Positions 1 to 64,000 of a stretch of 64,000 nucleotides of DNA are shown here, in pieces. The DNA is from Breoghania sp. (GTDB lineage: Bacteria > Pseudomonadota > Alphaproteobacteria > Rhizobiales > Stappiaceae). The stretch spans positions 518,228 to 582,227 of the forward strand of contig CAXXGA010000001.1 in assembly GCA_963678585.2 (NCBI GenBank), given 5' to 3'. Positions within the stretch are counted from its first letter, which is position 1, and every line of letters starts with the position of its first letter. The notes under the pieces are model-generated. The model was not told where the DNA came from and made no database searches. It was given only the letters and a program-made list of their open reading frames with translations. The translations under genes were made by a program, and so were the position numbers.

Positions 1-1
1 G

Positions 2-331
2 TATCTGGGCGAGGTGGTCGAGGTCGGCCCGGCGGAGGCGATCTATCACCGGCAGGCGCACCCCTATACGGCCTCGCTTTTCGCCGCGATGCCCTCCATG
101 GACCCGGACAGCCGCACGGAAGAACCGCCACTTGCGGGCGATCCGCCCAATCCGGTCGATCCGCCGTCGGGCTGCCGTTTCCATACCCGCTGCCGCTTTG
201 CCGAAGGCGTATGCGCGGCTCACAAGCCGCAACTTGCGTCCATTGGCGGCGATGCAGACCATCTGGCCGCCTGTCACATGGGTGATCCGGCCTCCGGCCA
301 CAGCCTTGCAAGCAAGGAGGGTTCGGCATGA
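2..331 (+). CDS. Oligopeptide/dipeptide ABC transporter ATP-binding subunit, C-terminal part (5' end outside window)
   Basis: Frame reads YLGEVVE...HPYTASL...PPSGCRFHTRC...C...AACH, the C-terminal Cys-rich domain of OppF/DppF-type ATPases. Confidence 0.85.
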   Translation, partial: YLGEVVEVGPAEAIYHRQAHPYTASLFAAMPSMDPDSRTEEPPLAGDPPNPVDPPSGCRFHTRCRFAEGVCAAHKPQLASIGGDADHLAACHMGDPASGHSLASKEGSA

Positions 332-1305
332 GCGAGACGCCGCTTGTCGAGTTCCGCGACCTGACCGTTCGCTTCAGGGGCGACCAGACGGTTCATGCGA
401 TCAACGGGATCAGCCTTCAGCTTCAACAGGGCGAGATGCTGGGGCTTTTAGGCGAATCCGGTTCCGGCAAGAGCGTCACGCTGAAGACGCTTCTCCAGCT
501 CCTCCCGCCACGGCGCAGCGAGATCGAGGGCGGTGTCTTCGTGGACGGCACCGACGTGATGGCGCTGAAGGGCCGGAAGCTTTCCGCCTTTCGCGGCTCG
601 GATGTGTCCATGGTCTTTCAGGAACCGGCGCTGGCGCTCGATCCGGTCTACACCATCGGCGACCAGATCGCGGAAACCGTAATGCGCCACAAGGGGGCAA
701 GCCGGGAAGCGGCCAACGACGTGGCGCTCGACATGCTGACGCGGGTGCGCATTCCCTCGCCTGAACGTCGCCTGAAGGCCTATCCGCACGAGATGTCCGG
801 CGGCATGCGTCAGCGTGCGATGATCGCGCTGGCGCTCGCCTGCCGCCCCAAGTTGCTGCTGGCGGACGAGCCGACCACCGCGCTCGACGCCACCGTCCAG
901 ATCCAGATCCTGCTGCTCTTGCGCGAGTTGCAGCGCGAGTTCGGCATGGGCGTCATCTTCGTCACCCACGATATCGGCGTGGCGGTGGAGGTTTCCGACC
1001 GGATTGCGGTGATGTATGCGGGCGCCATCGTTGAGACGGGCACGGCGCGTCAGGTGATCAAGAACCCGCGCCATCCCTATACGCGCGGCCTGCTGGCGGC
1101 CAATCTGCACGGGGCGGTGAAGGGCGAACGGCTCGACGCCATTCCCGGCGCTCCTCCCGCCCTGCACGAGCCGCCGACGACCTGCTCCTTCGCACCGCGC
1201 TGCGCCCATGCCACGGTCGCCTGCCGGGCCGCACTACCGCCGGTTCTCGATGTGGGCGAGGGCCACAAGGTCGCCTGCGTGATGGAAGCGCAGGCCACCG
1301 CCTGA
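328..1305 (+). CDS. Oligopeptide/dipeptide ABC transporter ATP-binding subunit (OppD/DppD type)
   Basis: Walker A GESGSGKS, signature MSGGMRQR, LLADEPTTALD, HPYT, C-terminal CSFAPRC...C...ACV; ATGA overlap with upstream gene. Confidence 0.92.
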   Translation: MSETPLVEFRDLTVRFRGDQTVHAINGISLQLQQGEMLGLLGESGSGKSVTLKTLLQLLPPRRSEIEGGVFVDGTDVMALKGRKLSAFRGSDVSMVFQEPALALDPVYTIGDQIAETVMRHKGASREAANDVALDMLTRVRIPSPERRLKAYPHEMSGGMRQRAMIALALACRPKLLLADEPTTALDATVQIQILLLLRELQREFGMGVIFVTHDIGVAVEVSDRIAVMYAGAIVETGTARQVIKNPRHPYTRGLLAANLHGAVKGERLDAIPGAPPALHEPPTTCSFAPRCAHATVACRAALPPVLDVGEGHKVACVMEAQATA

Positions 1306-1351
1306 CAGGCCGATCAGATGAGTGGAAAAGCGCTGACGGCGCTACTCGCCG

Positions 1352-2809
1352 TCAGTGCATCTGCTCGCGCAGAAACTCCAGGAACTTCGTATTCGTGCCG
1401 TGGGCGACGTTCACACGGATGGCCGTCATCCCGGAAGGAGAACGGTCGGGACTGAACACGCTTCCCGGCGCAATAAAGATGCTTTTTTCGGCCGCGCGGC
1501 GCACCAATTCCAACTCGTCGAGCTTTTTCGGGAAGCGCGCCCAGACATAGAAGCCCGGTGTGACGGCTTGCCGCACCGTCATCCCAACATCCTCCAGCTC
1601 GGCGATTGTCGCCTTGTGTGCCTTTTCCACTTGAGCGCGCAGTCGCCGCAAATGGCGCAGATATTGGCCACCTTGAATGAGATTGAAGACGAAACGCTCC
1701 ACATAGTCGGAACTCGCGACCGTGGTCAGCATCTTCAAATTCGTCAAAGCAGAGATGGTGTCCGGATTTCCTGTGACATATCCGCAGCGCAAACCCGCCG
1801 ACAAAGTCTTCGAGAATGTTCCAATATACAGAACTCGCTTGAGCTGATCGAGCGCGGCAAGGCGGGGCATCGTGGCCGGAACGATGTCCGCGAGTGCGTC
1901 ATTTTCGACAATGAGAAAACCCCAGCGCTCCGCAAGCTGCATCAGGCCGAAGGCCACCGCCGGGGACAATGTGCTGCCGGTGGGGTTGTGAACCAGCGAC
2001 TGGGTGAAAAACACCTTGGGCCGATGGAGCGCGAGCTTTTCGTTCAGATCCCCCAGATCCGGACCGTCCGGGCCTCGCCGCACCCCGACAATACGGGCCT
2101 TGGCCAGCGTCAGCTTGCCGAAAAGCGGGTAATAGCCTGGATCGTCTACGAAAACCGTGTCGCCGGGCTCGATCAGGTGGCGCACGATAAGGTCCAGCGC
2201 GTGATTGGCCCCGTGGGTGAGCAGAATGCCGTCCGGCGCCACATTGATGGAGCGTTCCAGCAGCATCATCCTGAGCCGGCTGCGCAAGGGGCCGTACCCC
2301 CAAGCACTGCCGTAGCCGAACATCGTCGCATTCGGATCGGCGGAGCGGAAACTGGAAAAATAGCGTTTGAGTTCAGAACCTTCCGCCCAGAACGGCGGAG
2401 GGCGCCCATCGCCGGGGCGCACTTCATAATGCTGTTCGAGCTGCTCCTGGAGCAGCGAAACCACGTCAATGGCGGAGGCCACATGGGGCGGCGGCTGGTT
2501 TGCGGGCGGGATATTAAACTGGGCGACGTAATAGCCGGAACCGGGCCGCGCCTCCAGAAGCCCCTGGGCGACGAGACGGTCGTAGGCTTCGGCCATGGTG
2601 TTCTTCGATACGCCATGTGCGCGCGCTGCTTCACGCACGGACGGCAACCGCTCACCGGGCTTGAAAGCGCCCGCCGAAAGCAAACGGCTGACCTGTTCGA
2701 CAATCCGCCCGGCTCGCGTAAGCCTTGATTTTCCAACGGTTTCCGCGTCGGAATGCCGCACTTCTGCCGTAGATGGCCCCTCTCTGCTATCTATGATTGT
2801 GCCACCCAT
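1352..2809 (-). CDS. MocR/GabR-family transcription regulator (GntR wHTH plus PLP-binding aminotransferase-like domain)
   Basis: GERLPSVREAA...GVSKNTMAEAY...ARPGSGYYV wHTH; PLP lysine motif YIGTFSKTLSAGLRCG. Start uncertain (2809 ATG or 2830). Confidence 0.9.
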   Translation of the reverse strand: MGGTIIDSREGPSTAEVRHSDAETVGKSRLTRAGRIVEQVSRLLSAGAFKPGERLPSVREAARAHGVSKNTMAEAYDRLVAQGLLEARPGSGYYVAQFNIPPANQPPPHVASAIDVVSLLQEQLEQHYEVRPGDGRPPPFWAEGSELKRYFSSFRSADPNATMFGYGSAWGYGPLRSRLRMMLLERSINVAPDGILLTHGANHALDLIVRHLIEPGDTVFVDDPGYYPLFGKLTLAKARIVGVRRGPDGPDLGDLNEKLALHRPKVFFTQSLVHNPTGSTLSPAVAFGLMQLAERWGFLIVENDALADIVPATMPRLAALDQLKRVLYIGTFSKTLSAGLRCGYVTGNPDTISALTNLKMLTTVASSDYVERFVFNLIQGGQYLRHLRRLRAQVEKAHKATIAELEDVGMTVRQAVTPGFYVWARFPKKLDELELVRRAAEKSIFIAPGSVFSPDRSPSGMTAIRVNVAHGTNTKFLEFLREQMH

Positions 2810-2861
2810 TTCTCTGGGACAGTCATGCAAATTGTCGTCTGAACTGTCCCTTGATTGTCCC
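2796..2861. promoter_or_regulatory. Repeated (A)(T/C)TGTCCC-type motifs in the divergent MocR/TRAP promoter region; candidate MocR operator
   Basis: GGGACAGT (2816-2823) is the exact reverse complement of ACTGTCCC (2843-2850); direct variants ATTGTCGT (2831), ATTGTCCC (2854), ATTGTGCC (2796). Confidence 0.55.
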
Positions 2862-2933
2862 CCCTCTTTTTATGACACTTTCGGCCGAACAACAATCACT
2901 GTGCATGACTTAAAGCCGTTCTGGGAGGTACTT

Positions 2934-3968
2934 ATGACGAACATAAACCGTCGCCATTTTCTGACCGCTTCCACGCTGGGTGGAGCAGCTTCTCTTGCCA
3001 TGCCAGCCGTTGCGAACGCTGCCGACAAGGTGCAGTGGCGCATGCAGGCCCTTTGGGATGGCGGCACCACGCCTTACGAATTCGAGAAGAAGTTCGTCGC
3101 ACGTGTTGCCGAACTCACCGAAGGCAATTTCGAAATCAAGCTGTTCTCGGCAGGCCAGATCGTTCCGGCCAACCAGGCCTTCGATGCGGTGCGCAGCGGC
3201 GCCTTCCAGATGATGAAAACCTTCGACGGCTACGAAGCTGGCAAGATCCCATCTTTCGCCTTTACATCGACCATCCCCTTCGGCTTCCCCGAGTCCGATC
3301 AGTACGAGGCCTGGTTCTATGAACTCGGCGGCCTCGACATGGCTCGGGAAGCCTATGCCAAGGCGGGCCTGTTCTACATCGCGCCCACCGTCTACGGCCA
3401 GGAACCGATCCACTCCACCATCAAGATGGAGAGCATCGCGGACATGGCCGGCAAGAAAGGCCGCTTCGTAGGCCTCGCTTCCGCCGTCATGGGCGACCTC
3501 GGCGTGGCCGTCACGCCGATGGCTACGGCGGAAGTCTATACGGGTCTGGAAAAGGGCCTGATCGACTTCGCCGACCGCGGCGACCTCACCGCCAATTTCG
3601 AGGCGGGGCTCGCCGAAGTCGCGAAGTACCTGATCCTGCCGGGCGTGCACCAGCCGACCACGGCGACCAGCTATGTCGCCAATCAGGCCGCCTACAACGC
3701 CCTGCCGGACGCCTACAAGGCGGCGCTTGCCGTCGCAGCGCGTGAAATCTCCGGCTCGCTGCGCCAGCACATCCTCGTGCAGGACACCATCGTGCTCACG
3801 AAATATCGGGAAGCCGGCGTCGAGATCATCAATCTCGATCCGTCCGATATTTCCTCCAACCGCGCAAAGGCGGTGGATTCCTGGAAGAAGGCGACCAAGG
3901 GCGATCCCCTGGCGACGAAGATCGTCGACAGCCAGGTCACCTTCATGCAGTCGCTCGGCCTGCTCTGA
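2934..3968 (+). CDS. dctP: TRAP transporter substrate-binding protein (DctP family, TakP/monocarboxylate-like), Tat signal
   Basis: SD GGAGG before ATG 2934; N-terminus MTNINRRHFL...ANA; GNFEIKLFSAGQIVP, GKKGRFVG (conserved Arg), EVYTGLEKGLID. Confidence 0.9.
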   Translation: MTNINRRHFLTASTLGGAASLAMPAVANAADKVQWRMQALWDGGTTPYEFEKKFVARVAELTEGNFEIKLFSAGQIVPANQAFDAVRSGAFQMMKTFDGYEAGKIPSFAFTSTIPFGFPESDQYEAWFYELGGLDMAREAYAKAGLFYIAPTVYGQEPIHSTIKMESIADMAGKKGRFVGLASAVMGDLGVAVTPMATAEVYTGLEKGLIDFADRGDLTANFEAGLAEVAKYLILPGVHQPTTATSYVANQAAYNALPDAYKAALAVAAREISGSLRQHILVQDTIVLTKYREAGVEIINLDPSDISSNRAKAVDSWKKATKGDPLATKIVDSQVTFMQSLGLL

Positions 3969-3985
3969 GCCTGAAGGCAGCTACG

Positions 3986-4019
3986 CGCGCGGCAGGAGGA
4001 ACAATCCTCCGGCCGCGCG
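3986..4019 (+). other. Intercistronic stem-loop after dctP
   Basis: CGCGCGGC-A-GGAGGA / TCCTCC-G-GCCGCGCG inverted repeat with a 4-nt loop; no U-tract. Confidence 0.55.
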
Positions 4020-4060
4020 AAGCTTCCCTGTAAGAAAAGCCGTCACCGATCGGCCAGACC

Positions 4061-4597
4061 ATGCAAAAATTCTGCGATTTTGTTACCGGCCTCAACAGGC
4101 TGCTGTTCGCGTTCGCCGCGATGATTATTTTCGCCGTTGTCCCGATTCTGCTCTACGAGGTCATTGCACGTTACGCCTTCGACGCCCCCACCGTGTGGGC
4201 GATGGAAGCGAGTACGCTGATTTTCGGACCGCATTTCATGCTTGCAGGCCCTTATCTGCTGCATCTGCGCGGGCATGTGGCGGTCGACATCCTGAGCGAG
4301 AAGGCGCAAGGCCCGGCCAAGCGCGCCATCGAGATCTTCGCCTATATCGTTATCGCCATCTTCGCGGGCGTCTTCGCCAAGGTCAGTTGGCCGCTGGCGG
4401 TCAATGCCTGGTCGCTCGGCGAGACGAGTTTCTCCGCCTGGAACCCGCCGATCTGGTGGATGAAGTTCATCGCCCCCTTCGCCTTTGCGATGATGTTTGC
4501 CCAGGCGCTGGCGGAAGCCGCTCAGGCCCTCTTCGTTCCGGACCAAGATAAAGAGGCTGCGCCCAACGGGGCCAAGGCCAATGGGGAGGCACACTGA
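4061..4597 (+). CDS. dctQ: TRAP transporter small permease
   Basis: Four hydrophobic segments; EVIARYAF..PTVWAME, HVAVDIL motifs; lies between dctP and dctM. Confidence 0.88.
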   Translation: MQKFCDFVTGLNRLLFAFAAMIIFAVVPILLYEVIARYAFDAPTVWAMEASTLIFGPHFMLAGPYLLHLRGHVAVDILSEKAQGPAKRAIEIFAYIVIAIFAGVFAKVSWPLAVNAWSLGETSFSAWNPPIWWMKFIAPFAFAMMFAQALAEAAQALFVPDQDKEAAPNGAKANGEAH

Positions 4598-5910
4598 TGG
4601 GCTCCGAATCCGTCCTTGCCATCATGTTTGCAAGCCTCGTCGGCCTTCTGCTGACCGGCGTACCGCTGGCCTTCACGCTCGGCGCGCTGGCACTCCTGTT
4701 CACCATCACCTTGTGGGGACAGGCGGCGCTCACCGTCACCGTGCTCAATCTCTTCGACACGATGCACTCGGAATCGCTTCTGGCGATCCCGCTCTACGTG
4801 ATGATGGCGAGCGTGCTGCAACGTTCCGGCGTGATCGAAAGCCTCTACAAGGCGATGGAAATGTGGTCGCGCCGCCTGCCGGGCGGGCTTGCGGTCGGCA
4901 CCATCGCCATCTGCACGATCATCGCCGCCATGACCGGCATCGTGGGCGCCGCCGTCGCGGCCATGGGCCTGCTCGCGCTGCCCTCCATGCTGAAGCGCAA
5001 TTACAGCCCGGAACTCGCCATCGGCACCATTTGCGCGGGCGGCACGCTGGGCATCCTGATCCCCCCCTCCGTCATCACCATCGTCTATGCGGTGACGGCG
5101 CAGGCCTCCATCGGGCAGATGTTCATCGCCGGCGTCGCACCGGGGCTCCTGCTGGCCTCGCTCTATATCGGCTACATCGTTCTGCGCGCGGCGCTGAACC
5201 CGAAGCTCGCACCGCGCCCGCCTCACGAGGAAGACATCACGTGGGAAATGCGGGTTGCCTCGCTGAAATCGCTTGTGCTGCCGATGCTCATCATCTTCGG
5301 CGTGCTTGGAACTATCTACATGGGCATCGCGACGCCGACCGAGGCCGCGGCCGTGGGCGTTGCGCTTGCCTTCGGCTCCGCAGCCCTGGAGCGACATCTC
5401 AATTTCGATCTCTTGCAGGGCGTCGCCTTCGACGTGGTCAAGGTGACGACGATGATCCTCTGGATCACCATCGGCGCGCGCGCCTTCGTCGCCATCTTCA
5501 CCGGCACGGGCGGAGCCGACTTCCTGCTCGGTTTCATCGAGAACCTCGACGCCAACCGCTGGGTCGTGCTGGCGGTGATGCTGGCGATCCTGTTCTTCCT
5601 CGGCATGTTCCTGGATGAGATCGGCATCATCCTGCTGTGCGTGCCGGTGTTTCTGCCGGTCATCGATTTCCTCGATTTCGACCGGCTGTGGTTCGGCATC
5701 CTGTTCCTGGTCTCCGCGCAGATGGCCTATATCTCCCCGCCCTTCGGATACACGCTTTTCTACATGAAGGGCGTCCTTCCCGAAGGCATCGGCATGGGCA
5801 CCGTCTATCGCGCGATCATTCCCTTCATCCTGTTACAGGCATTTGGGATTTTGATCTGCGCGGCCTTCCCGGAACTGGTGCTGTGGCTTCCCAACTCCAT
5901 GATGAAATAA
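4597..5910 (+). CDS. dctM: TRAP transporter large permease
   Basis: LLAIPLY, GGLAVGTI, GTICAGGTLGILIPPS, TPTEAA, ISPPFG motifs; TGATG coupling to dctQ. Confidence 0.92.
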   Translation: MGSESVLAIMFASLVGLLLTGVPLAFTLGALALLFTITLWGQAALTVTVLNLFDTMHSESLLAIPLYVMMASVLQRSGVIESLYKAMEMWSRRLPGGLAVGTIAICTIIAAMTGIVGAAVAAMGLLALPSMLKRNYSPELAIGTICAGGTLGILIPPSVITIVYAVTAQASIGQMFIAGVAPGLLLASLYIGYIVLRAALNPKLAPRPPHEEDITWEMRVASLKSLVLPMLIIFGVLGTIYMGIATPTEAAAVGVALAFGSAALERHLNFDLLQGVAFDVVKVTTMILWITIGARAFVAIFTGTGGADFLLGFIENLDANRWVVLAVMLAILFFLGMFLDEIGIILLCVPVFLPVIDFLDFDRLWFGILFLVSAQMAYISPPFGYTLFYMKGVLPEGIGMGTVYRAIIPFILLQAFGILICAAFPELVLWLPNSMMK

Positions 5911-5932
5911 CCCGTAGAAAGCAGGACACACG

Positions 5933-7210
5933 ATGAGCGACGCGAAATCGTCCCGTATCGAAGGCCTTCACAAGATGTCCCCGGCCGAGCGCCTGCAGGC
6001 CGTGGCGAAACAGGCCGAGCTTGGCAATGCCGCAATCGATAGCCTGACCGCAGCCGCAGAGGGCCAGATCGAGCTGGCGGACCGCATGGTCGAAAACGCC
6101 ATCTCCTCCATGGCCATTCCCATCGGCGTCGCCACCAACATGGTGGTGGACGGCAGGGAAGTTCTCGTGCCCATGGCGACGGAGGAATCCTCCGTCATCG
6201 CGGCCGTCTGCAACTCCGCCAAACGTTGCCGGTCGACCGGCGGGTTCAAGACCTCGGCGAGCGGCCCCGTCATGGCGGCCCAGATCCAGCTTCTGGGCGC
6301 CAGCGACCCGGCCAACGTGCGCCTCAAGGTCTATGAGCACTACGACGAGATCCGCACCATCTGCGACGAGACCGATCCACTTCTGGTGAAGTTCGGCGGG
6401 GGTTTCCGCGATCTCGACATTCGTGTCATCGACACCGACGAAGGCCCGATGACCATCGTCCACATCATCGTGGACACCCGCGATGCGATGGGGGCCAATG
6501 CGGTCAACTCCATGGCGGAGACCCTTGCGCCGCGCCTGGCCGAATGGACCGGCGCGCGCACGCTCCTGCGCATTCTGACCAATCTCGCCGACCGCCGCGT
6601 CGTGCGCGCCCGCGCCGTGTGGCCGGTGAACGAGATCGGTGGCGAGCAGGTGCGCGACGACATGCTGTCGGCCTATCACTTCGCCGATGCCGATCCCTAC
6701 CGTGCGGCGACCCACAACAAGGGCATCATGAACGGTATTTCGGCGGTCGTGCTGGCCACGGGCAATGACACCCGCGCCATCGAGGCGGGCGCACACGCTT
6801 TTGCCGCGCGCGACGGCTGGTACCGTTCCATGTCGCGCTGGGAAGAGGATGCGCAAGGCAATCTCGTCGGCATTCTGGAAATGCCGATGGCCGTCGGCCT
6901 CATCGGCGGGGCGACCAAGATTCACCCGACCGCGCAGGCCAATATCGCCGTTCTCGGCGTGGAGACCGCCGATGCGCTCGCCCGGATCATCGTCTCCGTC
7001 GGCCTTGCGCAGAATTTCGGTGCGATGCGCGCGCTGGCGACGACCGGTATCCAGAAAGGCCACATGGCGCTTCATGCGCAGAATGTGGCGCTGATGGTGG
7101 GCGCCGTCGGCGACGAGATCGATCTGGTCGCCTCGGAACTGAAGGCGCTGGGCAAGGTGCGTCAGGATCTGGCGGAGGAAATCCTCCTGCGGATCCGCGC
7201 TGGCAAGTGA
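5933..7210 (+). CDS. mvaA: Class II (degradative-type) hydroxymethylglutaryl-CoA reductase
   Basis: MVENAI, VPMATEESSVIAA (Glu), DAMGAN, THNKGIMNG (Lys), GNDTRA (Asp), GIQKGHMALH (His): all class II HMGR catalytic motifs present. Confidence 0.93.
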   Translation: MSDAKSSRIEGLHKMSPAERLQAVAKQAELGNAAIDSLTAAAEGQIELADRMVENAISSMAIPIGVATNMVVDGREVLVPMATEESSVIAAVCNSAKRCRSTGGFKTSASGPVMAAQIQLLGASDPANVRLKVYEHYDEIRTICDETDPLLVKFGGGFRDLDIRVIDTDEGPMTIVHIIVDTRDAMGANAVNSMAETLAPRLAEWTGARTLLRILTNLADRRVVRARAVWPVNEIGGEQVRDDMLSAYHFADADPYRAATHNKGIMNGISAVVLATGNDTRAIEAGAHAFAARDGWYRSMSRWEEDAQGNLVGILEMPMAVGLIGGATKIHPTAQANIAVLGVETADALARIIVSVGLAQNFGAMRALATTGIQKGHMALHAQNVALMVGAVGDEIDLVASELKALGKVRQDLAEEILLRIRAGK

Positions 7211-8118
7211 GCGGCACCGTGACATCCGATACCGTCACCATCGTGGAGGTCGGCCCGCGGGACGGCCTCCAGGCCCACAAGGAACCGATCTCGACTGAAG
7301 CGCGGATCGGGCTGATCCAACGTCTTCGAAAGGCCGGCGTCACGCGCATGGAGGTCGGCTCCTTCGTCTCGCCCAAGGCCGTGCCGCGCATGGCGGATAC
7401 GGCGGAGGTGATGGCCGCCGTCGGCTCCGCCTCGCAAGCCGACGACATGGTCCTTGTCGCCAATGCCCGCGGACTCGATCAGGCGATTGCGGAAGGCGCG
7501 CGCACCATTGCGGTCTTCACGGCGGCCAGCGACGGCTTTGCGGAAAAGAACATCGGCTGCACGGTCGATGCCTCGCTGGAACGCTTTGCGCCTATCGTGA
7601 CACGGGCGCGGGAAAACGGCATCACCGTGCGCGGCTATATTTCCACGATCACCGACTGCCCCTATTCCGGCTCCGTCGAACCGGACGCCGTGGTCCGCGT
7701 CGCCAATGCGCTGACCGAGATGGGCTGCGGCGAGATTTCGCTTGGCGAGACGCTGGGCCGCGCCACTCCACGGCGGATCGCCGCCGTCATCGAGGCGGTG
7801 GCGAAAGACGTGCCCATGAGCAGCATTGCCGCCCATTTCCACGACACCTACGGCATGGGCGTCGCCAATGTGTGGGAAGCGGTGCGCCTCGGCGTGCGCA
7901 CGGTGGATGCGGCGGCAGGCGGTCTCGGCGGCTGCCCGTTTGCGCCCGGCGCAACCGGCAATGTGGCGAGCGAAGACGTCATCTACATGCTGCACGGTCA
8001 GGGCTATGAGACCGGCATAGATATGGATGCGCTTCTGGATGCGGCGGCCTATTGCAAGGACGCCATGGGCATCGCCCCGGTGAGCCGGGTCTATCACGCC
8101 ATCCGGCGCTGCATCTGA
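7207..8118 (+). CDS. mvaB: Hydroxymethylglutaryl-CoA lyase
   Basis: EVGPRDGLQ, EVGSFVSPKAVP, HFHDTYG, GLGGCPFAPGATGNVA; GTGA overlap with mvaA stop. Confidence 0.93.
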   Translation: MSGTVTSDTVTIVEVGPRDGLQAHKEPISTEARIGLIQRLRKAGVTRMEVGSFVSPKAVPRMADTAEVMAAVGSASQADDMVLVANARGLDQAIAEGARTIAVFTAASDGFAEKNIGCTVDASLERFAPIVTRARENGITVRGYISTITDCPYSGSVEPDAVVRVANALTEMGCGEISLGETLGRATPRRIAAVIEAVAKDVPMSSIAAHFHDTYGMGVANVWEAVRLGVRTVDAAAGGLGGCPFAPGATGNVASEDVIYMLHGQGYETGIDMDALLDAAAYCKDAMGIAPVSRVYHAIRRCI

Positions 8119-8142
8119 GCCGGGCACGCCTTGAAGGACACG

Positions 8143-8177
8143 ACCGCCGGCCTCGTTGCGCGAGACCGGCGGTTTTT
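8143..8177 (+). terminator. Intrinsic terminator after mvaB
   Basis: ACCGCCGG...CCGGCGGT stem followed by a T-run. Confidence 0.7.
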
Positions 8178-8182
8178 CGCGC

Positions 8183-8626
8183 CTATTCGGCGGCGCTGCT
8201 TTCTCTCCATTCCAGAACGAGCTGGGTCTGCGTGACGACCGCACACAGCTTGCCGTCGCCGCGGGTCACCTTCACTTCCCAGATCATTGTGGTACGCCCG
8301 ACATGGTAGGGCGTGACCGTGGCGCGGGCGATGTCCCCGATACGGATCGGGCGCATGAAATTGGTCTTGCTCTCCAACGTCACCGTGCTCTGGCCTTCGC
8401 CGAGATTCAGAAAGGTGGCCGTGCCGCAGACATTGTCGGCAAGCGACATCAGCGCCCCGCCGTGCAGCACGCCGTTGCGGTTGCCCAGCCACGGCTCAAC
8501 CACCATTTCGCCCACCACTTTTTCCCGGCTGTGAGAGACCGTGCGCATCTTCAAGGCGTCCGCAAAGGGAGACAGCGTATCCGCCACCTGCTGCATCCGG
8601 TCTTCTTCGTCCATCGTCACCGTCAT
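8183..8626 (-). CDS. PaaI/hotdog-fold acyl-CoA thioesterase
   Basis: NRNGVLHGGALMSLADNVCG, TLESKTNFMRP; start likely 8626 or 8614. Confidence 0.85.
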   Translation of the reverse strand: MTVTMDEEDRMQQVADTLSPFADALKMRTVSHSREKVVGEMVVEPWLGNRNGVLHGGALMSLADNVCGTATFLNLGEGQSTVTLESKTNFMRPIRIGDIARATVTPYHVGRTTMIWEVKVTRGDGKLCAVVTQTQLVLEWRESSAAE

Positions 8627-8888
8627 TCGACCTGCCCGTTTCCGTTTTCTGCCGCAAGGTTTAGGACGCGCGCGGGCCCTTGGCAAAGCTTTTCGACCGA
8701 TCGGAAACGTGCATTTTCGCTCTCGATACACCACACAGGCGAAACGGCACTGGTGTCTCAGGGGCAGGTAACGCTAATGTCCTGCACAAGACGATCTGTC
8801 ATCTGAAAAACGGGTCAAAAAAGACACGGCATTCGCCGCGCGGGAGGAGTGCGGCAATCGGACCCTTGGGGAAATCGGGAGGAACTAC

Positions 8889-9776
8889 ATGAGCAGCATC
8901 GCATTCATCGGCCTTGGCAATATGGGCCTGCCCATGGCCATCAATCTGGCCAAGGCGGGCCACAGCGTGACGGCCTTCGATACGGTGGCAGAGGCCGTCG
9001 CGAAAGCGGAAGCCGAAGGCATCAAGGCGGCGCCGGATGCTGCCTCCGCCGTGGCGGACGCCGAGTTCGTCGTCACCATGCTGCCGAACGGCCAGATCGT
9101 GCTGAAGGTCTACGAGGCAATCGTTCCCGCCGCCAAGGCGGGCGCGGTGCTGATCGACTGCTCCACCATCGACGTAGAAAGCGCGCGCAAGGCCCATGCG
9201 ATGTGCGATGCGGCGGGGCTCCTGTCGCTCGATGCGCCGGTTTCAGGCGGCACGGGCGGGGCGGCGGCAGGGACGCTGACCTTCATGACGGGCGGAAAAC
9301 GCGAAGCCTTCGACAAGGCGAGCCCGATCCTCGACGTGATGGGCGGCAAGCTCGTCTATTGCGGCGAAGGCGGTGCGGGACAGGCGGCCAAGATCTGCAA
9401 CAACATGCTGCTCGGCATTTCCATGATCGGGGCCTGCGAAGCCTTCGCACTGGCCGAAAAGCTCGGCCTTGACGCGCAGGCCGCCTTCGACGTGATCTCC
9501 ACTTCCTCAGGTTATTGCTGGTCGGTCAACACCTATTGCCCGGTTCCCGGCGTCGGCCCGCAAAGCCCCGCCGACAACGGCTACAAGCCCGGGTTTGCGG
9601 CCGAACTGATGGCGAAGGATCTGGGTCTTTCCCAACAGGCCGCAGACGGCACCGGTCAAGCGACGCCGATGGGCGCCCGCGCGCTGGAGCTTTACAGCCG
9701 CTTCCTTGAAGAAGGCGGCAAGGGCAAGGATTTCTCCGGCATGATCGAATATCTCAAAACCGCCTCGCGCGCGTAG
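8889..9776 (+). CDS. mmsB: 3-hydroxyisobutyrate dehydrogenase
   Basis: IAFIGLGNMGLPMA, DAPVSGG..GA.AGTLTFM.GG, AKICNNMLLG, YCPVPG, YKPGFAAELM.KDL. Confidence 0.9.
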   Translation: MSSIAFIGLGNMGLPMAINLAKAGHSVTAFDTVAEAVAKAEAEGIKAAPDAASAVADAEFVVTMLPNGQIVLKVYEAIVPAAKAGAVLIDCSTIDVESARKAHAMCDAAGLLSLDAPVSGGTGGAAAGTLTFMTGGKREAFDKASPILDVMGGKLVYCGEGGAGQAAKICNNMLLGISMIGACEAFALAEKLGLDAQAAFDVISTSSGYCWSVNTYCPVPGVGPQSPADNGYKPGFAAELMAKDLGLSQQAADGTGQATPMGARALELYSRFLEEGGKGKDFSGMIEYLKTASRA

Positions 9777-10311
9777 GTTCGCGGCACACGATCATGTGAG
9801 GTCACGGCAAACAGACCCGCATTTCGCAACCGGCTCCCGGCGTCTTGCCCGGGAGCCCCTTTCCGGCGTTCCGTTTTTCCCCGAAGACGACTTGCCGCAG
9901 AGATCCGTGCATTAGTCGCACGAGATCAAGCCCCCCCTCCACAAGCGCCCCGGCTTTTCCCGCCTCATGCGCGAACCCTCGCGGCGATACAGCCTGCGCA
10001 AATCGTTCTGTCCGCGACGGCAGTTTGCTCATCCCGCGCCGACGCAACTCGACAGTATTTTTGCCTAGTGTGCTAATTGTCTTGTTATGCTCTTCGTCTT
10101 TCTCCAGCCCCGCGACACAGATGTGAGCCGGAATTGACGGAAAGATTGACAATCATCAAAGTGCACATACTGCTATTTCCTGTTAGTTTTCGAAACAGTC
10201 ACTCAACCAGTTTGCAATCCAAGGAATTGTGCCCCGACGCGGAGGACACGATACTGCCCCACTCCCGCTCCCAGCGACCCGGGCAGAGACATGAGAATCG
10301 AGGGACGTCCA

Positions 10312-11568
10312 ATGACAAAGTTCAGGAAATTTCTGGCCGCAACAGCGGTTGCCGCATTCGCCCTGCCGGGCATCGCCAATGCAGATGGGACTGTCGAGGT
10401 TCTGCACTGGTGGACATCCGGCGGCGAGGCGAAGGCGGTCGGCGAACTGAAGAACGCGTTCGAGGCCGACGGCGGGAAGTGGATCGATTCCCCCATCGCC
10501 GGCGGCGGCGGGGATGCGGCCATGACTGCGCTTCGCGCCCGCGTGGTGTCCGGCAATCCTCCGACCGCGGTGCAGCTCAAGGGCCCCGGCATTCAGGAAT
10601 GGGCCGAGCTTGGTGCGCTCAACGATGTGCAGGACGTGGCCACGTCCGAGAACTGGGACGGCGTGCTGCCGCCCGCGCTTGCCGAGATCATGAAATATGA
10701 CGGCAAATACGTCGCCGCGCCGGTGAACATCCACCGCGTCGACTGGTTCTGGGCGAACCCGGAAGTGCTCGCCAAGGTCGGCGTCACCGACATGCCGCAG
10801 ACATGGGACGAGTTCAACGCCATCGCCGACAAGCTTCAGGCGGCCGGCATCACGCCGCTCGCCCACGGCGGCCAGCCCTGGCAGGACGCGACGCTGTTCG
10901 AGGACGTCGTGCTCGGCATCGGCGGGCCGGAATTCTTCCTGAAGGCGCTGGTGGAACTCGATCAGGATGCGCTGACCAGCGACACGATGATCAAGTCCTT
11001 CGACCAGCTCCGCAAGCTGCGCGGCTATGTGGACGCCAATTTCTCGGGCCGCGACTGGAACCTCGCAACCGCCATGGTGATGCGCGGCGAGGCCGGTTTC
11101 CAGATCATGGGCGACTGGGCCAAGGGTGAATTCCTCGCCGCCGGCAAGGTGCCGGGCAAGGACTTCGTCTGCGCGGCAACGCCGGGCAAGGGCTTCGTGC
11201 TCAATTCCGACAGCTTCACCTTCTTCAAGGTGTCGGGAGACGATCGCATCAAGGGCCAGAAGAAGCTCGCCAGCCTGATCATGTCGCCGAGCTTCCAGGA
11301 GACCTTCAACCTCGCCAAGGGATCGATCCCGGCCCGCACGGATGTCGCGCTCGACAAGTTCGACGCTTGCGCCAAGAAGTCCCACGAGGATCTGCTGGCG
11401 GCCATCGAGAGCAATTCGCTCGTGCCTTCCATGGCGCATGAAATGGCCGTTTCTCGCTCCGTGCGCGGCGAGTTCATGGATCTCGTGACCAACTTCTTCA
11501 ATTCCGACATGAGCTCTGAGGACGCGGTGAAGACGCTTGCCGCAGCCATCAAGCGGGCCCAGCAGTAG
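10312..11568 (+). CDS. Sugar ABC transporter substrate-binding protein (glucose/GtsA-like)
   Basis: Sec signal MTKFRKFLAATAVAAFALPGIANA; EVLHWWTSGGE, APVNIHR.DW.W.N, HGGQPWQDATLF, QIMGDWAKGEF, PSMAH. Confidence 0.88.
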   Translation: MTKFRKFLAATAVAAFALPGIANADGTVEVLHWWTSGGEAKAVGELKNAFEADGGKWIDSPIAGGGGDAAMTALRARVVSGNPPTAVQLKGPGIQEWAELGALNDVQDVATSENWDGVLPPALAEIMKYDGKYVAAPVNIHRVDWFWANPEVLAKVGVTDMPQTWDEFNAIADKLQAAGITPLAHGGQPWQDATLFEDVVLGIGGPEFFLKALVELDQDALTSDTMIKSFDQLRKLRGYVDANFSGRDWNLATAMVMRGEAGFQIMGDWAKGEFLAAGKVPGKDFVCAATPGKGFVLNSDSFTFFKVSGDDRIKGQKKLASLIMSPSFQETFNLAKGSIPARTDVALDKFDACAKKSHEDLLAAIESNSLVPSMAHEMAVSRSVRGEFMDLVTNFFNSDMSSEDAVKTLAAAIKRAQQ

Positions 11569-11586
11569 GATACGTCCCGGTATCAG

Positions 11587-11617
11587 GAGCCGGCGCGTCT
11601 CGACGCGCCGGCTCTTT
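11587..11617 (+). other. Intercistronic stem-loop after the sugar-binding protein gene
   Basis: 13-bp perfect inverted repeat GAGCCGGCGCGTC / GACGCGCCGGCTC followed by TTT. Confidence 0.65.
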
Positions 11618-11648
11618 CGTCTGCCGTTTTTGAATCTCGCGGGGGGAG

Positions 11649-12530
11649 ATGTTCTCGATGGGACGCCTCATGGAGCGATGGCTGCCGAAACTGGTGGTTT
11701 CTCCACTGTTCGCAGTCAGCCTTTTCTTCGTCTACGGCTTCATCGCCTGGACGCTCTACATCTCGTTCACCCGCTCCGGCATCCTGCCGAACTACGATCT
11801 GGCGGGACTGATCCAGTACACGCGGCTGTGGCAGACGCCGCGCTGGTACGTGGCGCTGGCGAACCTCTTCGTCTTCTCCGCACTCTTCATCGGGGTCTGC
11901 ACGATCATCGGCATCATCCTCGCCATTTTGCTGGACCAGCGCATCCGGGCGGAGGGCGCGATCCGCACAGTCTTCCTCTACCCGATGGCGCTTTCCTTCA
12001 TCGTCACGGGAACGGCGTGGAAGTGGATCCTCAATCCCGGCCTCGGGCTTGAAAAGGTCGTCCACGGTTTCGGCTTCACCGACTTCCGTTTCGACTGGCT
12101 GGTCAATCCGGATATGGCCATCTACACGGTGGTGATCGCGGGCGTGTGGCAATCGTCGGGCTATGCGATGGCGCTGTTTCTGGCTGGCCTTCGCTCCGTC
12201 GACGACGACGTTCTGAAGGCGGCCGCCATCGACGGAGCCGGGCCCTGGCGCACCTATACGCGCATCGTTTTGCCGAACCTGAGGCCGGTGTTCCTGTCGG
12301 TCTTCATCATTCTGGCGCACCTCTCCATCAAGAGCTTCGACCTCGTCATCGCGCTCACCAACGGCGGGCCGGGATATGCCACCGACATGCCCGCAACCTT
12401 CATGTACGCCTTCGCCTTCCAGCGTTCCGAACTGGGGACCGCGGCGGCAAGCGCGGTGATGATGCTGGCGACGATCCTGGCGATCATCGTTCCCTATCTC
12501 TATTCGGAACTGAGGGAGGCGAAACGATGA
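11649..12530 (+). CDS. Sugar ABC transporter permease
   Basis: Hydrophobic; LYPMALSFIVTG.AWKW, EAA-loop variant LKAAAIDGAG, DLVIALTNGGPG. Confidence 0.9.
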   Translation: MFSMGRLMERWLPKLVVSPLFAVSLFFVYGFIAWTLYISFTRSGILPNYDLAGLIQYTRLWQTPRWYVALANLFVFSALFIGVCTIIGIILAILLDQRIRAEGAIRTVFLYPMALSFIVTGTAWKWILNPGLGLEKVVHGFGFTDFRFDWLVNPDMAIYTVVIAGVWQSSGYAMALFLAGLRSVDDDVLKAAAIDGAGPWRTYTRIVLPNLRPVFLSVFIILAHLSIKSFDLVIALTNGGPGYATDMPATFMYAFAFQRSELGTAAASAVMMLATILAIIVPYLYSELREAKR

Positions 12531-13420
12531 GCAACGAACCGGCTCCGGGCATCGTGCGCGCAAGGGGCAGCACGCAGATTTTCCTGCGATATCTGCTCTA
12601 TGCGCTGCTCGCCCTCTTCTGCCTCTACTATCTGACACCGCTTTTCGTGATGGTGACGACGTCTCTGAAAAGCGTCGACGAGATCCGGCAGGGCTCGCTC
12701 ATCGCGCTACCGCAGGCACCCAGTCTCGCCGCATGGACGAAGGCGTGGGACACGGCCTGCGTGGGCGTGCGCTGCGACGGGCTGAAGCCCTATTTCTGGA
12801 ACTCCATCGTCATGGTCGTTCCCGCCGTTCTGCTGTCGTCCTTTCTCGGTGCGCTCAACGGCTACGCGCTCACCAAGTGGCGCTTTCGCGGCGCGAACGT
12901 CATCTTCGCGCTGATGCTGTTCGGGGCCTTCATCCCGTTTCAGGTGGTGCTGCTGCCAATGGCCCGGACACTCGGCGCGCTGGGGCTGGCGGGATCGGTC
13001 TTCGGACTGATCCTCGTCCACACGGTCTATGGCCTCGCCTTTTCGACGCTGTTCTTCCGAAACTTCTTCGTCGGCGTCTCCGACAGCATCGTCAACGCGG
13101 CCAAGATCGACGGGGCGGGCTTCTTCCGCATCTTCTTCGCGATCATGATGCCGATGGCCCTTCCGGCCATGGTCGTGACCATCATCTGGCAGTTCACCCA
13201 GATCTGGAACGACTTCCTGTTCGGCGTCGCCTTCACCATCGGCGACAGCAACCCGCTGACCGTTGCGCTGAACAACCTCGTCAACACCTCCACGGGCGTG
13301 AAGGAATACAACGTCGACATGGCAGCCGCGATCATCGCCGCGCTGCCGACGCTTCTCGTCTACATCATTGCAGGCAAATATTTCGTCCGCGGTCTGGCCG
13401 CCGGCGCTGTGAAAGAATAG
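12527..13420 (+). CDS. Sugar ABC transporter permease
   Basis: ATGA overlap; TSLKS..EI, NAAKIDGAG, WQFTQIWNDFLFG, AALPTLLVY..AGKYFVRGL. Confidence 0.9.
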   Translation: MSNEPAPGIVRARGSTQIFLRYLLYALLALFCLYYLTPLFVMVTTSLKSVDEIRQGSLIALPQAPSLAAWTKAWDTACVGVRCDGLKPYFWNSIVMVVPAVLLSSFLGALNGYALTKWRFRGANVIFALMLFGAFIPFQVVLLPMARTLGALGLAGSVFGLILVHTVYGLAFSTLFFRNFFVGVSDSIVNAAKIDGAGFFRIFFAIMMPMALPAMVVTIIWQFTQIWNDFLFGVAFTIGDSNPLTVALNNLVNTSTGVKEYNVDMAAAIIAALPTLLVYIIAGKYFVRGLAAGAVKE

Positions 13421-13432
13421 GCAACGCGAACC

Positions 13433-14539
13433 ATGGCCAGCATCAGCCTTCAAGACATCTGGAAACGCTTCTCCGGCGTGGAGGTTCTCAAGGGCATCGA
13501 CCTTGAGATCGAGGACGGGGAATTCGTCGTGCTCGTCGGCCCCTCGGGCTGCGGGAAGTCCACCCTGCTCAATCTCATCTCGGGGCTTGAGACGATCTCG
13601 TCGGGCCAGATCGTGATCGGGGACAGGACCGTCAACGACATCCCGCCGAAGGATCGCGACATCGCACTGGTGTTCCAGTCCTATGCGCTTTACCCGACCA
13701 AGACGGTGGAGGACAACATCACCTTCGGGATGCAGACCCGCAAGGTGCCGCAGGCTGAACAGAAGGCGGCGCTGGCGGAGGTCTCCGGCATGCTGCATAT
13801 CGATCATCTTCTTGAGCGCAAACCCGGCCAGTTGTCGGGCGGCCAGCGCCAGCGCGTCGCCATGGGCCGGGCGCTGGTGCGCAAGCCGGAAGTGTTTCTC
13901 TTCGACGAGCCACTTTCCAATCTCGACGCCAAGCTGCGCATCGAGATGCGCACCGAGATCAAGAAGCTGCACCAGCGCCTCGGCAAGACCATCGTCTATG
14001 TGACCCACGACCAGATCGAGGCCATGACGCTGGCCAGCCGGATCGCGGTGATGGACAACGGCCATATCCGCCAGTTCGCCGATCCCAAGACGATCTATGA
14101 GGAGCCGGTCGATCTCTTCGTGGCCGGTTTCATGGGCTCGCCGCCGATGAACATGCTGCCGGGCACGCTTCTGCGCGACGGAGATCTGTTCGTCGTGCCC
14201 GACGGGGCCGGTCCGGGGCTTCGCTTCCCGTTGCCCGCAGACATCGCAGGCCGCGTCACGGCCGAAGACGGGCACGAGGTGATGCTCGGCATGCGGCCGG
14301 AGACGATCTTTGCCGCGGGAACCGAGCTTCCCGGTCCGGACCGTTTCGTCTTCGAACGCCCTGTGGAGGTGATCGAGCCGACGGGGCCGGACACGATGCT
14401 GGTCTTCACCATCGGGGAGACGGAGCTTTTCGCGCGCGTCCGTCCGCAGGATGCGGGTGCACAAGACGCACCGTTCCGCTTCGAGGTCGAGATGTCCAAG
14501 GCGAAGCTGTTTGACCGCAAAACGGGCTTGCGACTTTAG
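13433..14539 (+). CDS. Sugar ABC transporter ATP-binding protein (MalK family)
   Basis: [46 protein letters not shown]-terminal TOBE-like region. Confidence 0.93.
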
Positions 14540-14599
14540 AGGGCATCGGTGAATCTGCCGATCCTGCCCTCTTGCCCACCAGTTTGCCGAAGACCCCGC

Positions 14600-15142
14600 A
14601 TGATCAAGACACGCCCTCTCGTCCCTGAGGCCTTCGCCCCCTTCGGTCAGGTCCTGCGCAGCGGTGCGGGCGATACGAAGATGATCCGCGACGGGCAGGT
14701 CCTCATGACCAAGACGCTCGCAGAGGTCGACCATGAGCCTGAGGGCAGCGATTTCGCCATCGACTTTCATGACGTACCCGCGCTGTCCGGTCCGCTCGTC
14801 ATACGGGAGGCGGAACGGCACCTGCAGTCGGCGCAGGTCTTCGTGCCGGTAAACGCCTCGCGCTACCTCGTTGTCGTATGGCCGGGAGACCCCGGCCCCG
14901 GCGTGGAGCCCATCGCCTTCATCGCGGGCGCGCAGGACGTGATCGTCTACAATCCCGGCACCTGGCATCACGGCATCGTGGCGCTCGACCGGCGCGCGGT
15001 GTTCACCTCGCTTTTCTGGCGGCCCAATGACGGGCGACCCGACACGATCTTCCAGACGCTGCAAGAGCCCATCAAGGTGGACTGGATGTCCATGCCCGCA
15101 GATCTCAGCGGGCGCGAAGAAAGCGCCTTCGGCGGGTGGTGA
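14600..15142 (+). CDS. Ureidoglycolate lyase (AllA)-family protein
   Basis: PL..EAFAPFGQV, ERH...QVFVP, YLVVV, Y.PGTWHH cupin motifs of the AllA family. Confidence 0.7.
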   Translation: MIKTRPLVPEAFAPFGQVLRSGAGDTKMIRDGQVLMTKTLAEVDHEPEGSDFAIDFHDVPALSGPLVIREAERHLQSAQVFVPVNASRYLVVVWPGDPGPGVEPIAFIAGAQDVIVYNPGTWHHGIVALDRRAVFTSLFWRPNDGRPDTIFQTLQEPIKVDWMSMPADLSGREESAFGGW

Positions 15143-15349
15143 AACCTCACCCTCGCCCGCTGACCGGCAGAAGCTGAGTCGTTTTCTCCCCAACCATCTG
15201 CGCGAACGTCGTCGGATGACGCTGCGGATTCACCGTCTCGGCGAAATGCCGGAACGTGCAGACATCGTCACACTTGATCTGGCGGCGGGTATTGGGGAAA
15301 ACGAGTGCCACAGGCGCTTCCACGCCCCTCCCCAATCCGGAACGGTTTC

Positions 15350-16645
15350 ATGGTCGATCTTCTCATTCGCAACGCCAACCTGCCCGACGGGCGGGAGGGC
15401 ATGGACATTGCTGTCACGAACGGCCTCATCACCGCCGTCGAACATGACATTCCCACCGAGGCGGGAAGCGTGGTGGAAGCCGACCGGTGCCTCGTCACCC
15501 CGCCCTTCGTCGACCCGCATTTCCACATGGATGCGACCCTGTCTCTCGGGCTGCCGCGGATGAACGTCTCCGGCACCTTGCTTGAGGGTATTTCGCTGTG
15601 GGGCGAGCTGCGCCCCATGCTGAGCCGGGAAGCGGTGGTCGAACGCGCACTCAAATATTGCGATCTCGCTGTCTCGCAGGGGCTTCTGGCCATCCGCTCG
15701 CATGTGGACGTATCCGATCCGAAGCTCGTCACCGTGGAAGCGCTGCTTGAGGTTCGCGAGAAGGTCGCGCCCTATATCGACCTGCAGCTCGTCGCCTTCC
15801 CGCAGGACGGCTACTACCGCTGCCCGGAGGCTGCCGATGCGCTGACCCGCGCGCTCGATATGGGCGTCGACGTGGTGGGCGGCATCCCGCATTTCGAGCG
15901 CACCATGGAAGAGGGCCGCAAGTCGGTGGAGGCGCTGTGCCGGATCGCGGCGGAACGCGGGCTTCGCGTCGATATGCATTGCGACGAGAGCGACGATCCA
16001 ATGTCGCGCCACATCGAAACGCTGACGGCGGAAACCGTGCGCCACGGACTTCAGGGCCGGGTGGCCGGTTCGCACCTCACCTCCATGCACTCCATGGACA
16101 ACTACTACGTCTCCAAGCTCATCCCGCTGATGGCGGAGGCGCAGATACACGCCATCCCGAACCCGCTCATCAACATCATGCTTCAGGGGCGGCACGACAC
16201 CTACCCCAAGCGCCGCGGCATGACCCGTGTGCGCGAACTGATGGAAGCCGGGATCAACGTCGCCTTCGGCCACGACTGCGTGATGGACCCCTGGTACTCG
16301 ATGGGCTCCGGCGACATGCTGGAAGTCGCCCATATGGCGGTTCACGTGGGGCAGATGGCTTCCATGGAGGATCGCCGCAAGCTCTTCGACGCCGTCACGG
16401 TCAACTCCGCCCGCGTCATGGGACTTGAAGGCTACGGACTGGAGCCGGGCTGCAACGCCGACATGGTGATCCTGCAGGCGCGCGATCCGCTGGAGGCCCT
16501 GCGCCTTAAGGCGACGCGGCTGGCGGTGATCAGACGTGGCAAGCTGATTGCCAGAACACTGCCGCGGGTGGCCAGCCTCAACATTCCCGGGAGGCCGGAT
16601 ATGGTCGACCCTGCAAGTTACGCCCCTGGCGCGGGCGACGAATAG
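15350..16645 (+). CDS. codA: Cytosine deaminase (CodA)-family amidohydrolase
   Basis: PFVDPHFHMD, VAFPQDG, GGIPHFE, MHCDE, GSHLTS, GHDCVMDPWY. Confidence 0.9.
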   Translation: MVDLLIRNANLPDGREGMDIAVTNGLITAVEHDIPTEAGSVVEADRCLVTPPFVDPHFHMDATLSLGLPRMNVSGTLLEGISLWGELRPMLSREAVVERALKYCDLAVSQGLLAIRSHVDVSDPKLVTVEALLEVREKVAPYIDLQLVAFPQDGYYRCPEAADALTRALDMGVDVVGGIPHFERTMEEGRKSVEALCRIAAERGLRVDMHCDESDDPMSRHIETLTAETVRHGLQGRVAGSHLTSMHSMDNYYVSKLIPLMAEAQIHAIPNPLINIMLQGRHDTYPKRRGMTRVRELMEAGINVAFGHDCVMDPWYSMGSGDMLEVAHMAVHVGQMASMEDRRKLFDAVTVNSARVMGLEGYGLEPGCNADMVILQARDPLEALRLKATRLAVIRRGKLIARTLPRVASLNIPGRPDMVDPASYAPGAGDE

Positions 16646-16714
16646 CCGCCGCTTTCTGCGGCGATCTCGCTGTGCATGACGCTTTTCTATGCAGTGGCTT
16701 GACTTGACAAATTT

Positions 16715-16730
16715 TTGAGCAACCGGTCAA
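16715..16730. promoter_or_regulatory. RutR-like operator
   Basis: TTGAGCAACCGGTCAA matches the 16-bp RutR consensus TTGACCANNTGGTCAA with 2 mismatches; lies just downstream of a TTGACA hexamer, upstream of a nucleoside ABC operon. Confidence 0.55.
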
Positions 16731-16787
16731 GATCACGCTCGACAACAGGCGGCCAGAAGGTCCGCCGCAAACCGGGGAAATAGGGAT

Positions 16788-17789
16788 ATGGCGATCCTGA
16801 ATTCAATGACACGCCGCCGCGTACTTGCGGCCGGTGCAGCACTTGGCGCAGGCCTTGCGGTGACCGTTGCCGGTCACGGCGCAGCCTTTGCCGCCGACGT
16901 TCTCAAGGTTGCGGGCATTCATGCCTCGCCGGTGGAGAACGCCTGGAACTCGCGTCTTCACGAAGCTCTGCTGGCAGCCGCGAAGGACGGTGTCATCGAG
17001 TATGAATTCTCCGAAGGCATTTCCGGCACTGACTACCCGCGCGCCATGCGCGAATATGCGGAAAAGGGCGTCGATCTGGTGATCGGCGAATCCTATGCGG
17101 TCGAACGCGAAGCGCGTCAGGTCGCCAAGGACTATCCGAACGTGGCCTTCGTGATGGGCTCCTCGGGCGAGGCCTCCGGCGACAATTTCGGCGTCTTCGG
17201 CACGTGGAACCACGACGGCGCGTATCTCGCGGGCATGCTGGCCGGCAAGATGACGAAGACCAACATCGTCGGCTCCGTCGGCGCGATCCCGATCCCGGAA
17301 GTCAATCAGCTCATCAACGCCTTCAATGCGGGCGTGAAGGAAGTGAACCCGGAAGCCAAGACGCTCGTCTCCTTCATCGGCACCTTCTTCGATCCCCCGA
17401 AGGCGCGTGAAGCGGGTCTTGCCGAAATCGACGCGGGCGCGGATATCCTGTTCGGCGAGCGCATCGGCACGGCGGATGCCGCCAAGGAGCGCGGCATCAA
17501 GGCCGTCGGCTCGCTGATCGACTACACCGACCGCTATCCCGACACCGTCTTCGCCAATGCCATGTGGTACTTCCGCCCGATCCTCGATGCGGCCATCGCG
17601 GACGTGAAGGCCGGCAAGCCGGTCGGCAAGAACTACACCGCCTACGGCCTGATGAAGGACGGTGGTTCCGACATCGTCTACACCAAGGGCGTTGCGCCTG
17701 CAGATGCCGAAGCGGCGATGGAGAAGCGCCGCGCCGAGATCAAGGCCGGCACCTTCGAGGTTCCGCGCGACATCAGCGAACCGAAGTAA
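16788..17789 (+). CDS. BMP/PnrA-family nucleoside ABC transporter substrate-binding protein
   Basis: Tat-like TRRRVLAAG signal; YLAGMLAGKMTKTNIVGSVG, FNAGVKEVNP, GADIL motifs. Confidence 0.88.
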   Translation: MAILNSMTRRRVLAAGAALGAGLAVTVAGHGAAFAADVLKVAGIHASPVENAWNSRLHEALLAAAKDGVIEYEFSEGISGTDYPRAMREYAEKGVDLVIGESYAVEREARQVAKDYPNVAFVMGSSGEASGDNFGVFGTWNHDGAYLAGMLAGKMTKTNIVGSVGAIPIPEVNQLINAFNAGVKEVNPEAKTLVSFIGTFFDPPKAREAGLAEIDAGADILFGERIGTADAAKERGIKAVGSLIDYTDRYPDTVFANAMWYFRPILDAAIADVKAGKPVGKNYTAYGLMKDGGSDIVYTKGVAPADAEAAMEKRRAEIKAGTFEVPRDISEPK

Positions 17790-17825
17790 GACACAGCCGT
17801 TTGAGGCTTGAGGGTCACTGAGACC

Positions 17826-19259
17826 ATGACAACACAGAACGACGCGATGGCCCTTGCCGAGGCCATCGCGTCTTCACGTGTAAGCGCGCTTGAAGCCATG
17901 GAGGCATCCCTTCAGGCTGCGCGCGAGCACGCGGATCTCGGCGCAATCGACGTGCTCGTGCCCGAACTGGGCCTTGCCCGCGCAGACGCGCTGGAAGAGG
18001 AGCGTCACGACAATCCCGAACGATTTGCCGCCCGCCCCTTTGCAGGCGTCCCGACGCTCGCCAAGGATCTGGGCAGCCCCTTTGCCGGAATTCCCGGTGC
18101 CGCCGGTTCCAACGCACTGCGCGGCCTATCCGACGGAAGTGCGGATTCCGAGTTCGCACGGCGTGTGCGCGAGACGGGCCTCGTGCCCTTCGGCAACACG
18201 CTGGTGCCGGAATTCGGCATGTCCGTTTCCACCGAACCTCTGGGCCGTGCGCCGACGCGCAATCCGCTCGACCCCACCCGCACGGCGGGCGGCTCGTCCG
18301 GCGGATCCGCGAGCGCGGTCGCTTCCGGCATCGTCGCCATCGCGCACGCCACCGACGCCGGTGGCTCCATCCGAATTCCCGCCGCCTGTTGCGGCCTCAT
18401 CGGGCTGAAGCCCTCGCGCGGGGTCATGCCCGGCGCACCCGATTTCCGCAACCATCTGGGCGGGCTGGCGGCCGAGCTTGCCGTCTGCCGCTCCATCCGC
18501 GATGCGCGCCTTGCCTTCGATCATCTGGTGGGAGACGCCCGCGGCCCCGCACCGGAACCCGTGATCGAGCAGACCTGGAGCAGGTTCGCAAGCAACGAGC
18601 CGCGCACCATCGGGCTCATCACCGACTGCGGGCCTTATGCGATTTCCGCCGCGCGCGCCGATGCGGTCGCAAGCACGGCGGCGCTTCTGGAAGGCGCGGG
18701 CCATCGAATCGTCGATCTGCCCTTTACCCGGATCGCCGGGCTGGTGGAGACGGGCCGCAAGGCGTTCGACCGGATCATCTGCGCCTTCACGGCGGCCATG
18801 TTTGCACAAGGCACGCTCGATGAAGGCAAGATCGAGCCGCTGACCCGCGCCGCCCTTGCCCGCGGACGGGCCATGCCCGCGCATGAACTGTGGAGCGCGA
18901 TGCAAGAAGGCGTGCTTGCCGCCCATGCGATGTGGCAGATCTTCGACGAGGTCGATACTGTGCTCGCACCGATGCTGGCGGATGCACCGCCGCATCTCGG
19001 CGCCTTTCCGACAGATCACGACGACGTCCAAGCGCATTGGGACCGCATGACCGCTTTTGCCCCGCTCGCCTCTCTGGCCAACATCACCGGCGTGCCTGCG
19101 CTCAGCATGCCCGTGGGCGCAGATGGCGACGGGCTGCCGCTTCCCGTGCAACTCCTCGCCCCGATGGGAGCCGACCGCCGCCTTCTCTCGCTTGGCGCAA
19201 CGCTTGAGGCGCTCAGCCCGTGGACCCACCGCTTCCCCGTCGCGGGGCTTGCCTCATGA
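17826..19259 (+). CDS. Amidase-signature family hydrolase
   Basis: GVPTLAKDL (Lys), AGGSSGGSA (cis-Ser), ATDAGGSIRIPAACCGLIGLKPSRG (Ser), ANITGVPALSMP. Confidence 0.9.
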   Translation: MTTQNDAMALAEAIASSRVSALEAMEASLQAAREHADLGAIDVLVPELGLARADALEEERHDNPERFAARPFAGVPTLAKDLGSPFAGIPGAAGSNALRGLSDGSADSEFARRVRETGLVPFGNTLVPEFGMSVSTEPLGRAPTRNPLDPTRTAGGSSGGSASAVASGIVAIAHATDAGGSIRIPAACCGLIGLKPSRGVMPGAPDFRNHLGGLAAELAVCRSIRDARLAFDHLVGDARGPAPEPVIEQTWSRFASNEPRTIGLITDCGPYAISAARADAVASTAALLEGAGHRIVDLPFTRIAGLVETGRKAFDRIICAFTAAMFAQGTLDEGKIEPLTRAALARGRAMPAHELWSAMQEGVLAAHAMWQIFDEVDTVLAPMLADAPPHLGAFPTDHDDVQAHWDRMTAFAPLASLANITGVPALSMPVGADGDGLPLPVQLLAPMGADRRLLSLGATLEALSPWTHRFPVAGLAS

Positions 19260-20782
19260 GCGATACGCCCGTCCTGCGCCTTTCCAATATCTCCAAGACC
19301 TTCGGCACGACGGTGGCCAACGATGCCGTCTCCATCGATCTTGCCCATGGCGAGGTGCTGGCGCTTCTGGGTGAGAACGGAGCGGGCAAGACGACGCTGA
19401 TGTCGATCCTCTTCGGCCACTACACGCCCGATACGGGCACGGTGGAGGTGGAGGGTCGGGAGCTGCCGCCGGGCCGCCCGAGGGCTGCCATCGATGCGGG
19501 CGTCGGCATGGTTCACCAGCACTTCTCGCTGGCGCCGAACCTGACGGTTCTGGAAAACGTCATGACCGGAACGCAGAGCCTCGTAAAGCTGCGCTCCGAC
19601 ACGAAAACCGCGCGCGCGAAACTTGCCGAACTGGCCGACCGCTTCGGTCTCGCGGTCGATCCGGATGCGCGACTCGGCGACCTTTCCGTCGGCGAGCAGC
19701 AGCGCGTGGAAATTCTCAAGGCGCTCTATAACGACGCGAAGATCCTGATCCTCGACGAGCCGACCGCCGTGCTCACCAATGTGGAGGCCGAACGGCTTTT
19801 CGCCACCCTGCGGGAGATGGCGCGCCAGGGCCTGTCGCTGATCTTCATCTCGCACAAGCTGCACGAGGTGATCGCAGCCGCCGACCGCGTCGTCGTCCTG
19901 CGCGGCGGCAAGGTGGTGGCCGAGAGGCAGGCCTCTGAGACCACCAAGGACGAGCTGGCGGAACTGATGGTGGGCCGCCGCATCGCGCGGCCCAAGCGCG
20001 AGGCGGGCAAGCCCGGTGCGATGGTTCTGGAAGCCATCGGCGCATCGCTCACCGTTGATGACGTCGCCCGGCTGACCGACCTGAATTTCAAGCTCCATGC
20101 GGGCGAAACGCTCGGCATCATCGGCGTTTCCGGCAATGGGCAGGCCCAGCTCGCCCAGATGGTTTCCGGCCTCGCCACCCCCACCGAAGGCGAGCTGCGG
20201 CTCTTCGACGAGCCGATCACCGAGGGCGTGGCAGCCCTCGTTGAGGCCGGGGTCGGGCGCATTCCCGAAGACCGCAATTCCGAAGGGGCCATCGGCGAGA
20301 TGACCCTTTGGGAGAACGCGATCCTTGAGCGGGTCAGAAGCCCGCGGTTTTCGAAGAACGGCCTCGTCAACCGGCAAGCGGCGCGCGCCTTCGCCAATAC
20401 GATCATCGAGGAATTCGACGTGCGCGGCGGGGTGCCCGACCGACGCACGCGGCTTCTTTCCGGCGGCAACATGCAAAAGCTCATCCTCGGGCGGAACCTG
20501 CACGATGCGCCGAAGCTGCTCATCGCCGCCCAACCCACGCGCGGGTTGGATGAAGGCGCGATTGCCGCCGTCCATACCCGAATTCTGGAAGCACGCAACA
20601 ATGGCGCAGCGGTTCTGCTGATCTCGGAGGATCTGGAAGAGGTGATCAATCTGGCCGACCGCATCCAGGCCATCGTCAAGGGACGGCTTTCCCCGCCGCT
20701 TGCAGCCGAAGAAGCGGATGCGCGCAAGCTCGGCCTGATGATGGCGGGCGACTGGAGCAAGGAGGTCGTCCATGCGTCTTGA
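19256..20782 (+). CDS. Nucleoside/simple-sugar ABC transporter ATP-binding protein (two ABC domains)
   Basis: LLGENGAGKTT, LSVGEQQRVEILK, ILDEPTAVL, LSGGNMQK, AQPTRGLD. Confidence 0.92.
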   Translation: MSDTPVLRLSNISKTFGTTVANDAVSIDLAHGEVLALLGENGAGKTTLMSILFGHYTPDTGTVEVEGRELPPGRPRAAIDAGVGMVHQHFSLAPNLTVLENVMTGTQSLVKLRSDTKTARAKLAELADRFGLAVDPDARLGDLSVGEQQRVEILKALYNDAKILILDEPTAVLTNVEAERLFATLREMARQGLSLIFISHKLHEVIAAADRVVVLRGGKVVAERQASETTKDELAELMVGRRIARPKREAGKPGAMVLEAIGASLTVDDVARLTDLNFKLHAGETLGIIGVSGNGQAQLAQMVSGLATPTEGELRLFDEPITEGVAALVEAGVGRIPEDRNSEGAIGEMTLWENAILERVRSPRFSKNGLVNRQAARAFANTIIEEFDVRGGVPDRRTRLLSGGNMQKLILGRNLHDAPKLLIAAQPTRGLDEGAIAAVHTRILEARNNGAAVLLISEDLEEVINLADRIQAIVKGRLSPPLAAEEADARKLGLMMAGDWSKEVVHAS

Positions 20783-21821
20783 ACGCCGCGCCCACAGGCC
20801 GTTCGGGCTGGTCGTCGCCTCGCCGATCATCGCCATCTTCGCAGCGCTCGCCATTTCCGGCGTGCTGATCGCGCTGGCAGGCGCGCCCGTTCTCGAAGCC
20901 TATTACCAGATCGGCGTCGGCTCCTTCGGTTCCCGCCTTGCCGCGACCGAAACCCTGACGCGGGCGACCCCGCTCATCTTCACCGGCCTCGCCGCCGCCG
21001 TCGCCTTCCGCGCGCAGGTCTGGAACATCGGCGCTGAAGGTCAGTTCTTCATCGGCGCAATTGCGGTCGCCGCCTTCGGCGCGGAACTCACCGCAGGCAT
21101 GCCGCCCGCGCTCGCCATCCCCGTGCTGATGCTGATCGGGGCGATTGCAGGTGCCTTCGTGCTGCTGGTACCGCTCGGCCTGCGCCTGCGTTTCGGCGTC
21201 GACGAGGTGGTGACCACGCTGCTTTTGAATTTCGTGGCCGTGCTCTTCGTCTCCATGATGATCGAGGGCCCGCTGAAAGACCCGCTCGCCTTCGGCTGGC
21301 CGCAGTCCGTTCCGGTCGCCGACAATGCGCTCCTGCCGAAGATCATCGCGCGCACGCGTCTGCACATAGGATTGATTGTCGCCATCGTCATCGCCGTCAT
21401 CGTCTATGCGGTTCAGGCGCGCACGGTCTTCGGGCTTCAGTCCAAGGCCGCGGGCCTCAGCCCAAGGGCCGCGCGATTTGCGGGCGTGCCGCTGGCGTCC
21501 ACGCTCATCAAGGTCGCGTGTCTTTCCGGCGGGCTTGCGGGCCTTGCGGGCGCGGTGGAGGTGATGGGCGTGAAAGGCTATGTCACGACCGACCTTTCGC
21601 CCGGTTTCGGCTATTCCGGCATCATCGTTGCCATGCTCGCCAACCTGCACCCGGTGGGCGTGGTGGCCGCCGCCATCTTCACCGCGGCGATGTTCGTGGG
21701 CGCTGACGGCATGAGCCGGGCCATCGGCATTCCCAGCTACATCGCTGACGTGACGGTCGCGCTTTCGCTGCTGACCATGCTGGTCGCGATCTTCTTCACG
21801 CAGTACAGGATCCGCAAATAA
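20772..21821 (+). CDS. Nucleoside ABC transporter permease
   Basis: TPLIFTGLA.AVAFRA..WNIGAEGQ, GVDEVVTTLLLN, GFGYSGIIVAMLA.LHP. Confidence 0.9.
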   Translation: MRLERRAHRPFGLVVASPIIAIFAALAISGVLIALAGAPVLEAYYQIGVGSFGSRLAATETLTRATPLIFTGLAAAVAFRAQVWNIGAEGQFFIGAIAVAAFGAELTAGMPPALAIPVLMLIGAIAGAFVLLVPLGLRLRFGVDEVVTTLLLNFVAVLFVSMMIEGPLKDPLAFGWPQSVPVADNALLPKIIARTRLHIGLIVAIVIAVIVYAVQARTVFGLQSKAAGLSPRAARFAGVPLASTLIKVACLSGGLAGLAGAVEVMGVKGYVTTDLSPGFGYSGIIVAMLANLHPVGVVAAAIFTAAMFVGADGMSRAIGIPSYIADVTVALSLLTMLVAIFFTQYRIRK

Positions 21822-22762
21822 TGGAGATCCTCGAAATCTTCGCCTCCGCCGGTCTGTGGGCTGCCGTGCTGCGCATCGCAACCCCGCTGATCTTCGGCAC
21901 GCTGGGCGCGCTGCTCTGCGAACGCTCCGGCGTCCTCAATCTCGGGATCGAAGGCATCATGACCTTCGGCGCGATGATCGGCTGGCTCGCCGTCTTCAAC
22001 GGCGCGGATCTGTGGACCGGGCTGCTGGTCGCCGCCATTTTCGGCGCGGCCTTCGGCCTGCTTCATGCGGGCCTCACCGTCACGCTGGGCCTTTCCCAGC
22101 ATGTGACCGGCCTCGGCATCACGCTCTTTGCAAGTTCGCTGAGCTATTTCCTCTTCCGGCTGATCGTACCGGTGGCGGGCACGCCGCCGACAATCGAGCC
22201 CTTCCAGCCGATCGACATTCCGGGCTTGAGCGACCTGCCCTTCATCGGGCCGGCGCTCTTCACGCAGACAGCGCCGACCTATCTCGCCATCGCGCTGGCC
22301 GTCGTGCTGGCCTATGCGCTGTTCTTCACGCCGCTTGGGCTTGCGGTGCGCATGACGGGCGAGAACCCGCATGCGGCGGAAGCGCAGGGCGTCAATCCGA
22401 TCAAGGTGCGGTACGGCGCGATCATGCTGGGCAGTGCCTTGATGAGCGTCGGCGGCTCGTTCCTGACGCTTTCGGCCTTCAACTCCTTCTTCCCCACCAT
22501 GATCCAGGGCCGCGGCTGGGTGTGCATCGCGCTTGTGGTCTTCTCCTCGTGGAAGCCGAGCCGCGCGCTTCTCGGCGCGCTGCTCTTTGCGCTGTTCGAC
22601 GCTTATCAGCTTCGCCTGCAGACGGTCGTCGGCAAGGCGGTGCCCTATCAGCTCTTCCTGATGGTGCCCTACGTGATGTCGATTGTCGCTCTGGTGGTGA
22701 TGGCACGGCGCGCACGCGTGCCTCAGGCGCTGATGCAAGCCTATCGGCGCGGCGAGCGGTAA
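21821..22762 (+). CDS. Nucleoside ABC transporter permease
   Basis: ERSGVLNLGIEG, GLAVRMTGENP.AA, GRGWVCIALV, PQALM. Confidence 0.9.
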   Translation: MEILEIFASAGLWAAVLRIATPLIFGTLGALLCERSGVLNLGIEGIMTFGAMIGWLAVFNGADLWTGLLVAAIFGAAFGLLHAGLTVTLGLSQHVTGLGITLFASSLSYFLFRLIVPVAGTPPTIEPFQPIDIPGLSDLPFIGPALFTQTAPTYLAIALAVVLAYALFFTPLGLAVRMTGENPHAAEAQGVNPIKVRYGAIMLGSALMSVGGSFLTLSAFNSFFPTMIQGRGWVCIALVVFSSWKPSRALLGALLFALFDAYQLRLQTVVGKAVPYQLFLMVPYVMSIVALVVMARRARVPQALMQAYRRGER

Positions 22763-22796
22763 GACGCAATGCTGCCCGGGCGATTACAGCCGGGCG

Positions 22797-23237
22797 TCAC
22801 TCGATCCAGCTAAGCTTGAATTGCGGACCGCCCTCGCCCCCGCATTCCATCATCGGATCGCACGCAGCCTCGGCCACGGCAGCGGCTTGAAGCTTGCTGG
22901 CCCGGCAGTCCTTGTCCTCGCTGCAGAGCGCGCTTTCGGTTTCCCGCGCCTCGACCTTGCGGGCCTCCAGCAGGGCATACCAGTCGCCGCTGTTCCTGAC
23001 GCCGGCCTCAAGGGCCGCGCTCTGGTCTTCCGCCGACCTGAACCCGATGCTGCCATCGGCAATGACGGCGAATATGTGCCAGCATGCAAACCCGGCAACC
23101 AGAGCGGTCACCGAAAACAGCTGAACACGCCCGCCGTCCCCGTGTCGCAATGGCACCAAACGCGACAGACCGACCACGAGCAGCCCGCAAGCGCCCGCAA
23201 TCATTCCCAGCAAGGACAAAATCTGAAGACCAACCAT
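22797..23237 (-). CDS. Hypothetical membrane-anchored protein
   Basis: 146-aa ORF filling the gap; two N-terminal hydrophobic segments and a C-terminal region with four Cys; no family recognised. Confidence 0.5.
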   Translation of the reverse strand: MVGLQILSLLGMIAGACGLLVVGLSRLVPLRHGDGGRVQLFSVTALVAGFACWHIFAVIADGSIGFRSAEDQSAALEAGVRNSGDWYALLEARKVEARETESALCSEDKDCRASKLQAAAVAEAACDPMMECGGEGGPQFKLSWIE

Positions 23238-23621
23238 CGCGCCTCCTCCCTACGCGGCTATGGCTACGTCCTTTATGGGATTTAAACCGCACACCAACTA
23301 CCGCAAGGGCAACTGGCGGACTTTTTAGGCAAGATTCACCTATATGATTAGATTTTCGAGGCCTGTCAGGACGTCAATGCATCCTTGAGCGAGCTGGCTG
23401 CATCCCGCTGCGCCTGCAGGTTGAGTGCGCAATGCCGGCCCGCGACGTGGCTGCGCATGGCAGGAAGGGCTTGCTTGCGTTGCAGCGGCAGCCTCTCGCT
23501 CCATCCCCCAAGCGTCGGAGCCTTTTCCGGCCAATTGGTCATTTGACGCAAGGGCAGGTTGCTCTACAGTCGGATGACCGCCAAAGGCTCGGGAGAAGTC
23601 GGCGGATCAGGGGAGGTATTC

Positions 23622-24392
23622 ATGGATCTTGGGGAACGGCTTCAAGGCCGCCGCATTCTCATCACCGGTGCATCGAGCGGACTCGGCGCGCATTTCGCCC
23701 GGCTTTGCGCGCAAAACGGCGCGCGCGTGGCCATCGCAGCCCGGCGCGCCGACCGGCTTCAGGCCCTGATCGGGGAACTCAGGGAGGCAGGTGCGGAGGA
23801 TGCCGTTTCCCTGCCGCTGGACGTCTCCGACGAGGTCGCGGTCAAGGCCTGCCTGCGCGATGCCGCCGATGCGTTGGGCGGGCTCGACACGCTCGTCAAC
23901 AACGCGGGCATGGCGAGCGAAGGACTCTCCCTCGATCATTCCATCGAGGATTTCGACGCCGTTCTCTCCGTCAACCTGCGCGGCGTCTGGCTGATGGCGA
24001 CGGAGGCGGGCCGCCACTGGCGCGAGACGGCGACGCCGGGTGCGATCATCAACATCGCCTCGGTACTGGGGATCAGGGTTGCGCCGGGCGTTGCCCCTTA
24101 CGCGATTTCCAAGGCGGGCGTCGTGCAACTCACCAAGGCGATGGCGCTGGAGCTTGCGCGCTTCAACATTCGCGTCAACGCGATTGCGCCGGGCTACTTC
24201 TCCACCGAGATCAACGAGGGTTTCTTCGAAACCGCGCAGGGGCAAGCGATGCTGAAGCGCATCCCCATGCGCCGGACCGGCGAAATGCAGGAACTCGACG
24301 CGCCTTTCCTGCTTCTGGCCAGCGACGCTTCCTCCTTCATGACCGGGGCCATCATCCCCGTCGACGGCGGGCATCTCGTCAACTCGCTCTGA
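23622..24392 (+). CDS. Short-chain dehydrogenase/reductase
   Basis: TGASSGLG, LVNNAG, NIAS, YAISK (YxxxK), RVNAIAPG; SD GGAGG before ATG 23622. Confidence 0.92.
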   Translation: MDLGERLQGRRILITGASSGLGAHFARLCAQNGARVAIAARRADRLQALIGELREAGAEDAVSLPLDVSDEVAVKACLRDAADALGGLDTLVNNAGMASEGLSLDHSIEDFDAVLSVNLRGVWLMATEAGRHWRETATPGAIINIASVLGIRVAPGVAPYAISKAGVVQLTKAMALELARFNIRVNAIAPGYFSTEINEGFFETAQGQAMLKRIPMRRTGEMQELDAPFLLLASDASSFMTGAIIPVDGGHLVNSL

Positions 24393-24416
24393 TCTCGCTT
24401 TCAAGGAAACCGACCG

Positions 24417-25622
24417 ATGGATTTCACACTCGATCCCCGTCAGGAGGCCTATCGCCAGCGCGCGCGCGCCTTCGTCGCCAAGCATCTGTTGCCGCTGGAG
24501 GCCGATCCCGCGACCTTCAACGAGTACGAGAACATTCACCTCGCCTTGCGCGACGCGTTGCGCGGCGAGGCGAAGGCCGCCGGACTGTGGGCCCCGCAGA
24601 TGCCGAAATCGCGGGGCGGCCTCGGCCTGTCGATGGTCGGTCAGGCCGCCTTCTACGAAGAGGCCAACCGCTGCATCTTCGGCCCCTCCATCTTCAATTG
24701 CGCAGCCCCCGACGACGGCAACATGCGGGTTCTGGAGATGGTGGCGAGCGAGGAGCAGAAGGCGCGCTGGCTCCAGCCCATCGTGGACGGCGAGGTCAAT
24801 TCCTCCTTCGTCATGACAGAGCCGCATCCGGGCGGAGGATCGGATCCCGGCATGATCCAGACGCGCGCGGAACGTCACGGCGACATGTGGAGGATCTATG
24901 GCCGCAAGTGGTTCATTTCTGGCGCGGCCGTCGCCAAGCACTTCATCCTGATCGCGCGCACAGATCCGGATCCCGCCAACACCCGCAAACACCTGACCGC
25001 CTTCCTCTTTCACCGCGACGCGTTGAGCTGGCAGATCATCCGGCGAATCGAGAACATGGGGCCGGACGAGCACGGCGGGGTGTGCGAGCTTGAATTCGAC
25101 GGGCTGGAGATCCCCGACAGCGACCGGCTGATGGAGGTGGGCGACGGGCTGAAGGTCACCCAGATCCGCCTCGGCCCCGCCCGTCTCACCCATTGCATGC
25201 GCTGGCTGGGGCTTTCCAAGCGGGCGATGGAAATCGCGCAGGACTACGTTTCCACCCGCGAGAGCTTCGGCGTCCGGCTGGCGGATCGGGAATCGGTCGG
25301 GCTGATGCTCGGCGAGGTCGCCCACGACATCCAGGTCGGGCGACTTCTCGTCATGCATGCGGCGTGGAAGCTCGATCAGGGCGACCGCGCACGCAAGGAG
25401 GTTTCAAGCGCCAAGATCCACGTGGCCGACACGCTGCACAAGGCTGTGGACACGGCCATCCAGCTCAACGGCGCACGCGGCTATTCAAAGGATACGGTGC
25501 TGGAATGGATCTACCGCTATGCCCGCTGCGCCCGTCTCGTCGACGGGGCCTCGGAGGTGCACAAGATGGTGTTGTCGCGCTTCTACGGGCAGGAAGGCGA
25601 TGACTACTGGCAGTGGGGCTAA
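24417..25622 (+). CDS. Acyl-CoA dehydrogenase (ACAD10/11- or LvaC-like subgroup)
   Basis: FNCAAPDDGNM, MTEP, GRKWFISGA, RLGPARLTHCMR, DGASEVHK. Confidence 0.88.
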   Translation: MDFTLDPRQEAYRQRARAFVAKHLLPLEADPATFNEYENIHLALRDALRGEAKAAGLWAPQMPKSRGGLGLSMVGQAAFYEEANRCIFGPSIFNCAAPDDGNMRVLEMVASEEQKARWLQPIVDGEVNSSFVMTEPHPGGGSDPGMIQTRAERHGDMWRIYGRKWFISGAAVAKHFILIARTDPDPANTRKHLTAFLFHRDALSWQIIRRIENMGPDEHGGVCELEFDGLEIPDSDRLMEVGDGLKVTQIRLGPARLTHCMRWLGLSKRAMEIAQDYVSTRESFGVRLADRESVGLMLGEVAHDIQVGRLLVMHAAWKLDQGDRARKEVSSAKIHVADTLHKAVDTAIQLNGARGYSKDTVLEWIYRYARCARLVDGASEVHKMVLSRFYGQEGDDYWQWG

Positions 25623-25638
25623 ACGATGATTAGCCGCC

Positions 25639-26796
25639 TCAAGAAGAGGCGGGCGGCGCGGATGCGGCCCGCCATTCCTGCCGGACGTCGGCGTCGCTTT
25701 CCGACGCTTCATGCGAATTCCTTAGCCGGGTAAATTCCGGCTGTTCGAGTAGCCGCGACAATGCCCAGACCGCCGCGCCGCGCACCTCTGATGAGGGATC
25801 GTCGAGGAGAGCTTTCGCCCTTTTCGCCAGCTCCGTATCGCCGGAATTTCCGACCGCCACGAGCACGTTGCGGATGAAACGATCCCGTCCGATGCGCTTG
25901 ACCGGCGAGCCGGAAAACAGTTCCCGGAAGGCGGCGTCATCCAGCGTCACCAGATCGTCCAGCGCCGGGGCCTGAAGATCGAGCCGGGCCTTCAGCTTCG
26001 CCTCGCTCGCGCTTTCGGCGAATTTGTTCCACGGACAGACCGCAAGACAATCGTCGCAGCCGTAGATGCGGTTGCCGATGGCGGTTCGGAACTCGCGCGG
26101 GATCGGGCCCTTGTGTTCGATGGTCAGATAGGAGATGCAGCGCCCCGCATCGAGCCTGTAGGGGCCTGGGAACGCCTTGGTGGGGCAGATGTCGAGACAG
26201 GCCCGGCAGGAACCGCAATGGTCGCGCTCGGGCTCGTCGGCCGGCAGGTCCAGCGTGGTGAAGATCGAGCCCAGAAAGAGCCAGGAGCCGAAATCCTTCG
26301 AGACCAGATTGGTGTGCTTGCCCTGCCAGCCGAGCCCGCTGGCGGCCGCAAGGGGCTTTTCCATGACGGGAGCGGTATCGACGAAGACCTTCAGATCCGC
26401 GCCGTCATCCGGCAATTCGGTCCTCTCGCGCGCGGCGGCAAGGATCTGGCTTGCCAGAGTCTTCAGCTTGCCCTTGATGATGTCGTGATAATCGCGGTGG
26501 CGGGCATAGACGGAGATCGAGCCGGTTTCCGCATTGTCGAGATTTTCCAGCGGATCGTGCTCGGGTCCGTAGTTCATGCCGAGCATGATGATGGAGCGCA
26601 CATCGGGCCAGAGCGAGCGCGGCGCGGCGCGGCGTTCCGCCGTCTCCTCCATCCATGTCATGGTGGCGTGGTGACCGTCGTTCAGGAAACGCGCCAGCCG
26701 TTCCGGGGCATGGGGGATCGCATCGGCATGCGTGATGCGGCAAACATCGAAGCCAAGCGCTTCGGCCCGATCGGAAATGACCGCCTTCAGCCGCAC
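25639..26796 (-). CDS. queG: Epoxyqueuosine reductase
   Basis: ISVYA..RDYH, VDTAPVMEK.LA..SGLGWQGK, CGSCRACLDICPT, CISYLTIE, GCDDCLAVCPWN. Confidence 0.95.
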   Translation of the reverse strand: MRLKAVISDRAEALGFDVCRITHADAIPHAPERLARFLNDGHHATMTWMEETAERRAAPRSLWPDVRSIIMLGMNYGPEHDPLENLDNAETGSISVYARHRDYHDIIKGKLKTLASQILAAARERTELPDDGADLKVFVDTAPVMEKPLAAASGLGWQGKHTNLVSKDFGSWLFLGSIFTTLDLPADEPERDHCGSCRACLDICPTKAFPGPYRLDAGRCISYLTIEHKGPIPREFRTAIGNRIYGCDDCLAVCPWNKFAESASEAKLKARLDLQAPALDDLVTLDDAAFRELFSGSPVKRIGRDRFIRNVLVAVGNSGDTELAKRAKALLDDPSSEVRGAAVWALSRLLEQPEFTRLRNSHEASESDADVRQEWRAASAPPASS

Positions 26797-26860
26797 GCCG
26801 CATTTTCCCCCGTGTAAAAACCCAAGATCACCGCCTCGTCCCGCATGCTTTCCAGCCCGC

Positions 26861-27553
26861 TCAAAAGTCGAGATCGGCGTAGCTTTTCGCAGGGCGCATG
26901 CCCGGGATCGTCTCGCCCAGCAGGGAGCGGAAGCTCGGGCGCGACTTCACGCGAGCGTACCACGCCTTGGCATGCTCGTCCTCGTCCCACGGTACCTCGC
27001 CCAGATAGTCGGCGCAGGAAAGCTCGGCTGCTGCCGCGATATCCGCAAAGCTGATCCGGTCGCCGCCGAGCCAGCGCCGGGAGGCCGCCAGATAGCCGAT
27101 ATAGCGCATGTGGTGGCGGATATTGTTACGCGCGGCGCGCAGCACCGCCGAATCGGGCTCGCCGCCGCCCGCCGATTTCGGCATTTCCAGCTTGTAGATC
27201 TTCTCGCGCACGAAATGGCCGATCACGTCCTGATCGAACTTGCCGAGGAACCACTCCACCAGACGGCGCACTTCCGCGCGGCGCTCGGCGTTGTCCGGCA
27301 TGAGGCGCTTGTCGGGGATCATGTAGCCGCGCGTCTCGTCGAGATATTCCATGATCACGCCGGCGCCGCACACGGGCGTGCCTTCGTTCTCCACCGCCAC
27401 GGGCACGGTGCCCGCCGGATTGATCAGCAGGAACTCGCGGCGGCGTTGCCAGGGGTATTCGAGATAGGATTCAAAGTTCACCCCATATTCGTGCAATGCC
27501 AGCCGGACGAAGCGCGAGGCGGGCGAAAAGGGATGGTGATACAGGATCAGCAT
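26861..27553 (-). CDS. Glutathione S-transferase-family protein
   Basis: LYHHPFSPASRFVRL.L.E, INPAGTVPV, SFADIAAAAELS..DY, WYARVKSRPSFR. Confidence 0.88.
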   Translation of the reverse strand: MLILYHHPFSPASRFVRLALHEYGVNFESYLEYPWQRRREFLLINPAGTVPVAVENEGTPVCGAGVIMEYLDETRGYMIPDKRLMPDNAERRAEVRRLVEWFLGKFDQDVIGHFVREKIYKLEMPKSAGGGEPDSAVLRAARNNIRHHMRYIGYLAASRRWLGGDRISFADIAAAAELSCADYLGEVPWDEDEHAKAWYARVKSRPSFRSLLGETIPGMRPAKSYADLDF

Positions 27554-27813
27554 TCGTGGTTCATATACTCATCACACGGCCTGTCGGGTTGCGGGCGCAA
27601 AACCTTTGCGCCAAAACCCGGAAACCGGAAAACGGACCTTGCCGACAACCAATGGTCGCCTGAATGATCGAAAAGACCCATAACTGACGTCGGCAGGTGA
27701 CGCCAGAATCATTGCACGAGCCTTTCCAATGCACGAGTCTCGCCCCCGGCCCCGCACTTTGTATCGCTAAGCCCTACCCGGCTTTTGCCAAATCATCAAC
27801 GGACCGCATTGAC

Positions 27814-28620
27814 ATGGACCAACAGACCATCATCGAGGCGCTCGTACTGGGCACCGTGGAAGGCCTGACCGAATTCATCCCCGTATCCTCGACCGGCCAC
27901 CTGTTGCTTCTCGGTCATTTCATCGGATTCGATAATCCGGGCAAGACTTTCGAGGTCCTTATCCAGCTCGGATCGATCCTCGCCATCCTGTCGGTCTATT
28001 TCGCGCGCCTCTGGCAGCTTGCCGTCAGCCTGCCGAGCGATCCGCGCAGCCGCTATTTCGTTGCGGGCATCCTGCTGGCCTTCATGCCCGCCGCAGTGAT
28101 CGGCTTTTTCGCACATGGCTTCATCAAGGCGGTGCTGTTCGAATCGCCCGCGCTGATCTGCTCCACGCTGCTGATCGGCGGGCTGATTCTCCTGTGGGTG
28201 GACCGGCTCGACCTCAAGCCGCGCTATCACGACGTCAGCCAATACCCGATGCGGCTCTATTTCGGCATCGGGCTGTGCCAGACGCTCGCCATGGTGCCGG
28301 GCGTCTCGCGCTCCGGTTCCACAATCGTCGGCGCGCTCTTGATGGGCACGGACAAGCGCTCGGCGGCGGAATTCTCCTTCTTTCTCGCCATGCCCACCAT
28401 GGCGGGCGCCTTCGCGCTCGATCTCTTCAAGAACCGCGCGCTGCTCTCGATGGACGACATGGCGATCATCGCCGTCGGCTTCGTGACGGCCTTCATCGCG
28501 GGCGTCATCGTGGTGCGCTGGCTCTTGAACTACGTCGCCCGCCACGGCTTCAAGCTCTTCGCATGGTGGCGGATCATCGTCGGACTGGCCGGTTTCGCCG
28601 GGCTCTACCTCCTGGGTTGA
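27814..28620 (+). CDS. uppP: Undecaprenyl-diphosphate phosphatase
   Basis: [44 protein letters not shown]. Confidence 0.95.
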
Positions 28621-28644
28621 GCCGGTCGAATATCCTCTAAAGAC

Positions 28645-28684
28645 AAAAACGCGGCAGGTCCCGACGGCGCCCTGCCGCGTTTTT
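28645..28684. terminator. Bidirectional intrinsic terminator between convergent uppP and NDUFA9-like genes
   Basis: AAAAACGCGGCAGG...CCTGCCGCGTTTTT. Confidence 0.8.
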
Positions 28685-28714
28685 GATTCGAATCAGCTCC
28701 TTCGGGCCGACCGG

Positions 28715-29692
28715 CTATTTCGCGTGATAGGCCGAATCGAACTGCCCGTGCACGCGGAAGCGCCACAGGTAGCCGGGCAGGATCGCGGCAAGCGTCACCG
28801 CAGTGATGCCAAGCCCGGAAAGCGTGTGGCCCGCAGCAGTTGCTTCTTCGGAGACCACATTGTCCGACTTGAGCATCGCGACCTGATCCTTCGTCAACGG
28901 CGAGCCGGGGATCATCTGCAGAATACGGGCAAGCGTTCCGGCCATGCGGAAGGAAAGCGGCACGAAGAGACGCTTGCGGGCCGTGATTTCCAGCATCATC
29001 TCCATGCATTCGCGGAAAGTCTTCACCTGCGCGCCACCGAGTTCGTAGGTCGCGCCGGCTTCCGCCTCACCCTCGACGGCACGGGCGACGGCCTCGGCCA
29101 CATCGCCGACAAAGACAGGCTGAAAGCGTGTCTTGCCGCCGCCGATGAGCGGCAGAACCGGCGACATGCGGGCCATGGAGGCGAAACGGTTGAAGAAGTC
29201 GTCCTCCGGGCCGAACAGGATGGAGGGGCGCATGATCACGGCTTCGGGAACGAGTTCGCGTACCGCCACCTCACCGGCCGCCTTGGAGCGCCCATAGCCG
29301 GAGGGAGAATTCGCATCCGCGCCGATGGCAGACATGTGAACCAGATCTGTGATCCCGGCATCCTTGCAGGCTTGCGCCACGGCGCGGGCTCCGAAGGCTT
29401 GCACGGCGTCGAAAGTCTGGCGTCCGCTTTGAGAAAGGATGCCGACGAGGTTCACGACCGCGTCGGAGCCGGTCACGGCGTGGGCGACCGAATCGGGATA
29501 GCGCAGGTTCGCCTGTACGGCGTGAATCTGGCCCACGGAGCCGAGCGGCTGGAGGTGGAAGGCAAGATCGGGCCTGCGCACGGCCACGCGCACCCGCCAG
29601 CCGCGCCTTGCCAGCGCATGCACCACATGGCGACCGACAAAACCGGAACCGCCAAATACCGTTACAAGCTTCCCATTGAGCGGAGTGGTCAT
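28715..29692 (-). CDS. Complex I NDUFA9-subunit-family NAD(P)-binding epimerase/SDR
   Basis: VTVFGGSGFVGRHVV, VQANLRYP.SV, RPSILFGPEDDFFNRFA, FQPVFVGDVA. Confidence 0.9.
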   Translation of the reverse strand: MTTPLNGKLVTVFGGSGFVGRHVVHALARRGWRVRVAVRRPDLAFHLQPLGSVGQIHAVQANLRYPDSVAHAVTGSDAVVNLVGILSQSGRQTFDAVQAFGARAVAQACKDAGITDLVHMSAIGADANSPSGYGRSKAAGEVAVRELVPEAVIMRPSILFGPEDDFFNRFASMARMSPVLPLIGGGKTRFQPVFVGDVAEAVARAVEGEAEAGATYELGGAQVKTFRECMEMMLEITARKRLFVPLSFRMAGTLARILQMIPGSPLTKDQVAMLKSDNVVSEEATAAGHTLSGLGITAVTLAAILPGYLWRFRVHGQFDSAYHAK

Positions 29693-30043
29693 GATCGCTC
29701 CTTCGTCTCAGCCCACTTTACCGCGCGCCGACATATCGTTTCGGAAAGACGACTCTCGCACATGAGCGACAAGATTCGTATCCGGCCAGCGGTCGCATGG
29801 CCGACCGAATGTCACCCCGCCCTTCCGGGCGAGCGAAGCATTCGGTTTCGACCCGACATGCGGCGCCGGTCTCCGGCGTTTCGATGTCGTGGATGCGAAC
29901 CGCGCGTCATCAGCACGTTACAGCCGTCATAACCGCTTGCGGCGGGCGTGTGAAGTGCGCACGAATTCGCAAACACATTCGAGCGCAGATGCCATCAAAC
30001 CGAATGGGTGTTGATAACCTTTGCGGGTGCCGTGCGAAGATGA

Positions 30044-30073
30044 TTGACAAGCCGTGGCAGGGTCCGTATGTAT
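30044..30073 (+). promoter_or_regulatory. Sigma70-type promoter of tRNA-Leu
   Basis: Perfect TTGACA (30044-30049), 17 nt, then TATGTAT, 11 nt before the tRNA. Confidence 0.5.
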
Positions 30074-30084
30074 CGCCGCCATCG

Positions 30085-30171
30085 GCCCAGGTGGCGGAAT
30101 TGGTAGACGCGCTAGCTTCAGGTGCTAGTGCTCGAAAGGGCGTGGAGGTTCGAGTCCTCTCCTGGGCACCA
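30085..30171 (+). tRNA. tRNA-Leu (anticodon CAG)
   Basis: GCCCAGG/CCTGGGC acceptor stem plus ACCA; D-arm GCGGAATTGGTAGACGC; anticodon arm CTAGC-TTCAGGT-GCTAG; long variable arm; GGTTCGAGTCC. Confidence 0.97.
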
Positions 30172-30211
30172 AATTCCCGTCTCCGGCAGCTACCACTGTC
30201 AGAGATTATTG

Positions 30212-30240
30212 AAAAAGCTCCGGTTTTCCGGAGCTTTTTT
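30212..30240. terminator. Bidirectional intrinsic terminator between tRNA-Leu and the GGDEF/EAL gene
   Basis: AAAAAGCTCCGG-TTTT-CCGGAGCTTTTT perfect inverted repeat. Confidence 0.85.
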
Positions 30241-30312
30241 CGTTTGTGGCGTTGCTTCCTTCACGACCGGCCCAAGTTCGGAGCTGCCAGAAGCGGCGGC
30301 GCGTGCGCCGCT

Positions 30313-32544
30313 TCAGCGACCGCTCGCCTTGGCGCGATCACCGCCGTCGTAGGAACCCCCGTTTCGCGAATACGAAAGCAGGCTGCGCATTTGTGACGCC
30401 GGGAGCGCGGGCGAGATCAGCGGCCCCTGGAATTCCGTGCAGCCGATATCCCTCAGCATCTCGCGTTCCTGCTCGGTTTCCACCTCTTCGACAACCACAT
30501 CGATCTTCAGGGCATGAGCCAGAGCGACGAGCGCTCCGATAATGGCGCGCGCTTCCTTCACGTTGCCGAGCGCGTTGATAAAGGCGCGGTTGATCTTCAG
30601 CTTGTCGACCCCGAATTCGCGCAGGTAGCGCAGGGAGGTCTCGTCGGTGGAGAAGTTGGTGAGGACGATACCCACCCCGGCGGCACGAAGCCGGGCCAGG
30701 CAGGCCCTGACGCGCTCGGAAAGCCGCAAGCGTTCGCCGTTGCGGATTTCGAAATGAATTCTTCCCGGAGCAATGCCGTGCCCGGCGATGACCTCCAGGA
30801 TCCTGTCTGCAAGGCGTTCGTTCTGGAAATGAGCGGGCGTCATGGAGATGATCACCCATGGCACCTCGCAGGAGGCCGCAAACGCGCAGATCTCGTTCAG
30901 CGCGAATTCGCCAAGCTGCGGGAGAAGACCACTCGATTCCGCGAGCGCGATGATGATGTCGGGGCGGATCCCGCAATAGTCCGGGTTATCCCACCGCAAT
31001 CGGGCCTCCACCCCCACCAGTTCCCCCTTCTTCACACCGTGGATCGGTTCGTAGCGGAGCTGCAGGCTCCGGCCTTTTTCCAGCGCCACCTTCAGATCCC
31101 GTCCGATCGCACGGCGCTTGCGGACGATGTCGTCCATATCCTCGACGAATATCTGAAAGCAGCCACGCCCGCTTTCCTTGGCCTGGTAGAGAGCGACATC
31201 GGCCTTGCGCAACATGTCTTCGCTGGTGTCCGACACCCGCGACAGCGCGATTCCGACGCTGGCCCCGATGGACGCATAGTCTCCGTCCAGATCGAACGGC
31301 CGATTCAATTCTCGGATGATCCGCGCCGACAAAGCCTCCGCTTCGGCGTCATTGGCGACGCCGACCTGGATGATCGCGAATTCATCGCCGCTCAGCCGCG
31401 CAATCGTGTCGCTCGCGCGGCCAATGGAAAGGAGCCGTTGCGCCACCTCCACCAGAAGACGGTCGCCAACGGGATGACCGAGCGTGTCGTTGACGTTCTT
31501 GAAGCCGTCCAGATCCAGATAGTGAAGCGCGATCTGGTCACTGTTTCTTCTGGCCATTTCCAGCGCGTGAGCGAGCCTGTCCTGGAACAGGGCGCGGTTT
31601 GGGATGCCGGTGAGCGAGTCATAGAAGGCCAGACGCACGGTCTTGGCCTTGCTGGCGGCCAGATCGTCGGAGATGCGGCGAAGCCTGATCATCTGGAGCA
31701 TGATAAGGGCGGCGGCGCAGAACAATCCCGCAACGGCCATCGGAGCAACCGTGCCGATAAGAGCGCGCGCCGGGCGGTGCGGATCCCAGAAGAAGCCACC
31801 CAGCACCTCACCGGCTTCGTTCCTGATCTCCAAAGATGCCCGGCTTGCGCGGAAAACCGTCCCGGGAAGGAAAGCCAGATTGTGGAGCCCGTACTGGGAT
31901 TCCAGTTTTCCGCTCAGATCCTCACCGAGCGTCCGGGCAACGACATGCAGATACTCCGTTCCCGGCGCCTGCATGACGCTGTCGTCGGAATGCACCAGCG
32001 GCCGAATGCTGACACGGGCGACACTGCCGTCGGGAAACGCCGCATAATCAACGACGAAAAGCCCTTCAAGCGCTTCACGCGTCTCGCTCAGGCCTTCGAC
32101 GGCCTGGGCCATCTCCGCCCTCAGTTTCTCGATCAAAGGCATGAGCGCGGGCGCGTCGGCCTCAAAACTCGAATTGGAGGCGAGCTTGCCGTTTCGTGCG
32201 GATCTTATCGGCTGATTGGCGCCATCGAGCAGATACACCCTCTCGTAGCCGTAAAAATAGCCCATCCATTCCACGACATTGTCGGCAAGCCACTGTTCGT
32301 CATTCTTGCGCGCAGCCAAGATGGACTCGCTCCAGACGGTGACGCTCTCCTGGTTCTTGGGCAGTTGCTGATTGAGAGCGTCCAGCCCATTGCGGGCCAG
32401 CCGAACCTGATCCTCGACCGCCTCTTCATCGATCTCGGAAGCAGCCCACCAACCGACCGTGGCAATAGCCAGAATTGCAGCTATGGTGACCACCACGAAC
32501 AGATTGATCGTTCGTCGGGTGATCATCAGCATGTCGTTTTTCAT
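30313..32544 (-). CDS. Membrane sensor (CHASE4-like) GGDEF plus degenerate EAL-domain protein
   Basis: Two TM segments flanking a periplasmic region; DSLTGIPNR, DLDGFKNVNDTLGH, RASD...SGDEF; EAL half reads EARLRW, TNFSTD, KINRAF, VEEVET. Confidence 0.88.
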   Translation of the reverse strand: MKNDMLMITRRTINLFVVVTIAAILAIATVGWWAASEIDEEAVEDQVRLARNGLDALNQQLPKNQESVTVWSESILAARKNDEQWLADNVVEWMGYFYGYERVYLLDGANQPIRSARNGKLASNSSFEADAPALMPLIEKLRAEMAQAVEGLSETREALEGLFVVDYAAFPDGSVARVSIRPLVHSDDSVMQAPGTEYLHVVARTLGEDLSGKLESQYGLHNLAFLPGTVFRASRASLEIRNEAGEVLGGFFWDPHRPARALIGTVAPMAVAGLFCAAALIMLQMIRLRRISDDLAASKAKTVRLAFYDSLTGIPNRALFQDRLAHALEMARRNSDQIALHYLDLDGFKNVNDTLGHPVGDRLLVEVAQRLLSIGRASDTIARLSGDEFAIIQVGVANDAEAEALSARIIRELNRPFDLDGDYASIGASVGIALSRVSDTSEDMLRKADVALYQAKESGRGCFQIFVEDMDDIVRKRRAIGRDLKVALEKGRSLQLRYEPIHGVKKGELVGVEARLRWDNPDYCGIRPDIIIALAESSGLLPQLGEFALNEICAFAASCEVPWVIISMTPAHFQNERLADRILEVIAGHGIAPGRIHFEIRNGERLRLSERVRACLARLRAAGVGIVLTNFSTDETSLRYLREFGVDKLKINRAFINALGNVKEARAIIGALVALAHALKIDVVVEEVETEQEREMLRDIGCTEFQGPLISPALPASQMRSLLSYSRNGGSYDGGDRAKASGR

Positions 32545-33265
32545 TCGGCGCCTTCAACTCTTATTTTCCGAGTTAAATATACCGGCCAGTGTAAACACAC
32601 TATTACAATTATAAGATAATACGTATAACTACAAATACAGACAACGTAAATGTCTTGAGATATATTTTACAGCACACGACATCACCCACCAACGTCGGCT
32701 AATGTCTATTTTCAATAGATGTACTGGTCATTTATTACATGCGCAGACATCCCTCTGAGGCCGAAACGCAATGTCTCTGGTTTACCCGCAGATCTGAACA
32801 GGACATCAGCGGGCAAGAGGGTCTTACGCCTGGTTATGCATGCCGGGAATTCCGTCTGCGGGCCGCTTTGCGCAGGCGAATGTCTCGCGGGTACCTTTGA
32901 GCATCAGGGCCTCGCCCGGCTTTGACAGACCGGCCTCATCGAGCGCCGCGGAGACCTGACGCCGGTGCAAGACGCGTCCGTTCGGATCGCCCGCAAATGC
33001 CTGGCGCCAAACTCGTCTCCTGTCTTCTGCCGACAAGCCGAGCCCGGGTGCCGCCTTCAACAGCAAGACCGCGCCGAGATTGGCGCCCTCCGCTACGAAC
33101 AACCAGCCTGTCCCCTGCCGGACATGGCAGATGGCAAGAGCGAAGCCAGCCCTTGCGCGATTTGCGTATCAGAGCGGTGGTTGGCAGGAAGAACCGCTTC
33201 TGGCATACACGGGTCATATCGCGGTCATTTCCGCGGCCTTCCTTTGATTCCAGTGAGATGCCTCC

Positions 33266-33886
33266 ATGACCATCCGCCTGCACAAGGGCGACCTGCCCTC
33301 CCTCGATGCCTACCCTGCCGGCGGCGCTGTCGCGATCGACACGGAAACCATGGGCCTCAACCCGCATCGCGACCGGCTTTGCGTGGTGCAGCTTTCGCCC
33401 GGCGACGGCACGGTCGATGTGGTTCAGATCGCCCAGAACCAGACCGAGGCGCCCAATCTGGCCGCCCTCCTCTCCGATCCTGCACGCGTGAAGATCTTCC
33501 ATTTCGCCCGCTTCGATATCGCAGCGCTCCAGAACGGGCTCGGCATCGCCACCACCCCTGTCTTCTGCACCAAGATCGCCTCGCGGCTGGTGCGCACCTA
33601 TACCGATCGGCACGGCCTAAAGGACCTGACGCGCGAGCTGATCGGGGTGGAACTGTCCAAGGTGCAGCAAAGCTCCGACTGGGGCGCAGAAACGCTGAGC
33701 GAAGCCCAGCTCACCTATGCGGCTTCCGACGTGCTCTACCTGCACGCCCTGCGCGACGAGCTTGTCGTCAGGCTGGAGCGCGAAGGGCGCAGCGATATCG
33801 CGCAGGCCTGCTACGATTTCCTGCCCACCCGCGCCCGGCTCGACCTGGACGGCTGGCCGGAGACCGACATCTTCGCGCATTCGTAA
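33266..33886 (+). CDS. nrnC: NanoRNase C (short RNase D-like DEDDy exonuclease)
   Basis: AIDTETMGL.PHRDRLCVVQLS, KIFHFARFD, RTYTDRHGLK, SK.QQSSDW, YAASDV, DIFAHS end; no HRDC domains. Confidence 0.85.
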   Translation: MTIRLHKGDLPSLDAYPAGGAVAIDTETMGLNPHRDRLCVVQLSPGDGTVDVVQIAQNQTEAPNLAALLSDPARVKIFHFARFDIAALQNGLGIATTPVFCTKIASRLVRTYTDRHGLKDLTRELIGVELSKVQQSSDWGAETLSEAQLTYAASDVLYLHALRDELVVRLEREGRSDIAQACYDFLPTRARLDLDGWPETDIFAHS

Positions 33887-33992
33887 GCCCCACATCGCGT
33901 CGCAGCATCGGGGCGGCGCGCAAGGCGATCCTGCGACAGATCCGACGATTTTGAGTTGCGGAAGCCACGTTGCGTTCTACATCCGCCACAAT

Positions 33993-34026
33993 GCTGCGTA
34001 TAAGAATGTCTGGGCTGCGTATAAGA
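33993..34026. repeat. Perfect 13-bp direct repeat upstream of lptC
   Basis: GCTGCGTATAAGA at 33993-34005 and 34014-34026 (21-bp period). Confidence 0.85.
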
Positions 34027-34065
34027 GTCGTCCGTTCAATTTGAACCCGCGCTGCCAGGAGCGAG

Positions 34066-34788
34066 ATGGATCAGCACACCGACCAGAACGGACAGACGCT
34101 CGGCCACGGCCATGCGCGCACGGCGCCTGCGCAGCTTTGGGGCGTGCAGAGCCCCGACCGGCTGCGCCGCGAACGGAGAGCCGCGCGCCGTCATTCGACG
34201 CGCGTGCGCTGGCTCAAGCGCCTGTTGCCTGCCGTCAGCGGTCTGATCGTTCTGGGCGTGGTGGGCGCGATGGCGCTGCGCAACCTGCTACCGGGCTTCG
34301 ATCTCGGCGCAATCGACATCACCACCGAAGGCATCGTCATGAGCAATCCGGAACTGTCGGGCCATGACGGGGAGCGTTCCTACTACGTCACGGCGAGCCG
34401 TGCGATCCAGAGCCTGATCAATCCCAAGATCATCAATCTGGACGAAATCGACGCACGGGTGACGTTGAGCGCAGACGAATGGGTCGCCTTCACGGCGCCT
34501 TTCGGGGTCTATGACAGCGGCCAGGAAACCCTGAAGCTTTCCGACGGCATCGCGCTCAAATGGAGCCGGGGTTACGATGTCACTCTGAGCGGAGCCAAGA
34601 TCGACCTGAAGGACGGAACAATCCTGTCGGACGATGCGATTTTCGTGACATCCGAGCAGGGGAATTTCGAAGCCGGCAAGATCTCGGTTGCAGATAACGG
34701 CTCCAGCGTCCAATTCTCTCAAGGCGTGAAGATGACGCTTCACCCGGCCAATCTGGATCACAAAACCCAAGGGGACCAAGCCCAGTGA
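34066..34788 (+). CDS. lptC: LPS export protein LptC
   Basis: ARRHSTRVRWLKRLLP single TM anchor, M.NPELSG, beta-jellyroll-like region; synteny with lptAB. Confidence 0.85.
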   Translation: MDQHTDQNGQTLGHGHARTAPAQLWGVQSPDRLRRERRAARRHSTRVRWLKRLLPAVSGLIVLGVVGAMALRNLLPGFDLGAIDITTEGIVMSNPELSGHDGERSYYVTASRAIQSLINPKIINLDEIDARVTLSADEWVAFTAPFGVYDSGQETLKLSDGIALKWSRGYDVTLSGAKIDLKDGTILSDDAIFVTSEQGNFEAGKISVADNGSSVQFSQGVKMTLHPANLDHKTQGDQAQ

Positions 34789-35351
34789 TCAGCCCAATGA
34801 TCCGCATCCGGCCGTTTTCCGGCCTGCTCCTCGCCCTCGCGCTTTCCTTTGCGCAGCCCGTCGCGGCCCAGACCTTTTCCGACAGTTTCGCAGGCTTCGG
34901 CTCCAATGAACGCGAGCCGATCCAGATCGAGGCCAAGGAACTGAAGGTCGAGGACAAGGATCATACGGCCGTGTTCGTCGGCGACGTCATCGTGCGGCAG
35001 GGCGACGCCACGCTGAAGACCCAGCGGCTGAAGATCCACTATGCGGGCTCTGCCGCAGGCGGCGCAGTGCAAAGCCGGATCTCGAAAATGGAAGCCAGCG
35101 GCACCGTTCTCATCTCCTCGAAGGACCAGACCGCCACCGGCGATCACGCCTCCTTCGACATGGAACGCGAGTTTCTGGTGCTGACGGGCAAGGAAGTCGT
35201 ACTCTCGCAAGGTCCCAACGTGGTCGTGGGAAGCCGGCTGACCGTCAACCTGAAGACCGGCAAGGTCGATCTGGAAGCGCCCAAGCAGGGCCGGGTCAAG
35301 GTGCTGATCACCCCCAACAGCTTCAAGAACACAACGGGCAGCGCGAACTGA
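34785..35351 (+). CDS. lptA: LPS transport periplasmic protein LptA
   Basis: Signal peptide; PIQIEAKELKV.D, VF.GDV.V.QG, L.QGPNVV.GSRL.VNL, RVKVLI. Confidence 0.9.
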   Translation: MISPMIRIRPFSGLLLALALSFAQPVAAQTFSDSFAGFGSNEREPIQIEAKELKVEDKDHTAVFVGDVIVRQGDATLKTQRLKIHYAGSAAGGAVQSRISKMEASGTVLISSKDQTATGDHASFDMEREFLVLTGKEVVLSQGPNVVVGSRLTVNLKTGKVDLEAPKQGRVKVLITPNSFKNTTGSAN

Positions 35352-35478
35352 TCCGCCCCGCTCCGCTCATCGCGCCATCATATGACGCGCTGCGGCTCGA
35401 CACGTCCGCACAAAATCTGTACGAGAAATCAGCCGGTTCGCGTGCCGGTCACCGGCATCCATTTCGAGACACGAACCG

Positions 35479-36297
35479 TTGAAGCTGATCCCGTTCCATT
35501 TCCCGTTCTCCTTCAAGGGACGTTCCGCGAGCGCGTCGTCCGCCGCGGCAGACGACGCGACGCCTGAGGCGGACGGGGAGGCGCTCGTGATCTCCAGCAT
35601 CGCCAAGAGCTATCGCCGGCGGCAGGTGGTGAAGGATGTGAGCCTGTCGGTACGCCGCGGCGAAGCGGTGGGCCTTCTGGGCCCCAACGGCGCGGGCAAG
35701 ACCACCGTCTTCTACATGATCACCGGCCTGATCCAGCCCGACCACGGCGCGATCCATCTCGACGGTTTCGACATCACCCGCCTCCCCATGTATCGCCGCG
35801 CGCGCCTCGGCATCGGCTACCTGCCGCAGGAAGCCTCGATCTTCCGCGGCCTGACGGTTGAGGAAAATATCCGTGCGGTGCTGGAAGTGGTGGAGCCGAA
35901 CCGCAAGCGGCGGGCGGAGGAACTGGACGCGCTGCTGGCGGAATTCGGCGTCACCCATCTGCGCAAGTCGCCCTCCATCGCGCTTTCCGGCGGCGAGCGG
36001 CGGCGCGTGGAAATCGCCCGCGCGCTGGCCAGCCGACCGGCCTTCATGCTGCTCGACGAACCCTTCGCGGGCATCGACCCCATCGCGGTCGGCGATATCC
36101 AGCAGCTTGTGCGCCATCTCACCCAGCGCGGGATCGGCGTGCTCATCACCGACCATAACGTGCGCGAGACGCTCGGCCTTATCGACCGCGCCTATATCAT
36201 CGCGTCCGGCGAAGTGCTGACCGAGGGACTGCCGCGCGACATCGTGGACAATCCCGACGTGCGCCGTCTCTATCTGGGCGAACAGTTCACGTTCTGA
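35479..36297 (+). CDS. lptB: LPS export ABC transporter ATP-binding protein
   Basis: [58 protein letters not shown]. Confidence 0.95.
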
Positions 36298-36462
36298 CGG
36301 TTTTCGCGCGCGCCGGTGCGGTTCATGCGCGGGTCGATGGCCCAAGACATGGCGCCTCCGGCTCTCCCGGTGCGCAAACCGCCCCCCTCTTTTCGTAGCA
36401 TTGATAACGCGAAGGCGGTTTACACTTTGAACGCGGTTTGCGCGTAGTGTAAGAAACTGATT

Positions 36463-36478
36463 AGCAAGAATTGGACCA
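36463..36478 (-). promoter_or_regulatory. Sigma54 (-24/-12) site on the antisense strand upstream of rpoN
   Basis: Minus strand TGGTCCAATTCTTGCT fits TGG-N8-TTGC(W). Confidence 0.6.
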
Positions 36479-36507
36479 GTTTACCGCAACAGGGTCGCCC
36501 CGCGCCT

Positions 36508-38142
36508 ATGGCCATTGCACCGAGATTAGAGGTTCGCCAGAGCCAGTCCCTTGTGATGACGCCCCAGCTGATGCAGGCCATCAAGCTGTTGCAGTTGTCC
36601 AATCTGGATCTGGTCGCCTATGTGGACGCCGAACTGGAACGCAATCCGTTGCTGGAACGCAACGAGGGCGACGATGCGCCTGCGGGCTCCGGCGAAGGCG
36701 AGGCAGCGGGCGCGGAGCGCGGCGAGACGGGCGAAGGCGGACGCGACGATTTTTCGGGCGGCGAGACGACCGGCGAGTCGGGAAGCCGCGAAACTGCGGG
36801 CGATGAAGGCGGCCCGGATATGGCCGCTTCGGATATGGCCGGTTCCGACGATGGATCGGAGTGGATCGGAGCGGAGATCGACCGCGAACCCGGGGCAGTT
36901 GCCGAGAAGCTCGATACCGACTTCGAGAATGTCTATCAGGGCGACAGCCAGGCCGATGCGGTGCCCGATCCGGGCGCGCTGGCGGGCGATCCCTGGCAGC
37001 AGGGCGGCGGGCGCGGCGCAGCGCTTTCCGAAGACTACAATCTGGAAAGCTTTGTTGCGGAAGAGGAAACGCTCGCAGACCATGTGAGCGCACAGATGAC
37101 GCTTCTGCTTACCGACCCGGTGGACCGGCTCATCGCGGGAAATCTGATCGACAATCTGGACGAGGCCGGATACCTGCGCACGAGTGTCGGCGAAGTGGCG
37201 GAGAGGCTGGGGGCGGAACCCGAGCGCGTCACGGCGGTCCTGACGCAATTGCAGACGCTGGAGCCCATCGGCGTCTTTGCCCGCAATCTGGCGGAGTGCC
37301 TGCGCCTGCAATTGCAGGAGAAGAACCGCTACGACCCCGCCATGGCCGCCCTTCTGGACAATATCGAGTTGCTGGCCAAGCGCGATATCTCAGCCCTTAA
37401 GAAACTTTGCCGGGTAGATGACGAGGATCTCTCGGAGATGATCCAGGAGATCCGGGCGCTCAACCCGCGCCCCGGCAGCGCTTTCGGCTCCGTGCTCGTG
37501 CAGCCAATGGTACCGGACGTGATCGTGCGGCCCGGCTCCGACGGCGGTTGGGCGATCGAGCTTAACAGCGACAATTTGCCCAAGGTTCTGGTCAACCAGA
37601 CCTATTACGCGACCGTGCAGAAGACCGCGCGCGACGAGACGGAGAAGGCCTATCTGACCGATTGCCTGCAAACGGCCAACTGGCTGGTGAAGAGCCTCGA
37701 CCAGCGCGCCAAGACCATCTTGAAAGTCGCCACGGAAATCGTGCGCCAGCAGGATGCGTTTCTCACCCACGGCGTCCAGCACCTGCGGCCGCTCAACCTG
37801 CGTACCGTGGCGGACGCCATCGGCATGCACGAATCTACCGTCTCGCGGGTCACCTCCAACAAGTACATGGCGACCAACCGCGGCATATTCGAGTTCAAAT
37901 ATTTTTTCACCTCCGCAATCGCATCGTCGGAAGGCGGTGATGCGCATTCGGCCGAAGCCGTCCGTCACCGCATCCGCCAGATGATCGATCAGGAGAGTCC
38001 CAACGCGATTCTGTCGGACGACACCATCGTCACGATGCTCAAGGCGGCGGGCATCGACATCGCCCGACGGACGGTAGCCAAATATCGGGAATCCTTGCGG
38101 ATTCCATCGTCCGTCCAGCGACGGCGCGAGAAGCGCCGATAG
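36508..38142 (+). CDS. rpoN: RNA polymerase sigma-54 factor
   Basis: QSLVMTPQLMQAIKLLQLS, PLNLRTVADAIGMHESTVSRV, RpoN box ARRTVAKYRE. Confidence 0.97.
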   Translation: MAIAPRLEVRQSQSLVMTPQLMQAIKLLQLSNLDLVAYVDAELERNPLLERNEGDDAPAGSGEGEAAGAERGETGEGGRDDFSGGETTGESGSRETAGDEGGPDMAASDMAGSDDGSEWIGAEIDREPGAVAEKLDTDFENVYQGDSQADAVPDPGALAGDPWQQGGGRGAALSEDYNLESFVAEEETLADHVSAQMTLLLTDPVDRLIAGNLIDNLDEAGYLRTSVGEVAERLGAEPERVTAVLTQLQTLEPIGVFARNLAECLRLQLQEKNRYDPAMAALLDNIELLAKRDISALKKLCRVDDEDLSEMIQEIRALNPRPGSAFGSVLVQPMVPDVIVRPGSDGGWAIELNSDNLPKVLVNQTYYATVQKTARDETEKAYLTDCLQTANWLVKSLDQRAKTILKVATEIVRQQDAFLTHGVQHLRPLNLRTVADAIGMHESTVSRVTSNKYMATNRGIFEFKYFFTSAIASSEGGDAHSAEAVRHRIRQMIDQESPNAILSDDTIVTMLKAAGIDIARRTVAKYRESLRIPSSVQRRREKRR

Positions 38143-38409
38143 GCCTATTTTCCAGACATATTCCCCGCTCTTTCTGAACATGCCGTCGCGGCTACATGGC
38201 AGCTACGGGCGACCACGATTGACTTCGTGAACGCGCCGACATAGAAGTCCGGGCTCGTTTCGACGGGCCAACCTCACGCGACAGAAGATGCGGCACTTGG
38301 GGAGCGGTCGTGATATCCTGCTCTTGCCGCAGATAGCGGTTCGGACAGGTCGCCAGACGAATTCGGGCGGGCCTGTTCTGGTCGATCAAGACAAAGTCAG
38401 AGGAACTCC

Positions 38410-38991
38410 ATGACCTTGCGGATTTCGGGAAAGAACGTCGACATCGGCGATTCCATGCGCACGCATGCAGAACAGAGGATCGATGAGGCGCTTTCCAAGT
38501 ATTTCGATGGCGGTTATGACGCCACCGTTACGCTCGGACGCGAAGGATCGGGCTATCGTTCGGAGTGCAAGATCCGGCTCGACACCGGCATTGTGCTTCA
38601 GGCATCGGCGGAATCGCCGGACCCCCGCGCGAGTTTCGACCAGGCAGCGGATCGTATCGAGAAGCGTCTGCGCCGCTACAAGCGCAAGCTGAAGGATCAC
38701 ACGTCCGCGGGCACTGTACGTGCCGTGACCGAAGCAACCTCCTACGTGCTCGCCTCTCCTGAAGAGGAAGAAGAGGTTGAAGAGAACTTCAATCCTGTCG
38801 TCATCGCGGAAACGCCGTCGCGCGTTCGCACGCTGACCGTCGGCATGGCCGTCATGGAACTGGACCTGTCCGAAGCGGCAGTCGTCATGTTCCGCAATGC
38901 CGGCACGGGCGGCCTGAACGTCGTCTATCGCCGCAACGACGGGAATATCGGTTGGATCGACCCCTCTCTTTCAGAGACACCGGCATCCTGA
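38410..38991 (+). CDS. hpf: Ribosome hibernation promoting factor (long HPF/RaiA)
   Basis: LRISGKNVDIGDSMR, EKRLRRYKRKLK, C-terminal VFRN...GLNVVYRRNDGNIGWIDP. Confidence 0.93.
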   Translation: MTLRISGKNVDIGDSMRTHAEQRIDEALSKYFDGGYDATVTLGREGSGYRSECKIRLDTGIVLQASAESPDPRASFDQAADRIEKRLRRYKRKLKDHTSAGTVRAVTEATSYVLASPEEEEEVEENFNPVVIAETPSRVRTLTVGMAVMELDLSEAAVVMFRNAGTGGLNVVYRRNDGNIGWIDPSLSETPAS

Positions 38992-39061
38992 CCTGATAAC
39001 AGGCACCAAGGTCGCCCGCGCGCACCTCGGTACGCGCGGCGACCATATACGGGCTTACATT

Positions 39062-39526
39062 ATGGATTTGAGCGACCTCATCACGGCAGACGCCATCATT
39101 CCGGCGCTCAAGGTGAACAGCAAGAAGCAGGTCATCCAGGAACTGGCCGCCAAGGCAGCCAGCATCACGGACCTGCCGGAACGCGACATCTTCGACACCC
39201 TGCTGCAGCGCGAACGTCTGGGCTCCACCGGCGTGGGCCACGGCATCGCCATCCCGCACGGCAAGCCGGTGACGCTGAAGCGCCTCGTGGGCGTCTTCGC
39301 GCGCCTTGAACGCCCGATCGATTTCGATGCGCTGGACGACCAGCCGGTGGATCTCGTATTTCTGCTGCTGGCGCCCGAAGGCGCCGGAGCCGATCACCTG
39401 AAAGCGCTCGCCCGCGTCGCGCGTCTCCTGCGCGATCCCGGCGTCGCTGCGAAACTGCGCGCCAGCAACGATGCAGCCGCGATCTACGCGCTGCTCACCC
39501 AGCCAAATGCATCCAACGCGGCCTGA
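39062..39526 (+). CDS. ptsN: PTS nitrogen regulatory IIA component
   Basis: LLQRERLGSTGVGHGIAIPHG, DFDALDDQPVDLVFLLLAP, HLKALARVAR. Confidence 0.96.
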   Translation: MDLSDLITADAIIPALKVNSKKQVIQELAAKAASITDLPERDIFDTLLQRERLGSTGVGHGIAIPHGKPVTLKRLVGVFARLERPIDFDALDDQPVDLVFLLLAPEGAGADHLKALARVARLLRDPGVAAKLRASNDAAAIYALLTQPNASNAA

Positions 39527-39554
39527 CATCTCCGGCTGACGATCCCCGACAGAC

Positions 39555-39586
39555 GGTCACCAACTGGCGATCACCAGCTGGTGATC
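39555..39586. repeat. Tandem 14-bp repeat forming an 18-bp perfect palindrome
   Basis: GGTCACCAACTGGC|GATCACCAGCTGGT|GATC; 39569-39586 GATCACCAGCTGGTGATC is self-complementary. Confidence 0.7.
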
Positions 39587-39656
39587 TCCGGAAGGATCTC
39601 CCCTTCTCAAGCACCGCCCGGCAACGGCCTTTTCTGGCGCATTCGGACTTTGCCGA

Positions 39657-39687
39657 AAATAAAGGCGGCACCGTCTCCGGTGCCGCC
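39657..39687 (-). terminator. Intrinsic terminator downstream of the ibpA-DUF1150 unit
   Basis: GGCGGCACCG-TCTC-CGGTGCCGCC stem followed on the minus strand by TTTATTTT. Confidence 0.7.
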
Positions 39688-39792
39688 CTGGTGCAGAACG
39701 TTCTTTACTTCAGACCCGAAATTGCAGGCACCGGGCCTTCCCCTCGCCCGATGCGCGTTCAGTACACGGCGGATGCCAGTACACGGCAGATG

Positions 39793-40044
39793 TCAGTGCA
39801 CGCTGACAGGGGTCAGCTCGTTTTCCACCGCGTTGGCCACGATGGCATCGCGGCTGTCTGAAAGCATGATGGGAGAACCGTCGGCCCCAAGAAGAGCCCA
39901 CAGCTTCAGCCCGCGCTCCATCTGCGGCGCGGTCGGGAAGATCGCGTTGATATCCTCGGAACGCAACTGCCGGATATAGGCGATATGACCGTCGCCCAGA
40001 TTGGCAAATGCCTCGGAATTGATGTGCTTCAGGTTATCGGTCAT
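39793..40044 (-). CDS. DUF1150-family small protein
   Basis: AFANLGDGHIAYIR, LWAL.GADGSPIML.D, VSVH end; directly downstream of a small HSP gene. Confidence 0.8.
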   Translation of the reverse strand: MTDNLKHINSEAFANLGDGHIAYIRQLRSEDINAIFPTAPQMERGLKLWALLGADGSPIMLSDSRDAIVANAVENELTPVSVH

Positions 40045-40148
40045 CAGTGATCCCTCCTGGGTTGAACTGCCCGATAAAGGAATTATGCCACCAACCTTGT
40101 CCCCGGCCGCCTTCGATGCGGCCGCGTGCGCGGTCGGATTCAGATCCT

Positions 40149-40580
40149 TCAATCGTGTGCGGAGATCGCTATGCGCCGCACGGTCTTTTCCGGCTCGGGC
40201 CGGACAAGGTCGATAGAAAGAAGGCCGTCCTTCAAATCGGCACCCAAGATCACGATGCCTTCCGCCAGAACGAATGTTCGCTGGAACTGCCGGGCGGCGA
40301 TGCCGCGGTGCAGGTACTGGCGGTTGTTTTCCTCGGTCTGCCGACCGCGGATGACGAGCTGGTTTTCCTCCACCGTCACATCGAGCTGGTCGCTGGTGAA
40401 CCCGGCAACCGCAAGCGTGATGCGGAGAATTTCGCCCTGCTCCCCGTCACGCGGGAGCCGCTCGATATTATAGGGCGGATAGCCGTCGTTGGTTGCCTTC
40501 GACACCCGATCCAAAACCCGTTCGATATCGTCGAAACCAAGCAGCAGCGGGCTCGAAAACGCCGAAAGACGCGACATCAT
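40149..40580 (-). CDS. ibpA: Small heat-shock protein (Hsp20/IbpA)
   Basis: SPLLLGFD, YPPYNIE, LAVAGF, YLHRGIAARQFQRTFVLA, ADLKDGLLSIDL; start ATG 40580 or 40577. Confidence 0.93.
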   Translation of the reverse strand: MMSRLSAFSSPLLLGFDDIERVLDRVSKATNDGYPPYNIERLPRDGEQGEILRITLAVAGFTSDQLDVTVEENQLVIRGRQTEENNRQYLHRGIAARQFQRTFVLAEGIVILGADLKDGLLSIDLVRPEPEKTVRRIAISAHD

Positions 40581-40583
40581 CAA

Positions 40584-40648
40584 AGTCCTTTTCTAAGCGA
40601 CCTTGTTTCAGCAATCCTGCTGAACCGGACCCGAATTCGGCATCCGGA
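40584..40648 (-). ncRNA. ROSE-like RNA thermometer in the ibpA 5' UTR
   Basis: SD-sequestering hairpin GGUC(G)CU-UAGAAA-AGGACU with the bulged G of U(U/C)GCU opposite AGGA; two upstream hairpins (UUCAGCA-GGAU-UGCUGAA; CCGGA..CCGAAUUCGG..UCCGG). Confidence 0.75.
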
Positions 40649-40676
40649 CGGACCTCGCGGCCCGCTTCGCATCTAA

Positions 40677-40705
40677 ATATGGGCAGTTTGTCGGCACTGT
40701 TCAAG
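40677..40705 (-). promoter_or_regulatory. RpoH (sigma32) promoter of ibpA
   Basis: Minus strand CTTGAA-N16-CCCATAT. Confidence 0.8.
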
Positions 40706-40851
40706 AATGTGGCCGCCGCCATCGCGCGTCCACACGTGGAAACGGCCAAACGGCGGGGTTCTGCCGCAGCCCGTGCCGCATCTATCCACACATGTTCACT
40801 CAAAGACCGCAGGCTCGCCAAAGCTACGGGCAACAGCCGCATCGTCGCGCG

Positions 40852-41619
40852 CTAGTATCCATACCCGCCATAGTCTCCGTTACCCCCGAAATTGTCGTTG
40901 TGGTCATCATCCGTCTGGGTCCCGTCGCTCTTGCCGCTGTCGCGCGCCGGTGCATGAACCGCAGGACTGACACCGCACACGGAAGTCGCACGGAACTGTC
41001 GCCACAGGCGGGGCTGTTCGGCAAGCAAGGGGAAGTCGGCAGCCAGATCCGCGGCGGCACGTCGGCTGATCCCGGAAACCCCGCGAGTCACGATAACGCC
41101 GGTGCAGGGTTCGGTGACCAGACGACATCCGCCGCCGCGCCGACACACCTGCGCGCTGCCATGGAGCAGCAGGAAGGCCGTTCGGTTGGCTGTGTGCGTG
41201 ACATCGACCACCGTGCCGCGAATGCCGACGATGGCCACGGGCGTCGTGATGGAAACGCGGTCCTGACCGGGCCGGTTGCCGGAGCCCAGGAAGCGAAGAG
41301 TGCCTTTCGTCAGGTTCATGCGCGCGCGCACCGCGCCGCCCTTGTAGACGAATTCATCCAGAACCACATCGCTGCCCGCGCCCACCACGAAGCGGGAGCC
41401 GTCTATCAGACGGAACTGGCCATTGGCCGCAGGGCGGGCACGGATGCGCTCCTTGAAATGAACGTCGCTTCCCGCTGAAAGAGCCCGCACGGGAGACGGA
41501 CGCACTTCGCCGGTGACCGACCCGGTGACGGCGAATGCGGAGCCGATCCGCTCTGCAGACTGTGCAGAGCTTGCCGCAGCTATCGCCACGACCAGCCCAG
41601 GGAGAAGTTTACGGATCAC
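40852..41619 (-). CDS. Secreted FecR-domain protein
   Basis: GTG start with SD GAGGAG; signal peptide; DGSRFVVGAGSDVVLDEFVY, L.KGTLRF, ITTP.A.VGIRGT; acidic/Gly-rich tail. Confidence 0.75.
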   Translation of the reverse strand: MIRKLLPGLVVAIAAASSAQSAERIGSAFAVTGSVTGEVRPSPVRALSAGSDVHFKERIRARPAANGQFRLIDGSRFVVGAGSDVVLDEFVYKGGAVRARMNLTKGTLRFLGSGNRPGQDRVSITTPVAIVGIRGTVVDVTHTANRTAFLLLHGSAQVCRRGGGCRLVTEPCTGVIVTRGVSGISRRAAADLAADFPLLAEQPRLWRQFRATSVCGVSPAVHAPARDSGKSDGTQTDDDHNDNFGGNGDYGGYGY

Positions 41620-41813
41620 GACAGGCCCTCCTCGAAGAACCAGGCCGGTCGCGCCGCATCGCATCTGCAGCGAAGGGCGCAACGGCCTGTATGACAGACT
41701 TCGGACCCCATATTCGCCAAACCGGCATCGCCGATCTGTGCTCCTGATCACCCAAGGTCAGTTTCCTGCCCTTGCGGCATTTTCGAAACTCAAAAGGCTG
41801 TGATCCCCGGTCC

Positions 41814-41849
41814 CAAAAAGAGAAAGCCGCGGCAGGAACCGCGGCTTTC
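41814..41849 (-). terminator. Intrinsic terminator downstream of pcaF
   Basis: GAAAGCCGCGG-CAGGAA-CCGCGGCTTTC followed on the minus strand by TCTTTTT. Confidence 0.75.
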
Positions 41850-41879
41850 CGAAAATTCAGCGATACGGGGCAGAAGCCG

Positions 41880-43085
41880 TCAGACGGCTTCCACCGCACA
41901 GGCGATGCCCTGGCCGACGCCGATGCACATGGTGGCGAGCGCCCGCTTTGCACCGCGCAGCTTCAACTCCAGCGCCGCCGTGCCAGCGATACGCGCACCC
42001 GACATGCCGAGCGGATGGCCAAGCGCAATCGCCCCACCGTTGGGATTGACATAATCCGCGTCCGGGGCCACGCCCAGATCGCGCAGCACCGCGATACCCT
42101 GCGAGGCGAAGGCCTCGTTCAGCTCGATGATATCGAAATCACCGATCGAAAGACCGAGCCGCGCCATCAGCTTCTTGGACGCAGGTGCCGGGCCGATGCC
42201 CATGATGCGCGGGGGAACGCCCGCCGCCGCACCGCCCAGAATGCGGGCAATCGGCGTGAGGCCGTATTTCTTCACCGCCGCTTCGGAGGCGATGATGAGG
42301 CCCGCCGCACCGTCATTGACGCCTGAGGCGTTGCCCGCCGTGACCGACCCGTTCTGGCGGAACGGGGTGGGGAGCTTGCCGAGCGTTTCCACCGTGGTGC
42401 CGGGACGCGGATGCTCGTCCTTGTCGACGACGACCGGATCGCCCTTGCGCTGCGGGATCGTGACGGAGACGATTTCCTTCGCCAGCCGCCCGTTTTCCTG
42501 TGCCGCAACGGCCTTGTTCTGCGAGCGCACGGCAAAGGCGTCCTGATCGGCGCGCGCGACGCCGAAGTCGGCGGCGACGTTCTCACCGGTCTCGGGCATG
42601 GAATCGACGCCGTACTGCTTCTTCAGCACCGGATTGACGAAACGCCAGCCGATGGTGGTGTCGTAGATTTCGGCATGACGCGAGAAGGCGCTGGTCGCCT
42701 TGGGCATGACGAAGGGCGCGCGCGACATGGATTCCACGCCGCCTGCGATCACCAGTTCCGCCTCACCCGCCTTGATCATGCGCGAGGCTGCGAGCATGGC
42801 GTCCATGCCGGAACCGCACAGGCGGTTGATGGTGGTGCCGGGAACGCATTCCGGCATGCCGGCCAGAAGAACCGCCATGCGGGCGACGTTGCGATTGTCC
42901 TCGCCCGCCTGGTTGGCGCATCCCATGATCACGTCGTCAACCGCCTCGAAATCGATGGACGGGTTGCGCTCCATCAGGGCCTTGAGGGGCACGGCGGCAA
43001 GATCGTCGGCGCGCACCGCACTCAATGCGCCGCCGAAACGGCCGATGGGGGTGCGGATATAATCGACGATATAGGCTTCACTCAT
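41880..43085 (-). CDS. pcaF: 3-oxoadipyl-CoA thiolase
   Basis: GCANQAGEDNRNVARM, NRLCGSG, AGNASGVNDGA, ELNEAFA, GAIALGHPLGMSG, TMCIGVGQG. Confidence 0.93.
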   Translation of the reverse strand: MSEAYIVDYIRTPIGRFGGALSAVRADDLAAVPLKALMERNPSIDFEAVDDVIMGCANQAGEDNRNVARMAVLLAGMPECVPGTTINRLCGSGMDAMLAASRMIKAGEAELVIAGGVESMSRAPFVMPKATSAFSRHAEIYDTTIGWRFVNPVLKKQYGVDSMPETGENVAADFGVARADQDAFAVRSQNKAVAAQENGRLAKEIVSVTIPQRKGDPVVVDKDEHPRPGTTVETLGKLPTPFRQNGSVTAGNASGVNDGAAGLIIASEAAVKKYGLTPIARILGGAAAGVPPRIMGIGPAPASKKLMARLGLSIGDFDIIELNEAFASQGIAVLRDLGVAPDADYVNPNGGAIALGHPLGMSGARIAGTAALELKLRGAKRALATMCIGVGQGIACAVEAV

Positions 43086-43190
43086 GATGTTTTGCTTTCC
43101 TCTCACGGCCAGTCCTCTCCGGCCGTCGCTTACCGGCCGCGCACGACGCCTGGCGCGCGCGGCGATTTTCTCGTTTGCTCGCTCGCCCGT

Positions 43191-43964
43191 TCAGGCCTGA
43201 TCGCCGTGAGCCGCCGCGGTGCGGGCGTTCAGCGCACGCAGCACCTCAAGCTCGTCCGCGCCGGGAGCCGGGGTCTCTTCGATTTCATCGGCGAAGCGGA
43301 TCGCCCAACCGGTCGCGTCCGTGATCTCCTGCCGGGTCACGCCGGGGTGGATGGAGACCACGCAGAATTCCTTGGTTTCCGGATCGGGCCGCATCACGCA
43401 CAGATCGGTGACGATCATGTTCGGGCCCTTGGTGGTGACGCCGAGGTCCTGACGCGAATTGTAGCCCTCGCCATGACCGAGCGAGGTACGGAAGGAGAGT
43501 TTGTCGACGAAGCTGCGCTTGCCCTGTTTCATGACGATGAAGATCTGACCGCAAGACGTGGCGATCTCGGGCGCGCCGCCGCCGCCGGGAAGGCGGACCT
43601 TCGGGTTGTCGTAATCGCCGATCACGGTGGAATTGATATTGCCGTACTTGTCGATTTCCGCCCCGCCCAGGAAGCCAACGCTGATGCGCCCGCCCTGCAG
43701 CCAGTAGCGGAACATTTCCGGCACCGCGACCGTGGTGAGTGCAGTCTCGCAAAGCTCGCCGTCGCCGATGGACAGCGGCAGAACCTCCGGACGGGTGCCG
43801 ATGGTGCCGGATTCGTAAATCAGCGTGATATCCGGGGCATGGGTCAGCCGGGCCAGATTACAGGCCGCCGACGGCATGCCGATCCCGACGAAACACACGT
43901 CGTCATTGGACAGGGCCCGCGCGGCGGCAACCGTCATCATTTCGGTGGAAGTGTAATCCATCAT
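43191..43964 (-). CDS. pcaJ: 3-oxoadipate CoA-transferase subunit B (glutaconate CoA-transferase-like)
   Basis: FVGIGMPS..C.LA..THAP, IYESG, FLGGAEIDKYGNINST, RLPGGGGA. Confidence 0.88.
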   Translation of the reverse strand: MMDYTSTEMMTVAAARALSNDDVCFVGIGMPSAACNLARLTHAPDITLIYESGTIGTRPEVLPLSIGDGELCETALTTVAVPEMFRYWLQGGRISVGFLGGAEIDKYGNINSTVIGDYDNPKVRLPGGGGAPEIATSCGQIFIVMKQGKRSFVDKLSFRTSLGHGEGYNSRQDLGVTTKGPNMIVTDLCVMRPDPETKEFCVVSIHPGVTRQEITDATGWAIRFADEIEETPAPGADELEVLRALNARTAAAHGDQA

Positions 43965-43972
43965 CGCCTCCC

Positions 43973-44836
43973 TCACGCCGACTGCCCGGACATTGACTGA
44001 CCAACATGGACGGCGAAGGCCTCCGGGCCCTGCTCCATGACGTTCTTCTGCATCCATGCGGTGAAGCTGTCGCGATCGCGCGCAATCGCGTCCCAGCGCT
44101 TGTAGAAGACGTTGTCCCGCGGATAGACCCCCTGCACATAGGAGGGATGCGCCCCGCCCGGCACTTCGACCACCGCAGAGACGGTCCAGCCCGGCAACAC
44201 GCAGGAATTTGGCGAGGCCGGAGCCAGATCCTCGACGATTTCCTCAACCGTCACGATGGAACGTTTGGCCGCCAGAACCGCTTCCTTCTGCACACCGACA
44301 ATACCCTCGATCAGCACGTTGCCCTGCCGGTCGGCGCGGTTGGCGTGGATGATCGCAACATCCGGACGGATGGCGGGGACGGCGGCGAGTTTCTCGCCCG
44401 TGAAGGGGCAGGTGACAGACTTGATGTTCGGATTGACCTTGGCGAGATCCGCGCCGCGATAGCCGCGGAAGACCGCGCAAGGCAAACCGGCCGCCCCCGC
44501 CTCGTAGGCGTTGGCCATGGCCGCATGGCTGTGCTCTTCAAGGGTGATCGGCTTCGGCCACTGCTTCTCGACCGCGTCGCGCAGCCGGTGCAGGGAGCCG
44601 ACGCCCGGATTGCCGCCCCAGGAGAAAACCATCTTGTCCACGCAACCCATACCGATGAGCTGATCGTAGAGAATGTCCGGGGTCATGCGGATGATCGTCA
44701 GCCCCTTACGGCCCTGCCGGATCACCTCGTGACCGGCTGCATAGGGGATGAGGTGGGTAAACCCCTCCATCGCTACCGCATCGCCGTCGCGCACGAGAGC
44801 GGCGACAGCATCCTTCAAAGTCATGATACGAGCCAT
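43973..44836 (-). CDS. pcaI: 3-oxoadipate CoA-transferase subunit A (glutaconate CoA-transferase-like)
   Basis: EGFTHLIPYAAGHEVIRQG, FSWGGNPGVGSLHR, EEHSHA, ADRQGNV, PGGAHPS. Confidence 0.88.
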   Translation of the reverse strand: MARIMTLKDAVAALVRDGDAVAMEGFTHLIPYAAGHEVIRQGRKGLTIIRMTPDILYDQLIGMGCVDKMVFSWGGNPGVGSLHRLRDAVEKQWPKPITLEEHSHAAMANAYEAGAAGLPCAVFRGYRGADLAKVNPNIKSVTCPFTGEKLAAVPAIRPDVAIIHANRADRQGNVLIEGIVGVQKEAVLAAKRSIVTVEEIVEDLAPASPNSCVLPGWTVSAVVEVPGGAHPSYVQGVYPRDNVFYKRWDAIARDRDSFTAWMQKNVMEQGPEAFAVHVGQSMSGQSA

Positions 44837-45113
44837 GATACGCGTTCGTTCCTCCCTGGCAGCCCGCGACCTCAGCGCGGGCCGGACGCCCTGCCGCATT
44901 TCCGGCATGACCGTCCTCATCTTCCCCGACCGGTCTCAGACCAGCCCCGGCAGCGCAGCGAGAACGCCGCCTCCGCCCTGTCAAATAGATAACATCGCAA
45001 CCAGTCAAGACCGTTCATCGCCCGTTAGGACGCAACGTCAGGTTTTATGCGCATCATGCGCTTCCAGGCCTTGAACATTTTGCCATTTGGCGAGCAGAAA
45101 CCCAGTTGCATAT

Positions 45114-45147
45114 GTTCGTATAGCGAACTAATATTCGCATAGTGATA
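45114..45147. promoter_or_regulatory. PcaR/PobR-type operator (palindrome plus degenerate direct copy)
   Basis: GTTCG-TATAG-CGAAC (45114-45128); second copy ATTCGCATAGTGATA (45133-45147), between divergent pcaI and pcaR. Confidence 0.7.
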
Positions 45148-45233
45148 TGTTTTTGCGTCCGTGAAACGCCCGTGTCAAGCCCGTTCGGCATACGCGAGCG
45201 ACGTTGCGGACGAATTCCGGGAGGAGACCCGCG

Positions 45234-46046
45234 ATGAACCTGACGCCGAAGATCACCGACGACGAGGAGCCCGGGGAAGACGAGATCCGCCGCGGGCGGG
45301 AATTCGTCGGTTCGCTGGAGCGTGGACTGAAGGTGATGCAGGCACTCGGCGACGCGCCGGAGGGGCTGACGCTGACCGACGTGGCAGGACGGGTCGGGCT
45401 TACCCGGGCCACCGCCCGGCGGTTCCTGCTCACGCTTCTGGAACTGGGCTACGTGCGACAGGACCGGCGGCTTTTTATCCTGACGCCGAAGGTGCTGTCG
45501 CTGGGGGTCTCCTACCTGAGCAACCGGCCGATCTGGCAGAGTGCTGCGCCGCTCATGCGCGAGCTTTCGCGGCAGGTGAACGAATCCTGCTCCGCCGCGG
45601 TGCTCGACGGCTCCGATATCGTTTATGTGGCGCGCGTGGCGGGCAACAGGATCATGTCGGTCAATATCACCATCGGCACGCGCCTGCCCGCCCTGACGAC
45701 CTCCATGGGCCGAGTCATGCTGGCGAACATGTCGCCCACGGCACTTCATGCGTTTCTCGCAAAATCGGATGTCCAGCGGCACACCGAATACACGCTGACG
45801 GACCATGACAGCCTCTTCAACGAGATCAGCACCGTGCGATCGCGCGGTTATGCGATCCTCGATCAGGAACTGGAAATCGGCCTTCGCTCTATCGCCGTGC
45901 CTTTGCGCGACCGTGCCGGGCGCGCCTTCGCCGGGCTCAATATCTCCAGCCAGACCGCGCGGGTCTCGCGCGAAACGATGATCGGAGAGTTCCTGCCGCT
46001 GATGCGCGAGACTGCGCGCCGCATCGAACAATTCTACGGCGCCTGA
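45234..46046 (+). CDS. pcaR: IclR-family regulator PcaR
   Basis: FVGSLERGLKV, GLTRATARRFLLTL, IGTRLPA.TTSMGRV.LA, GYAILDQELE.GLRSIAVP; divergent from pcaIJF. Confidence 0.88.
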   Translation: MNLTPKITDDEEPGEDEIRRGREFVGSLERGLKVMQALGDAPEGLTLTDVAGRVGLTRATARRFLLTLLELGYVRQDRRLFILTPKVLSLGVSYLSNRPIWQSAAPLMRELSRQVNESCSAAVLDGSDIVYVARVAGNRIMSVNITIGTRLPALTTSMGRVMLANMSPTALHAFLAKSDVQRHTEYTLTDHDSLFNEISTVRSRGYAILDQELEIGLRSIAVPLRDRAGRAFAGLNISSQTARVSRETMIGEFLPLMRETARRIEQFYGA

Positions 46047-46303
46047 CCGGGGTCGATATAGTCAGTTATTACTATAACGACTAATTGACATCGTGCCTTT
46101 CGACAGAGAAAACGGCAAAAAAGCGTTCCCCAAGCTGCCCCCAGCCTGTATGATATTGAGAATTCATATGGTATATGAGTGAGAACAGTTTGAAGGGCCC
46201 GATTGATAATGAGGTCCGTAATAATACTTTACGACTTTCGCAGTGAACGTGAGAAGAAATGGGCAGAATGCGCTCTTAAAGCGCACGTAACGGAAGGGAC
46301 CAA

Positions 46304-46978
46304 ATGGTCACGCCACAGCGACAGGCCGCATCCACGCGGGACAGGCTATTGTTTTCAGCCTGCCGGATTTTCGCTTCGAAGGGTTATCGCGACACGACGG
46401 TTGCCGATATCTGCGACGCGGCGCAGGCGAATATCGCGTCGGTCAACTATCACTTCGGAAACAAGGAGAGCCTGTATCGTCAGGTTTTCCAGCGTCTTAT
46501 CGATCTCTACGAACCGCCCGCGCCGCCGCAGAACGGCAGCGCCGACGACGGCGAGGCTCTGCTGAGATTCTACATCCTCGACCGGCTGGAGTGGCTGGTG
46601 CAGGACGACCCGCTCGAACGCCTCATCCGCGCAGAAATGGTCCAGCCGACCGGGTTGGTCGACGATCTTCGCGTGGCGGGACTGGAAAAGAGCCGGAATC
46701 ATTTCGTCGATGCCGTGCGCAGCATCGGGACCAGCACTCTTTCCGAAGCCACCTTGCGGCTTTGCGTTACCAGCATCCTCAGCCAGTGCCGCGCGTTCAT
46801 GGCCGTGAACCAGGCGGGCGTCTACACGCCGGACATGCCGCGTCCGACAGACGCGGAACTGGCAGCCTTTGCGGACTACGTCACGGTGTTCTCCGTGGCC
46901 GGAATCCGGGCGCTGGGAGAGCGTGAAGCGGACATACCTCTGTTCGCCAATCAGGTGGAAAAGGCCGTGGCAAGCTAG
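46304..46978 (+). CDS. TetR-family regulator (CerR/CecR-like)
   Basis: TRDRLL.SA..IFA.KGY..TTV.DIC.AA.AN.ASVNYHFG.KE.LY. Confidence 0.88.
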   Translation: MVTPQRQAASTRDRLLFSACRIFASKGYRDTTVADICDAAQANIASVNYHFGNKESLYRQVFQRLIDLYEPPAPPQNGSADDGEALLRFYILDRLEWLVQDDPLERLIRAEMVQPTGLVDDLRVAGLEKSRNHFVDAVRSIGTSTLSEATLRLCVTSILSQCRAFMAVNQAGVYTPDMPRPTDAELAAFADYVTVFSVAGIRALGEREADIPLFANQVEKAVAS

Positions 46979-47491
46979 GCGACGGCGCGCGACGCAGCCT
47001 CATGGTGCAACGCCATCGGGACAGCGATTGCGCCCTCGCCGAGGCACGGTCAAGCGCCAGAGGGGCCGTCGCCCCGTAAAGGGCATCGTCCTTCCAAAGC
47101 TGCAACCGTCCAGCAGAATACGACCGCGAACCTTGCTGCGGGCTGCGCCGACACGGCGCGGCTTTCGCCTCCCCCTTCCTGCGGTCGCTCATTTGCCGCA
47201 AGCACCTTCCTGCTCCGAACCTTTTCCCGCGCTCCGGTGACGCCACTTCGTCACCCGCGTCGCGCATGACGCCGCGTCTCCCCAAGTCGCTGCAAAAGGG
47301 GAAAAGGTTCTGACGATACGGCACATGAAGATCGGCCGCCGAAATCGTCCCGCCCACACCGGGATGTTCGACGCTGCAATGGTCGAGATGCCCGTGACTT
47401 GTCGTCACGACCGTCAGGACGCCCAGAGACCCCCCGCTCCGCTTTCAAGTGCTTACGCCCCCCCCCGTCACGGCCTCCCCACCGGCGATCC

Positions 47492-47517
47492 TGAACGCCT
47501 CATTCAGTTCGCGTTCA
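47492..47517. promoter_or_regulatory. Inverted/direct repeat upstream of the RcnB-like gene
   Basis: TGAACGC-N12-GCGTTCA, containing TTCA repeated at 11-bp spacing. Confidence 0.4.
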
Positions 47518-47562
47518 AAATCCGGCGACTAGAAAACATCCATGCACCTTTGGAGAAAAACA

Positions 47563-47970
47563 ATGCGCAAATTCAAAGCCATCGCCGCCTCGATCGCCAT
47601 CGGCATGAGCAGCCTCATCGCAGTCGGCCCTGCTCTGGCAGCGCCCCGTACCGTCGTCGCCCAGCACCAGTACAAGCCCAGCGCTCACAGGCCCGGCAAC
47701 CACAAGCCCCAGAAACAAAAGCCGGGCGATCACAGGCCGGGCAAGCACCAGCCGCCGTATGCCGGGCCCACAAGACCGCAACCACACGCCGCCTGGCAGA
47801 AACGCGACGGCAAGACGCCCAAAGCCCATCGCACCAACACGGCTAACTATCGGCACAACCGCTTGAAACAGCCACCGCGCGAAACCCACTCAGACCATCA
47901 CGATGAAACGTCCGTGATCGTCGCGATTTCGGCGGGCATCATTGCCACCGTCCTCGCCGCAACCCACTGA
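47563..47970 (+). CDS. Secreted RcnB-family-like protein (divergent)
   Basis: SD GGAG; signal peptide; His/Lys/Pro repeats; C-terminus W.K...NYR..RL..PPR...VIVAISAGIIATVL resembles the RcnB domain. Confidence 0.6.
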   Translation: MRKFKAIAASIAIGMSSLIAVGPALAAPRTVVAQHQYKPSAHRPGNHKPQKQKPGDHRPGKHQPPYAGPTRPQPHAAWQKRDGKTPKAHRTNTANYRHNRLKQPPRETHSDHHDETSVIVAISAGIIATVLAATH

Positions 47971-47983
47971 GTTCAGGCGATCC

Positions 47984-48015
47984 AAAGCCCGTCATCGTGA
48001 GATGGCGGGCTTTTT
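47984..48015 (+). terminator. Intrinsic terminator
   Basis: AAAGCCCGTCATC-GTGA-GATGGCGGGCTTTTT. Confidence 0.8.
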
Positions 48016-48153
48016 CGTGAATGGGGACGCAACGTTAATCCCTCTTTCGTACGCAACGTAACTCCATTACCCTTATCGCGTGTGCTGCCGCCTCTTTCGC
48101 AACAGCGGGAATTTGCACCTCATTCAACGCCCGAGACCCAGGAGAACCGAGCC

Positions 48154-49794
48154 TTGAGCGAAGATCGCTGCAACGTCCTGCTGGTCCAGCCCCGGTTCGT
48201 GGTTGGCTCCTTCTGGAACTATCAGGCGACCTGCGAGATGATCGGCGCGAAATATCCCGCGCCGCCGCTGGGCCTGATCACCATCGCCGCCATGCTGCCG
48301 GAAAGCTGGGACATGCGGCTCGTCGACTGGAACACGCAGGACCTCGACGAGGCGGACATAGCCTGGGCCGATCTCGTGATGACCGGCGGCATGCTCCCGC
48401 AGCAGCCTTCCACGCTGGCCGTCATCGAGCGCTGCAAGGCGCAAGGCGTGCCGGTGGCCGTCGGCGGCCCGGACGTTACCACCAGCCCGGACATGTACGC
48501 CCATGCGGAGTTCCGGGTGACGGGCGAGGCGGAAGGTATTCTGGACAAGTTCGTGGACGCCTGGCGCGCGGGAGAACGCTCCGGCCTGTTCAACGCGGAG
48601 CGCTTCAAGGCCGACGTGACCTCGACGCCGGTGCCACGCTTCGACCTTCTGAACTTCAGGGATTACACCCAGATCTGCGTGCAGTATTCGCGCGGCTGCC
48701 CCTTCACCTGCGAGTTCTGCGACATCATCGAGATCTATGGCCGCGTCCCGCGCACCAAGACCTCGGAACAGATGCTGGCGGAACTGCAGGCGCTTTACGA
48801 TCTCGGCTATCGCGGAAATGTCGATTTCGTGGACGACAATCTGATCGGCAACAAGAAGGCGGTGAAGGCCTTCCTGCCGGAGCTGATCGCCTGGCAGAAG
48901 GCGCATAAATACCCCTTCATGCTGTCCACCGAGGCGTCTCTCAATCTCGCCGACGATCCGGACCTGCTGCAGATGATGCGCGATGCGGGCTTCTTCACCG
49001 TCTTCATCGGCATCGAGAGCCCCGATCCGGAAATCCTCAACGCCACGCGCAAGAAGCAGAACACCCGGCGCGACATCGCGGCAAGCGTCCACCGCATCTA
49101 CGAGGCGGGGATCTTCGTTCTGGCCGGGTTCATCGTCGGCTTCGATGAAGAAAAGGCGAGCGTGGCGGAGCCCATTTGCGGGCTGATCGAAGACGCCGCC
49201 ATTCCGGTTTCCATGGCGGGGCTGCTGTTTGCCCTGCCGGAGACGCAGCTCACCCGGCGGCTGGAGCGCGAAGGCCGCCTGCATCCGGGCCACAGCCTTG
49301 CGGAGGGCGATCTCGGCGATCAGTGCACCGCGGGCCTCAATTTCGATACCTTGCGGCCGCGTGCGGAGATCCTGAAGGACTACCGTCGGATCATCGACCA
49401 CATCTATTCGCCGGAAAACTATCTGACCCGCGTGCGCCGGGTGGTGGACATGCTCGACATGTCGGGCCCCAATGGCGACCTCACACGCCCGCGGCTCAAA
49501 AAGGATCTGAGCGAGTTCGCCCGCATCTGTTGGCAACTGACGGTCCGCAGGCCGGAACATCGCAAGCCCTATCTCAAGCTTCTCTGGTATTGCCTGAAAA
49601 ACAATCCGCGCGCGCTGAACGCCGCCATCATCCTTTACGCACTGTTCGTGCATCTCGGCCCGTTTTCGCGCTATGTGCTGGGCGAGATAGATCAACAGAT
49701 CGAAGACGTGGAAAGCGGCGTCTGGCAAAGACCCCAGGACAGGCCGATCGTCGGCAAACCCTGGCGGGAGCCTTCCATGGAAGCGGCGCAATAG
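48154..49794 (+). CDS. Cobalamin-binding radical SAM protein (HpnP-like/DUF4070 architecture)
   Basis: TTG start after GGAG; PPLGLITIAA, VAVGGP, RGCPFTCEFCDI (CxxxCxxC), FVDDNLIGN, FIGIES. Confidence 0.88.
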   Translation: MSEDRCNVLLVQPRFVVGSFWNYQATCEMIGAKYPAPPLGLITIAAMLPESWDMRLVDWNTQDLDEADIAWADLVMTGGMLPQQPSTLAVIERCKAQGVPVAVGGPDVTTSPDMYAHAEFRVTGEAEGILDKFVDAWRAGERSGLFNAERFKADVTSTPVPRFDLLNFRDYTQICVQYSRGCPFTCEFCDIIEIYGRVPRTKTSEQMLAELQALYDLGYRGNVDFVDDNLIGNKKAVKAFLPELIAWQKAHKYPFMLSTEASLNLADDPDLLQMMRDAGFFTVFIGIESPDPEILNATRKKQNTRRDIAASVHRIYEAGIFVLAGFIVGFDEEKASVAEPICGLIEDAAIPVSMAGLLFALPETQLTRRLEREGRLHPGHSLAEGDLGDQCTAGLNFDTLRPRAEILKDYRRIIDHIYSPENYLTRVRRVVDMLDMSGPNGDLTRPRLKKDLSEFARICWQLTVRRPEHRKPYLKLLWYCLKNNPRALNAAIILYALFVHLGPFSRYVLGEIDQQIEDVESGVWQRPQDRPIVGKPWREPSMEAAQ

Positions 49795-49822
49795 GCTGCA
49801 AGCGTCGGACCGGCGCGCCCGG

Positions 49823-50095
49823 TCACTCCTCGCCGAAGCGATAGGGACGGCGGGGTTTCTTCGCATCGAGTTCGCGCGGATTCGTTTCCCCCACATGATC
49901 GTGAGACCGCGAACCGCGAGCGCGCGAGGGCGCCTCCTCGCCATCGGCGGCAGGCGCGCCGCCGTGGGAGAGAAAGCCGCGCGAACGCAGGCCCGGGCTC
50001 TTGTCGCCCTGCTGGCCGGAAGGTCGGGACGGGCCGGAAGCACGGCGTTTTCCGCAAGCATGGGGCTTACCGAATTTCGCGTCCTTGTCCTTCAT
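49823..50095 (-). CDS. Small basic, probably disordered hypothetical protein (90 aa)
   Basis: SD GGAGG 8 nt before ATG 50095; occupies the gap between the radical SAM gene and fmt. Confidence 0.45.
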   Translation of the reverse strand: MKDKDAKFGKPHACGKRRASGPSRPSGQQGDKSPGLRSRGFLSHGGAPAADGEEAPSRARGSRSHDHVGETNPRELDAKKPRRPYRFGEE

Positions 50096-50312
50096 CTCAC
50101 CGTCCTCCTGCGCCCGCCCGGGCGTTGCCTGATCATCCTGTAACCAAGGCCACATGCGCGATCAATCCGCATTCGTCGCGCCCGTCGGGCTGCGAACGTC
50201 CACAGCCCCGTGACACTTTCCTCCGCGCCAACGGTTGCATCGGGCGGGCGAGACGTCACATACAGGAGAAAGCTCCAAGCCAGTTGAGCCGCCGCATCGA
50301 CAGGGAATACGC

Positions 50313-51254
50313 ATGTCGCTCAAAGTCGTCTTCATGGGCACCCCGGACTTTTCCGTGCCCACCCTTCTGGAAATCATCGGGCAAGGCCATGAAGTCGTCG
50401 CCTGTTACACCCAGCCCCCGCGCCCGGCGGGTCGTGGCATGGACGAGCGCCCCTCGCCCGTCCAGCTCAAGGCGGAAGCCTTCCACATCCCCGTCTATAC
50501 CCCCACGACGCTGAAAAGCCCGATCGAACGCGAGAGCTTCCTTTCGCATGAAGCGGATGTGGCGGTGGTGGTCGCCTATGGCCTGATCCTGCCCAGGGAC
50601 ATTCTGGAAGCCCCGACCTATGGCTGCCTGAACCTGCATGCCTCGCTTCTGCCGCGCTGGCGCGGGGCCGCGCCGATCAACCGCGCCATCATGGCGGGAG
50701 ACACGGAAACGGGCGTGGAAGTCATGCAGATGGGCGAAGGTCTCGACACCGGCCCCGTCGCGATGGCGGAAAGACTCGCCATCGGTGCGGACATGACGGC
50801 AGGCGAGCTGCACGACCAGCTTTCGCGTCTCGGGGCGGACCTGATGGGCCGCGCGCTCGCCGCCCTGTCGCGCGGTGCGCTCGGCACGAGCCCTCAGGCG
50901 GAAGAGGGCGTGACTTATGCCGCCAAGATCTCCAAGGACGAGACACGCATCGACTGGTCGCGCCCGGCCGGGGAGGTTCACAACCACATTCGCGGCCTTT
51001 CTCCCTTCCCCGGCGCGTGGTGCAACCTGCCGCGCGGCGACGGCAAGGAAGAGCGCGTGAAAGTTCTTCGCAGCACGTTTGCAGAGAGCGGCAACGCTTC
51101 GGCCAAGCCGGGCGAAGTGCTCGACGGGCTCACGATCGCCTGCGGCGAGGGGGCGGTGAAGCTGCTGCAGGTTCAGCGCGCCGGCAAGCGGCCGATGGAA
51201 GCAGATGAGTTTCTTCGCGGCGCAAAACTGGCGAAGGGCACGATACTGCCTTGA
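50313..51254 (+). CDS. fmt: Methionyl-tRNA formyltransferase
   Basis: [53 protein letters not shown]. Confidence 0.96.
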
Positions 51255-51312
51255 TGATCGGGCAGGCAGTCATTCGATCTCCGTAAACGCAAATCGAAAC
51301 GAGGCAAGCACC

Positions 51313-51903
51313 ATGAGCGAGCCCCAGACTCCTCCCCCCGCAACACCAAACACGCCCGAGGCTGCCGAGGCCCCGGCGCCCACTCTCGCCTTTCGCCCCG
51401 CAGGCCCCAATGACGCGGTCCTGATCGGACGGCTGGTGCATGAGGCATTCGAGCGCGCCGACGAAACCAGACTCGTCGGCAAGCTCAGGACGAGCGACGA
51501 TTTCGCACTGGAACTGGTTGCAACCGACGGCGCGAATATTCTGGGCCATGTCCAGTTCACCCATGCCCGCCTTGTCGACAGCAAGGAGGCACTTTCCATC
51601 GTCATCCTCGCGCCCCTGTCGGTGCGCCCCGACATGCAGCGCAAGGGCATCGGAAGCGCGTTGGTGGAAGCGGCGCTGGAGCGCCTGCGCCATGACAGGA
51701 TCGATATGGTCGTGGTGCTCGGAGATCCGGCCTATTACACGCGCTTCGGCTTTTCCGCAGCGCTCGGCGAGAAATTCGACACCCCCTGGCCCGGACCGGA
51801 ATTCATGGCCATGGAGCTGCGGGACGGGGCGGCCGCCTCCCTCAAATCGGGCGATGCACCGGTCAAGCTGACTTTCACGGAAGCGCTTGTCGCCGCCGGG
51901 TAG
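51313..51903 (+). CDS. GNAT N-acetyltransferase (YhbS-like) with Pro/Ala-rich N-terminal extension
   Basis: E..LV.KLR, LAPLSV.P..QRKGIGSALV, VVLGDPAYY.RFGF. Confidence 0.85.
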   Translation: MSEPQTPPPATPNTPEAAEAPAPTLAFRPAGPNDAVLIGRLVHEAFERADETRLVGKLRTSDDFALELVATDGANILGHVQFTHARLVDSKEALSIVILAPLSVRPDMQRKGIGSALVEAALERLRHDRIDMVVVLGDPAYYTRFGFSAALGEKFDTPWPGPEFMAMELRDGAAASLKSGDAPVKLTFTEALVAAG

Positions 51904-51981
51904 TCGATTTCGCGGGAACAACGCGTTTTCGTCCCGCAAGTCCTCGTTGTGGCAGGCGGGAAGGTGAATTAACCTTGTCGC

Positions 51982-52767
51982 ATGACGCATATCGATCACC
52001 GCGCGGGCCTGATCGTCCTGCTGCCGCTTGTGCTTGTCTTCCTGGCCGGGCTTGCAGCGGGCGTTGCGGCGATTTTTCTCGTCTGCAACATCGCGCTCCT
52101 GCACCGGATCTGGGAGCGGGCGCAAGTCGTCTCGTTTGCGCTCTCGGCGGCTCTGTCCCTCAGCCTGTCGGTGCTGATCGGATCTGCCCTGTCCGGGCTC
52201 CTGCTGAAAATGGGGATCTTCGGCGAGGAGGTCTACGTGCCGGAGACCTACCCGGTTTTCCTGTTGCGCCCGGCGCTGGAGTTCTTCGTGATCATGCTGG
52301 CCGCGCTGGTCGTGGCTCTCTTTGCCTTCGGCTTCGTGCGGCGTTCTTCCGAACTGGTGCAGCGGATCGTCGTACCGCTCGCTTTTCTCGTCACCTTCAT
52401 CGTCGCCCTGTCGCTCGCAAAGACATGGTCGAGCTATCTGATCCTCGCAAACCAGTTCGACACCGACACGTTCGCAAGCACGCTCTACGAGATGATCTCC
52501 GGTGAATTTTCAGGGATGATCGGCGCTCTCACAAGCTTCGGCGGCGCGCTGGCGCTGCATCAGGGCGGCACTTTCTCGCACGTCTTCCTGATGATCGGCG
52601 GTGAACTCGACAGCCTGTGGATGATGGTGCGCAATGCGGGCGGCAACCAGTTCGTGCTGGTGGAGAGCTTTCCCGTCATCTTCGCGGTGTCGTCGCTCCT
52701 CTCACTGGTTTATATGGTGCTGCGCTGGCCGTTCACGGCGCTTTCGCATTCCAAAGACGACACCTGA
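51982..52767 (+). CDS. Hypothetical polytopic membrane protein
   Basis: 261-aa ORF with about six hydrophobic segments; no family recognised. Confidence 0.6.
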   Translation: MTHIDHRAGLIVLLPLVLVFLAGLAAGVAAIFLVCNIALLHRIWERAQVVSFALSAALSLSLSVLIGSALSGLLLKMGIFGEEVYVPETYPVFLLRPALEFFVIMLAALVVALFAFGFVRRSSELVQRIVVPLAFLVTFIVALSLAKTWSSYLILANQFDTDTFASTLYEMISGEFSGMIGALTSFGGALALHQGGTFSHVFLMIGGELDSLWMMVRNAGGNQFVLVESFPVIFAVSSLLSLVYMVLRWPFTALSHSKDDT

Positions 52768-52785
52768 TCAGAACACGACGCGCCC

Positions 52786-53523
52786 TTGCCCCGTTACAAG
52801 CTCACCATCGAATATGACGGCACCGCCTTTGTCGGCTGGCAACGCCAGGAACACGACATGTCGGTGCAGCAGGCCATCGAGGAGGCCCTTGCCGCCTTCA
52901 CCGGCGAGACGCCGGGCATTCGCGGGGCCGGGCGCACGGATGCGGGCGTTCATGCAACGGGACAGGTGGCCCATGTGGACCTGTCCCGTGACTGGGAAGC
53001 GGACAAGATCCGCGAGGCGACCAATGCACATTTGCGCCGACATGCGGTCGCCATCGTGGAAGCGGAGCGGGTGAGCGAGGAATTCGACGCCCGCTTTTCA
53101 GCCCTCAAGCGGCACTATCTCTACCGCATCATCGACCGCCGCGCCCCGCTGGCGCTGGAACGCCACCGCGCATGGCATGTGCGCCACCGGCTCGATGCGC
53201 AGGCCATGCACGACGCCGCGCAGTGCTTCCTCGGAAAGCACGATTTCACCACCTTCCGCGCCAGCCAGTGTCAGGCGAAAAGCCCGGTGAAGACGCTCGA
53301 CGCGTTCTCCGTTTCGCGCCACGGCGACGTGATCGATCTTCGGTGCTCGGCGCGCTCATTCCTGCACAATCAGGTGCGCTCAATGGTCGGCTCGCTGAAG
53401 CTGGTGGGCGAGGGAAAATGGAGCGCGCAGGATCTGTCCGACGCGCTCGACGCCGCCGACCGCACCGCCTGCGGGCCGGTCTGTCCGCCGGACGGGCTTT
53501 ATCTGACGCAAGTCGATTACTGA
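52786..53523 (+). CDS. truA: tRNA pseudouridine(38-40) synthase
   Basis: [50 protein letters not shown]. Confidence 0.96.
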
Positions 53524-53542
53524 GTGAGACCGGAGGCTGGGG

Positions 53543-54139
53543 TCAGCCGCCCGCGAAAATCCGCGCGGCAAGCATTTCCATAACCACCGACAGCATGGTG
53601 TCGAAAGCGACAATGCCCGCGGCGAAGGCGACGCCCGTCTCAAGCGCGATCTGGGCCGCGCGGAAGCGAAGAAAGAAGGTCATGCCGGTCGCAAACAGGG
53701 TCAGGAAGGCGAACGCTTCGGAATTGAAGACGCCAGCCTTGTAGATCAGAGCGACGACCCCAACCGGCATGATCGCGACCATCTCCACCCAGTTGCGCAC
53801 GACGATATACCTGACGAACTGATGTCCGATGCCCAGGGGCGCGGCCAGAATGGCGAGCACCAACGGGAAGGCGACCCAGTTCAGCGCAAGCATGAGAAGC
53901 GTCGCAACAAGCGACAGGTCCACCCCGCCCGCAGGCATGTCCACCATCTCTTCGAGGTAGACATCCAGTTGCGCGCTGGTGATGAGCAGGTAGGGAGCGG
54001 CAATCGGCACGACGAGCAGGAACGAGCGCCAGAAGCCTGCGAAGGACACATCGAACCCGCGCAGCCCCTCACGGTTGCCCTTGAAGAGAAACCAGACGCC
54101 AAGGACGGAATTGCGGATCTCTGCGCCGCTGAACATCAT
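53543..54139 (-). CDS. Hypothetical membrane protein downstream of dapE
   Basis: GFWRSF motif, five hydrophobic segments; begins 4 nt after the dapE stop. Confidence 0.65.
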   Translation of the reverse strand: MMFSGAEIRNSVLGVWFLFKGNREGLRGFDVSFAGFWRSFLLVVPIAAPYLLITSAQLDVYLEEMVDMPAGGVDLSLVATLLMLALNWVAFPLVLAILAAPLGIGHQFVRYIVVRNWVEMVAIMPVGVVALIYKAGVFNSEAFAFLTLFATGMTFFLRFRAAQIALETGVAFAAGIVAFDTMLSVVMEMLAARIFAGG

Positions 54140-54143
54140 ACGA

Positions 54144-55334
54144 TCAAGCCTTGAAATAGTCGGCGAGGAAACGCCGGTAGATGGCCGCGAGCCCGTCGAG
54201 GTCGTCGGTCGCCACGCATTCGTCGACCTGATGCATGGTCTGGCCGACAAGTCCGAATTCCACGACCGGGCAATAGTTCTTGATGAAGCGCGCATCCGAC
54301 GTGCCGCCACCGGTTGAAAGCTCGGGCTTGCGCCCGATCTCCGCTTCCACCGCCGCGCTCAGCGTTTCGATCAACGCGGCATCGTTGGTCAGGAAACTGT
54401 CGCTTCCGTCGGGGCGAAGCGCAAGATCCCAGGACAGGCCCTCGCCTGCCGCCTCGCCCAGAGCCGCCTCGATGCGCTCTGCCAGAGAGGCGCGTGTCCA
54501 TGTATCGTTGAAGCGCACGTTGAACCGCGCGCTCGCCGATTGCGGGATCACGTTGTAGGCCGGATTGCCCGTATCGATGGAAACGATCTCCAGATTGGAG
54601 GGCTGGAAGCGTTCGTTGCCTTCATCCAGCACCAGATCCTCCAGCGCCGCACAAAGCCGGATCAGACCCGGGATCGGGTTGTCGGCCAGGTGCGGATAGG
54701 CGACATGGCCCTGACGGCCGGTCACCGTGACCGTGCCCGAAAACGACCCGCGGCGGCCCACCTTGATCGCATCGCCGAGGCGATCCGGATTGGTCGGCTC
54801 GCCGACAATGCAGGCATCGAACTTTTCGCCCCGCTCGGCGCACCATTCCAGAAGCTTGACCGTTCCGTTGACGGCGGGGCCTTCCTCGTCGCCCGTGATG
54901 AGAAAGGAAATCGTGCCGCGGAAAGCGTCACCCTTTTCGGCGAGATAATCGAGGGCCGCGGCGGCGAAGGCCGCGACACCGCCCTTCATATCGACGGCGC
55001 CGCGCCCATGCAGAAAGCCACCGGAAATCTCACCCGCAAACGGCCCGTGTGCCCAGCTCGCCTCGTCTCCCGGCGGCACCACGTCGGTGTGACCGGCAAA
55101 GACCACATGCGGCGCGCCGGACCCGATGCGCGCGAAGAGGTTTTCGACATCCGGCGTGCCGGGGGCCGAAAAGGTCACGCGGTGGACCTCGAAACCGGCG
55201 TCTCCAAGCAACTGCCCCAGAAAAGCGAGCGCGCCGCCTTCCGCGGGCGTCACGCTCGGACAACGGATCAGATCGCGGGCGATACGGACGGGGGTGGAGA
55301 GCGAACTGTCGGAACTGGCGAGGGCGGCGGTCAT
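54144..55334 (-). CDS. dapE: Succinyl-diaminopimelate desuccinylase
   Basis: [57 protein letters not shown]. Confidence 0.95.
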
Positions 55335-55428
55335 GGATCTTCCTGCGGCTTCAGCCGACGAGGCGTCGACTCGAAAGAGCATTCTGTACGAAAATTCGCG
55401 CGAAGAAACCGCGCTGGCGCTTCGGGAG

Positions 55429-55857
55429 CTATCGGTTGGGACCGGACCCGAAGCGGTTCGGTCCCGGATCTCCAGCTTTCAGACCTACGCCGAGCAGGAC
55501 CAGGAAATTGATCAACGGCACGACCCAAAGGACGGCGGTCAGGCCGGGCCATCCGAAATCGCGGGCGCGCTTGGCGATCAGCACAAAGAACACCCACTGG
55601 AAGACCAGCAGAAAGAACATGGCGATGGAGCCGGTGTCGCTCATGACCACATGTTCAACGCCGTCCAGATTGGTCTCAATGACCATCATCCCTTCCCACA
55701 GGGGCCTGAGTGCGAAATTGATGCAGGTCAGCGTCGCAAGCGCCAGCCAGTAAACCTGACGCGAGATGCGTCCGGCCGGGCTGAAAAACAGGCTGACAAG
55801 CGTCATGGGTCTGGCAGGCGCAACGGGTCGGTCGTTCATCGGAGCATTCTGTTCCAT
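55429..55857 (-). CDS. DUF805-family inner-membrane protein
   Basis: [30 protein letters not shown]. Confidence 0.8.
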
Positions 55858-55940
55858 GGGTGAAGGCTTGCAGCAACGCCGCGCAAGCCGCGCCGTCACA
55901 GGCGCTCGAAAGCGTTACCTATTGTCGTTGCCCGCCGGAC

Positions 55941-56792
55941 TCAAGGGGTATGTGGCATCTCGCCCGTCCCGGGCTTGACCATATTGATCGTATCACACAA
56001 CCAGTCGGCCGCCGACCGCACGGCCGGACGCTCTTTCATGTCCTCGTGGACAACCAGCCACAACGGTCGTTCGACATGAACCGGAGGGTCGATTGCAGCG
56101 ATGCCCGGCGTCGACGCAATCATCCAGTCCGGCAACATCCCCGCGCCGAGCCCCCTCTGCACCGCCCTGCAGATAGCTGGCAAAGAAACGATCCGCGCCA
56201 CCGGCGTGGCATTGCCGAAACGCGCCATGATTGTCGCGATCTCCGGGAGGTCGTCCATGTCCCGCTCATAGGCGATGTAGTTCGTCGGCTCCGTGCCTTC
56301 CCGCACTGCCAGCATGAACCGCATGCGCCCGACGCGGCGCGCCACCAACTTGCCGCGCTCGGGCCGCTGAAGGCGGATGGAGATATCCGCCTCACGCCGA
56401 GCCAGGGAGGCCGTCTCGTTCGAGCCGACAAGCTCCAGCACCAGCCCCGGATGACGCGCTACGAATTCCGGCAGCCGCGGGGCGATCATGTGTTCGATGA
56501 TCGTCATGACGGAGCTGATGCGTACCGTCGCCGGGGAACCGCCGATTTCGGTAACCGACGCGGCCAGCGCGCGCTCCATCGCTTCGCCCGCCGCCATGAC
56601 CGCGCGGCCGGCGGCGGTGGGAACGAGTTTGCGTTCCTTGCGCCTGAACAAGGTCGATCCCGCCGCCAGCTCCGCCCCGGCAAGCCTTCGGGAGATGGTC
56701 GTTTCATTCACGCCAAGCGCCCGCGCTGCGGCCGCGACCGTGCCCGTACGCGCGATGATCAGGACCAGCTGGTGATCGTTCCATGTCAGCAT
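55941..56792 (-). CDS. LysR-family transcription regulator
   Basis: WND..L.L.IAR.GTV.AAAR.LGVNETTISRRL, LARREADISIRL, LWLVVH.D. Confidence 0.9.
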   Translation of the reverse strand: MLTWNDHQLVLIIARTGTVAAAARALGVNETTISRRLAGAELAAGSTLFRRKERKLVPTAAGRAVMAAGEAMERALAASVTEIGGSPATVRISSVMTIIEHMIAPRLPEFVARHPGLVLELVGSNETASLARREADISIRLQRPERGKLVARRVGRMRFMLAVREGTEPTNYIAYERDMDDLPEIATIMARFGNATPVARIVSLPAICRAVQRGLGAGMLPDWMIASTPGIAAIDPPVHVERPLWLVVHEDMKERPAVRSAADWLCDTINMVKPGTGEMPHTP

Positions 56793-56904
56793 CCTGCATA
56801 TTTGCAGGTTTGAACGGCACAAGCGAGGCGTTTCCGCACGACCCGGCACAGCCTATGGTTACCAAATTGCCTCAAGCCCGACCATTTCCAGGGAAAGACA
56901 CGGG

Positions 56905-57516
56905 ATGCTTTCGACGTTTCAGACGATGCCGAAGACCTTGCGCGATATCGCCGGCTTCCAAAGATGGCGGCATCCCATTGCCGGTGAGGCGGCCGTTTTG
57001 CTGATCGACGCACAGGAGGAATACCGCTCCGGGGCGCTGGCGCTTGGCGACGTCACCCAGGCGCTTTGCGAAATCGCAGCCTTGCGTCAGCGGGCGCAGG
57101 AACTGGAACTGCCGGTCATCCATATCCGCCATATCGGATCGCGGGGCGGATTGTTCGACGTCGACGCGCATGGTGGAACCTTTTGCGCGGAAGCGGAGCC
57201 GTTGGCCGGGGAGCTGGTGATCGACAAGCGCCTGCCCAACGCCTTCACCGGCACCGATCTGGCCGAACGGCTCAGTGCGCTCGATATCAATCGCATCATC
57301 GTCGCCGGGTTCATGACGCATATGTGCGTCTCGTCCACGGTGCGCGGGGCGCTGGATCTGGGCCTGGAAGCGGCGGTCATCGCCAACAGTTGCGCAACCC
57401 GTCCCCTGCCCGGCCATGACGGGGAGGAAATCTCGGCAAAGGACATGCACCGCGCCGCCCTCGCGGCCATGTCCGATCGCTTTGCGCATATCCTGCCGAC
57501 ATCCGACGAGATCTGA
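56905..57516 (+). CDS. Isochorismatase/cysteine hydrolase-family protein
   Basis: Catalytic triad positions intact: LIDAQEEY (D), IDKRLPNAF (K), GFMTHMCVSST (C); divergent from LysR. Confidence 0.88.
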   Translation: MLSTFQTMPKTLRDIAGFQRWRHPIAGEAAVLLIDAQEEYRSGALALGDVTQALCEIAALRQRAQELELPVIHIRHIGSRGGLFDVDAHGGTFCAEAEPLAGELVIDKRLPNAFTGTDLAERLSALDINRIIVAGFMTHMCVSSTVRGALDLGLEAAVIANSCATRPLPGHDGEEISAKDMHRAALAAMSDRFAHILPTSDEI

Positions 57517-57564
57517 CCGAAGGCCCCAAGACCCGGGATCCAAGACCCAACAATCAGAATGATA

Positions 57565-57598
57565 AAAAACCCGGGGCCGCAAGCGACCCCGGGTTTTT
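57565..57598. terminator. Bidirectional intrinsic terminator
   Basis: AAAAACCCGGGG...CCCCGGGTTTTT between convergent genes. Confidence 0.8.
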
Positions 57599-57649
57599 CA
57601 TTCGCTCATATCTTTTCACCCGCATCGCGAGGACGGGGCAAGGCGCGGA

Positions 57650-58504
57650 TCAGTCGCGCAGCAGGTCGTTGATCGACGTCTTGGAGCGGGTCTGCGCATC
57701 GACGCGCTTGACGATGACCGCGCAATAGAGGCTCGGGCCCGGACGACCGTCGGGAAGCGGCTTGCCGGGCATGGAGCCGGAAACGACCACCGAGTAGGGC
57801 GGCACCTTGCCGATGTGGATTTCGCCGGTGTTGCGGTCGACGATCTTGGTGGACGCGCCGATGAAGACGCCCATGGAAATCACCGCGCCTTCGCCGACGA
57901 CCACGCCTTCCACCACTTCCGAACGCGCGCCGATGAAGCAGTTGTCCTCGATGATGACCGGACCGGCCTGCAGAGGCTCAAGCACACCGCCGATGCCGAC
58001 GCCGCCCGACAGGTGCACGTTCTTGCCGATCTGTGCGCAGGAGCCGACCGTCACCCAGGTATCGACCATGGTGCCGGTATCGACATGGGCGCCGAGGTTC
58101 ACGAAGGACGGCATCAGCACGACGCCCGGTGCGACATAGGCGGAACGGCGCACAACGCAGTTGGGAACGGCGCGGAAACCGGCCTGTTCGAATTCCGCAG
58201 CGCCCCAACCCTCGAACTTGGAGGGCACCTTGTCCCACCACGAGGAATTGCCCGGTCCGCCCGGAATGGTCGCCATCGGGTTGAGGCGGAAGGAAAGCAG
58301 CACGGCCTTTTTCAGCCACTGGTTGACGACCCATTCGTCTCCCGCTTTCTCCGCAACGCGCGCTTCGCCCCTGTCGAGCATGTTCAGCGCGGTCTCAACC
58401 GCATCACGGACTTCGCCACGCGTCGAGGTGTCGACATTCGCACGGTCCTCAAAGGCGGCTTCGATCGTCGCCTGAAGGGCAGCAAGATCAGAGGGGGTGG
58501 TCAT
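57650..58504 (-). CDS. dapD: 2,3,4,5-tetrahydropyridine-2,6-dicarboxylate N-succinyltransferase
   Basis: [60 protein letters not shown]. Confidence 0.97.
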
Positions 58505-58748
58505 GGGTCGCGTCTTCTCCGAGAAAGAGCTGATGGGGGGATCCGCGGCGGAGAAAAGCCGCCACAGAGCGGGAAGTCAATACGCTACAGCGCCTGTGGA
58601 GCGCGTGAGAGGACAGTTTTCCCGCTTCCGGCGGAAGGCCCCGCAAATCCGCGCCATTACGCTGCAGCGCACAGTGCGAACTGGACAAGACCAGAGCACA
58701 AGAGTAAGTAGCAAATCCCAGCCATACCCTACGGAAATTTGTCGATCC

Positions 58749-59651
58749 ATGGAATTATGGATTCCCATAACGATCGCGGCGGCGTTCCTCCAGAACCTGC
58801 GTTCTGCGCTTCAGAAGCATCTGAAAGGTCATCTTGGCACAGCGGGTGCGACTTTCGTGCGCTTCGGCTACGGATTTCCCTTTGCGTCGGCCTATGTGGC
58901 AGTCCTGCATCTGGGCTTCGGACACGCCCTGCCCACGGCCAATGTCACCTTCGCCCTTGCCGCCGTCGGCGGCGGTCTTGCGCAGATTTTCGCGACCTTC
59001 CTGCTCGTGCACCTCTTTTCCTTCCGCAATTTCGCGGTCGGTACGGCCTATTCCAAGACCGAGCCCGTTCAGGCGGCCATCTTCGGTCTCGTGCTGCTTG
59101 GCGAGACGATCACGCTTTCCGCGGTGATCGCGATTGCGGTGGGCGTCATCGGGGTGATCATCATTTCCGTCGCCCGGCAACCGCTTTCGTGGCGCACGAT
59201 ATCCGGCTCGCTCGTCGGACGTCCGGCGCTGATCGGCCTTGCGTCAGCCGCCCTTTTCGGCGGATCGGCGGCCTGCTACCGCACCGCGTCCCTGTCGCTC
59301 GGCGGCGACGATTTCCTGATGCAGGCAGCCTTCACACTGGGCTTCGTCACCATCTTCCAGACCGCGCTCATGGGCCTGTGGATGAAAAAGTACGAACCGG
59401 AGCAGCTTGCCGCCGCCTTCAAACACTGGCGGATCGCCGTGTGGGTCGGGATTGTCGGCGTGGTCGGATCGGCCGGATGGTTCACCGCCAACACGCTGCA
59501 GAAGGTCGCCTATGTGCGCACGCTGGCGCAGATCGAACTGGTTTTCACCTTCGCCATGTCGGCCTTCGTCTTCCGCGAGGCGATCAACCGCAAGGAAGTG
59601 CTGGGCTGCGTGCTGATCGTCGGATCGGTCATCCTGCTTTTGGCAGGCTGA
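58749..59651 (+). CDS. DMT/EamA-family transporter
   Basis: MELWIPITIAAAFLQNLRS.LQK, RNFAVGTAYSKTE, RTLAQIELVF; about ten TM segments. Confidence 0.82.
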   Translation: MELWIPITIAAAFLQNLRSALQKHLKGHLGTAGATFVRFGYGFPFASAYVAVLHLGFGHALPTANVTFALAAVGGGLAQIFATFLLVHLFSFRNFAVGTAYSKTEPVQAAIFGLVLLGETITLSAVIAIAVGVIGVIIISVARQPLSWRTISGSLVGRPALIGLASAALFGGSAACYRTASLSLGGDDFLMQAAFTLGFVTIFQTALMGLWMKKYEPEQLAAAFKHWRIAVWVGIVGVVGSAGWFTANTLQKVAYVRTLAQIELVFTFAMSAFVFREAINRKEVLGCVLIVGSVILLLAG

Positions 59652-59684
59652 GAGGCGCTCTCGACGCCTGCGCCGAGGAACGGA

Positions 59685-60146
59685 TCAGCCGCGTCCGCGA
59701 TAGGGCGGCACACCCTGATCGGGGATCCAGACGCCCTTGGGCGCTTCGCCCGTCTGCCAGAAAACATCGATGGGAATGCCGCCACGCGGATACCAGTAGC
59801 CGCCGATGCGGAGCCAGCGGGGGCTCAGCCTCTCCGTCAGCCGACGCCCGATAGCCACCGTGCAATCCTCGTGGAAAGCGCCGTGGTTGCGGAATGACGT
59901 CAGGAAAAGCTTCAACGACTTGGATTCCACCAGCCACTGATCCGGCACATAGTCGATCACGATGTGGGCGAAGTCGGGCTGGCCGGTCACCGGGCAGAGA
60001 GACGTGAACTCCGGGCAGACGAAGCGCGCCACATAGTCCGTGTCGGGATGCGGATTGGGCACCCGGTCAAGCGTCGCGCTTTCGGGATCGGTCGGGATCT
60101 CGACCGCATGTCCGAGGGCTGGGGCGTCACTGGATGAGGCAGACAT
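59685..60146 (-). CDS. queF: NADPH-dependent preQ0 reductase (unimodular QueF)
   Basis: [16 protein letters not shown], QueF motif [21 protein letters not shown]. Confidence 0.95.
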
Positions 60147-60166
60147 GATAAGGGGCTCCGGGCCGC

Positions 60167-60194
60167 GGGGTCAGGGATCGGGGATCAGGGATCC
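60167..60194. repeat. Heptamer tandem repeat
   Basis: GGGGTCA GGGATCG GGGATCA GGGATCC upstream of queF. Confidence 0.7.
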
Positions 60195-60265
60195 GATGAA
60201 CGCATGGCTTACCCGCATCCCCGCTCGCGCTCAACTCAAATGACCCACCGCGCAGATTTGCAGCC

Positions 60266-61426
60266 TCAACCGACCCGCGTGACCCCTTCCAGAAATTCCC
60301 TGAGGTCGGCACGCACCTGCTGGAGGCGTTCCACCTGGGCGGAGAGCGAGCCGGAGGCGTCCAGCACCTGTCCGCCGATTTCCGCCGCACCTTCATTTGC
60401 GGTGCGCACCGCGCTGATGCCGGAGGTAACGCCGCCTGCCCCGCGCGCGGCCTCCTCCACATTGCGGGCGATCTCGCCGGTTGCCGCGGTCTGCTCCTCC
60501 ACCGCGGAAGCGATGGCGTTGGAAATCTCGCTCACCCGTTCGATCGCCTCGCTGATCTGGGCATTGGCCTGCACGGCCGTGCCGGTTGCCGATTGCAGCG
60601 ACATGATCTCGTCGTTGATCTCCTTGGTCGCGCTCGCGGTCTGACCGGCCAGAGCCTTGACCTCGGAGGCGACGACCGCGAAGCCCTTGCCCATTTCGCC
60701 AGCGCGCGCCGCCTCGATGGTGGCGTTGAGCGCGAGAAGGTTGGTCTGGGCCGCAATGTCGGTGATGAGCTGGATGACGACACCGATGCGTTCCGATTTT
60801 TCCGACAAGCCGTCGATCTCCCGGTTCATGGCGTGGGACTTGTCCACCGTGCCTTGCGCAATTTCCGCCGCGCTGATCACCTGCCGGTTGATCTCGCCGA
60901 TGGACTGGGTGAGTTCCTCAGTGGTGGCGGCGACATTGCGCATGTTGGCGGCGGCCTCCTCCGCGCCGGAGGAGACATCAAGAGAGCGGTTGCTGGCCGC
61001 CTCACTGGCGTTCGCCATTTCGCCGGAGGCGGTCTTCAGTTCCGACGTCGCGCCCTCAATCCGCTCAACCGTCTCGTGCAGGCGCTCTTCCAGCCGGTTG
61101 GCGAGGCCGCAGAAATTCTCGTGCCGCTCGCGGAGCTTGTCGGTTACCGTATTGATGCTTCGCGCGGCTTCCGCAAAGGAGCCGAGCATGCCCTGCTCGG
61201 AGATCAGCCTGAAATGCTTGTTCTGGCCCACGTAGTCCAGACAGGCCTTGGATTCGCGCAAGTATGCGTCGGTGCGGTCGATCAGGAGGTTGATGGCATG
61301 CATCAGTTCCGCCGTGTCGCTGCCGTCGTCGATATTGAGAATGCGCGCTTCGAAATCGCCGGCGGCAACCGCCTTGCAGACTTCGGTGGCATGGCGGAGG
61401 TTTGCGCGTTTCGCCCGAAAGATCAT
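60266..61426 (-). CDS. Soluble methyl-accepting chemotaxis protein (HAMP-like repeats plus signalling domain, no TM)
   Basis: [21 protein letters not shown]; hairpin tip [37 protein letters not shown]; no hydrophobic segment; SD AGGA. Confidence 0.9.
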
Positions 61427-61472
61427 CGTTGTCTCGTCCTGTCCAGTGCCGGAAATCCGTCGCCGTTCCCGC

Positions 61473-62027
61473 TTAGGCCGCCGCCCGCAGAGAGCCGCGG
61501 GCCGTCAGCTTTGCGATCAGTTCGTCGTAGGGAAGGCCATGGCGCGAAACGCGGTCGATCAAAAGCTCATAGCCGGCGGCAAGCTGCTCCTTGCCGTTCC
61601 GGTGGCGCGCCTCTTCGGCGAGCACTTCCTGGTAGAGCGGTACGATCACATCGTCGACCACGGAGCGGTTCGGCACGCGGCGGTTGGAATGATAGCCGAT
61701 GATCCGGCCCGCCCTGTCGAAGCTCGGGGTGACATGGGCATAGACCCAGTAGTGATCGCCGGTCTTCGCCCGGTTCAGCACATAGGCGAAGATCTCGTGC
61801 CCAGCCTCGATCGTGTCCCAGAGCAGCTTGAAGACAGCGCGCGGCATGTCGGGATGGCGGATGATGCTATGGGGCTGGCCCATGATTTCCGCTTCGGTGA
61901 AAGCGGCCACCTGCAGAAACGTGCGATTGGCGTAGGTGATGTGGCCCTTCATGTCCGTCTTGCTGACGATCACGTCGTCCTTGTCGAAAAAACGTTCGAC
62001 CCCCGTCAGCGACAACGGCTTGCTCAT
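61473..62027 (-). CDS. Stand-alone Aer-type PAS domain protein
   Basis: [42 protein letters not shown]; SD GGGAG. Confidence 0.88.
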
Positions 62028-62144
62028 TGGCTTTCTCCCGGATTTCCGCTGTTCGGAACGCCCCCACCCGGAGGTTCTCCATCTACGGAATGGGATAATA
62101 TTTTTCCGGCGTAAAATTCTAATAAATCTAATATTACACAATAA

Positions 62145-62168
62145 TACCTAGGAAATAGTATCTAGGTA
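62145..62168. promoter_or_regulatory. Palindromic site in the AT-rich region upstream of the PAS-MCP operon
   Basis: TACCTAG-N10-CTAGGTA. Confidence 0.45.
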
Positions 62169-62232
62169 CACGCGAACCACGAAGCTCTCCCCGGCAGATC
62201 ACGCAGGAGACGTCGCACATACAAGGCGCCTT

Positions 62233-62257
62233 CACCGTCGGCATCGGGCCGACGGTG
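62233..62257. other. GC-rich hairpin downstream of def
   Basis: CACCGTCGGC-ATCGG-GCCGACGGTG; no clear U-tract. Confidence 0.5.
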
Positions 62258-62284
62258 GCGCTCAGACTTTGTCGGGCGAGAATA

Positions 62285-62812
62285 TCAGGCGCTGGCGCGC
62301 TGCTTTTCGTGGCGGGCCTGCTTGGTGAACTTCTTGATCACCCGCTCGCGCTTCAGCCGCGAGATATGATCGATGAACAGGACGCCGTTCAGATGATCGA
62401 TCTCGTGCTGCAGGCAGGTCGCCAGAAGACCGTCGGCCTCAAGCTCGCATTCGCGTCCCTCGCGGTCGAGGAACTTCACGCGCACCTTCTCCGGACGCTC
62501 CACATCCTCGTAATACTCGGGAATGGAGAGGCAACCTTCCTGGTAGACGGCTTTTTCTTCCGACGACCAGACGATCTCCGGATTGATGAAGACCTGCGGA
62601 TCCTTGGGCTGATCATCCTTGGCGACGTCGAGCACGAGCAGGCGCTTGGGGATGGCGATCTGGATCGCGGCCAGCCCTATGCCGGGAGCGTCGTACATGG
62701 TTTCAAGCATATCGTCGGCAAGCTGACGGATATCGCTGTCGACCGCCTCGACGGGCTTGGAGACCTGACGCAGCATGGCGTCGGGGATGATGATGATTTC
62801 ACGTTTGGCCAT
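62285..62812 (-). CDS. def: Peptide deformylase
   Basis: [25 protein letters not shown]; start 62812 or 62818. Confidence 0.96.
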
Positions 62813-62943
62813 GGCCATTCAGATAGGCGGTGATTGGCTCGCGGTCAATCTCGTGAAATCACAAAAACGGCACGAAACGGGGCTATTTCCGTTCCGCGCC
62901 GCCAATATTTCCGTTAACCGCCGGTCTGACGGGGCTTGCCCAC

Positions 62944-64000
62944 CTAGTGGCGCTCCACCTGGCTCACGTCGCGCACCGCGCCACGGGCGGCGGAGGTCGC
63001 CAGCGCGCCATAGGCGCGAAGCGCCTGCGTGATCTTGCGCTTGCGCGGCTTGGCGGGCTTCCAGGCGTCCTTGCCCTTGGCTTCCATCGCAGCGCGGCGG
63101 GTCGCCAGCACCTCGTCGGAAACCTTCAGTTCGATCTTGCGGTTCGGGATATCGATCTCGATCAGATCGCCCTCTTCCACCAGACCGACGGTGCCGCCTT
63201 CGGCGGCTTCCGGCGAGACGTGGCCGATGGAGAGCCCCGAGGAGCCGCCGGAGAAGCGGCCGTCTGTGATCAGGGCGCAGGCCTTGCCCAGCCCCTTCGA
63301 CTTCAGATAGCTCGTCGGATAGAGCATTTCCTGCATGCCCGGGCCACCCTTGGGGCCCTCATAGCGCACGAGCACGATGTCGCCGGGGTTGATCTTGCCG
63401 GTGAGAATATCGCTCACCGCCTGATCCTGACTTTCGCAGATGCGGGCCGGGCCGGTGAATTTCAGGATGCTCTCGTCGACGCCGGAGGTCTTCACGATGC
63501 AGCCGTCCTCGGCGAGGTTGCCGAAGAGCACCGCCAGACCGCCATCCTTGGAGAAGGCGTCGTCATAGGCGCGGATGATGCCGGACTTGCGGTCGGTGTC
63601 GACCGCGTCATAACGGTTGTTCTGGCTGAAGGCCGTCTGGGTCGGCACGCCGCCAGGCGCGGAGCGGAAGAACTCGTGCACCGCATCGCTGTTGGTGCGC
63701 ATCACGTCCCAGCGGTCGAGCGCATCGCCCATGGTGGCGGAATGGATCGTACCGACCGACTTGTCGATGAGACCGGCCCGCTCAAGCTCGCCGAGAATGC
63801 CCATGATGCCGCCTGCGTGGTGGACATCTTCCACATGCACGTTGGCGACCGAGGGCGCGACCTTGCACAGCACCGGCACGCGGCGCGACAGGCGGTCGAT
63901 ATCGGCCATGGTGAAGTCGACCTCGCCTTCCTGCGCTGCGGCAAGCAGATGCAGGACGGTGTTGGTGGAGCCGCCCATGGCGATGTCGAGCGACATGGCG
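62944..64000 (-). CDS. ilvD: Dihydroxy-acid dehydratase, 3' part (5' end outside window)
   Basis: [60 protein letters not shown]. Confidence 0.96.

Follow-up and report, generated by a model that had tools for sequence, protein, structure and literature searches.

MocR-family regulators such as GabR of B. subtilis and PdxR of B. clausii join a wHTH domain via a linker to an AAT-like domain, act on two or three boxes that lie between divergent genes and combine direct with inverted orientation, and are autoregulated. GabR, PdxR, and TauR are activators, and repression is not the default of the MocR family. EnuR/EhuR, the MocR-type repressor of ectoine catabolism, acts locally on a cluster for uptake and catabolism; in some species a TRAP transporter is part of this cluster. 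EnuR is released by its inducers N-alpha-acetyl-DABA and DABA, amines that react with PLP. Characterised MocR regulators all use PLP alone or PLP and an amine (PMC10450172). In 2016, Suvorova and Rodionov reconstructed 825 MocR regulons in silico, assigning tentative functions to only 38 of 86 MocR groups (PMC5320631). One group in their supplementary table, 'Daci_0288', has a regulon of COG1257 MvaA, TRAP FcbT1-3, and the transcription factor itself, with Silicibacter pomeroyi SPOA0164 (Rhodobacterales), Oceanicola batsensis, Bordetella petrii Bpet3338, and Delftia Daci_0288 as members; it is listed without function or effector and is undiscussed in the main text (PMC5320631). Literature searches on MocR/TRAP and mevalonate, mevalonate catabolism, and SPOA0163-0167 turned up no experiments with either the regulator or the transporter. 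The HMG-CoA reductases of R. pomeroyi, B. cenocepacia, and Delftia have already been studied biochemically. The R. pomeroyi enzyme prefers NADH (PMC12292504).

We analyzed a 64,000-nucleotide stretch of DNA from Breoghania sp., referred to in its entirety as the window. It carries a mocR-type regulator gene on the minus strand (1352-2809), and ORF coordinates bear out the divergent orientation to dctP (2934-3968, plus strand) that a preliminary description had reported. The gene encodes 485 amino acids from an ATG at 2807-2809, the likely start in an ORF extending over 1352-2830 (minus strand); this start is uncertain, with TTG (2828-2830) and GTG (2762-2764) also possible and variable starts in orthologues. 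The protein comprises a GntR wHTH (2525-2710, minus strand; PF00392 at 59 bits, the cut-off being 27, residues 41-102 of a 492-residue frame), a linker of ~65 residues, and an aminotransferase-like (fold-type I) effector domain (1373-2326, minus strand; PF00155, 100 bits, residues 169-486), whose best solved relatives in a PDB search are PH0207/2-aminoadipate aminotransferase, GabR, and PdxR. An orthologue scan yielded 80 MocR loci with 52-79% identity in Alpha- and Betaproteobacteria. The recognition-helix motif VSKNTM is invariant in 79 of these 80 orthologues, and the same holds for seven effector domain residues, namely K334, S333, R341, D304, N275, Y226, and R465. K334 (485-residue numbering; codon 1808-1810, minus strand; motif TFSK) aligns to the catalytic lysine of PH0207 and is thus the PLP lysine of the FSK motif noted in the preliminary description. 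By alignment, K334 would form the Schiff base, S333 and R341 would contact the phosphate and D304 the pyridine nitrogen, while Y226 is equivalent to Tyr205 and R465 to the aminotransferase arginine that binds the alpha-carboxylate. K334, S333, R341, D304, and Y226 correspond to GabR K312, S311, R319, D279, and Y205, so that the Lys/Ser/Arg/Asp/Tyr205-equivalent set of GabR and PdxR is conserved; these pocket equivalences derive from the PH0207 alignment and published residue lists (PMC10450172), the PDB alignment to PdxR covering its N-terminal part only. The position of GabR Tyr281 and PdxR Tyr278 differs, being Leu or Phe across the whole clade, and an R131-x-G-D-G-R-P-x-P-x-x-W-x-E stretch at the start of the effector domain is likewise invariant in the clade. 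Given the invariance of the PLP set and of the carboxylate arginine, the effector domain should still hold PLP and bind a carboxylate.

The divergent operon starts with three TRAP transporter genes, dctP, encoding the solute-binding protein (PF03480; ribosome binding site GGGAGG at 2923-2928), and dctQ (4061-4597) and dctM (4597-5910), encoding the membrane subunits (both plus strand; PF04290, PF06808, TIGR00786). The closest solved relative of DctP is the lactate-binding TTHA0766 of T. thermophilus, followed by TakP-type binders of 2-oxo acids. Next in line are mvaA (5933-7210, plus strand) for an NAD-type degradative HMG-CoA reductase (420 bits to TIGR00532, whose cut-off is 260) and mvaB (7207-8118, plus strand), which overlaps mvaA by 4 nt and encodes an HMG-CoA lyase (NF004283, 379 bits against a cut-off of 246). 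In the PDB, MvaA matches 1QAX from P. mevalonii best (435 bits); the enzymes of Delftia and Burkholderia cenocepacia come next. As the genome contains Dxr and no mevalonate kinase, the HMG-CoA reductase is assigned a catabolic role; a degradative reductase and a lyase in a genome devoid of the anabolic pathway indicate mevalonate catabolism of the P. mevalonii mvaAB type. The enzymes are orthologous to those of P. mevalonii, but in Breoghania they share one operon with a TRAP importer under a MocR regulator. The encoded route starts from mevalonate and, via HMG-CoA, yields acetoacetate plus acetyl-CoA, a pathway without any amine. The premise of the preliminary description, a PLP-type MocR facing an amine-less pathway, thus holds at the level of domains, residues, and pathway enzymes. 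The genome encodes no HMG-CoA lyase other than MvaB (a single match above cut-off genome-wide), and ivd/MCC-like genes are located on another contig. The replicon that bears the locus is 737 kb long and belongs to a Breoghania-like genome of the Stappiaceae. On the other flank of mocR, a convergent peptide-type ABC operon ends with OppD, 47 nt from the mocR stop codon. Neither OppD nor the thioesterase (8183-8734) and HIBADH (8889-9776) genes that adjoin the dctPQM-mvaA-mvaB operon are conserved beside orthologous loci, and all three were discarded as parts of the system.

The mocR/dctP intergenic region measures 124 nt from start codon to start codon and harbors five boxes of the A(C/T)TGTCCC type. 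Box 1 (ATTGTGCC, 2796-2803, plus strand) has one mismatch to the consensus and, should translation begin at the ATG at 2809, would fall in mocR codons 3-5; the N-terminal 'GGTII' of the protein is box 1 read through as translation. Together with box 2 (2816-2823, minus strand; GGGACAGT on the plus strand, which is ACTGTCCC on the minus strand) it forms an inverted repeat with a 12-nt spacer. Box 3 (ACTGTCCC, 2843-2850, plus strand) follows 19 nt after box 2 and is the best-conserved box (AACTGTCCCTTG), and box 4 (ATTGTCCC, 2854-2861, plus strand) is a direct repeat positioned one helical turn further on. A weak fifth box (2872-2879, minus strand; ATGACACT on the plus strand) has the opposite orientation to boxes 3 and 4; it reads (A/T)(G/T)GACAGT in orthologues, within a conserved 'tta(t/g)GACA(g/a)TTT'. 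The layout -> N12 <- N19 -> N3 -> N10 <- covers 84 of the 124 intergenic nt. As with GabR and PdxR, direct and inverted repeats are combined between divergent genes, but there are five boxes instead of two or three.

The number of exact AYTGTCCC matches in the window is unremarkable (4 observed versus 2.8 expected), yet three of the four fall inside 46 nt, and the mocR/dctP intergenic region is the sole site in the 4.6-Mb genome with at least three AYYGTCCC boxes inside 100 bp. An operator profile built from the orthologous loci returned a single significant match in the genome, again the mocR/dctP region (E 8.6e-18), and no second operator elsewhere, including the vicinity of the peptide ABC operon. 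An exact palindrome search with AYYGTCCC-N9-14-GGGACRRT had no match in the genome, missing the operator itself because of the mismatch in box 1. A consensus scan detected no sigma-70 promoter in the intergenic region, and no terminator was found by scanning this region and the mocR 3' end. Since the boxes cover most of the intergenic DNA, both divergent promoters, whose positions are deduced, must overlap them.

Within the family, six genomes with orthologues of 66-77% identity divergent from dctPQM-mvaA(-mvaB) preserve all five boxes, which align position by position as ATTGTCCC-N12-GGGACAGT-N19/20-AC(T/C)GTCCC-TTG-ATTGTCCC-N10/11-(A/T)(G/T)GACAGT. Beyond these relatives, at least three strict TGT(C/A)CC boxes are present in 54 of 76 loci compared with none of 1407 control windows, the box-N10-14-box palindrome is found by strict matching in 45 of the 76, and the operator is kept whether mvaA or dctP is the divergent gene. 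The variant GTACC replaces GTCCC in Bordetella, Bosea, Burkholderia, and Ruegeria. Co-variation of GTCCC/GTACC usage with wHTH residues hinted at positions 73, 93, and 94, but with just five A-type sequences from related lineages behind it this hint was given no weight. Boxes also decay along with the operon. A related Breoghania MAG carries frameshifts and stops throughout the locus, and its boxes 2-4 have degenerated into GGGAAAAT, AATATCCC, and ATTTTTCC; B. corrubedonensis and Nitratireductor indicus have lost the operon and retain an orphan mocR with partly decayed boxes. Erosion of the boxes alongside pseudogenisation or loss of the operon is as expected for a functional operator tied to it. 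The inverted pair and direct variants of A(C/T)TGTCCC in the preliminary description, corresponding to boxes 1-4, are consequently verified as a cluster unique in the genome and conserved in orthologues, to which box 5 is an addition. The boxes are not a chance occurrence and represent a predicted operator. With a wHTH, a linker-joined fold-type I domain, PLP residues, and a predicted operator of TGT boxes near its own gene, the protein has the sequence hallmarks of the MocR/GabR subfamily, whose operators consist of 2-4 direct or inverted TGT-containing boxes; the motif classes of PMC5320631 served as the comparison.

These data also bear on the suggestion, raised in the preliminary description, that MocR controls the convergent peptide-type ABC operon, and on the wider variant in which it controls distant genes, its proximity to TRAP-mvaAB and the repeats being fortuitous. 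Apart from the 47 nt that separate OppD from mocR, nothing connects the two: OppD-like genes do not accompany the orthologues, operator profile and box cluster each occur once in the Breoghania genome, in the mocR/dctP intergenic region, and across the 76 loci the boxes persist whether the divergent gene is mvaA or dctP. We consider this explanation exceedingly improbable and reject control of the ABC operon.

The partner of the regulator was traced through the 80 orthologous loci, whose genera include Stappia, Nitratireductor, Roseibium, Thalassospira, Azorhizobium, Aurantimonas, and Microvirga, and which also span Paracoccus, Rhizobium, Azospirillum, Brucella endophytica, Bosea, and Bordetella. 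The gene for the degradative HMG-CoA reductase, mvaA, adjoins mocR in 78 of them. Three architectures recur. In the first, mocR is divergent from dctPQM-mvaA(-mvaB), as in Breoghania; in the second, it is divergent from mvaA-dctPQM, with mvaB directly downstream of mocR; in the third, it is divergent from an mvaA that precedes either TctA/TctB-like genes or a Liv-type ABC system, at times accompanied by a lactonase of the SMP-30/gluconolactonase type (SGL) or a CoA-transferase. The transporter is therefore exchanged between TRAP, TTT (TctAB), and Liv-type ABC systems while mvaA stays, identifying mvaA and not the TRAP system as the constant partner of mocR. The co-occurrence check proposed in the preliminary description is thereby strongly positive, with the qualification that the transporter is not always of the TRAP type. 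mvaB belongs to the regulon in 41 of the 80 loci, and mocR and mvaB are co-directional and nearly abutting in 23 loci; about half of the regulons consist of transporter and mvaA only. Conserved genes for an aminotransferase, a deaminase, or an amine oxidase are absent from the set. Recruitment of a lactonase would fit with mevalonolactone serving as a source. The pairing was also sampled starting from mvaA: among 400 alphaproteobacterial genomes besides Breoghania sp., 11 encode a degradative HMG-CoA reductase, and mocR is divergent from mvaA in seven of them, the other four mvaA loci having different neighbours, including LysR and TetR regulators. More distant relatives share the pairing. A 40.6%-identical MocR is divergent from HMGR-dctPQM on the megaplasmid of R. 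pomeroyi DSS-3, a 42%-identical MocR is divergent from the HMGR of B. cenocepacia, and at the B. petrii loci MocR proteins with 55-56% identity are divergent from dctPQM-mvaA.

Taken together, operator and gene neighborhood indicate that MocR is very probably a dedicated local regulator of its own gene and of dctPQM-mvaA-mvaB, an operon for taking up and degrading mevalonate (or mevalonolactone). The autoregulation predicted here would parallel that of GabR and PdxR, and the control of a combined uptake and catabolism cluster that of EnuR/EhuR. The pairing of MocR with MvaA and TRAP genes is already catalogued in silico, and the Breoghania protein is an added member of that group: gene context is shared with the loci of R. 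pomeroyi and B. petrii, whose boxes are related, and by sequence and regulon MocR can be assigned to Daci_0288, the R. pomeroyi locus being equated with SPOA0164 by identity and context. Compared with the group, the Breoghania locus differs in placing dctPQM first and in including mvaB. The five-box architecture and the GTCCC/GTACC variants described here go beyond the Daci_0288 listing.

Which ligand MocR responds to was approached via its relationship to characterised family members. Its nearest NCBIfam families are PdxR, YczR, rhizopine MocR, EhuR, and GabR, and its scores remain far under each curated cut-off, with 226 versus 320 bits for PdxR (NF052282), the best match, 174 versus 650 for rhizopine MocR (NF052281), 155 versus 480 for EhuR (NF052286), and 106 versus 600 for GabR (NF052285). 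MocR of Breoghania thus belongs to the family without falling into any of its named types. The rank of PdxR could nevertheless point to PLP alone as ligand, as in PdxR and PtsJ, which would couple mevalonate catabolism to vitamin-B6 status, and PLP is an established MocR effector (PMC10450172). However, pdx or other B6 genes occur in none of the 80 loci, and a physiological logic between B6 and mevalonate is missing. Moreover, the association of MocR with mvaA has persisted over three operon architectures and three families of transporter, for which a pathway-specific signal is expected. We regard PLP alone, or a constitutive repressor or activator independent of any effector, as improbable. 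The effector would be neither GABA nor, probably, PLP alone, which sets MocR apart from GabR and PdxR.

A more serious competitor retains the same locus architecture and assumes that an amine or amino acid reacts with PLP to an external aldimine, the mode known from GabR, TauR, and EnuR; candidates are leucine or a related amino acid, as the preliminary description proposed, or some as yet unrecognised amino compound that the transporter brings in. Characterised MocR effectors are all PLP or PLP-reactive amines (PMC10450172). The invariant PLP set and alpha-carboxylate arginine R465 of the clade are in line with an amine, and a fully conserved PLP/Arg set, being what an amino-acid sensor would keep, speaks against a non-amine effector. 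The leucine idea gains a little in the Breoghania genome, because mvaB provides its sole HMG-CoA lyase and the ivd/MCC-like genes lie elsewhere, so that the operon may also serve leucine breakdown; the presence of mvaB in about half of the orthologous regulons and the Liv-type ABC importer at some loci can be read in the same direction. Leucine catabolism ends in HMG-CoA and does not need mvaA. Clade-wide, the idea accordingly loses ground, since mvaA, unused in leucine catabolism, is the partner always kept, whereas around half of the regulons, consisting of transporter and mvaA only, dispense with mvaB. Further arguments against an amine are the lack of conserved genes for amine-converting enzymes of the three types searched, the affinity of DctP to lactate and 2-oxo-acid binders, and the lactonase recruited at several loci, which points to mevalonolactone. 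A leucine-like inducer hence finds no support across the clade while keeping some appeal for Breoghania itself, and an amine effector in general appears rather unlikely, if still worth considering.

We prefer as effector a carboxylate of the pathway, that is mevalonate, or HMG-CoA/acetoacetate, bound non-covalently beside PLP, a proposal built on analogy to which we assign a little less than an even chance. Aspartate aminotransferase offers a parallel, as amine-less dicarboxylate inhibitors bound non-covalently beside PLP drive its domain closure. To our knowledge, a non-amine effector is without precedent in the MocR family. In contrast to the PLP-reactive inducers of EnuR, the metabolites of the mevalonate pathway carry no amine. 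In its most explicit form, the hydroxy acid mevalonate or its CoA-level products would occupy the aminotransferase-like pocket beside an unreacted PLP-lysine aldimine and switch DNA binding, with no external aldimine formed, and the clade would represent the first MocR sensor with an amino-free effector; we advance this only tentatively.

With respect to the mode of action, one MocR dimer, or two, may bind the boxes through its two wHTH domains and in doing so would occlude both divergent promoters. Most likely, MocR would act as a repressor like EnuR and be released by a conformational change of the effector domain. In the 23 loci in which mocR is co-transcribed or nearly contiguous with the catabolic gene mvaB, the mocR promoter must be inducible, which fits better with an EnuR-like repressor relieved by its inducer than with constitutive autorepression of the GabR type. 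On this basis, we lean modestly towards the EnuR-like mode, and the logic of repression released by an inducer is the one proposed for the Breoghania regulator.

MocR regulators are thought to sense PLP or amines via Schiff-base chemistry, and here a large conserved clade is tied to a nitrogen-free pathway. Judged by genomic context, the association is well supported and consistent with MocR being an ordinary local regulator. Should the effector be an ordinary amine or PLP, the locus would be just one more local MocR regulon. If an amino-free effector holds true, the ligand range of PLP-dependent transcription factors would be widened beyond amines. The MocR-mvaA clade thus provides a clean test case for whether an aminotransferase-like domain can read non-amine ligands, and the defined predicted operator, together with the candidate inducers, offers a handle on whether these bacteria import and burn mevalonate.

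The apparent N-terminus of the MocR-type regulator gene (mocR, 1352-2809, minus strand), MGGTII, encoded at 2796-2809, is a translation of operator box 1 (2796-2803), with relatives reading LGGTVI or MGTISV at this position. It is therefore the DNA, rather than the peptide, that is conserved here, and translation of mocR may really begin further downstream, at a GTG at 2762-2764. In Bordetella, Bosea, Ferrovibrio, Ruegeria and Burkholderia, the TGTCCC/GGGACA operator box is replaced by (C)TGTACC/GGTACAG. Winged helix-turn-helix (wHTH) positions 73 (A to V/I) and 93-94 (YY to FF) differ alongside the TGTACC-type box, with too few independent lineages for a co-variation call; the orthologous loci concerned are L080, L091, L106, L110, L112, L113, L125 and L126. 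An operator-profile match on contig 2 of the Breoghania genome studied here (G000:C2:1665731-1665772) is weak and non-significant (E 0.44). The match precedes a MocR paralogue (C2:1665827-1667179, 34% identity) by ~55 nt and may represent the related operator of that paralogue itself.

Orthologues of mocR (74-78% identity) have lost the adjacent TRAP-mvaAB operon in Breoghania corrubedonensis (L068/L021) and Nitratireductor indicus C115 (L039). Boxes upstream of these orphan regulators are still recognisable, if partly decayed, and a dctP leader remnant is also left in B. corrubedonensis. In the Breoghania sp. MAG MO_035.B22 (L027/L102, G003:C36), stops and frameshifts run throughout the orthologous locus (mocR, dctP, dctM and mvaB), identity is below that of sister genomes, and operator boxes 2-4 are eroded via G/C to A/T changes. 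This copy of the module is apparently dying; the frameshifts could alternatively stem from MAG assembly errors.

The importer adjoining mocR-mvaA shows non-orthologous displacement among TRAP, TctA/TctB-like and Liv-type ABC systems (L074, L059, L077, L079, L095, L056 and L085). An SMP-30/gluconolactonase-type lactonase has been recruited at mocR-mvaA loci, in L056 by insertion between the operator and the other genes it serves, and a CoA-transferase is present in the L085 locus.

The only HMG-CoA lyase above cut-off in this genome is mvaB (7207-8118), and genes for a biotin carboxylase, an acyl-CoA dehydrogenase and an MCC-beta-like carboxyltransferase are scattered over contig 2 (L131, G000:C2:1914000-1933999), with no lyase among them. 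This makes it possible that mvaB, under MocR control, provides the missing final step of leucine/isovalerate catabolism as well. Degradative HMG-CoA reductase, encoded here by mvaA (5933-7210), was found in only 12 of the 401 alphaproteobacterial genomes searched (this genome and 11 of 400 sampled at class level), often on megaplasmids or chromids, as with the 737-kb contig of the window, the R. pomeroyi megaplasmid and N. aquimarinus plasmid p1. Given this rarity and location, degradative HMG-CoA reductase is a patchy accessory trait.

Follow-up and report, generated by a model that had tools for sequence, protein, structure and literature searches.

A candidate operon for mevalonate uptake and catabolism with a TRAP transporter in Breoghania sp.

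Described systems and the layout of the operon

For mevalonate catabolism Pseudomonas mevalonii uses the mvaAB operon, in which the gene for a class II NAD-dependent HMG-CoA reductase stands directly before that for an HMG-CoA lyase; its known regulator is MvaT. We know of no mevalonate transporter gene assigned in this organism, and a literature search was likewise without result. The same search found no paper assigning such a gene in bacteria, in agreement with the preliminary description of this DNA, which knew of no characterised one. Eukaryotic mevalonate importers have been engineered, namely MCT1 F360C and yeast JEN1 Y180C/G (PMC12405511). Their task is the one proposed here, mevalonate import over a membrane, but they are unrelated MFS-type monocarboxylate carriers that were mutated to accept mevalonate, whereas the system described below would be natural and dependent on a binding protein. 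NAD(H)-dependent reductases are also known from Burkholderia cenocepacia, Delftia acidovorans and Ruegeria pomeroyi, as enzymes or as metabolic-engineering parts; the portions of this literature available to us do not discuss transporter neighbours. The B. cenocepacia reductase is called oxidative in the title of a cited paper, and the R. pomeroyi reductase, which comes from a cluster orthologous to the one studied here, was found experimentally to prefer NADH and to oxidise mevalonate (PMC12292504).

The same gene set had already been predicted to form a single regulon, the MocR-TF group 'Daci_0288 / SPOA0164 / Bpet3338' (Suvorova & Rodionov 2016, PMC5320631 supplement), made up of COG1257 (MvaA), a COG4663/4665/4664 TRAP system and the regulator. 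This independent prediction, which supports the operator described below, covers R. pomeroyi, Oceanicola and Bordetella petrii, and the R. pomeroyi cluster was confirmed here. That study gives the group no substrate, effector or function and does not mention mevalonate in its main text. Compared with this group, the Breoghania operon adds the lyase.

Within the window (the whole 64-kb stretch of Breoghania sp. DNA that was analysed), reductase and lyase follow each other as in P. mevalonii mvaAB, to which the operon adds a co-transcribed upstream TRAP importer and a divergent MocR-type regulator. All five operon genes lie co-oriented on the + strand, at the same positions as in the preliminary description. 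The first, dctP (2934-3968; PF03480, 142 bits), is preceded by a ribosome-binding site GGGAGG at 2922-2927 and encodes the periplasmic solute-binding subunit, a member of the COG4663 / TakP-TTHA0766 subfamily. It is followed, as in all related loci, by dctQ for the small TRAP membrane subunit (4061-4597; PF04290, 90 bits), and then by dctM for the large permease subunit (4597-5910; PF06808, 264 bits; TIGR00786, 311 bits against a cut-off of 268). The stop of dctQ and the start of dctM overlap by 1 nt (TGATG), 22 nt separate dctM from mvaA (5933-7210), and the mvaA stop overlaps the GTG start of mvaB (7207-8118) by 4 nt (GTGA). An intrinsic terminator at 8144-8177 (+ strand), a G+C-rich hairpin CCGCCGGCCTCG / CGAGACCGGCGG followed by TTTTT (local fold -44.7 kcal/mol, z = -2.1), closes the operon and separates mvaB from a convergent thioesterase gene. 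Gene calls, junctions and hairpin thus bear out the earlier account of a single co-oriented unit with overlapping or 22-92 nt junctions and one terminator, including its end coordinate. Public annotation names the TRAP system a C4-dicarboxylate or mannitol/chloroaromatic transporter. When expression evidence was sought, no clearly RNA-derived sequencing run was found.

The 92-nt spacer between dctP and dctQ (3969-4060) contains a strong hairpin without a T-run (3986-4019, + strand). The minimum free energy of the spacer was -43.4 kcal/mol (z = -4.1), and none of 200 shuffled sequences folded equally well. In 90 orthologous loci the spacer has a median length of 87 nt and a median folding energy of -0.40 kcal/mol per nt, and in most of them it is strongly structured. 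The hairpin is probably an mRNA-stability or partial-attenuation element, which would favour an excess of the binding protein.

Reductase, lyase and binding protein

MvaA is an NAD-type class II HMG-CoA reductase (PF00368; TIGR00532, 420 bits versus 260), predicted from its sequence to convert mevalonate, CoA and 2 NAD+ into HMG-CoA and 2 NADH. Among solved structures it comes closest to NAD(H)-dependent proteobacterial reductases, those of P. mevalonii (1QAX, 435 bits), Delftia (6DIO) and B. cenocepacia (6P7K), and by score it falls in the clade of the B. cenocepacia, D. acidovorans and R. pomeroyi reductases. The catalytic Glu, Lys, Asp and His are all kept (E85, K263, D279 and H377, equivalent to P. 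mevalonii E83, K267, D283 and H381), as is the Asp that specifies NAD and excludes NADPH (D148, P. mevalonii D146). The 'degradative' family name fails as evidence for the direction of the reaction, because archaeal class II enzymes, which are presumably biosynthetic, are as similar to MvaA (49-56% identity) as the P. mevalonii enzyme (51%). The reductase sequence alone gives no direction, and a flux towards breakdown is proposed here. The downstream mvaB encodes an HMG-CoA lyase (NF004283, 379 bits versus 246; PF00682), which cleaves HMG-CoA into acetyl-CoA and acetoacetate.

DctP carries a twin-arginine-type signal (NRRHFL ... AVANA|AD), and its best solved relative is the calcium-lactate binding protein of Thermus thermophilus (2ZZV, 212 bits). 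It shares the Pfam family and the twin-arginine signal with the TakP / TTHA0766 subfamily of cation-dependent 2-oxo-acid and lactate binders (PDB 2HZL, 2ZZV), and it keeps their carboxylate and cation core, that is, the Arg-Tyr carboxylate clamp (R177, Y100) and the Asp and Gln of the cation site (D214, Q240). Six other pocket positions, mapped by sequence alignment at ~30-45% identity, hold residues found neither in the lactate binder nor in the 2-oxo-acid binder: G99 replaces Leu/Tyr, Y154 His/Thr, E157 Asn/Gln, R215 Phe/Trp, T243 Asp/Pro and T245 Met/Val. Among 119 orthologues the first five residues are invariant and T245 is kept in 116. The genomic partner of DctP also differs, being an HMG-CoA reductase rather than lactate or branched-chain keto-acid metabolism. 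DctP is the predicted mevalonate receptor.

The regulator and conservation of the locus

The preliminary description gave the operon without a regulator, having overlooked a divergent gene and its operator boxes. The gene (1352-2761, - strand) encodes a MocR-type protein with a GntR winged helix (PF00392) and a fold-type-I aminotransferase-like PLP domain (PF00155); its matches to MocR-family NCBIfam models were all below equivalog cut-offs. Although the open reading frame extends mechanically to a TTG at 2830, orthologues are 461-472 aa long and their alignment starts only at residue 29-43 of the frame. The start is probably the GTG at 2761, with the ATG at 2809 as a possible alternative. The PLP-lysine motif TFSKTL aligns with aminotransferase TFSKIL. 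Of 55 metagenome clusters, 39 have a divergently placed orthologue of the regulator, as do most of the genome loci.

The divergent promoter region holds a predicted MocR operator of five boxes (2796-2879): ATTGTGCC (2796-2803, + strand), GGGACAGT (2816-2823, inverted), ACTGTCCC (2843-2850, + strand), ATTGTCCC (2854-2861, + strand) and a degenerate ATGACACT (2872-2879, inverted). Exact ACTGTMCC occurs only twice in the 64 kb, both times inside this operator. Matching boxes with equal 20-nt and 27-nt spacing were present between regulator and operon in 16 loci from alpha-, beta- and gammaproteobacteria and actinobacteria, at 10.9 boxes per kb in these intergenic regions versus 0.55 per kb elsewhere in the same loci. 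MocR-type regulators are known to respond to amino compounds or to PLP. Since mevalonate has no amino group, the conserved regulator sits uneasily with a mevalonate system.

The search for TRAP, mvaA and mvaB neighbours in other genomes that the preliminary description had suggested was run, and adjacency of TRAP system and reductase was found in every informative related locus. Counting metagenome loci with enough downstream sequence, the reductase adjoined a DctP orthologue in 62 of 62, or 48 of 48 once the loci were clustered at 95% identity. Of these 48, 39 have the order DctPQM-MvaA and nine MvaA-DctPQM; the adjacency holds across 62-86% protein identity and with unrelated flanks. Among genomes, the DctP orthogroup stands beside the reductase in alpha-, beta- and gammaproteobacteria, and the module recurs with unrelated flanks in Stappia, Azospirillum, Marinobacter, Simplicispira, Thalassospira, Tistrella and Ruegeria (R. 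pomeroyi, as a MocR-reductase-TRAP cluster). Because it recurs in every informative locus, the arrangement is far beyond chance, and a functional coupling of TRAP system and reductase is predicted as strongly as gene-neighbourhood evidence can do so. The lyase adjoins the cluster in only nine of 55 metagenome clusters, and also in Breoghania, Stappia and Nitratireductor. Of the proposed unit of TRAP, mvaA and mvaB, the link between transporter and reductase thus held, while the lyase is not a constant member: the conserved core is the divergent MocR regulator, the importer and the reductase, with the lyase as an add-on.

In other taxa the regulator-reductase pair is accompanied by TctA/TctB-like or TctC (TTT) importers, an ABC binding protein or a distant TRAP system; in the MocR-HMGR-TctBA cluster of B. 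cenocepacia, for instance, a TTT importer replaces TRAP. This variation of importer type beside a constant pair is an argument for a substrate from outside the cell. In Gordonia the cluster is followed by an SMP-30/gluconolactonase-type gene, and in a Rhodospirillales MAG a homologue comes after mvaA, which would fit the use of mevalonolactone. Some actinobacterial reductase loci hold hydantoinase A/B, a family III CoA-transferase and an enoyl-CoA hydratase, suggesting a longer pathway there.

Alternative readings and proposed function

A Pfam sweep of ~70 predicted ORFs across the whole window, eight small ones of which had no Pfam match, recovered no GHMP kinase, HMG-CoA synthase, diphosphomevalonate decarboxylase or IPP isomerase, which upholds the earlier statement that HMG-CoA synthase and mevalonate kinase genes are missing from this stretch. 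Among the annotated neighbours of related loci, likewise, no HMG-CoA synthase, mevalonate kinase, phosphomevalonate kinase or decarboxylase was recognised. These absences speak against a biosynthetic reductase that would make mevalonate from HMG-CoA for isoprenoids, with transporter and lyase as mere neighbours. Class II reductases are reversible and the archaeal enzymes are close to MvaA, but the NAD-specifying Asp is kept, translation of mvaA is coupled to that of a lyase which consumes HMG-CoA, and the reductase is invariably linked to an importer. In addition, alphaproteobacteria generally use the MEP route, and the Breoghania genome is presumably MEP-only. We therefore regard a biosynthetic role as very improbable. 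Even less credit is due to a generic organic-acid TRAP system standing by chance beside mvaAB. Such systems are numerous in these genomes and the public annotation is of that kind, but the linkage in 48 of 48 non-redundant loci, in two gene orders and among unrelated flanks, effectively refutes it, and the common divergent regulator with its conserved operator points the same way.

It is also conceivable, though unlikely, that the TRAP system imports another carboxylate tied to the reductase, such as an amino- or otherwise modified precursor that the cell would turn into mevalonate or HMG-CoA after uptake, or a compound sensed by the MocR protein, and that free mevalonate is not the physiological ligand. 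The intact PLP lysine of the regulator in a family whose known effectors are amines, the preference of the nearest solved binding proteins for lactate or 2-oxo acids over C6 dihydroxy acids, and the extra enzymes of the actinobacterial loci would all suit such a ligand. Against it, the minimal module of regulator, importer and reductase includes no enzyme to convert another substrate, the R. pomeroyi cluster enzyme acts on mevalonate directly, and the DctP pocket residues that set it apart from lactate and 2-oxo-acid binders are (nearly) invariant in the orthogroup.

The mevalonate uptake and catabolism proposed in the preliminary description is supported by comparative genomics, by the catalytic residues of MvaA and by the NADH-preferring R. 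pomeroyi orthologue. TRAP systems that work with a binding protein are importers, and this one is the strongest candidate so far for a natural importer of mevalonate. DctP would be exported, probably by the Tat route, and would bind (R)-mevalonate in the periplasm through the Arg/Tyr carboxylate clamp of its subfamily and a bound cation; DctQM would accept the ligand from DctP and import it by an ion gradient. MvaA would then convert mevalonate, CoA and two NAD+ to HMG-CoA, and MvaB would cleave this to acetyl-CoA and acetoacetate. No route for acetoacetate activation was found near the operon; at 41.9-44.9 kb there are CoA-transferase and thiolase genes of pcaIJF-like type. The divergent PLP-dependent MocR-type regulator would control the operon from the ACTGTCCC boxes in the shared promoter region. 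Altogether, we consider it likely that this is a regulated operon by which Breoghania scavenges external mevalonate, which may come from eukaryotes or archaea, for carbon and energy.

Operon layout and enzyme identities

All three components of a DctP-type TRAP transporter were recognised by profile search at the head of the operon on the + strand, each above its Pfam gathering score: a family-7 solute-binding protein (dctP, 2934-3968; PF03480), the small membrane subunit (dctQ, 4061-4597; PF04290) and the large one (dctM, 4597-5910; PF06808, with 311 bits to TIGR00786 against a cut-off of 268). They are followed on the same strand by genes for a class II HMG-CoA reductase (mvaA, 5933-7210; PF00368, and TIGR00532 with 420 bits against 260) and an HMG-CoA lyase (mvaB, 7207-8118; NF004283 with 379 bits against 246). 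The successive junctions are a 92-nt spacer, a 1-nt overlap, a 22-nt spacer and a 4-nt GTGA overlap, and a terminator consisting of a G+C-rich hairpin and TTTTT (8144-8177) lies between mvaB and the convergent thioesterase gene. The open reading frames, the Pfam and NCBIfam matches and the hairpin thus bear out the five co-oriented genes, the coordinates, the junctions and the end terminator of the preliminary description. Its account of the operon was right about the gene set and overlooked a divergent MocR-type regulator and the operator boxes that go with it. The 92-nt spacer between dctP and dctQ contains a hairpin that is very stable and lacks a T-run (3986-4019; -43.4 kcal/mol, z = -4.1). 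Most of 90 orthologous loci also have a structured spacer at this position, of similar length (median 87 nt) and at -0.40 kcal/mol per nt. Through an effect on mRNA stability, or by partial termination, this hairpin probably determines how much binding protein is made relative to the membrane subunits.

The best solved relatives of the reductase are, in descending order, the enzymes of Pseudomonas mevalonii (51% identical, 435 bits), Delftia acidovorans (424 bits) and B. cenocepacia (402 bits); it is 91% identical to the reductase of B. corrubedonensis. Residues E85, K263, D279 and H377 align with E83, K267, D283 and H381, the catalytic residues of the P. mevalonii reductase, and all four are kept. 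In addition, D148 aligns with D146 of P. mevalonii, the Asp that excludes NADPH, and on this alignment the enzyme is predicted to use NAD(H) rather than NADP(H). For the orthologous reductase of R. pomeroyi, the role of the corresponding type of residue (D154) in cofactor preference was shown experimentally, and this enzyme strongly prefers NADH and oxidises mevalonate with NAD+ and CoA (PMC12292504). The lyase belongs to the HMGL-like TIM-barrel family, and related synthases and aldolases scored far under their cut-offs. It carries EVGPRDGLQ, HFHDTYG and GGLGGCPFAPG, motifs of the HMG-CoA lyase family.

A class II reductase could work in either direction, and the 'degradative' name of TIGR00532 was discarded as evidence on this point, as archaeal class II enzymes that are 49-56% identical to that of the window, and presumably biosynthetic, match the same model. 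What bears on the direction is the context. A Pfam sweep of the approximately 70 open reading frames in these 64 kb detected no HMG-CoA synthase, GHMP-type kinase, diphosphomevalonate decarboxylase or IPP isomerase, which agrees with the earlier remark that synthase and mevalonate kinase genes are absent from the window. A biosynthetic mevalonate cluster, with synthase, both kinases, decarboxylase and isomerase beside the reductase, is accordingly not present there, and none of the pathway's biosynthetic genes was recognised among the annotated neighbour genes of related loci. Because of the translational coupling to the lyase, the importer and the lack of pathway partners, we infer that in vivo the reductase runs in the oxidative direction and would sustain growth on mevalonate.

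Several other genes of the window were considered as parts of the system. The hotdog-fold thioesterase gene directly downstream of the operon (8183-8734, - strand) and the 3-hydroxyisobutyrate dehydrogenase gene (8889-9776; TIGR01692, 408 bits) were ruled out, since even in Breoghania and Stappia their position beside the cluster is not conserved. As a means of acetoacetate activation, the CoA-transferase and thiolase genes at 41.9-44.9 kb were likewise dismissed, because the NCBIfam matches to PcaF (the thiolase) and PcaR (the divergent regulator) place them in the beta-ketoadipate pathway: the block at 41880-46046 comprises, on the - strand, a PcaF thiolase (722 bits against 605) and two pcaIJ-like CoA-transferase subunits, with a divergent PcaR-type IclR regulator (330 bits against 285). 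Elsewhere in the window there is a conserved lptA-lptB-rpoN-hpf-ptsN cluster (34785-39526) encoding an LptA-like protein, an ABC ATPase, sigma-54, a ribosome hibernation factor and a PTS EIIA(Ntr)-type protein. The region 14549-22762, with a ureidoglycolate-lyase-like gene, an amidohydrolase, a Bmp/PnrA-type binding protein, an amidase, an ABC ATPase and two permeases, looks like a block for nucleoside or ureide uptake and breakdown. A B12-binding radical SAM protein of 570 aa with a DUF4070 domain is encoded at 48082-49794, after a TetR regulator gene and a small open reading frame without a Pfam match.

Linkage of the importer to the reductase

A reductase-based scan with one genome per species gave 80 loci, which were compared with the window proteins by tblastn. 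Gene calls in related loci were made with a codon-position G+C filter, since longest-ORF calling picked antisense shadow ORFs in G+C-rich genomes. The full module of regulator, DctPQM and reductase was found to recur in Stappia, Azospirillum, Marinobacter and a metagenome-assembled genome (MAG) labelled Saprospiraceae. For Breoghania, tblastn found the DctPQM-reductase-lyase part again and no regulator within 4 kb upstream; the DctP of Breoghania sp. JC706 is 86% identical to that of the window. Among these genome loci, the lyase adjoins the cluster only in Breoghania and Stappia. In the Saprospiraceae-labelled MAG, DctP is 69% identical and the intergenic DNA is AT-rich; the placement of this module in Bacteroidota reflects either horizontal transfer or a binning error. 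DctP orthologues in Simplicispira (a betaproteobacterium) and in the alphaproteobacteria Thalassospira and Tistrella belong to the same module with unrelated flanks every time, the order in Tistrella being permuted to the regulator divergent from reductase-DctPQM. On the R. pomeroyi megaplasmid the regulator (SPO_RS20660) is divergent from reductase, DctP (64% identical to that of the window), DctQ and DctM, in that order.

We also scanned metagenomes with the window DctP and obtained 80 loci at 62-86% identity. The reductase adjoins dctP in all 62 loci that extend at least 3.4 kb downstream and in 7 shorter ones, and the remaining 11 of the 80 all end too early to show it. When the loci were collapsed at 95% DctP identity, 48 of the resulting 55 clusters contained the reductase (39 as DctPQM-MvaA and 9 as MvaA-DctPQM), and in the other 7 the sequence breaks off no more than 2.4 kb from dctP; the regulator was seen in 39 of the 55. 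The DctP orthogroup is therefore tied to the reductase without one informative exception. The preliminary description had proposed a neighbourhood search for TRAP genes with mvaA and mvaB, and the outcome differs for the two enzymes: linkage to the reductase holds in 48 of 48 informative clusters, and the lyase is adjacent in only 9 of the 55.

Away from this TRAP transporter, reductases of the same clade usually adjoin another uptake system, and in proteobacteria such loci usually have the same divergent regulator beside the reductase. TctA with a TctB-like small protein, an importer of the tripartite tricarboxylate (TTT) type, occurs in Variovorax (two loci, L069 and L078), a Rhizobium sp. 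(L035), Gordonia (L077) and Vreelandella (L014), and also in several actinobacteria and B. cenocepacia, where MocR is divergent from reductase, TctB-like protein and TctA (NZ_CP091013.1, locus L168, 5453-10222). The reductase is accompanied by a TctC (Bug-type) receptor in Curvibacter, by an ABC-type Peripla_BP_6 binding protein in Afipia, Bradyrhizobium and a Xanthobacteraceae MAG, and by a distantly related TRAP transporter in Salipiger and a Rhodospirillaceae MAG. Interchangeable importers around one constant enzyme are the pattern expected for the catabolism of an external substrate.

Other loci show further variation. An SMP-30/gluconolactonase-like gene follows the reductase-TctBA genes of Gordonia (L077, 10266-11288), and a homologue stands directly after mvaA in a Rhodospirillales MAG from lichen (locus L013, 3583-4749); as a hint only, its product may be a mevalonolactone hydrolase. 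Actinobacterial loci have a PucR/GAF regulator in place of MocR. In Sciscionella (locus L063, 4955-15235) such a regulator and the reductase are joined by hydantoinase/oxoprolinase A and B, a family III CoA-transferase, an enoyl-CoA hydratase and then the lyase, which is a longer pathway around the same reductase. Four Rhodobacteraceae loci (L022, L024, L027 and L029) carry a separate reductase group, 56-58% identical, without the MocR/TRAP context; three of them have a gene for a 630-aa acetyl/propionyl-CoA-synthetase-like protein nearby, in L024 directly upstream of the reductase.

Binding pocket of DctP and the divergent regulator

DctP has a twin-arginine-type signal (NRRHFL ... AVANA|AD) and falls in the subfamily of cation-dependent monocarboxylate binders, with the calcium-lactate protein TTHA0766 of T. 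thermophilus as its best solved relative (212 bits) and the 2-oxo-acid binder TakP next (131 bits). The ligand contacts of TakP are Arg177 and Tyr100, with Gln156, Glu214 and Glu240 as cation ligands (PMC1839085), and mutation of Tyr80 or Asp444 (biosensor numbering) of TTHA0766 weakens or abolishes lactate binding (PMC8648760). These residues were transferred to the window DctP by sequence alignment, in which the carboxylate and cation core is kept as R177, Y100, D214 and Q240. R177 aligns with TakP Arg177 and TTHA0766 R178, is invariant in 119 orthologues (69-100% identity to the window DctP) and would form the carboxylate clamp. In contrast, six mapped pocket positions (G99, Y154, E157, R215, T243 and T245) are unlike both TakP and TTHA0766; five of them are invariant in the 119 orthologues, and T245 is kept in 116. 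The protein thus shares the core clamp and the subfamily of TakP and TTHA0766, and lies outside the lactate and 2-oxo-acid specificity groups. This pocket pattern marks a distinct specificity that the orthogroup conserves. As far as alignment can tell, the smaller residue 99 and side chains of greater polarity would accommodate a larger dihydroxy acid.

The regulator gene is divergent from dctP and encodes an N-terminal GntR winged helix (PF00392) and a C-terminal fold-type-I aminotransferase-like domain (PF00155), in which the motif TFSKTL, aligning with the Schiff-base lysine motif, is an intact PLP-lysine motif. As the protein scores under the NCBIfam cut-off of every named MocR equivalog, it is none of PdxR, GabR, EhuR and MocR. 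The longest open reading frame begins at TTG 2830 and would cover two of the regulator's own predicted operator boxes. Since orthologues are 461-472 aa long and their alignment begins only at residue 29-43 of this frame, the true start is probably GTG 2761, with ATG 2809 as an alternative. The GTG start leaves an intergenic region of ~170 nt between the regulator gene and dctP.

Predicted operator boxes lie at 2796-2803 (ATTGTGCC), 2816-2823 (GGGACAGT), 2843-2850 (ACTGTCCC) and 2854-2861 (ATTGTCCC), with a degenerate inverted box at 2872-2879. Exact ACTGTMCC has two matches in the whole window, and both fall in the regulator-dctP intergenic region. The operator is conserved: in 16 loci from actinobacteria and from alpha-, beta- and gammaproteobacteria, the region between regulator and operon contains these boxes at unchanged spacings of 20 nt and 27 nt, and their density there is 10.9 per kb compared with 0.55 per kb elsewhere in the same loci (20-fold).

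Proposed function and its implications

Altogether, the system fits a familiar type, in which an importer that works through a binding protein is regulated together with the enzymes that break down its substrate; the predicted substrate is new. The preliminary description had read the operon as one for mevalonate import and catabolism, and this is supported by the reductase linkage, by the catalytic and NAD-specifying residues and by the R. pomeroyi orthologue that oxidises mevalonate. We consider it probable that DctP and DctQM import mevalonate, that MvaA and the lyase degrade it and that the MocR protein controls the process. In this scheme DctP would capture (R)-mevalonate in the periplasm and DctQM would carry it inward, driven by an ion gradient, whereupon MvaA would convert it to HMG-CoA with a gain of two NADH. 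MvaB would then yield acetyl-CoA and acetoacetate, a step that in the many genomes without an adjacent mvaB would fall to the housekeeping lyase of the leucine pathway. Transcription from the shared promoter region would be controlled by the MocR protein. A look for transcript evidence turned up contig-type sequencing runs of DNA or unclear kind, and none that was clearly RNA.

The main point that the mevalonate scheme leaves unexplained concerns the regulator. The MocR effectors known so far are amino compounds or PLP, which react at the cofactor, and this sits awkwardly with mevalonate, which has no amino group. Ligand sensing may work differently in this MocR subfamily; otherwise the real inducer would be a compound other than mevalonate. 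A more far-reaching proposal would make the MocR-reductase-importer module a dedicated mevalonate-scavenging regulon that is widespread in Proteobacteria of sea and soil and, under other regulators, in Actinobacteria. TRAP, TTT and ABC importers would be interchangeable in it, free mevalonate or mevalonolactone would be regularly exchanged in these communities and MocR would sense an amino-free ligand. We regard this as rather unlikely. If it were true, the ligand sensed by MocR would be mevalonate itself or mevaldehyde, the aldehyde intermediate, and the family would gain a new class of effector.

The gene set itself is already on record, and the functional proposal appears to be new. In the supplementary table of a 2016 catalogue of MocR regulons, the group Daci_0288 / SPOA0164 / Bpet3338 has the predicted regulon 'COG1257 (MvaA), COG4663, COG4665/COG3090, COG4664, TF'; the main text of that catalogue mentions neither mevalonate nor a function for this group (PMC5320631). 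In a 2023 transporter inventory of R. pomeroyi, the orthologue SPOA0160-0162 is still entered as 'TRAP dicarboxylate transporter' without a substrate, and mevalonate is absent from that paper and from the supplements covered. It is also missing from the ligand list of a 2018 review of TRAP and TTT transporters. In the open-access literature no publication was found that connects mevalonate with MocR or with a transporter of the TRAP, TTT or ABC type, and none that assigns a mevalonate transporter gene in bacteria; the author of the preliminary description likewise knew of no characterised gene of this kind.

Isoprenoid bioproduction, co-culture designs and mevalonate biosensors based on the binding protein could all benefit from a natural importer of high affinity; for such a biosensor, a precedent was built on the lactate-binding relative TTHA0766 (PMC8648760). 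The DctP orthogroup is present in Tara Oceans and other marine assemblies, and this marine occurrence raises the idea that mevalonate is a labile compound of marine dissolved organic matter. The proposal bears on two questions, namely which genes serve mevalonate import in bacteria and what purpose NADH-dependent reductases have where the pathway is not expected. If true, it would provide a substrate for SPOA0160-0162 in the model organism R. pomeroyi, and a physiological role for the NADH-dependent reductases of bacteria in which no mevalonate pathway is expected, such as B. cenocepacia, D. acidovorans and R. pomeroyi.

Follow-up and report, generated by a model that had tools for sequence, protein, structure and literature searches.

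A Breoghania CodA-family protein with cysteine at the Asp314-equivalent position is predicted to be a cytosine deaminase with relaxed C5 specificity

Introduction

The locus analysed here raises the question of which substrates a CodA-family deaminase would accept when cysteine stands in place of the aspartate that discriminates at C5 of the pyrimidine ring, and what such an enzyme would do in the cell. Deamination of 5-methylcytosine (5mC) by E. coli cytosine deaminase is prevented by D314 (PMC9081823), and the Klebsiella 5-methylcytosine deaminase carries serine at this position, while an alanine mutant of CodA gains activity on 5mC (PMC6186785). These two papers corroborate the premise of an earlier note on this DNA, namely that Asp314 is the discriminator in E. 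coli CodA and that the Klebsiella homologue lacks it. The note had claimed that a 64,000-nucleotide stretch of Breoghania sp. DNA (the window, by which is meant the whole stretch that was analysed) encodes a CodA homologue with cysteine at the equivalent of Asp314 and with its metal ligands otherwise intact, and it had predicted activity on 5mC and 5-fluorocytosine (5-FC). The reading to which the present analysis leads, with a probability of roughly 0.8, is that the protein is a general cytosine deaminase with relaxed C5 specificity rather than a dedicated 5mC enzyme, and that it would serve pyrimidine salvage and nitrogen scavenging fed by an importer.

Results

The gene product is a CodA-family protein outside the E. 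coli type

The gene and the codons on which its assignment turns are the following.

15350..16645, plus strand: CodA-family (NF005748/PRK07572) cytosine deaminase gene, an ORF running from the ATG at 15350 to the stop at 16645 (431 aa)
15518..15526, plus strand: His57-x-His59, equivalent by alignment to the CodA metal ligands His61/His63
16274..16276, plus strand: codon of Asp309, equivalent by alignment to CodA Asp313 (metal ligand and catalytic residue)
16277..16279, plus strand: codon TGC of Cys310, equivalent by phmmer alignment to E. coli CodA Asp314 (the C5 discriminator position)

The 431-aa translation contains the motif AFGHDCVMDPWY. Homologues are 428 to 433 aa long and begin at the same start Met, so the gene limits proposed in the earlier note are right. 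The top NCBIfam match was NF005748 (PRK07572, "cytosine deaminase"), on which the protein scored 800 bits against a cutoff of 438, whereas on the E. coli-type model NF006685 (PRK09230), the family that E. coli CodA itself matches best, it scored 434 bits and remained below the cutoff of 483. Amidohydro_3 and Amidohydro_1 were the Pfam domains found. In a phmmer search against PDB sequences, 1k6w was matched at 363 bits (E 2e-107) over query residues 6-418, and 1k70 and the variant structures were matched at E ~1e-107.

The E. coli K-12 codA gene (from NC_000913) translates to CFGHDDVFDPWY. In the phmmer alignment of the window protein to the PDB CodA chains, D309 fell on D313 and C310 fell on D314, and no gap came closer than 100 residues to the motif in either direction. 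The equivalence of the residues is unambiguous because the alignment scores 363 bits, runs from end to end, and has no gap near the motif, and the cysteine at the Asp314-equivalent position was in this way borne out. E. coli position 314 is residue 315 when the full-length translation is numbered from Met1, and it is because of numbering from Met1 that the E. coli pair is named Asp314/Asp315 in PMC6186785. The statement that the metal ligands are otherwise intact also held, since H57, H59, H210, and D309 align to the CodA ligands. The other active-site residues are kept as well, with H57/H59 corresponding to H61/H63, Q152 to Q156, H210 to H214, E213 to E217, and H242 to H246.

Metal ligands, substrate and catalytic residues, and full-length similarity all place the protein among the CodA-family mononuclear metal cytosine deaminases of the amidohydrolase superfamily. 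Cys310 in place of Asp and the sub-cutoff NF006685 score place it outside the E. coli-type CodA proteins (PRK09230), which exclude 5-substituents. An identity as an AtzC-like triazine hydrolase was also considered and was rejected, as CodA was matched at 363 bits and AtzC at 156 bits, and the substrate-binding set of CodA is complete in the protein.

Compared with E. coli CodA (cytosine/isoguanine deaminase, PDB 1K6W/1K70), the window protein shares the fold family, the length, the metal ligands, and the catalytic residues, and differs in having Cys for Asp314 and Met for Phe316. Kpn00632 of Klebsiella pneumoniae (5-methylcytosine deaminase, PDB 4R7W/4R85/4R88) is a CodA homologue without Asp314 that scores 339 bits to the window protein; it has Ser at the position (PMC6186785), whereas the window protein has Cys. 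The PDB entries 1r9x, 1r9y, and 1r9z are variants of E. coli CodA, and the alignments show Ala (1r9y) and Ser (1r9z) at position 314. The counterpart of CodA Phe316 is Met312 (16283-16285), and Met or Leu stands at this site in Cys-type and in most Ser-type lineages (for example, HDCVM, QDCVL, HDSIM, and QDSVM). Going by these motifs, it may also belong to the pocket and vary in concert with the loss of Asp314.

Cysteine is found throughout the closest relatives

A homology search returned at least 8,000 candidates, and residues were counted in the best 120 of them. All 120 carried Cys at the position, 117 in the motif GHDC and 3 in GQDC. Among these best 120, the Breoghania proteins were 85 to 95% identical to the window protein, and those of Rhizobium, Sinorhizobium, Pelagibacterium, Limimaricola, and Maritimibacter were 77 to 81% identical. 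With all 120 closest homologues carrying it, Cys310 is neither accidental nor peculiar to this protein. Judged by these alignments, cysteine is the invariant state of an alphaproteobacterial family with thousands of members. The wider family is more varied: at position 314, 82 full-length representatives taken at 50% identity had Asn in 35, Asp in 22, Ser in 10, Cys in 8, and Val in 3, with other residues in the remainder. In a tree, the Ser- and Val-bearing lineages were placed near the E. coli clade.

The same pattern was seen at the level of genomes. A PRK07572 member (at least 735 bits) was present in 22 of 41 related genomes, including 21 of the 24 other genomes in the family of the window's genome. 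None of the 41 genomes contained an NF005748 match of between 231 and 734 bits, a range within which E. coli CodA falls, at 491 bits on the same model, and therefore Asp-type CodA is absent from these organisms. In the window's own genome, the gene is the sole close relative of CodA, and an E. coli-type CodA is absent there.

A distant paralogue annotated as "cytosine deaminase" lies elsewhere in that genome (contig C3, 219034-220233; locus L002, 1477-2835, minus strand). It matches NF005759/PRK07583 at 603 bits, reads ASDNTRDPFY with Asn at the CodA-314 position, and adjoins a 468-aa gene. Most of the related genomes hold a paralogue with a similar NF005748 score (140 to 230 bits).

The protein groups with the cysteine-type enzyme of Rhodobacter sphaeroides

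A PufL query was used to find close relatives of R. sphaeroides, and this led to two genomes, that of Rhodobacter sp. NSM and that of Cereibacter johrii JA192, in which PufL matches the R. sphaeroides query at 100% identity. Each of these genomes has one CodA homologue (E <= 1e-10), 62 to 63% identical to the window protein, and both homologues read GWGQDCVLDPWY. The C. johrii protein scored 752 bits on NF005748, and its 90%-identity cluster includes ABA79516.1, a "cytosine deaminase" of C. sphaeroides ATCC 17023 (= 2.4.1). ABA79516.1 has the same motif as the C. johrii protein (GQDC) and is 61% identical to the window protein over 419 residues. A maximum-likelihood tree built from 41 representatives of the family placed the window protein in a clade (SH-aLRT 100) with the Rhizobium, Limimaricola, and Cereibacter proteins and a further representative, P0121; all 5 members of this clade carry Cys, and E. 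coli CodA lies elsewhere in the tree.

ABA79516.1 and the window protein thus have in common the NCBIfam family NF005748/PRK07572, Cys at the CodA-314 position, and the clade. They differ within the motif, which is GHDCVM in the window protein and GQDCVL in the Rhodobacter enzyme, with Gln for the His that precedes the metal Asp. ABA79516.1 is probably Rsp0341 of R. sphaeroides, because no other CodA homologue was found in the genome of the closest relative, C. johrii. Rsp0341 was the subject of work by Hitchcock et al. of 2014 and reportedly deaminates 5mC and 5-FC, with kcat/Km values said to be ~3e4 (5mC) and ~7e4 (5FC) M-1 s-1; our literature searches on Rsp0341/NCgl0075 returned nothing useful. 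The window protein has both features expected of a 5mC-accepting CodA homologue, a residue other than Asp at 314 and a place in the clade of the R. sphaeroides enzyme (via the C. johrii orthologue). Because it belongs to the same family and clade as this Cys-bearing enzyme, activity on 5mC and 5-FC is predicted by orthology, and the substrate prediction made earlier is to this extent reasonable.

The gene heads an importer operon

Downstream of the deaminase gene lie the genes of a BMP-type ABC importer, all of them between 16788 and 22762.

16788..17789, plus strand: BMP/PnrA-family ABC substrate-binding protein, with AtzT (6pi5) and a Brucella BMP protein (3s99) as the nearest solved relatives
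17808..19259, plus strand: amidase-signature enzyme inside the transporter operon, by family match
19256..20782, plus strand: double ABC ATPase of the BMP-type importer
20772..21821, plus strand: permease (BPD_transp_2)
21821..22762, plus strand: permease (BPD_transp_2)

This arrangement differs from that in E. coli, where codA is paired with the NCS1 permease CodB. The linkage to the importer is conserved. Pelagibacterium and Maritimibacter have the same gene set around their orthologues, ordered as in the window, and so does Rhizobium mesosinicum, except that codA comes last there. In Rhodobacter sp. NSM, the near relative of R. sphaeroides, the gene adjoins an orthologous BMP-type importer as it does in the window, the order there being Bmp, ATPase, permease, permease, codA; compared with this operon, the window has codA first and an additional amidase gene. 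The amidase gene is missing from the Limimaricola operon as well. The binding protein is 78% identical to its Rhizobium orthologue and 51% identical to that of Rhodobacter sp. NSM. AtzT and the Brucella BMP protein are binders of free bases rather than nucleosides. A literature search for a transportome link between the binding protein and cytosine gave nothing useful. A scan for Rfam families and for promoters and terminators across the 9.5-24 kb part of the window found nothing above background.

Other genes were seen near these operons. In Limimaricola sp. (locus L004, 9926-10408), a gene for a CDA-fold (dCMP_cyt_deam_1) deaminase separates the Cys-type codA homologue from the BMP ABC importer, and therefore two unrelated cytosine-type deaminase folds occur there in one neighbourhood. 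In the window, a ureidoglycolate-lyase-like cupin gene (14597-15142, plus strand; Pfam PF04115, E 1.6e-25; NCBIfam equivalogs all far below cutoff) is flanked by a sugar-type ABC operon (10291-14539) and by codA. This gene is probably outside the deaminase system because a cupin beside codA was not found in the five other genomes inspected. Farther upstream (5933-9776, plus strand), a degradative NAD-type HMG-CoA reductase, an HMG-CoA lyase, an ORF without a family match, and a 3-hydroxyisobutyrate dehydrogenase are encoded in tandem, and these genes look like a mevalonate or branched-chain catabolic cluster.

The amidase gene points to possible alternative substrates

The amidase gene is placed between the binding-protein and ATPase genes, and its end overlaps the start of the latter. 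This position is conserved in Rhizobium (53% identity), Pelagibacterium, and Maritimibacter. The nearest solved structure is that of NylA, a 6-aminohexanoate cyclic dimer hydrolase (155 bits), and every NCBIfam match of the amidase was below its cutoff. A conserved amidase is not accounted for by a plain model of cytosine uptake.

One explanation is that the physiological substrate is another amino-heterocycle, such as creatinine, isoguanine, an s-triazine-like compound, or an N-acylated or carbamoylated base, on which the amidase acts before or after the deaminase, and that cytosine and 5mC are side reactions. Retention of an amidase-signature gene within the transporter operon of Breoghania, Rhizobium, Pelagibacterium, and Maritimibacter would fit this explanation, as would the top PDB match of the binding protein, which is the atrazine-pathway protein AtzT, the standing of AtzC as the next solved homologue of the deaminase, and the JGI label "cytosine/creatinine deaminase" on several homologues. 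However, the deaminase has the complete CodA substrate-binding set, including Q152 and E213, and its score to CodA (363 bits) far exceeds that to AtzC (156 bits). Operons free of the amidase occur in Rhodobacter sp. NSM and Limimaricola, and the Rhodobacter-type enzyme is reportedly active on cytosine derivatives. Finally, the amidase is the least conserved gene of the operon, at 53% identity compared to 78 to 81% for the binding protein and the deaminase. Another amino-heterocycle is for these reasons an unlikely physiological substrate.

A more specific proposal is that the operon takes in an amide-bearing or N-acylated cytosine-like base, from which the amidase would remove the acyl group before the Cys-type CodA deaminates it. 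A modified nucleobase would then be broken down in two steps, by a route not previously described, but we consider this improbable enough to be offered as speculation.

Discussion

The reading preferred here is that of a general cytosine deaminase, relaxed in its C5 pocket and fed by an importer. The alignment, the conservation, the place in the clade, and the conserved operon are observations; the range of substrates, the ligand of the importer, and the role in the cell are inferred. The deaminase gene is clustered or co-transcribed with the genes of the BMP-type ABC importer, which most likely would bring in the free base. At the mononuclear metal centre, cytosine would be hydrolytically deaminated to uracil and ammonia, with proton transfers by E213, H242, and D309 as in CodA. 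The uracil would be salvaged by Upp, as a upp gene (uracil phosphoribosyltransferase) is present in the genome, and the ammonia would be assimilated as a nitrogen source. The genome also encodes one Dcm-like methyltransferase. Replacement of the Asp314 carboxylate by Cys would make the C5 side of the pocket smaller and less polar, and therefore 5-methyl- and 5-fluorocytosine should be accepted; the predicted products are thymine from 5mC and 5-FU from 5-FC. That Cys310 instead serves in redox regulation or as an extra metal contact in a strictly cytosine-specific enzyme is highly improbable: the residue is chemically reactive, adjoins the metal ligand Asp309, and is invariant in the 120 closest homologues, but sister clades have Ser, Val, or Asn at the position, which fits a steric or polarity role better than a thiol-specific one, and Ala, Gly, and Ser variants of E. 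coli CodA have been engineered there, of which the Ala variant gains 5mC activity (PMC6186785).

The phrase "salvages modified cytosines" in the earlier note stands as a statement of predicted capacity. As a statement of role it does not, since the context points to general cytosine uptake and deamination. The novelty that the note implied is not upheld, as the cysteine is invariant in a family of thousands and one member has already been characterised, and its suggestion of a better 5-FC prodrug activator is speculation. As the R. sphaeroides enzyme is, as far as could be established, a member of this family, the prediction is sound but not new, the Cys state and the activity on 5-substituted cytosines being covered by published work. 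With the principle and one representative of the family in print since 2014, no older question is opened to testing by this gene, and the significance is mainly one of annotation.

Members of PRK07572 are mostly named "amidohydrolase family protein" or "cytosine deaminase". The analysis supports one annotation, cytosine deaminase with a relaxed C5 pocket, for the whole of the Cys-type family found widely across Hyphomicrobiales and Rhodobacterales. Such an annotation would imply that 5-methylcytosine can be recycled to thymine in many soil and marine alphaproteobacteria.

Follow-up and report, generated by a model that had tools for sequence, protein, structure and literature searches.

An amidase inserted once into a probable cytosine-type nucleobase importer operon of Rhizobiales is a conserved, dispensable add-on

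Why would an amidase be encoded in the middle of an ABC transporter operon? The question is raised by a 64,000-nucleotide stretch of Breoghania sp. DNA (contig CAXXGA010000001.1, positions 518,228 to 582,227; hereafter the window), in which the gene of an amidase-signature (AS) enzyme stands between the binding-protein and ATPase genes of a BMP-type ABC system (Table 1). An initial annotation had called the operon a nucleoside transporter and proposed that the imported compound carries an amide that must be removed before the cytosine deaminase CodA can act, with an AllA-like gene forming part of the same salvage route. Its description of the layout was borne out: gene calls and family profiles gave the order BMP-amidase-ATPase-permease-permease, and the ATGA in which the amidase stop codon (TGA) overlaps the ATPase ATG can be read directly in the sequence at 19256-19259 and recurs in orthologous loci. 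The ATPase gene also overlaps that of permease 1 by 11 nt, and the two permease genes overlap by 1 nt (TAATG). A scan for promoters and terminators gave no signal above chance. A single, translationally coupled operon appears to be the best explanation for the five genes. The best NCBIfam matches of the transporter genes are to the putative B6 ABC transporter families (NF047927-30), yet these fall far under the cut-offs (98 vs 400, 428 vs 670, 218 vs 400, and 195 vs 465 bits).

Table 1. The amidase-bearing operon and its neighbours in the window, with the profile or motif match behind each feature.
Feature	Position	Strand	Match
AllA-like (ureidoglycolate lyase family) cupin	14549..15142	+	PF04115 90 bits
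CodA cytosine deaminase	15305..16645 (longest ORF)	+	NF005748 799.9 bits vs cut-off 438
RutR-type operator TTGAGCAACCGGTCAA	16715..16730	+	2 mismatches to TTGACCANNTGGTCAA
BMP/PnrA-family periplasmic binding protein (clade II)	16788..17789	+	PF02608 122.1 bits vs cut-off 24.1
Amidase-signature (AS) amidase, 477 aa, cytoplasmic	17826..19259	+	PF01425 246.4 bits vs cut-off 27
Fused two-domain ABC ATPase	19256..20782	+	PF00005, two stretches, 182 bits
Permease 1 (BPD_transp_2)	20772..21821	+	PF02653 117 bits
Permease 2 (BPD_transp_2)	21821..22762	+	PF02653 100 bits

Several observations make it most likely that the operon imports nucleobases of the cytosine type and not nucleosides. One is the identity of the nearest solved binding proteins, AtzT (6PI5, E 2e-34) and a Brucella protein (3S99, E 1e-31), which hold free guanine or adenine (PMC6834077); the match to TmpC/PnrA is much weaker (E 5e-9). 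The BMP protein is probably the receptor for a cytosine-type nucleobase, and it has a Tat-like signal: its N-terminus (MAILNSMTRRRVLAAG..AFA, followed by AD) resembles a twin-arginine signal. It shares 82-86% identity with its Rhizobium and S. meliloti orthologues. Another is that CodA adjoins homologous operons across the Rhizobiales, on either side and in both transporter clades: of 33 amidase-bearing loci (the window's own clade, clade II), 21 have it next to the cassette, and of 25 widely fetched loci of the sister clade (clade I), 18 have it next to the operon. The proposed tie between CodA and the cassette is thereby upheld. A third is that the Breoghania genome, rated 100% complete, has a single CodA (the only NF005748 match above the cut-off) and no PF02133 match, the profile of NCS1/CodB permeases. 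The CodA family match begins at residue 16 of the longest ORF, placing the true start probably near 15350. S. meliloti lacking pSymA does not grow on cytosine as its source of nitrogen, and it excretes cytosine (bioRxiv 10.1101/296483), and pSymA holds an orthologous cassette, at 1,331,764-1,338,970 in strain 1021, whose CodA is the only one on that plasmid; this argues for the same reading, as does the RutR-type operator ahead of the operon. From linkage, relatives, regulation, and the published plasmid-loss phenotype, we infer that cytosine is the transport substrate and the probable ligand of the binding protein. The earlier designation as a nucleoside operon gained no support, since the nearest solved relatives hold free bases and the enzyme that constantly accompanies the operon deaminates nucleobases. 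A literature search for a described cytosine ABC transporter returned nothing usable.

The RutR-type operator sits within the 142 bp that separate codA from the BMP gene, and it is retained in three other Breoghania genomes with differences only at box positions 8-9 (the central spacer). In 15 of 59 genomes, from both clades, a box with two mismatches or fewer precedes the BMP gene, where about 0.001 would be expected per locus; the canonical box is missing from many loci, those of Rhizobium and S. meliloti included. The Breoghania genome also encodes a RutR-like TetR protein (TIGR03613 241 bits, under the equivalog cut-off of 368; PF08362 171 bits), and its gene clusters with pydX, pydA, pydB, an M20-type pydC, and an aminotransferase gene, with RutR boxes in the promoter gaps there. 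With a predicted operator of the palindromic TTGACCAnnTGGTCAA type ahead of it, in a genome that also has a RutR-like gene, the operon is a predicted member of the RutR regulon. The complete reductive pyrimidine pathway of the genome, M20-type PydC included, is likewise under predicted RutR control. We considered the amidase as a replacement for beta-ureidopropionase and set this idea aside in view of the M20-type PydC in the RutR/pyd cluster. A creatinine route, with CodA as a creatinine deaminase and the amidase acting on N-carbamoylsarcosine, is unlikely, as no hydantoinase travels with the cassette and the RutR box is of the pyrimidine type.

The AllA-like gene could not be kept in the proposed salvage route. 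Its PF04115 match is under every NCBIfam cut-off, and tblastn matched it only at Breoghania loci and at no cassette locus elsewhere, among loci some of which reach just 1.5 kb either side of the BMP gene. It appears to be a neighbour in Breoghania only, outside the conserved unit. When the flanking ORFs were clustered, no other gene, regulators included, proved to be conserved with the cassette, and no Pyd or barbiturase gene travelled with it.

The amidase itself is best explained as a functional cytoplasmic Ser-cisSer-Lys hydrolase, to judge from its sequence and predicted fold. Its PF01425 match spans profile positions 2-445 of 445, and the triad that the initial annotation had described as intact (K80, S157 in GGSSGG, and S181 in GGSIR) is readable in the translation and invariant across 27 orthologues. 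Being the most divergent gene of the cassette, it might be suspected of being a decaying or non-catalytic passenger, but we give this next to no credence: the reading frames are full length, 60 alignment columns are invariant, the triad and AS signature among them, and a dN/dS of 0.11-0.19 in nine independent close pairs already contradicts it. An AF2 model (pLDDT 90.1, pTM 0.93) was compared using Foldseek, and the matches listed were almost all AS-family enzymes, with NylA (3A2Q) at the top. Among characterised enzymes, the nearest folds are those of NylA, aryl acylamidase, FAAH, and urethanase, all of which cut N-substituted amides or carbamates, and the ESM Atlas returned generic “amidase” clusters only. 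No NCBIfam cut-off was reached by the amidase. Its best score was to PRK07869 (280 vs 418 bits), followed among the other AS subfamilies compared by AtzE (151 vs 426), indoleacetamide hydrolase (146 vs 532), GatA (136 vs 481), and allophanate hydrolase (108 vs 511). The “Indoleacetamide hydrolase” labels on some UniRef entries are the sources’ own names, and no characterised enzyme was found to back them in the material consulted.

These matches bear on the idea of a downstream role for the amidase in the breakdown of pyrimidines, in which it would attack an amide or ureide, in ring or ring-opened form (for example N-carbamoyl-beta-alanine, ureidomalonate, or a hydantoin-like lactam), and would back up or bypass a Pyd step. 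Co-regulation by the predicted RutR-type box would suit such a role, NylA opens a cyclic amide, and the AS enzymes AtzE and allophanate hydrolase, whose families the amidase matches weakly, cut ureido amides. However, those two scores are far under the cut-offs, the genome already has its complete reductive pathway with an M20-type PydC under RutR, and the flank clustering linked no Pyd or barbiturase gene, or any other, to the cassette. We consider a downstream role unlikely.

Our sample of 401 Rhizobiales genomes contained 124 (~30%) with a homologous transporter operon, including S. meliloti pSymA and plasmids of R. leguminosarum. The amidase is in the operon in 28 of the 32 sampled clade II genomes and in none of the 41 clade I operons examined. 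Neighbourhood conservation, which the initial annotation had named as a check, therefore depends on how homologous operons are defined: taken broadly, most have no amidase (28 of 124 sampled genomes have it), but within the close clade it is nearly constant. The closest amidase matches in other Rhizobiales genomes (E<=1e-90) occupy the same slot in 17 of 19 cases, as do all 10 of 10 divergent amidases (39-42% identical) beside clade II BMP genes, so the arrangement is not due to chance. In 28 of 34 loci inspected, the amidase stop codon shows an ATGA or GTGA overlap, and the amidase and BMP trees each contain one cassette clade, with subgroups that broadly match. A single insertion at the base of one transporter clade brought in the amidase, which has since been passed on along with the cassette and, on at least one occasion inside that clade, was lost again. 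Its place in the gene order, its coupling, and its conservation are accompanied by purifying selection. Two amidases have left this setting: these stand-alone genes in Labrys lie outside the cassette, directly behind a transporter gene (Mem_trans), a pairing that hints at an imported substrate. We had considered these two as the Bradyrhizobium “bam” indoleacetamide hydrolase, which is ruled out, as Labrys is their source and they descend from the cassette clade of Rhizobium. In one sister-clade operon (L107), the slot after the binding-protein gene holds an MFS transporter gene.

Does the amidase carry out an obligatory first step? In the strict form of this proposal, the true substrate of the clade would be an amide-bearing modified base or nucleoside that the amidase must process before CodA. 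Apart from the embedding and translational coupling, this would be favoured by the long branch of the clade II BMP proteins, which differ from those of clade I beside inferred contacts (N54 vs V and N141 vs I, for example). Yet among the seven ligand-contact positions, which were inferred from AtzT by sequence alignment alone, W53, E171, an aromatic residue at 200, E224, and R225 are common to the amidase-bearing and amidase-free clades, and N54 vs V is the main difference. Moreover, the four clade II operons without an amidase are the same as the amidase-bearing ones at all seven aligned positions, and two of them have an adjacent CodA and give matches to the BMP, ATPase, and permease over their full length. 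The two transporter clades do not co-occur in any sampled genome, which is what equivalent functions, and not distinct ones, would predict, and the published phenotype of S. meliloti without pSymA concerns plain cytosine. We therefore hold the strict form to be very unlikely. Because the amidase is absent from the sister clade and was lost in its own without a change at the aligned contacts, it is a functional add-on that is dispensable, and not an obligatory step. The earlier claim that an amide must be removed first finds no support, given 41 sister-clade operons without an amidase (with CodA beside 18 of the 25 fetched widely enough) and four clade II operons that lost it; what survives is an embedded amidase with an intact triad, coupled to and conserved with the transporter, though without the obligatory role.

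An add-on could also be a passenger, a nitrogen-scavenging enzyme whose amide is unrelated to the imported base and which shares only expression with the importer, in a permissive slot after the binding-protein gene. The MFS gene in the sister clade indicates that the slot takes other cargo, the loss of the amidase left the aligned contacts unchanged, and the enzyme lacks a specific family match and evolves about twice as fast as its cassette neighbours (39-55% vs 60-86% identity). On the other side, the amidase has been kept with its 4-nt ATPase overlap in at least six families, while BMP identity fell to 62%, and on leaving the cassette in Labrys it became paired with another transporter. 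We regard a passenger as a genuine possibility, if a doubtful one.

The reading that we prefer, tentatively and at somewhat less than an even chance as a whole, is a pyrimidine-regulated cytosine ABC importer with a later add-on amidase that widens its diet. The operon core (binding protein, ATPase, and two permeases) would import free cytosine-type pyrimidine bases, and cytosine, probably with 5-methylcytosine, would then be deaminated by the adjacent CodA. The uracil or thymine produced would enter the RutR-controlled reductive Pyd pathway and would also relieve RutR repression of the importer. The amidase would have joined the cassette in the ancestor of one transporter clade, in the slot that separates the gene of the binding protein from that of the ATPase, with cytosine uptake able to proceed without it. 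Our best guess is that it unmasks a pyrimidine blocked by an amide, for instance an N4-acylated cytosine, brought in by the same importer; possible sources include N4-acetylcytosine from RNA turnover and the acyl-cytosine moieties of nucleoside antibiotics. Against the N4-acyl guess, the seven AtzT-aligned positions show no sign of a pocket fitted to a bulkier acylated base, and the fast evolution of the amidase is that expected of a less constrained or substrate-shifting enzyme.

The practical result is a correction of annotation: the “nucleoside/BMP ABC transporter” genes beside codA (124 of 401 sampled Rhizobiales genomes) are most plausibly the cytosine importer that had been missing from CodB-less organisms. 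Ever since one ancient insertion, this importer has carried a translationally coupled amidase that is catalytically intact by sequence, an arrangement that is testable in model rhizobia. If the amidase does unmask amide-blocked pyrimidines, it would represent a new enzyme activity and a new input to salvage, and for N4-acylated cytosines a dedicated “pro-cytosine” route into CodA for the Rhizobiales. If it unmasks none, it would be a case of a nitrogen scavenger carried along by the operon of a transporter.

Parts of this system have known counterparts. A computational reconstruction of the RutR regulon lists codA, allA, and several predicted pyrimidine/nucleoside ABC transporters (Leyn et al. 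2016, PMC5343134), as well as a “predicted amidase amiC” as a RutR target in one genome (PMC5343134; RegPrecise). The window resembles it in the RutR box ahead of the operon and in a RutR/pyd locus with the same motif, but the conservation and history of the amidase are absent from that work, and its gene names cannot be mapped onto the window cassette. With AtzT the binding protein shares the Glu (E171) and stacking aromatic (F200) of the base site, and AtzT has a Tat signal where the window protein has a Tat-like N-terminus. AtzT (6PI5/6PI6) and Brucella 3S99 are purine binders, however (guanine Kd 0.11 uM, cytosine only 800 uM), and the Asn218/Asn220 loop of AtzT is two residues shorter in the window protein and reads Glu-Arg, which is consistent with another base. 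In both sequence and fold, the amidase is matched best by NylA (3A2P/3A2Q) and a bacterial aryl acylamidase (4YJ6) (E 2.5e-44; TM 0.87 and 0.85); these share its Ser-cisSer-Lys machinery, and both cut N-substituted amides, but identity is only 25-28%, and they come from the unrelated settings of nylon oligomer and xenobiotic degradation. The reaction that we guess for the amidase has a known enzyme in YqfB of E. coli, an N4-acylcytosine amidohydrolase that unmasks N4-acetylcytosine and N4-acetylcytidine (PMC6972931), though YqfB is a 103-aa ASCH-domain protein, unrelated in fold and size to the 477-aa AS enzyme. That the latter is a new AS-family amidohydrolase, unmasking N4-acylated cytosines or another amide-blocked pyrimidine from the same importer, would be a rather improbable outcome. 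The closest parallel to the whole is E. coli codBA, in which uptake of free cytosine is likewise paired with CodA, a family to which the window protein clearly belongs, and the amino nitrogen is made usable. The window importer is instead a BMP-type ABC system and not an NCS1 permease, with predicted RutR-type control and an embedded AS amidase. It would work like codBA, but it is not a member of the codBA type.

The five genes of the cassette (window 16788-22762) run in one direction, and the gene order, ATGA overlap, catalytic triad, and upstream CodA and AllA-like genes of the initial annotation were all present in the window. The stop codon of the BMP gene is followed by a 36-nt gap, the TGA of the amidase overlaps the ATG of the ATPase as ATGA, and the ATPase and permease 1 genes overlap by 11 nt and the two permease genes by 1 nt. 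The catalytic residues of the amidase are K80, S157 (in GGSSGG), and S181 (in GGSIR). The closest proteins are those of Breoghania, at 97%, 88%, and 71% identity, and amidase orthologues at 49-57% identity are common in Rhizobium, Sinorhizobium, Mesorhizobium, Chelativorans, Devosia, and Pelagibacterium, often on plasmids. R. leguminosarum Vaf-108 is annotated with the order BMP family protein-amidase-ABC ATP-binding-permease-permease-amidohydrolase, and pSymA of S. meliloti 1021 carries six genes matching this set.

Features of the window, with identity of window proteins to the R. leguminosarum Vaf-108 and S. meliloti 1021 pSymA records
Feature	Window position	Profile match or remark	Identity
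Sugar ABC operon (SBP_bac_1/BPD_transp_1/MalK-type), separate	10291-14539	ends 9 nt before AllA-like gene; same order in Breoghania MAG locus L001	
AllA-like cupin	14549-15142	upstream of cassette	
CodA	15305/15350-16645	upstream of cassette; NF005748, 800 bits (cut-off 438)	73-77%
RutR-type box	16715-16730	TTGAGCAACCGGTCAA; codA-BMP gap	
BMP/PnrA-family binding protein	first gene of 16788-22762	PF02608, 122 bits	82-86%
Amidase-signature (AS) amidase	ATG at 17826	PF01425, 246 bits	50-54%
ABC ATPase, fused, two-domain	ATG in 19256-19259 overlap, after amidase		70-72%
Permease 1	last two genes of 16788-22762	BPD_transp_2	73-74%
Permease 2	last two genes of 16788-22762	BPD_transp_2	79-80%
RutR-like box	55643-55658	2 mismatches	
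RutR-like box	60055-60070	3 mismatches; 1 to relaxed Breoghania pattern (genome scan, G000:C1:578282)	

The operon had been described as a nucleoside transporter, but several independent lines of evidence point to free cytosine-type bases as its cargo. Of the 33 amidase-bearing loci, 21 have CodA adjoining the cassette, as do 18 of the 25 widely fetched loci of the amidase-free sister group (clade I, below); CodA lies 5' of the cassette in some lineages and 3' of it in others. When all flanking ORFs were clustered, CodA alone recurred and no further conserved neighbour was found. The closest solved structures to the BMP protein are AtzT (6PI5) and Brucella 3S99, whose ligands are free guanine and adenine, and AtzT shares a Tat signal with the window protein (PMC6834077); the nucleoside receptor TmpC/PnrA is a much weaker match. 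The genome holding the window (G000, rated 100% complete) has a single CodA, and no NCS1/CodB permease was found in it. The sole CodA of S. meliloti pSymA is the cassette copy, and S. meliloti cured of pSymA excretes cytosine and does not grow on it as a nitrogen source, both traits being reversed when a pSymA is returned (bioRxiv 10.1101/296483). The operon core is best read as an ordinary cytosine ABC importer, apparently of a kind never described by experiment, with CodA as its partner enzyme.

The RutR-type box, a putative operator, also favours free bases. In three further Breoghania genomes the box is retained and varies at its positions 8-9 alone; of 59 genomes drawn from both clades, 15 have a box with two or fewer mismatches 5' of the BMP gene (chance rate about 0.001 per locus by our own estimate, assuming equal base frequencies). 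Elsewhere in G000 (C2:2798000-2817900) we found a complete, putatively RutR-controlled reductive pyrimidine (Pyd) cluster encoding dihydropyrimidinase, LysE, an M20-type carbamoylase, a class-III aminotransferase, pydA, and pydX, with a RutR-like repressor gene (rutR) inside it and boxes of the same motif in both promoter gaps (C2:2806836 and C2:2810720). CodA linkage, the nearest structures, a single CodA without CodB, the pSymA phenotype, and the box together make a coherent route, in which CodA would convert the imported base to uracil or thymine for the Pyd pathway and, by analogy with E. coli RutR, its product would act as the inducer.

A published RutR regulon reconstruction (PMC5343134 supplement) includes codA, one “predicted amidase”, and several ABC transporters predicted to carry pyrimidines, as well as allA, which is a target in some published regulons. 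The AllA-like gene had been proposed as part of a modified-nucleobase salvage route, but among the cassette loci searched it had matches in Breoghania only, and it falls outside the conserved unit. In one congener (L001/L022; a Breoghania MAG and genome G003) the BMP gene comes next after it, codA being absent from the gap, and nearly all genes of the locus are split into two or three tblastn pieces, a pattern more like indel errors of a low-quality assembly than decay.

To trace the amidase, we sampled 401 Rhizobiales genomes, and absences hold for the genomes searched; in the large searches the best four or five candidates per genome were scored. BMP homologues (E<=1e-70) occurred in 124 genomes, one copy in each, and fell into a near group (at least 62% identity; 32 genomes including G000; clade II) and a far group (at most 54%; 92 genomes; clade I), split in the BMP tree by long branches with full support. 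The embedding of the amidase proved conserved in clade II, where 28 of 32 genomes have it between BMP and ATPase, and did not extend to clade I (0 of 41 distinct genomes examined). Clade II amidases are 44-55% identical to the window's in 17 genomes and 39-42% in ten genomes of one genus. The four remaining genomes, in which the ATPase directly follows BMP, are nested within the amidase-bearing clade; the BMP tree requires three state changes, two forced by well-supported branches, so the amidase was gained once and lost at least once. All cassette amidases form one clade whose subgroups broadly parallel the BMP tree, a pattern indicating that the gene was inserted once and has been inherited with the cassette since. 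A search of 400 other Alphaproteobacteria yielded no amidase at E<=1e-75, so the insertion appears specific to Rhizobiales. Breoghania species carry either clade II with the amidase or clade I without, never both, and the Breoghania clade II cassette clusters with its Rhizobium and Sinorhizobium counterparts, away from its own family's, indicating that it was acquired by transfer and displaced the native type.

The amidase stop overlaps the ATPase start (ATGA/GTGA) in 28 of 34 loci displayed, with the ATPase starting within a few bases in the rest. In seven loci (L058-L062 of family f18, L064, and L065), the overlap is retained but the BMP-amidase spacer is 118-267 bp, compared with 5-51 bp elsewhere, and may be an attenuator favouring expression of the binding protein over the rest of the operon. 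In one clade I locus (L107:2519-4785, genome G180) the amidase slot is filled by an MFS transporter gene (PF07690, 167 bits), and accessory genes seem to land repeatedly in the BMP-ATPase gap.

It had also been proposed that the amidase is an obligatory first step before CodA, but this strict version is unlikely. Cytosine uptake is predicted to be independent of the amidase, because the sister clade, with equal CodA linkage, never has it, and because amidase-bearing clade II operons and the four that lost the gene agree at all seven positions aligned to AtzT ligand contacts (W53/N54, S/A102, Y103, E171, F/W200, E224, and R225; homology mapping only). The two clades mostly agree at these positions, differing chiefly in N54 versus V, and within this mapping nothing indicated that the pocket had been widened to take an acylated base. 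The two clades never co-occurred in a sampled genome, an exclusivity that suggests equivalent functions.

The amidase itself is predicted to be a working enzyme, as an alignment of 27 sequences has 60 invariant columns, the triad among them, dN/dS values for nine close pairs are 0.11-0.19 (0.01-0.12 for neighbour genes), and the AlphaFold model is a confident AS fold (pLDDT 90, pTM 0.93). Its nearest fold matches are NylA (TM 0.87), FAAH, GatA, urethanases, and aryl acylamidase; it fell below every curated subfamily cut-off in the family profile search, and sequence and structure database comparisons found no characterised close relative.

We read the amidase as a dispensable add-on that is confined to one lineage and kept by selection. 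Two Labrys amidases (L054:9036-10310 and L056:8875-10398) are nested in the Rhizobium cassette subclade yet lie outside any cassette, immediately 3' of a Mem_trans (AEC-family) permease gene, with a GntR/Peripla_BP_3 regulator and a hydantoinase A-like gene nearby; these genomes have an amidase-free clade I operon elsewhere. Such re-pairing with a second transporter is a hint, not proof, that the amidase probably acts on an imported compound. Our preferred guess is that it would unmask an amide-blocked pyrimidine brought in by the importer, a role that fits its place inside the operon, its new transporter partner in Labrys, and the cleavage of N-substituted amides by its nearest relatives. Almost as likely, it is a co-regulated passenger that scavenges nitrogen. 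It may instead act as a back-up on ureido intermediates, although the complete Pyd pathway of G000 makes such a role unnecessary. For the proposed N4-acylcytosine reaction, the known enzyme is YqfB, an ASCH protein unrelated to the window amidase (PMC6972931).
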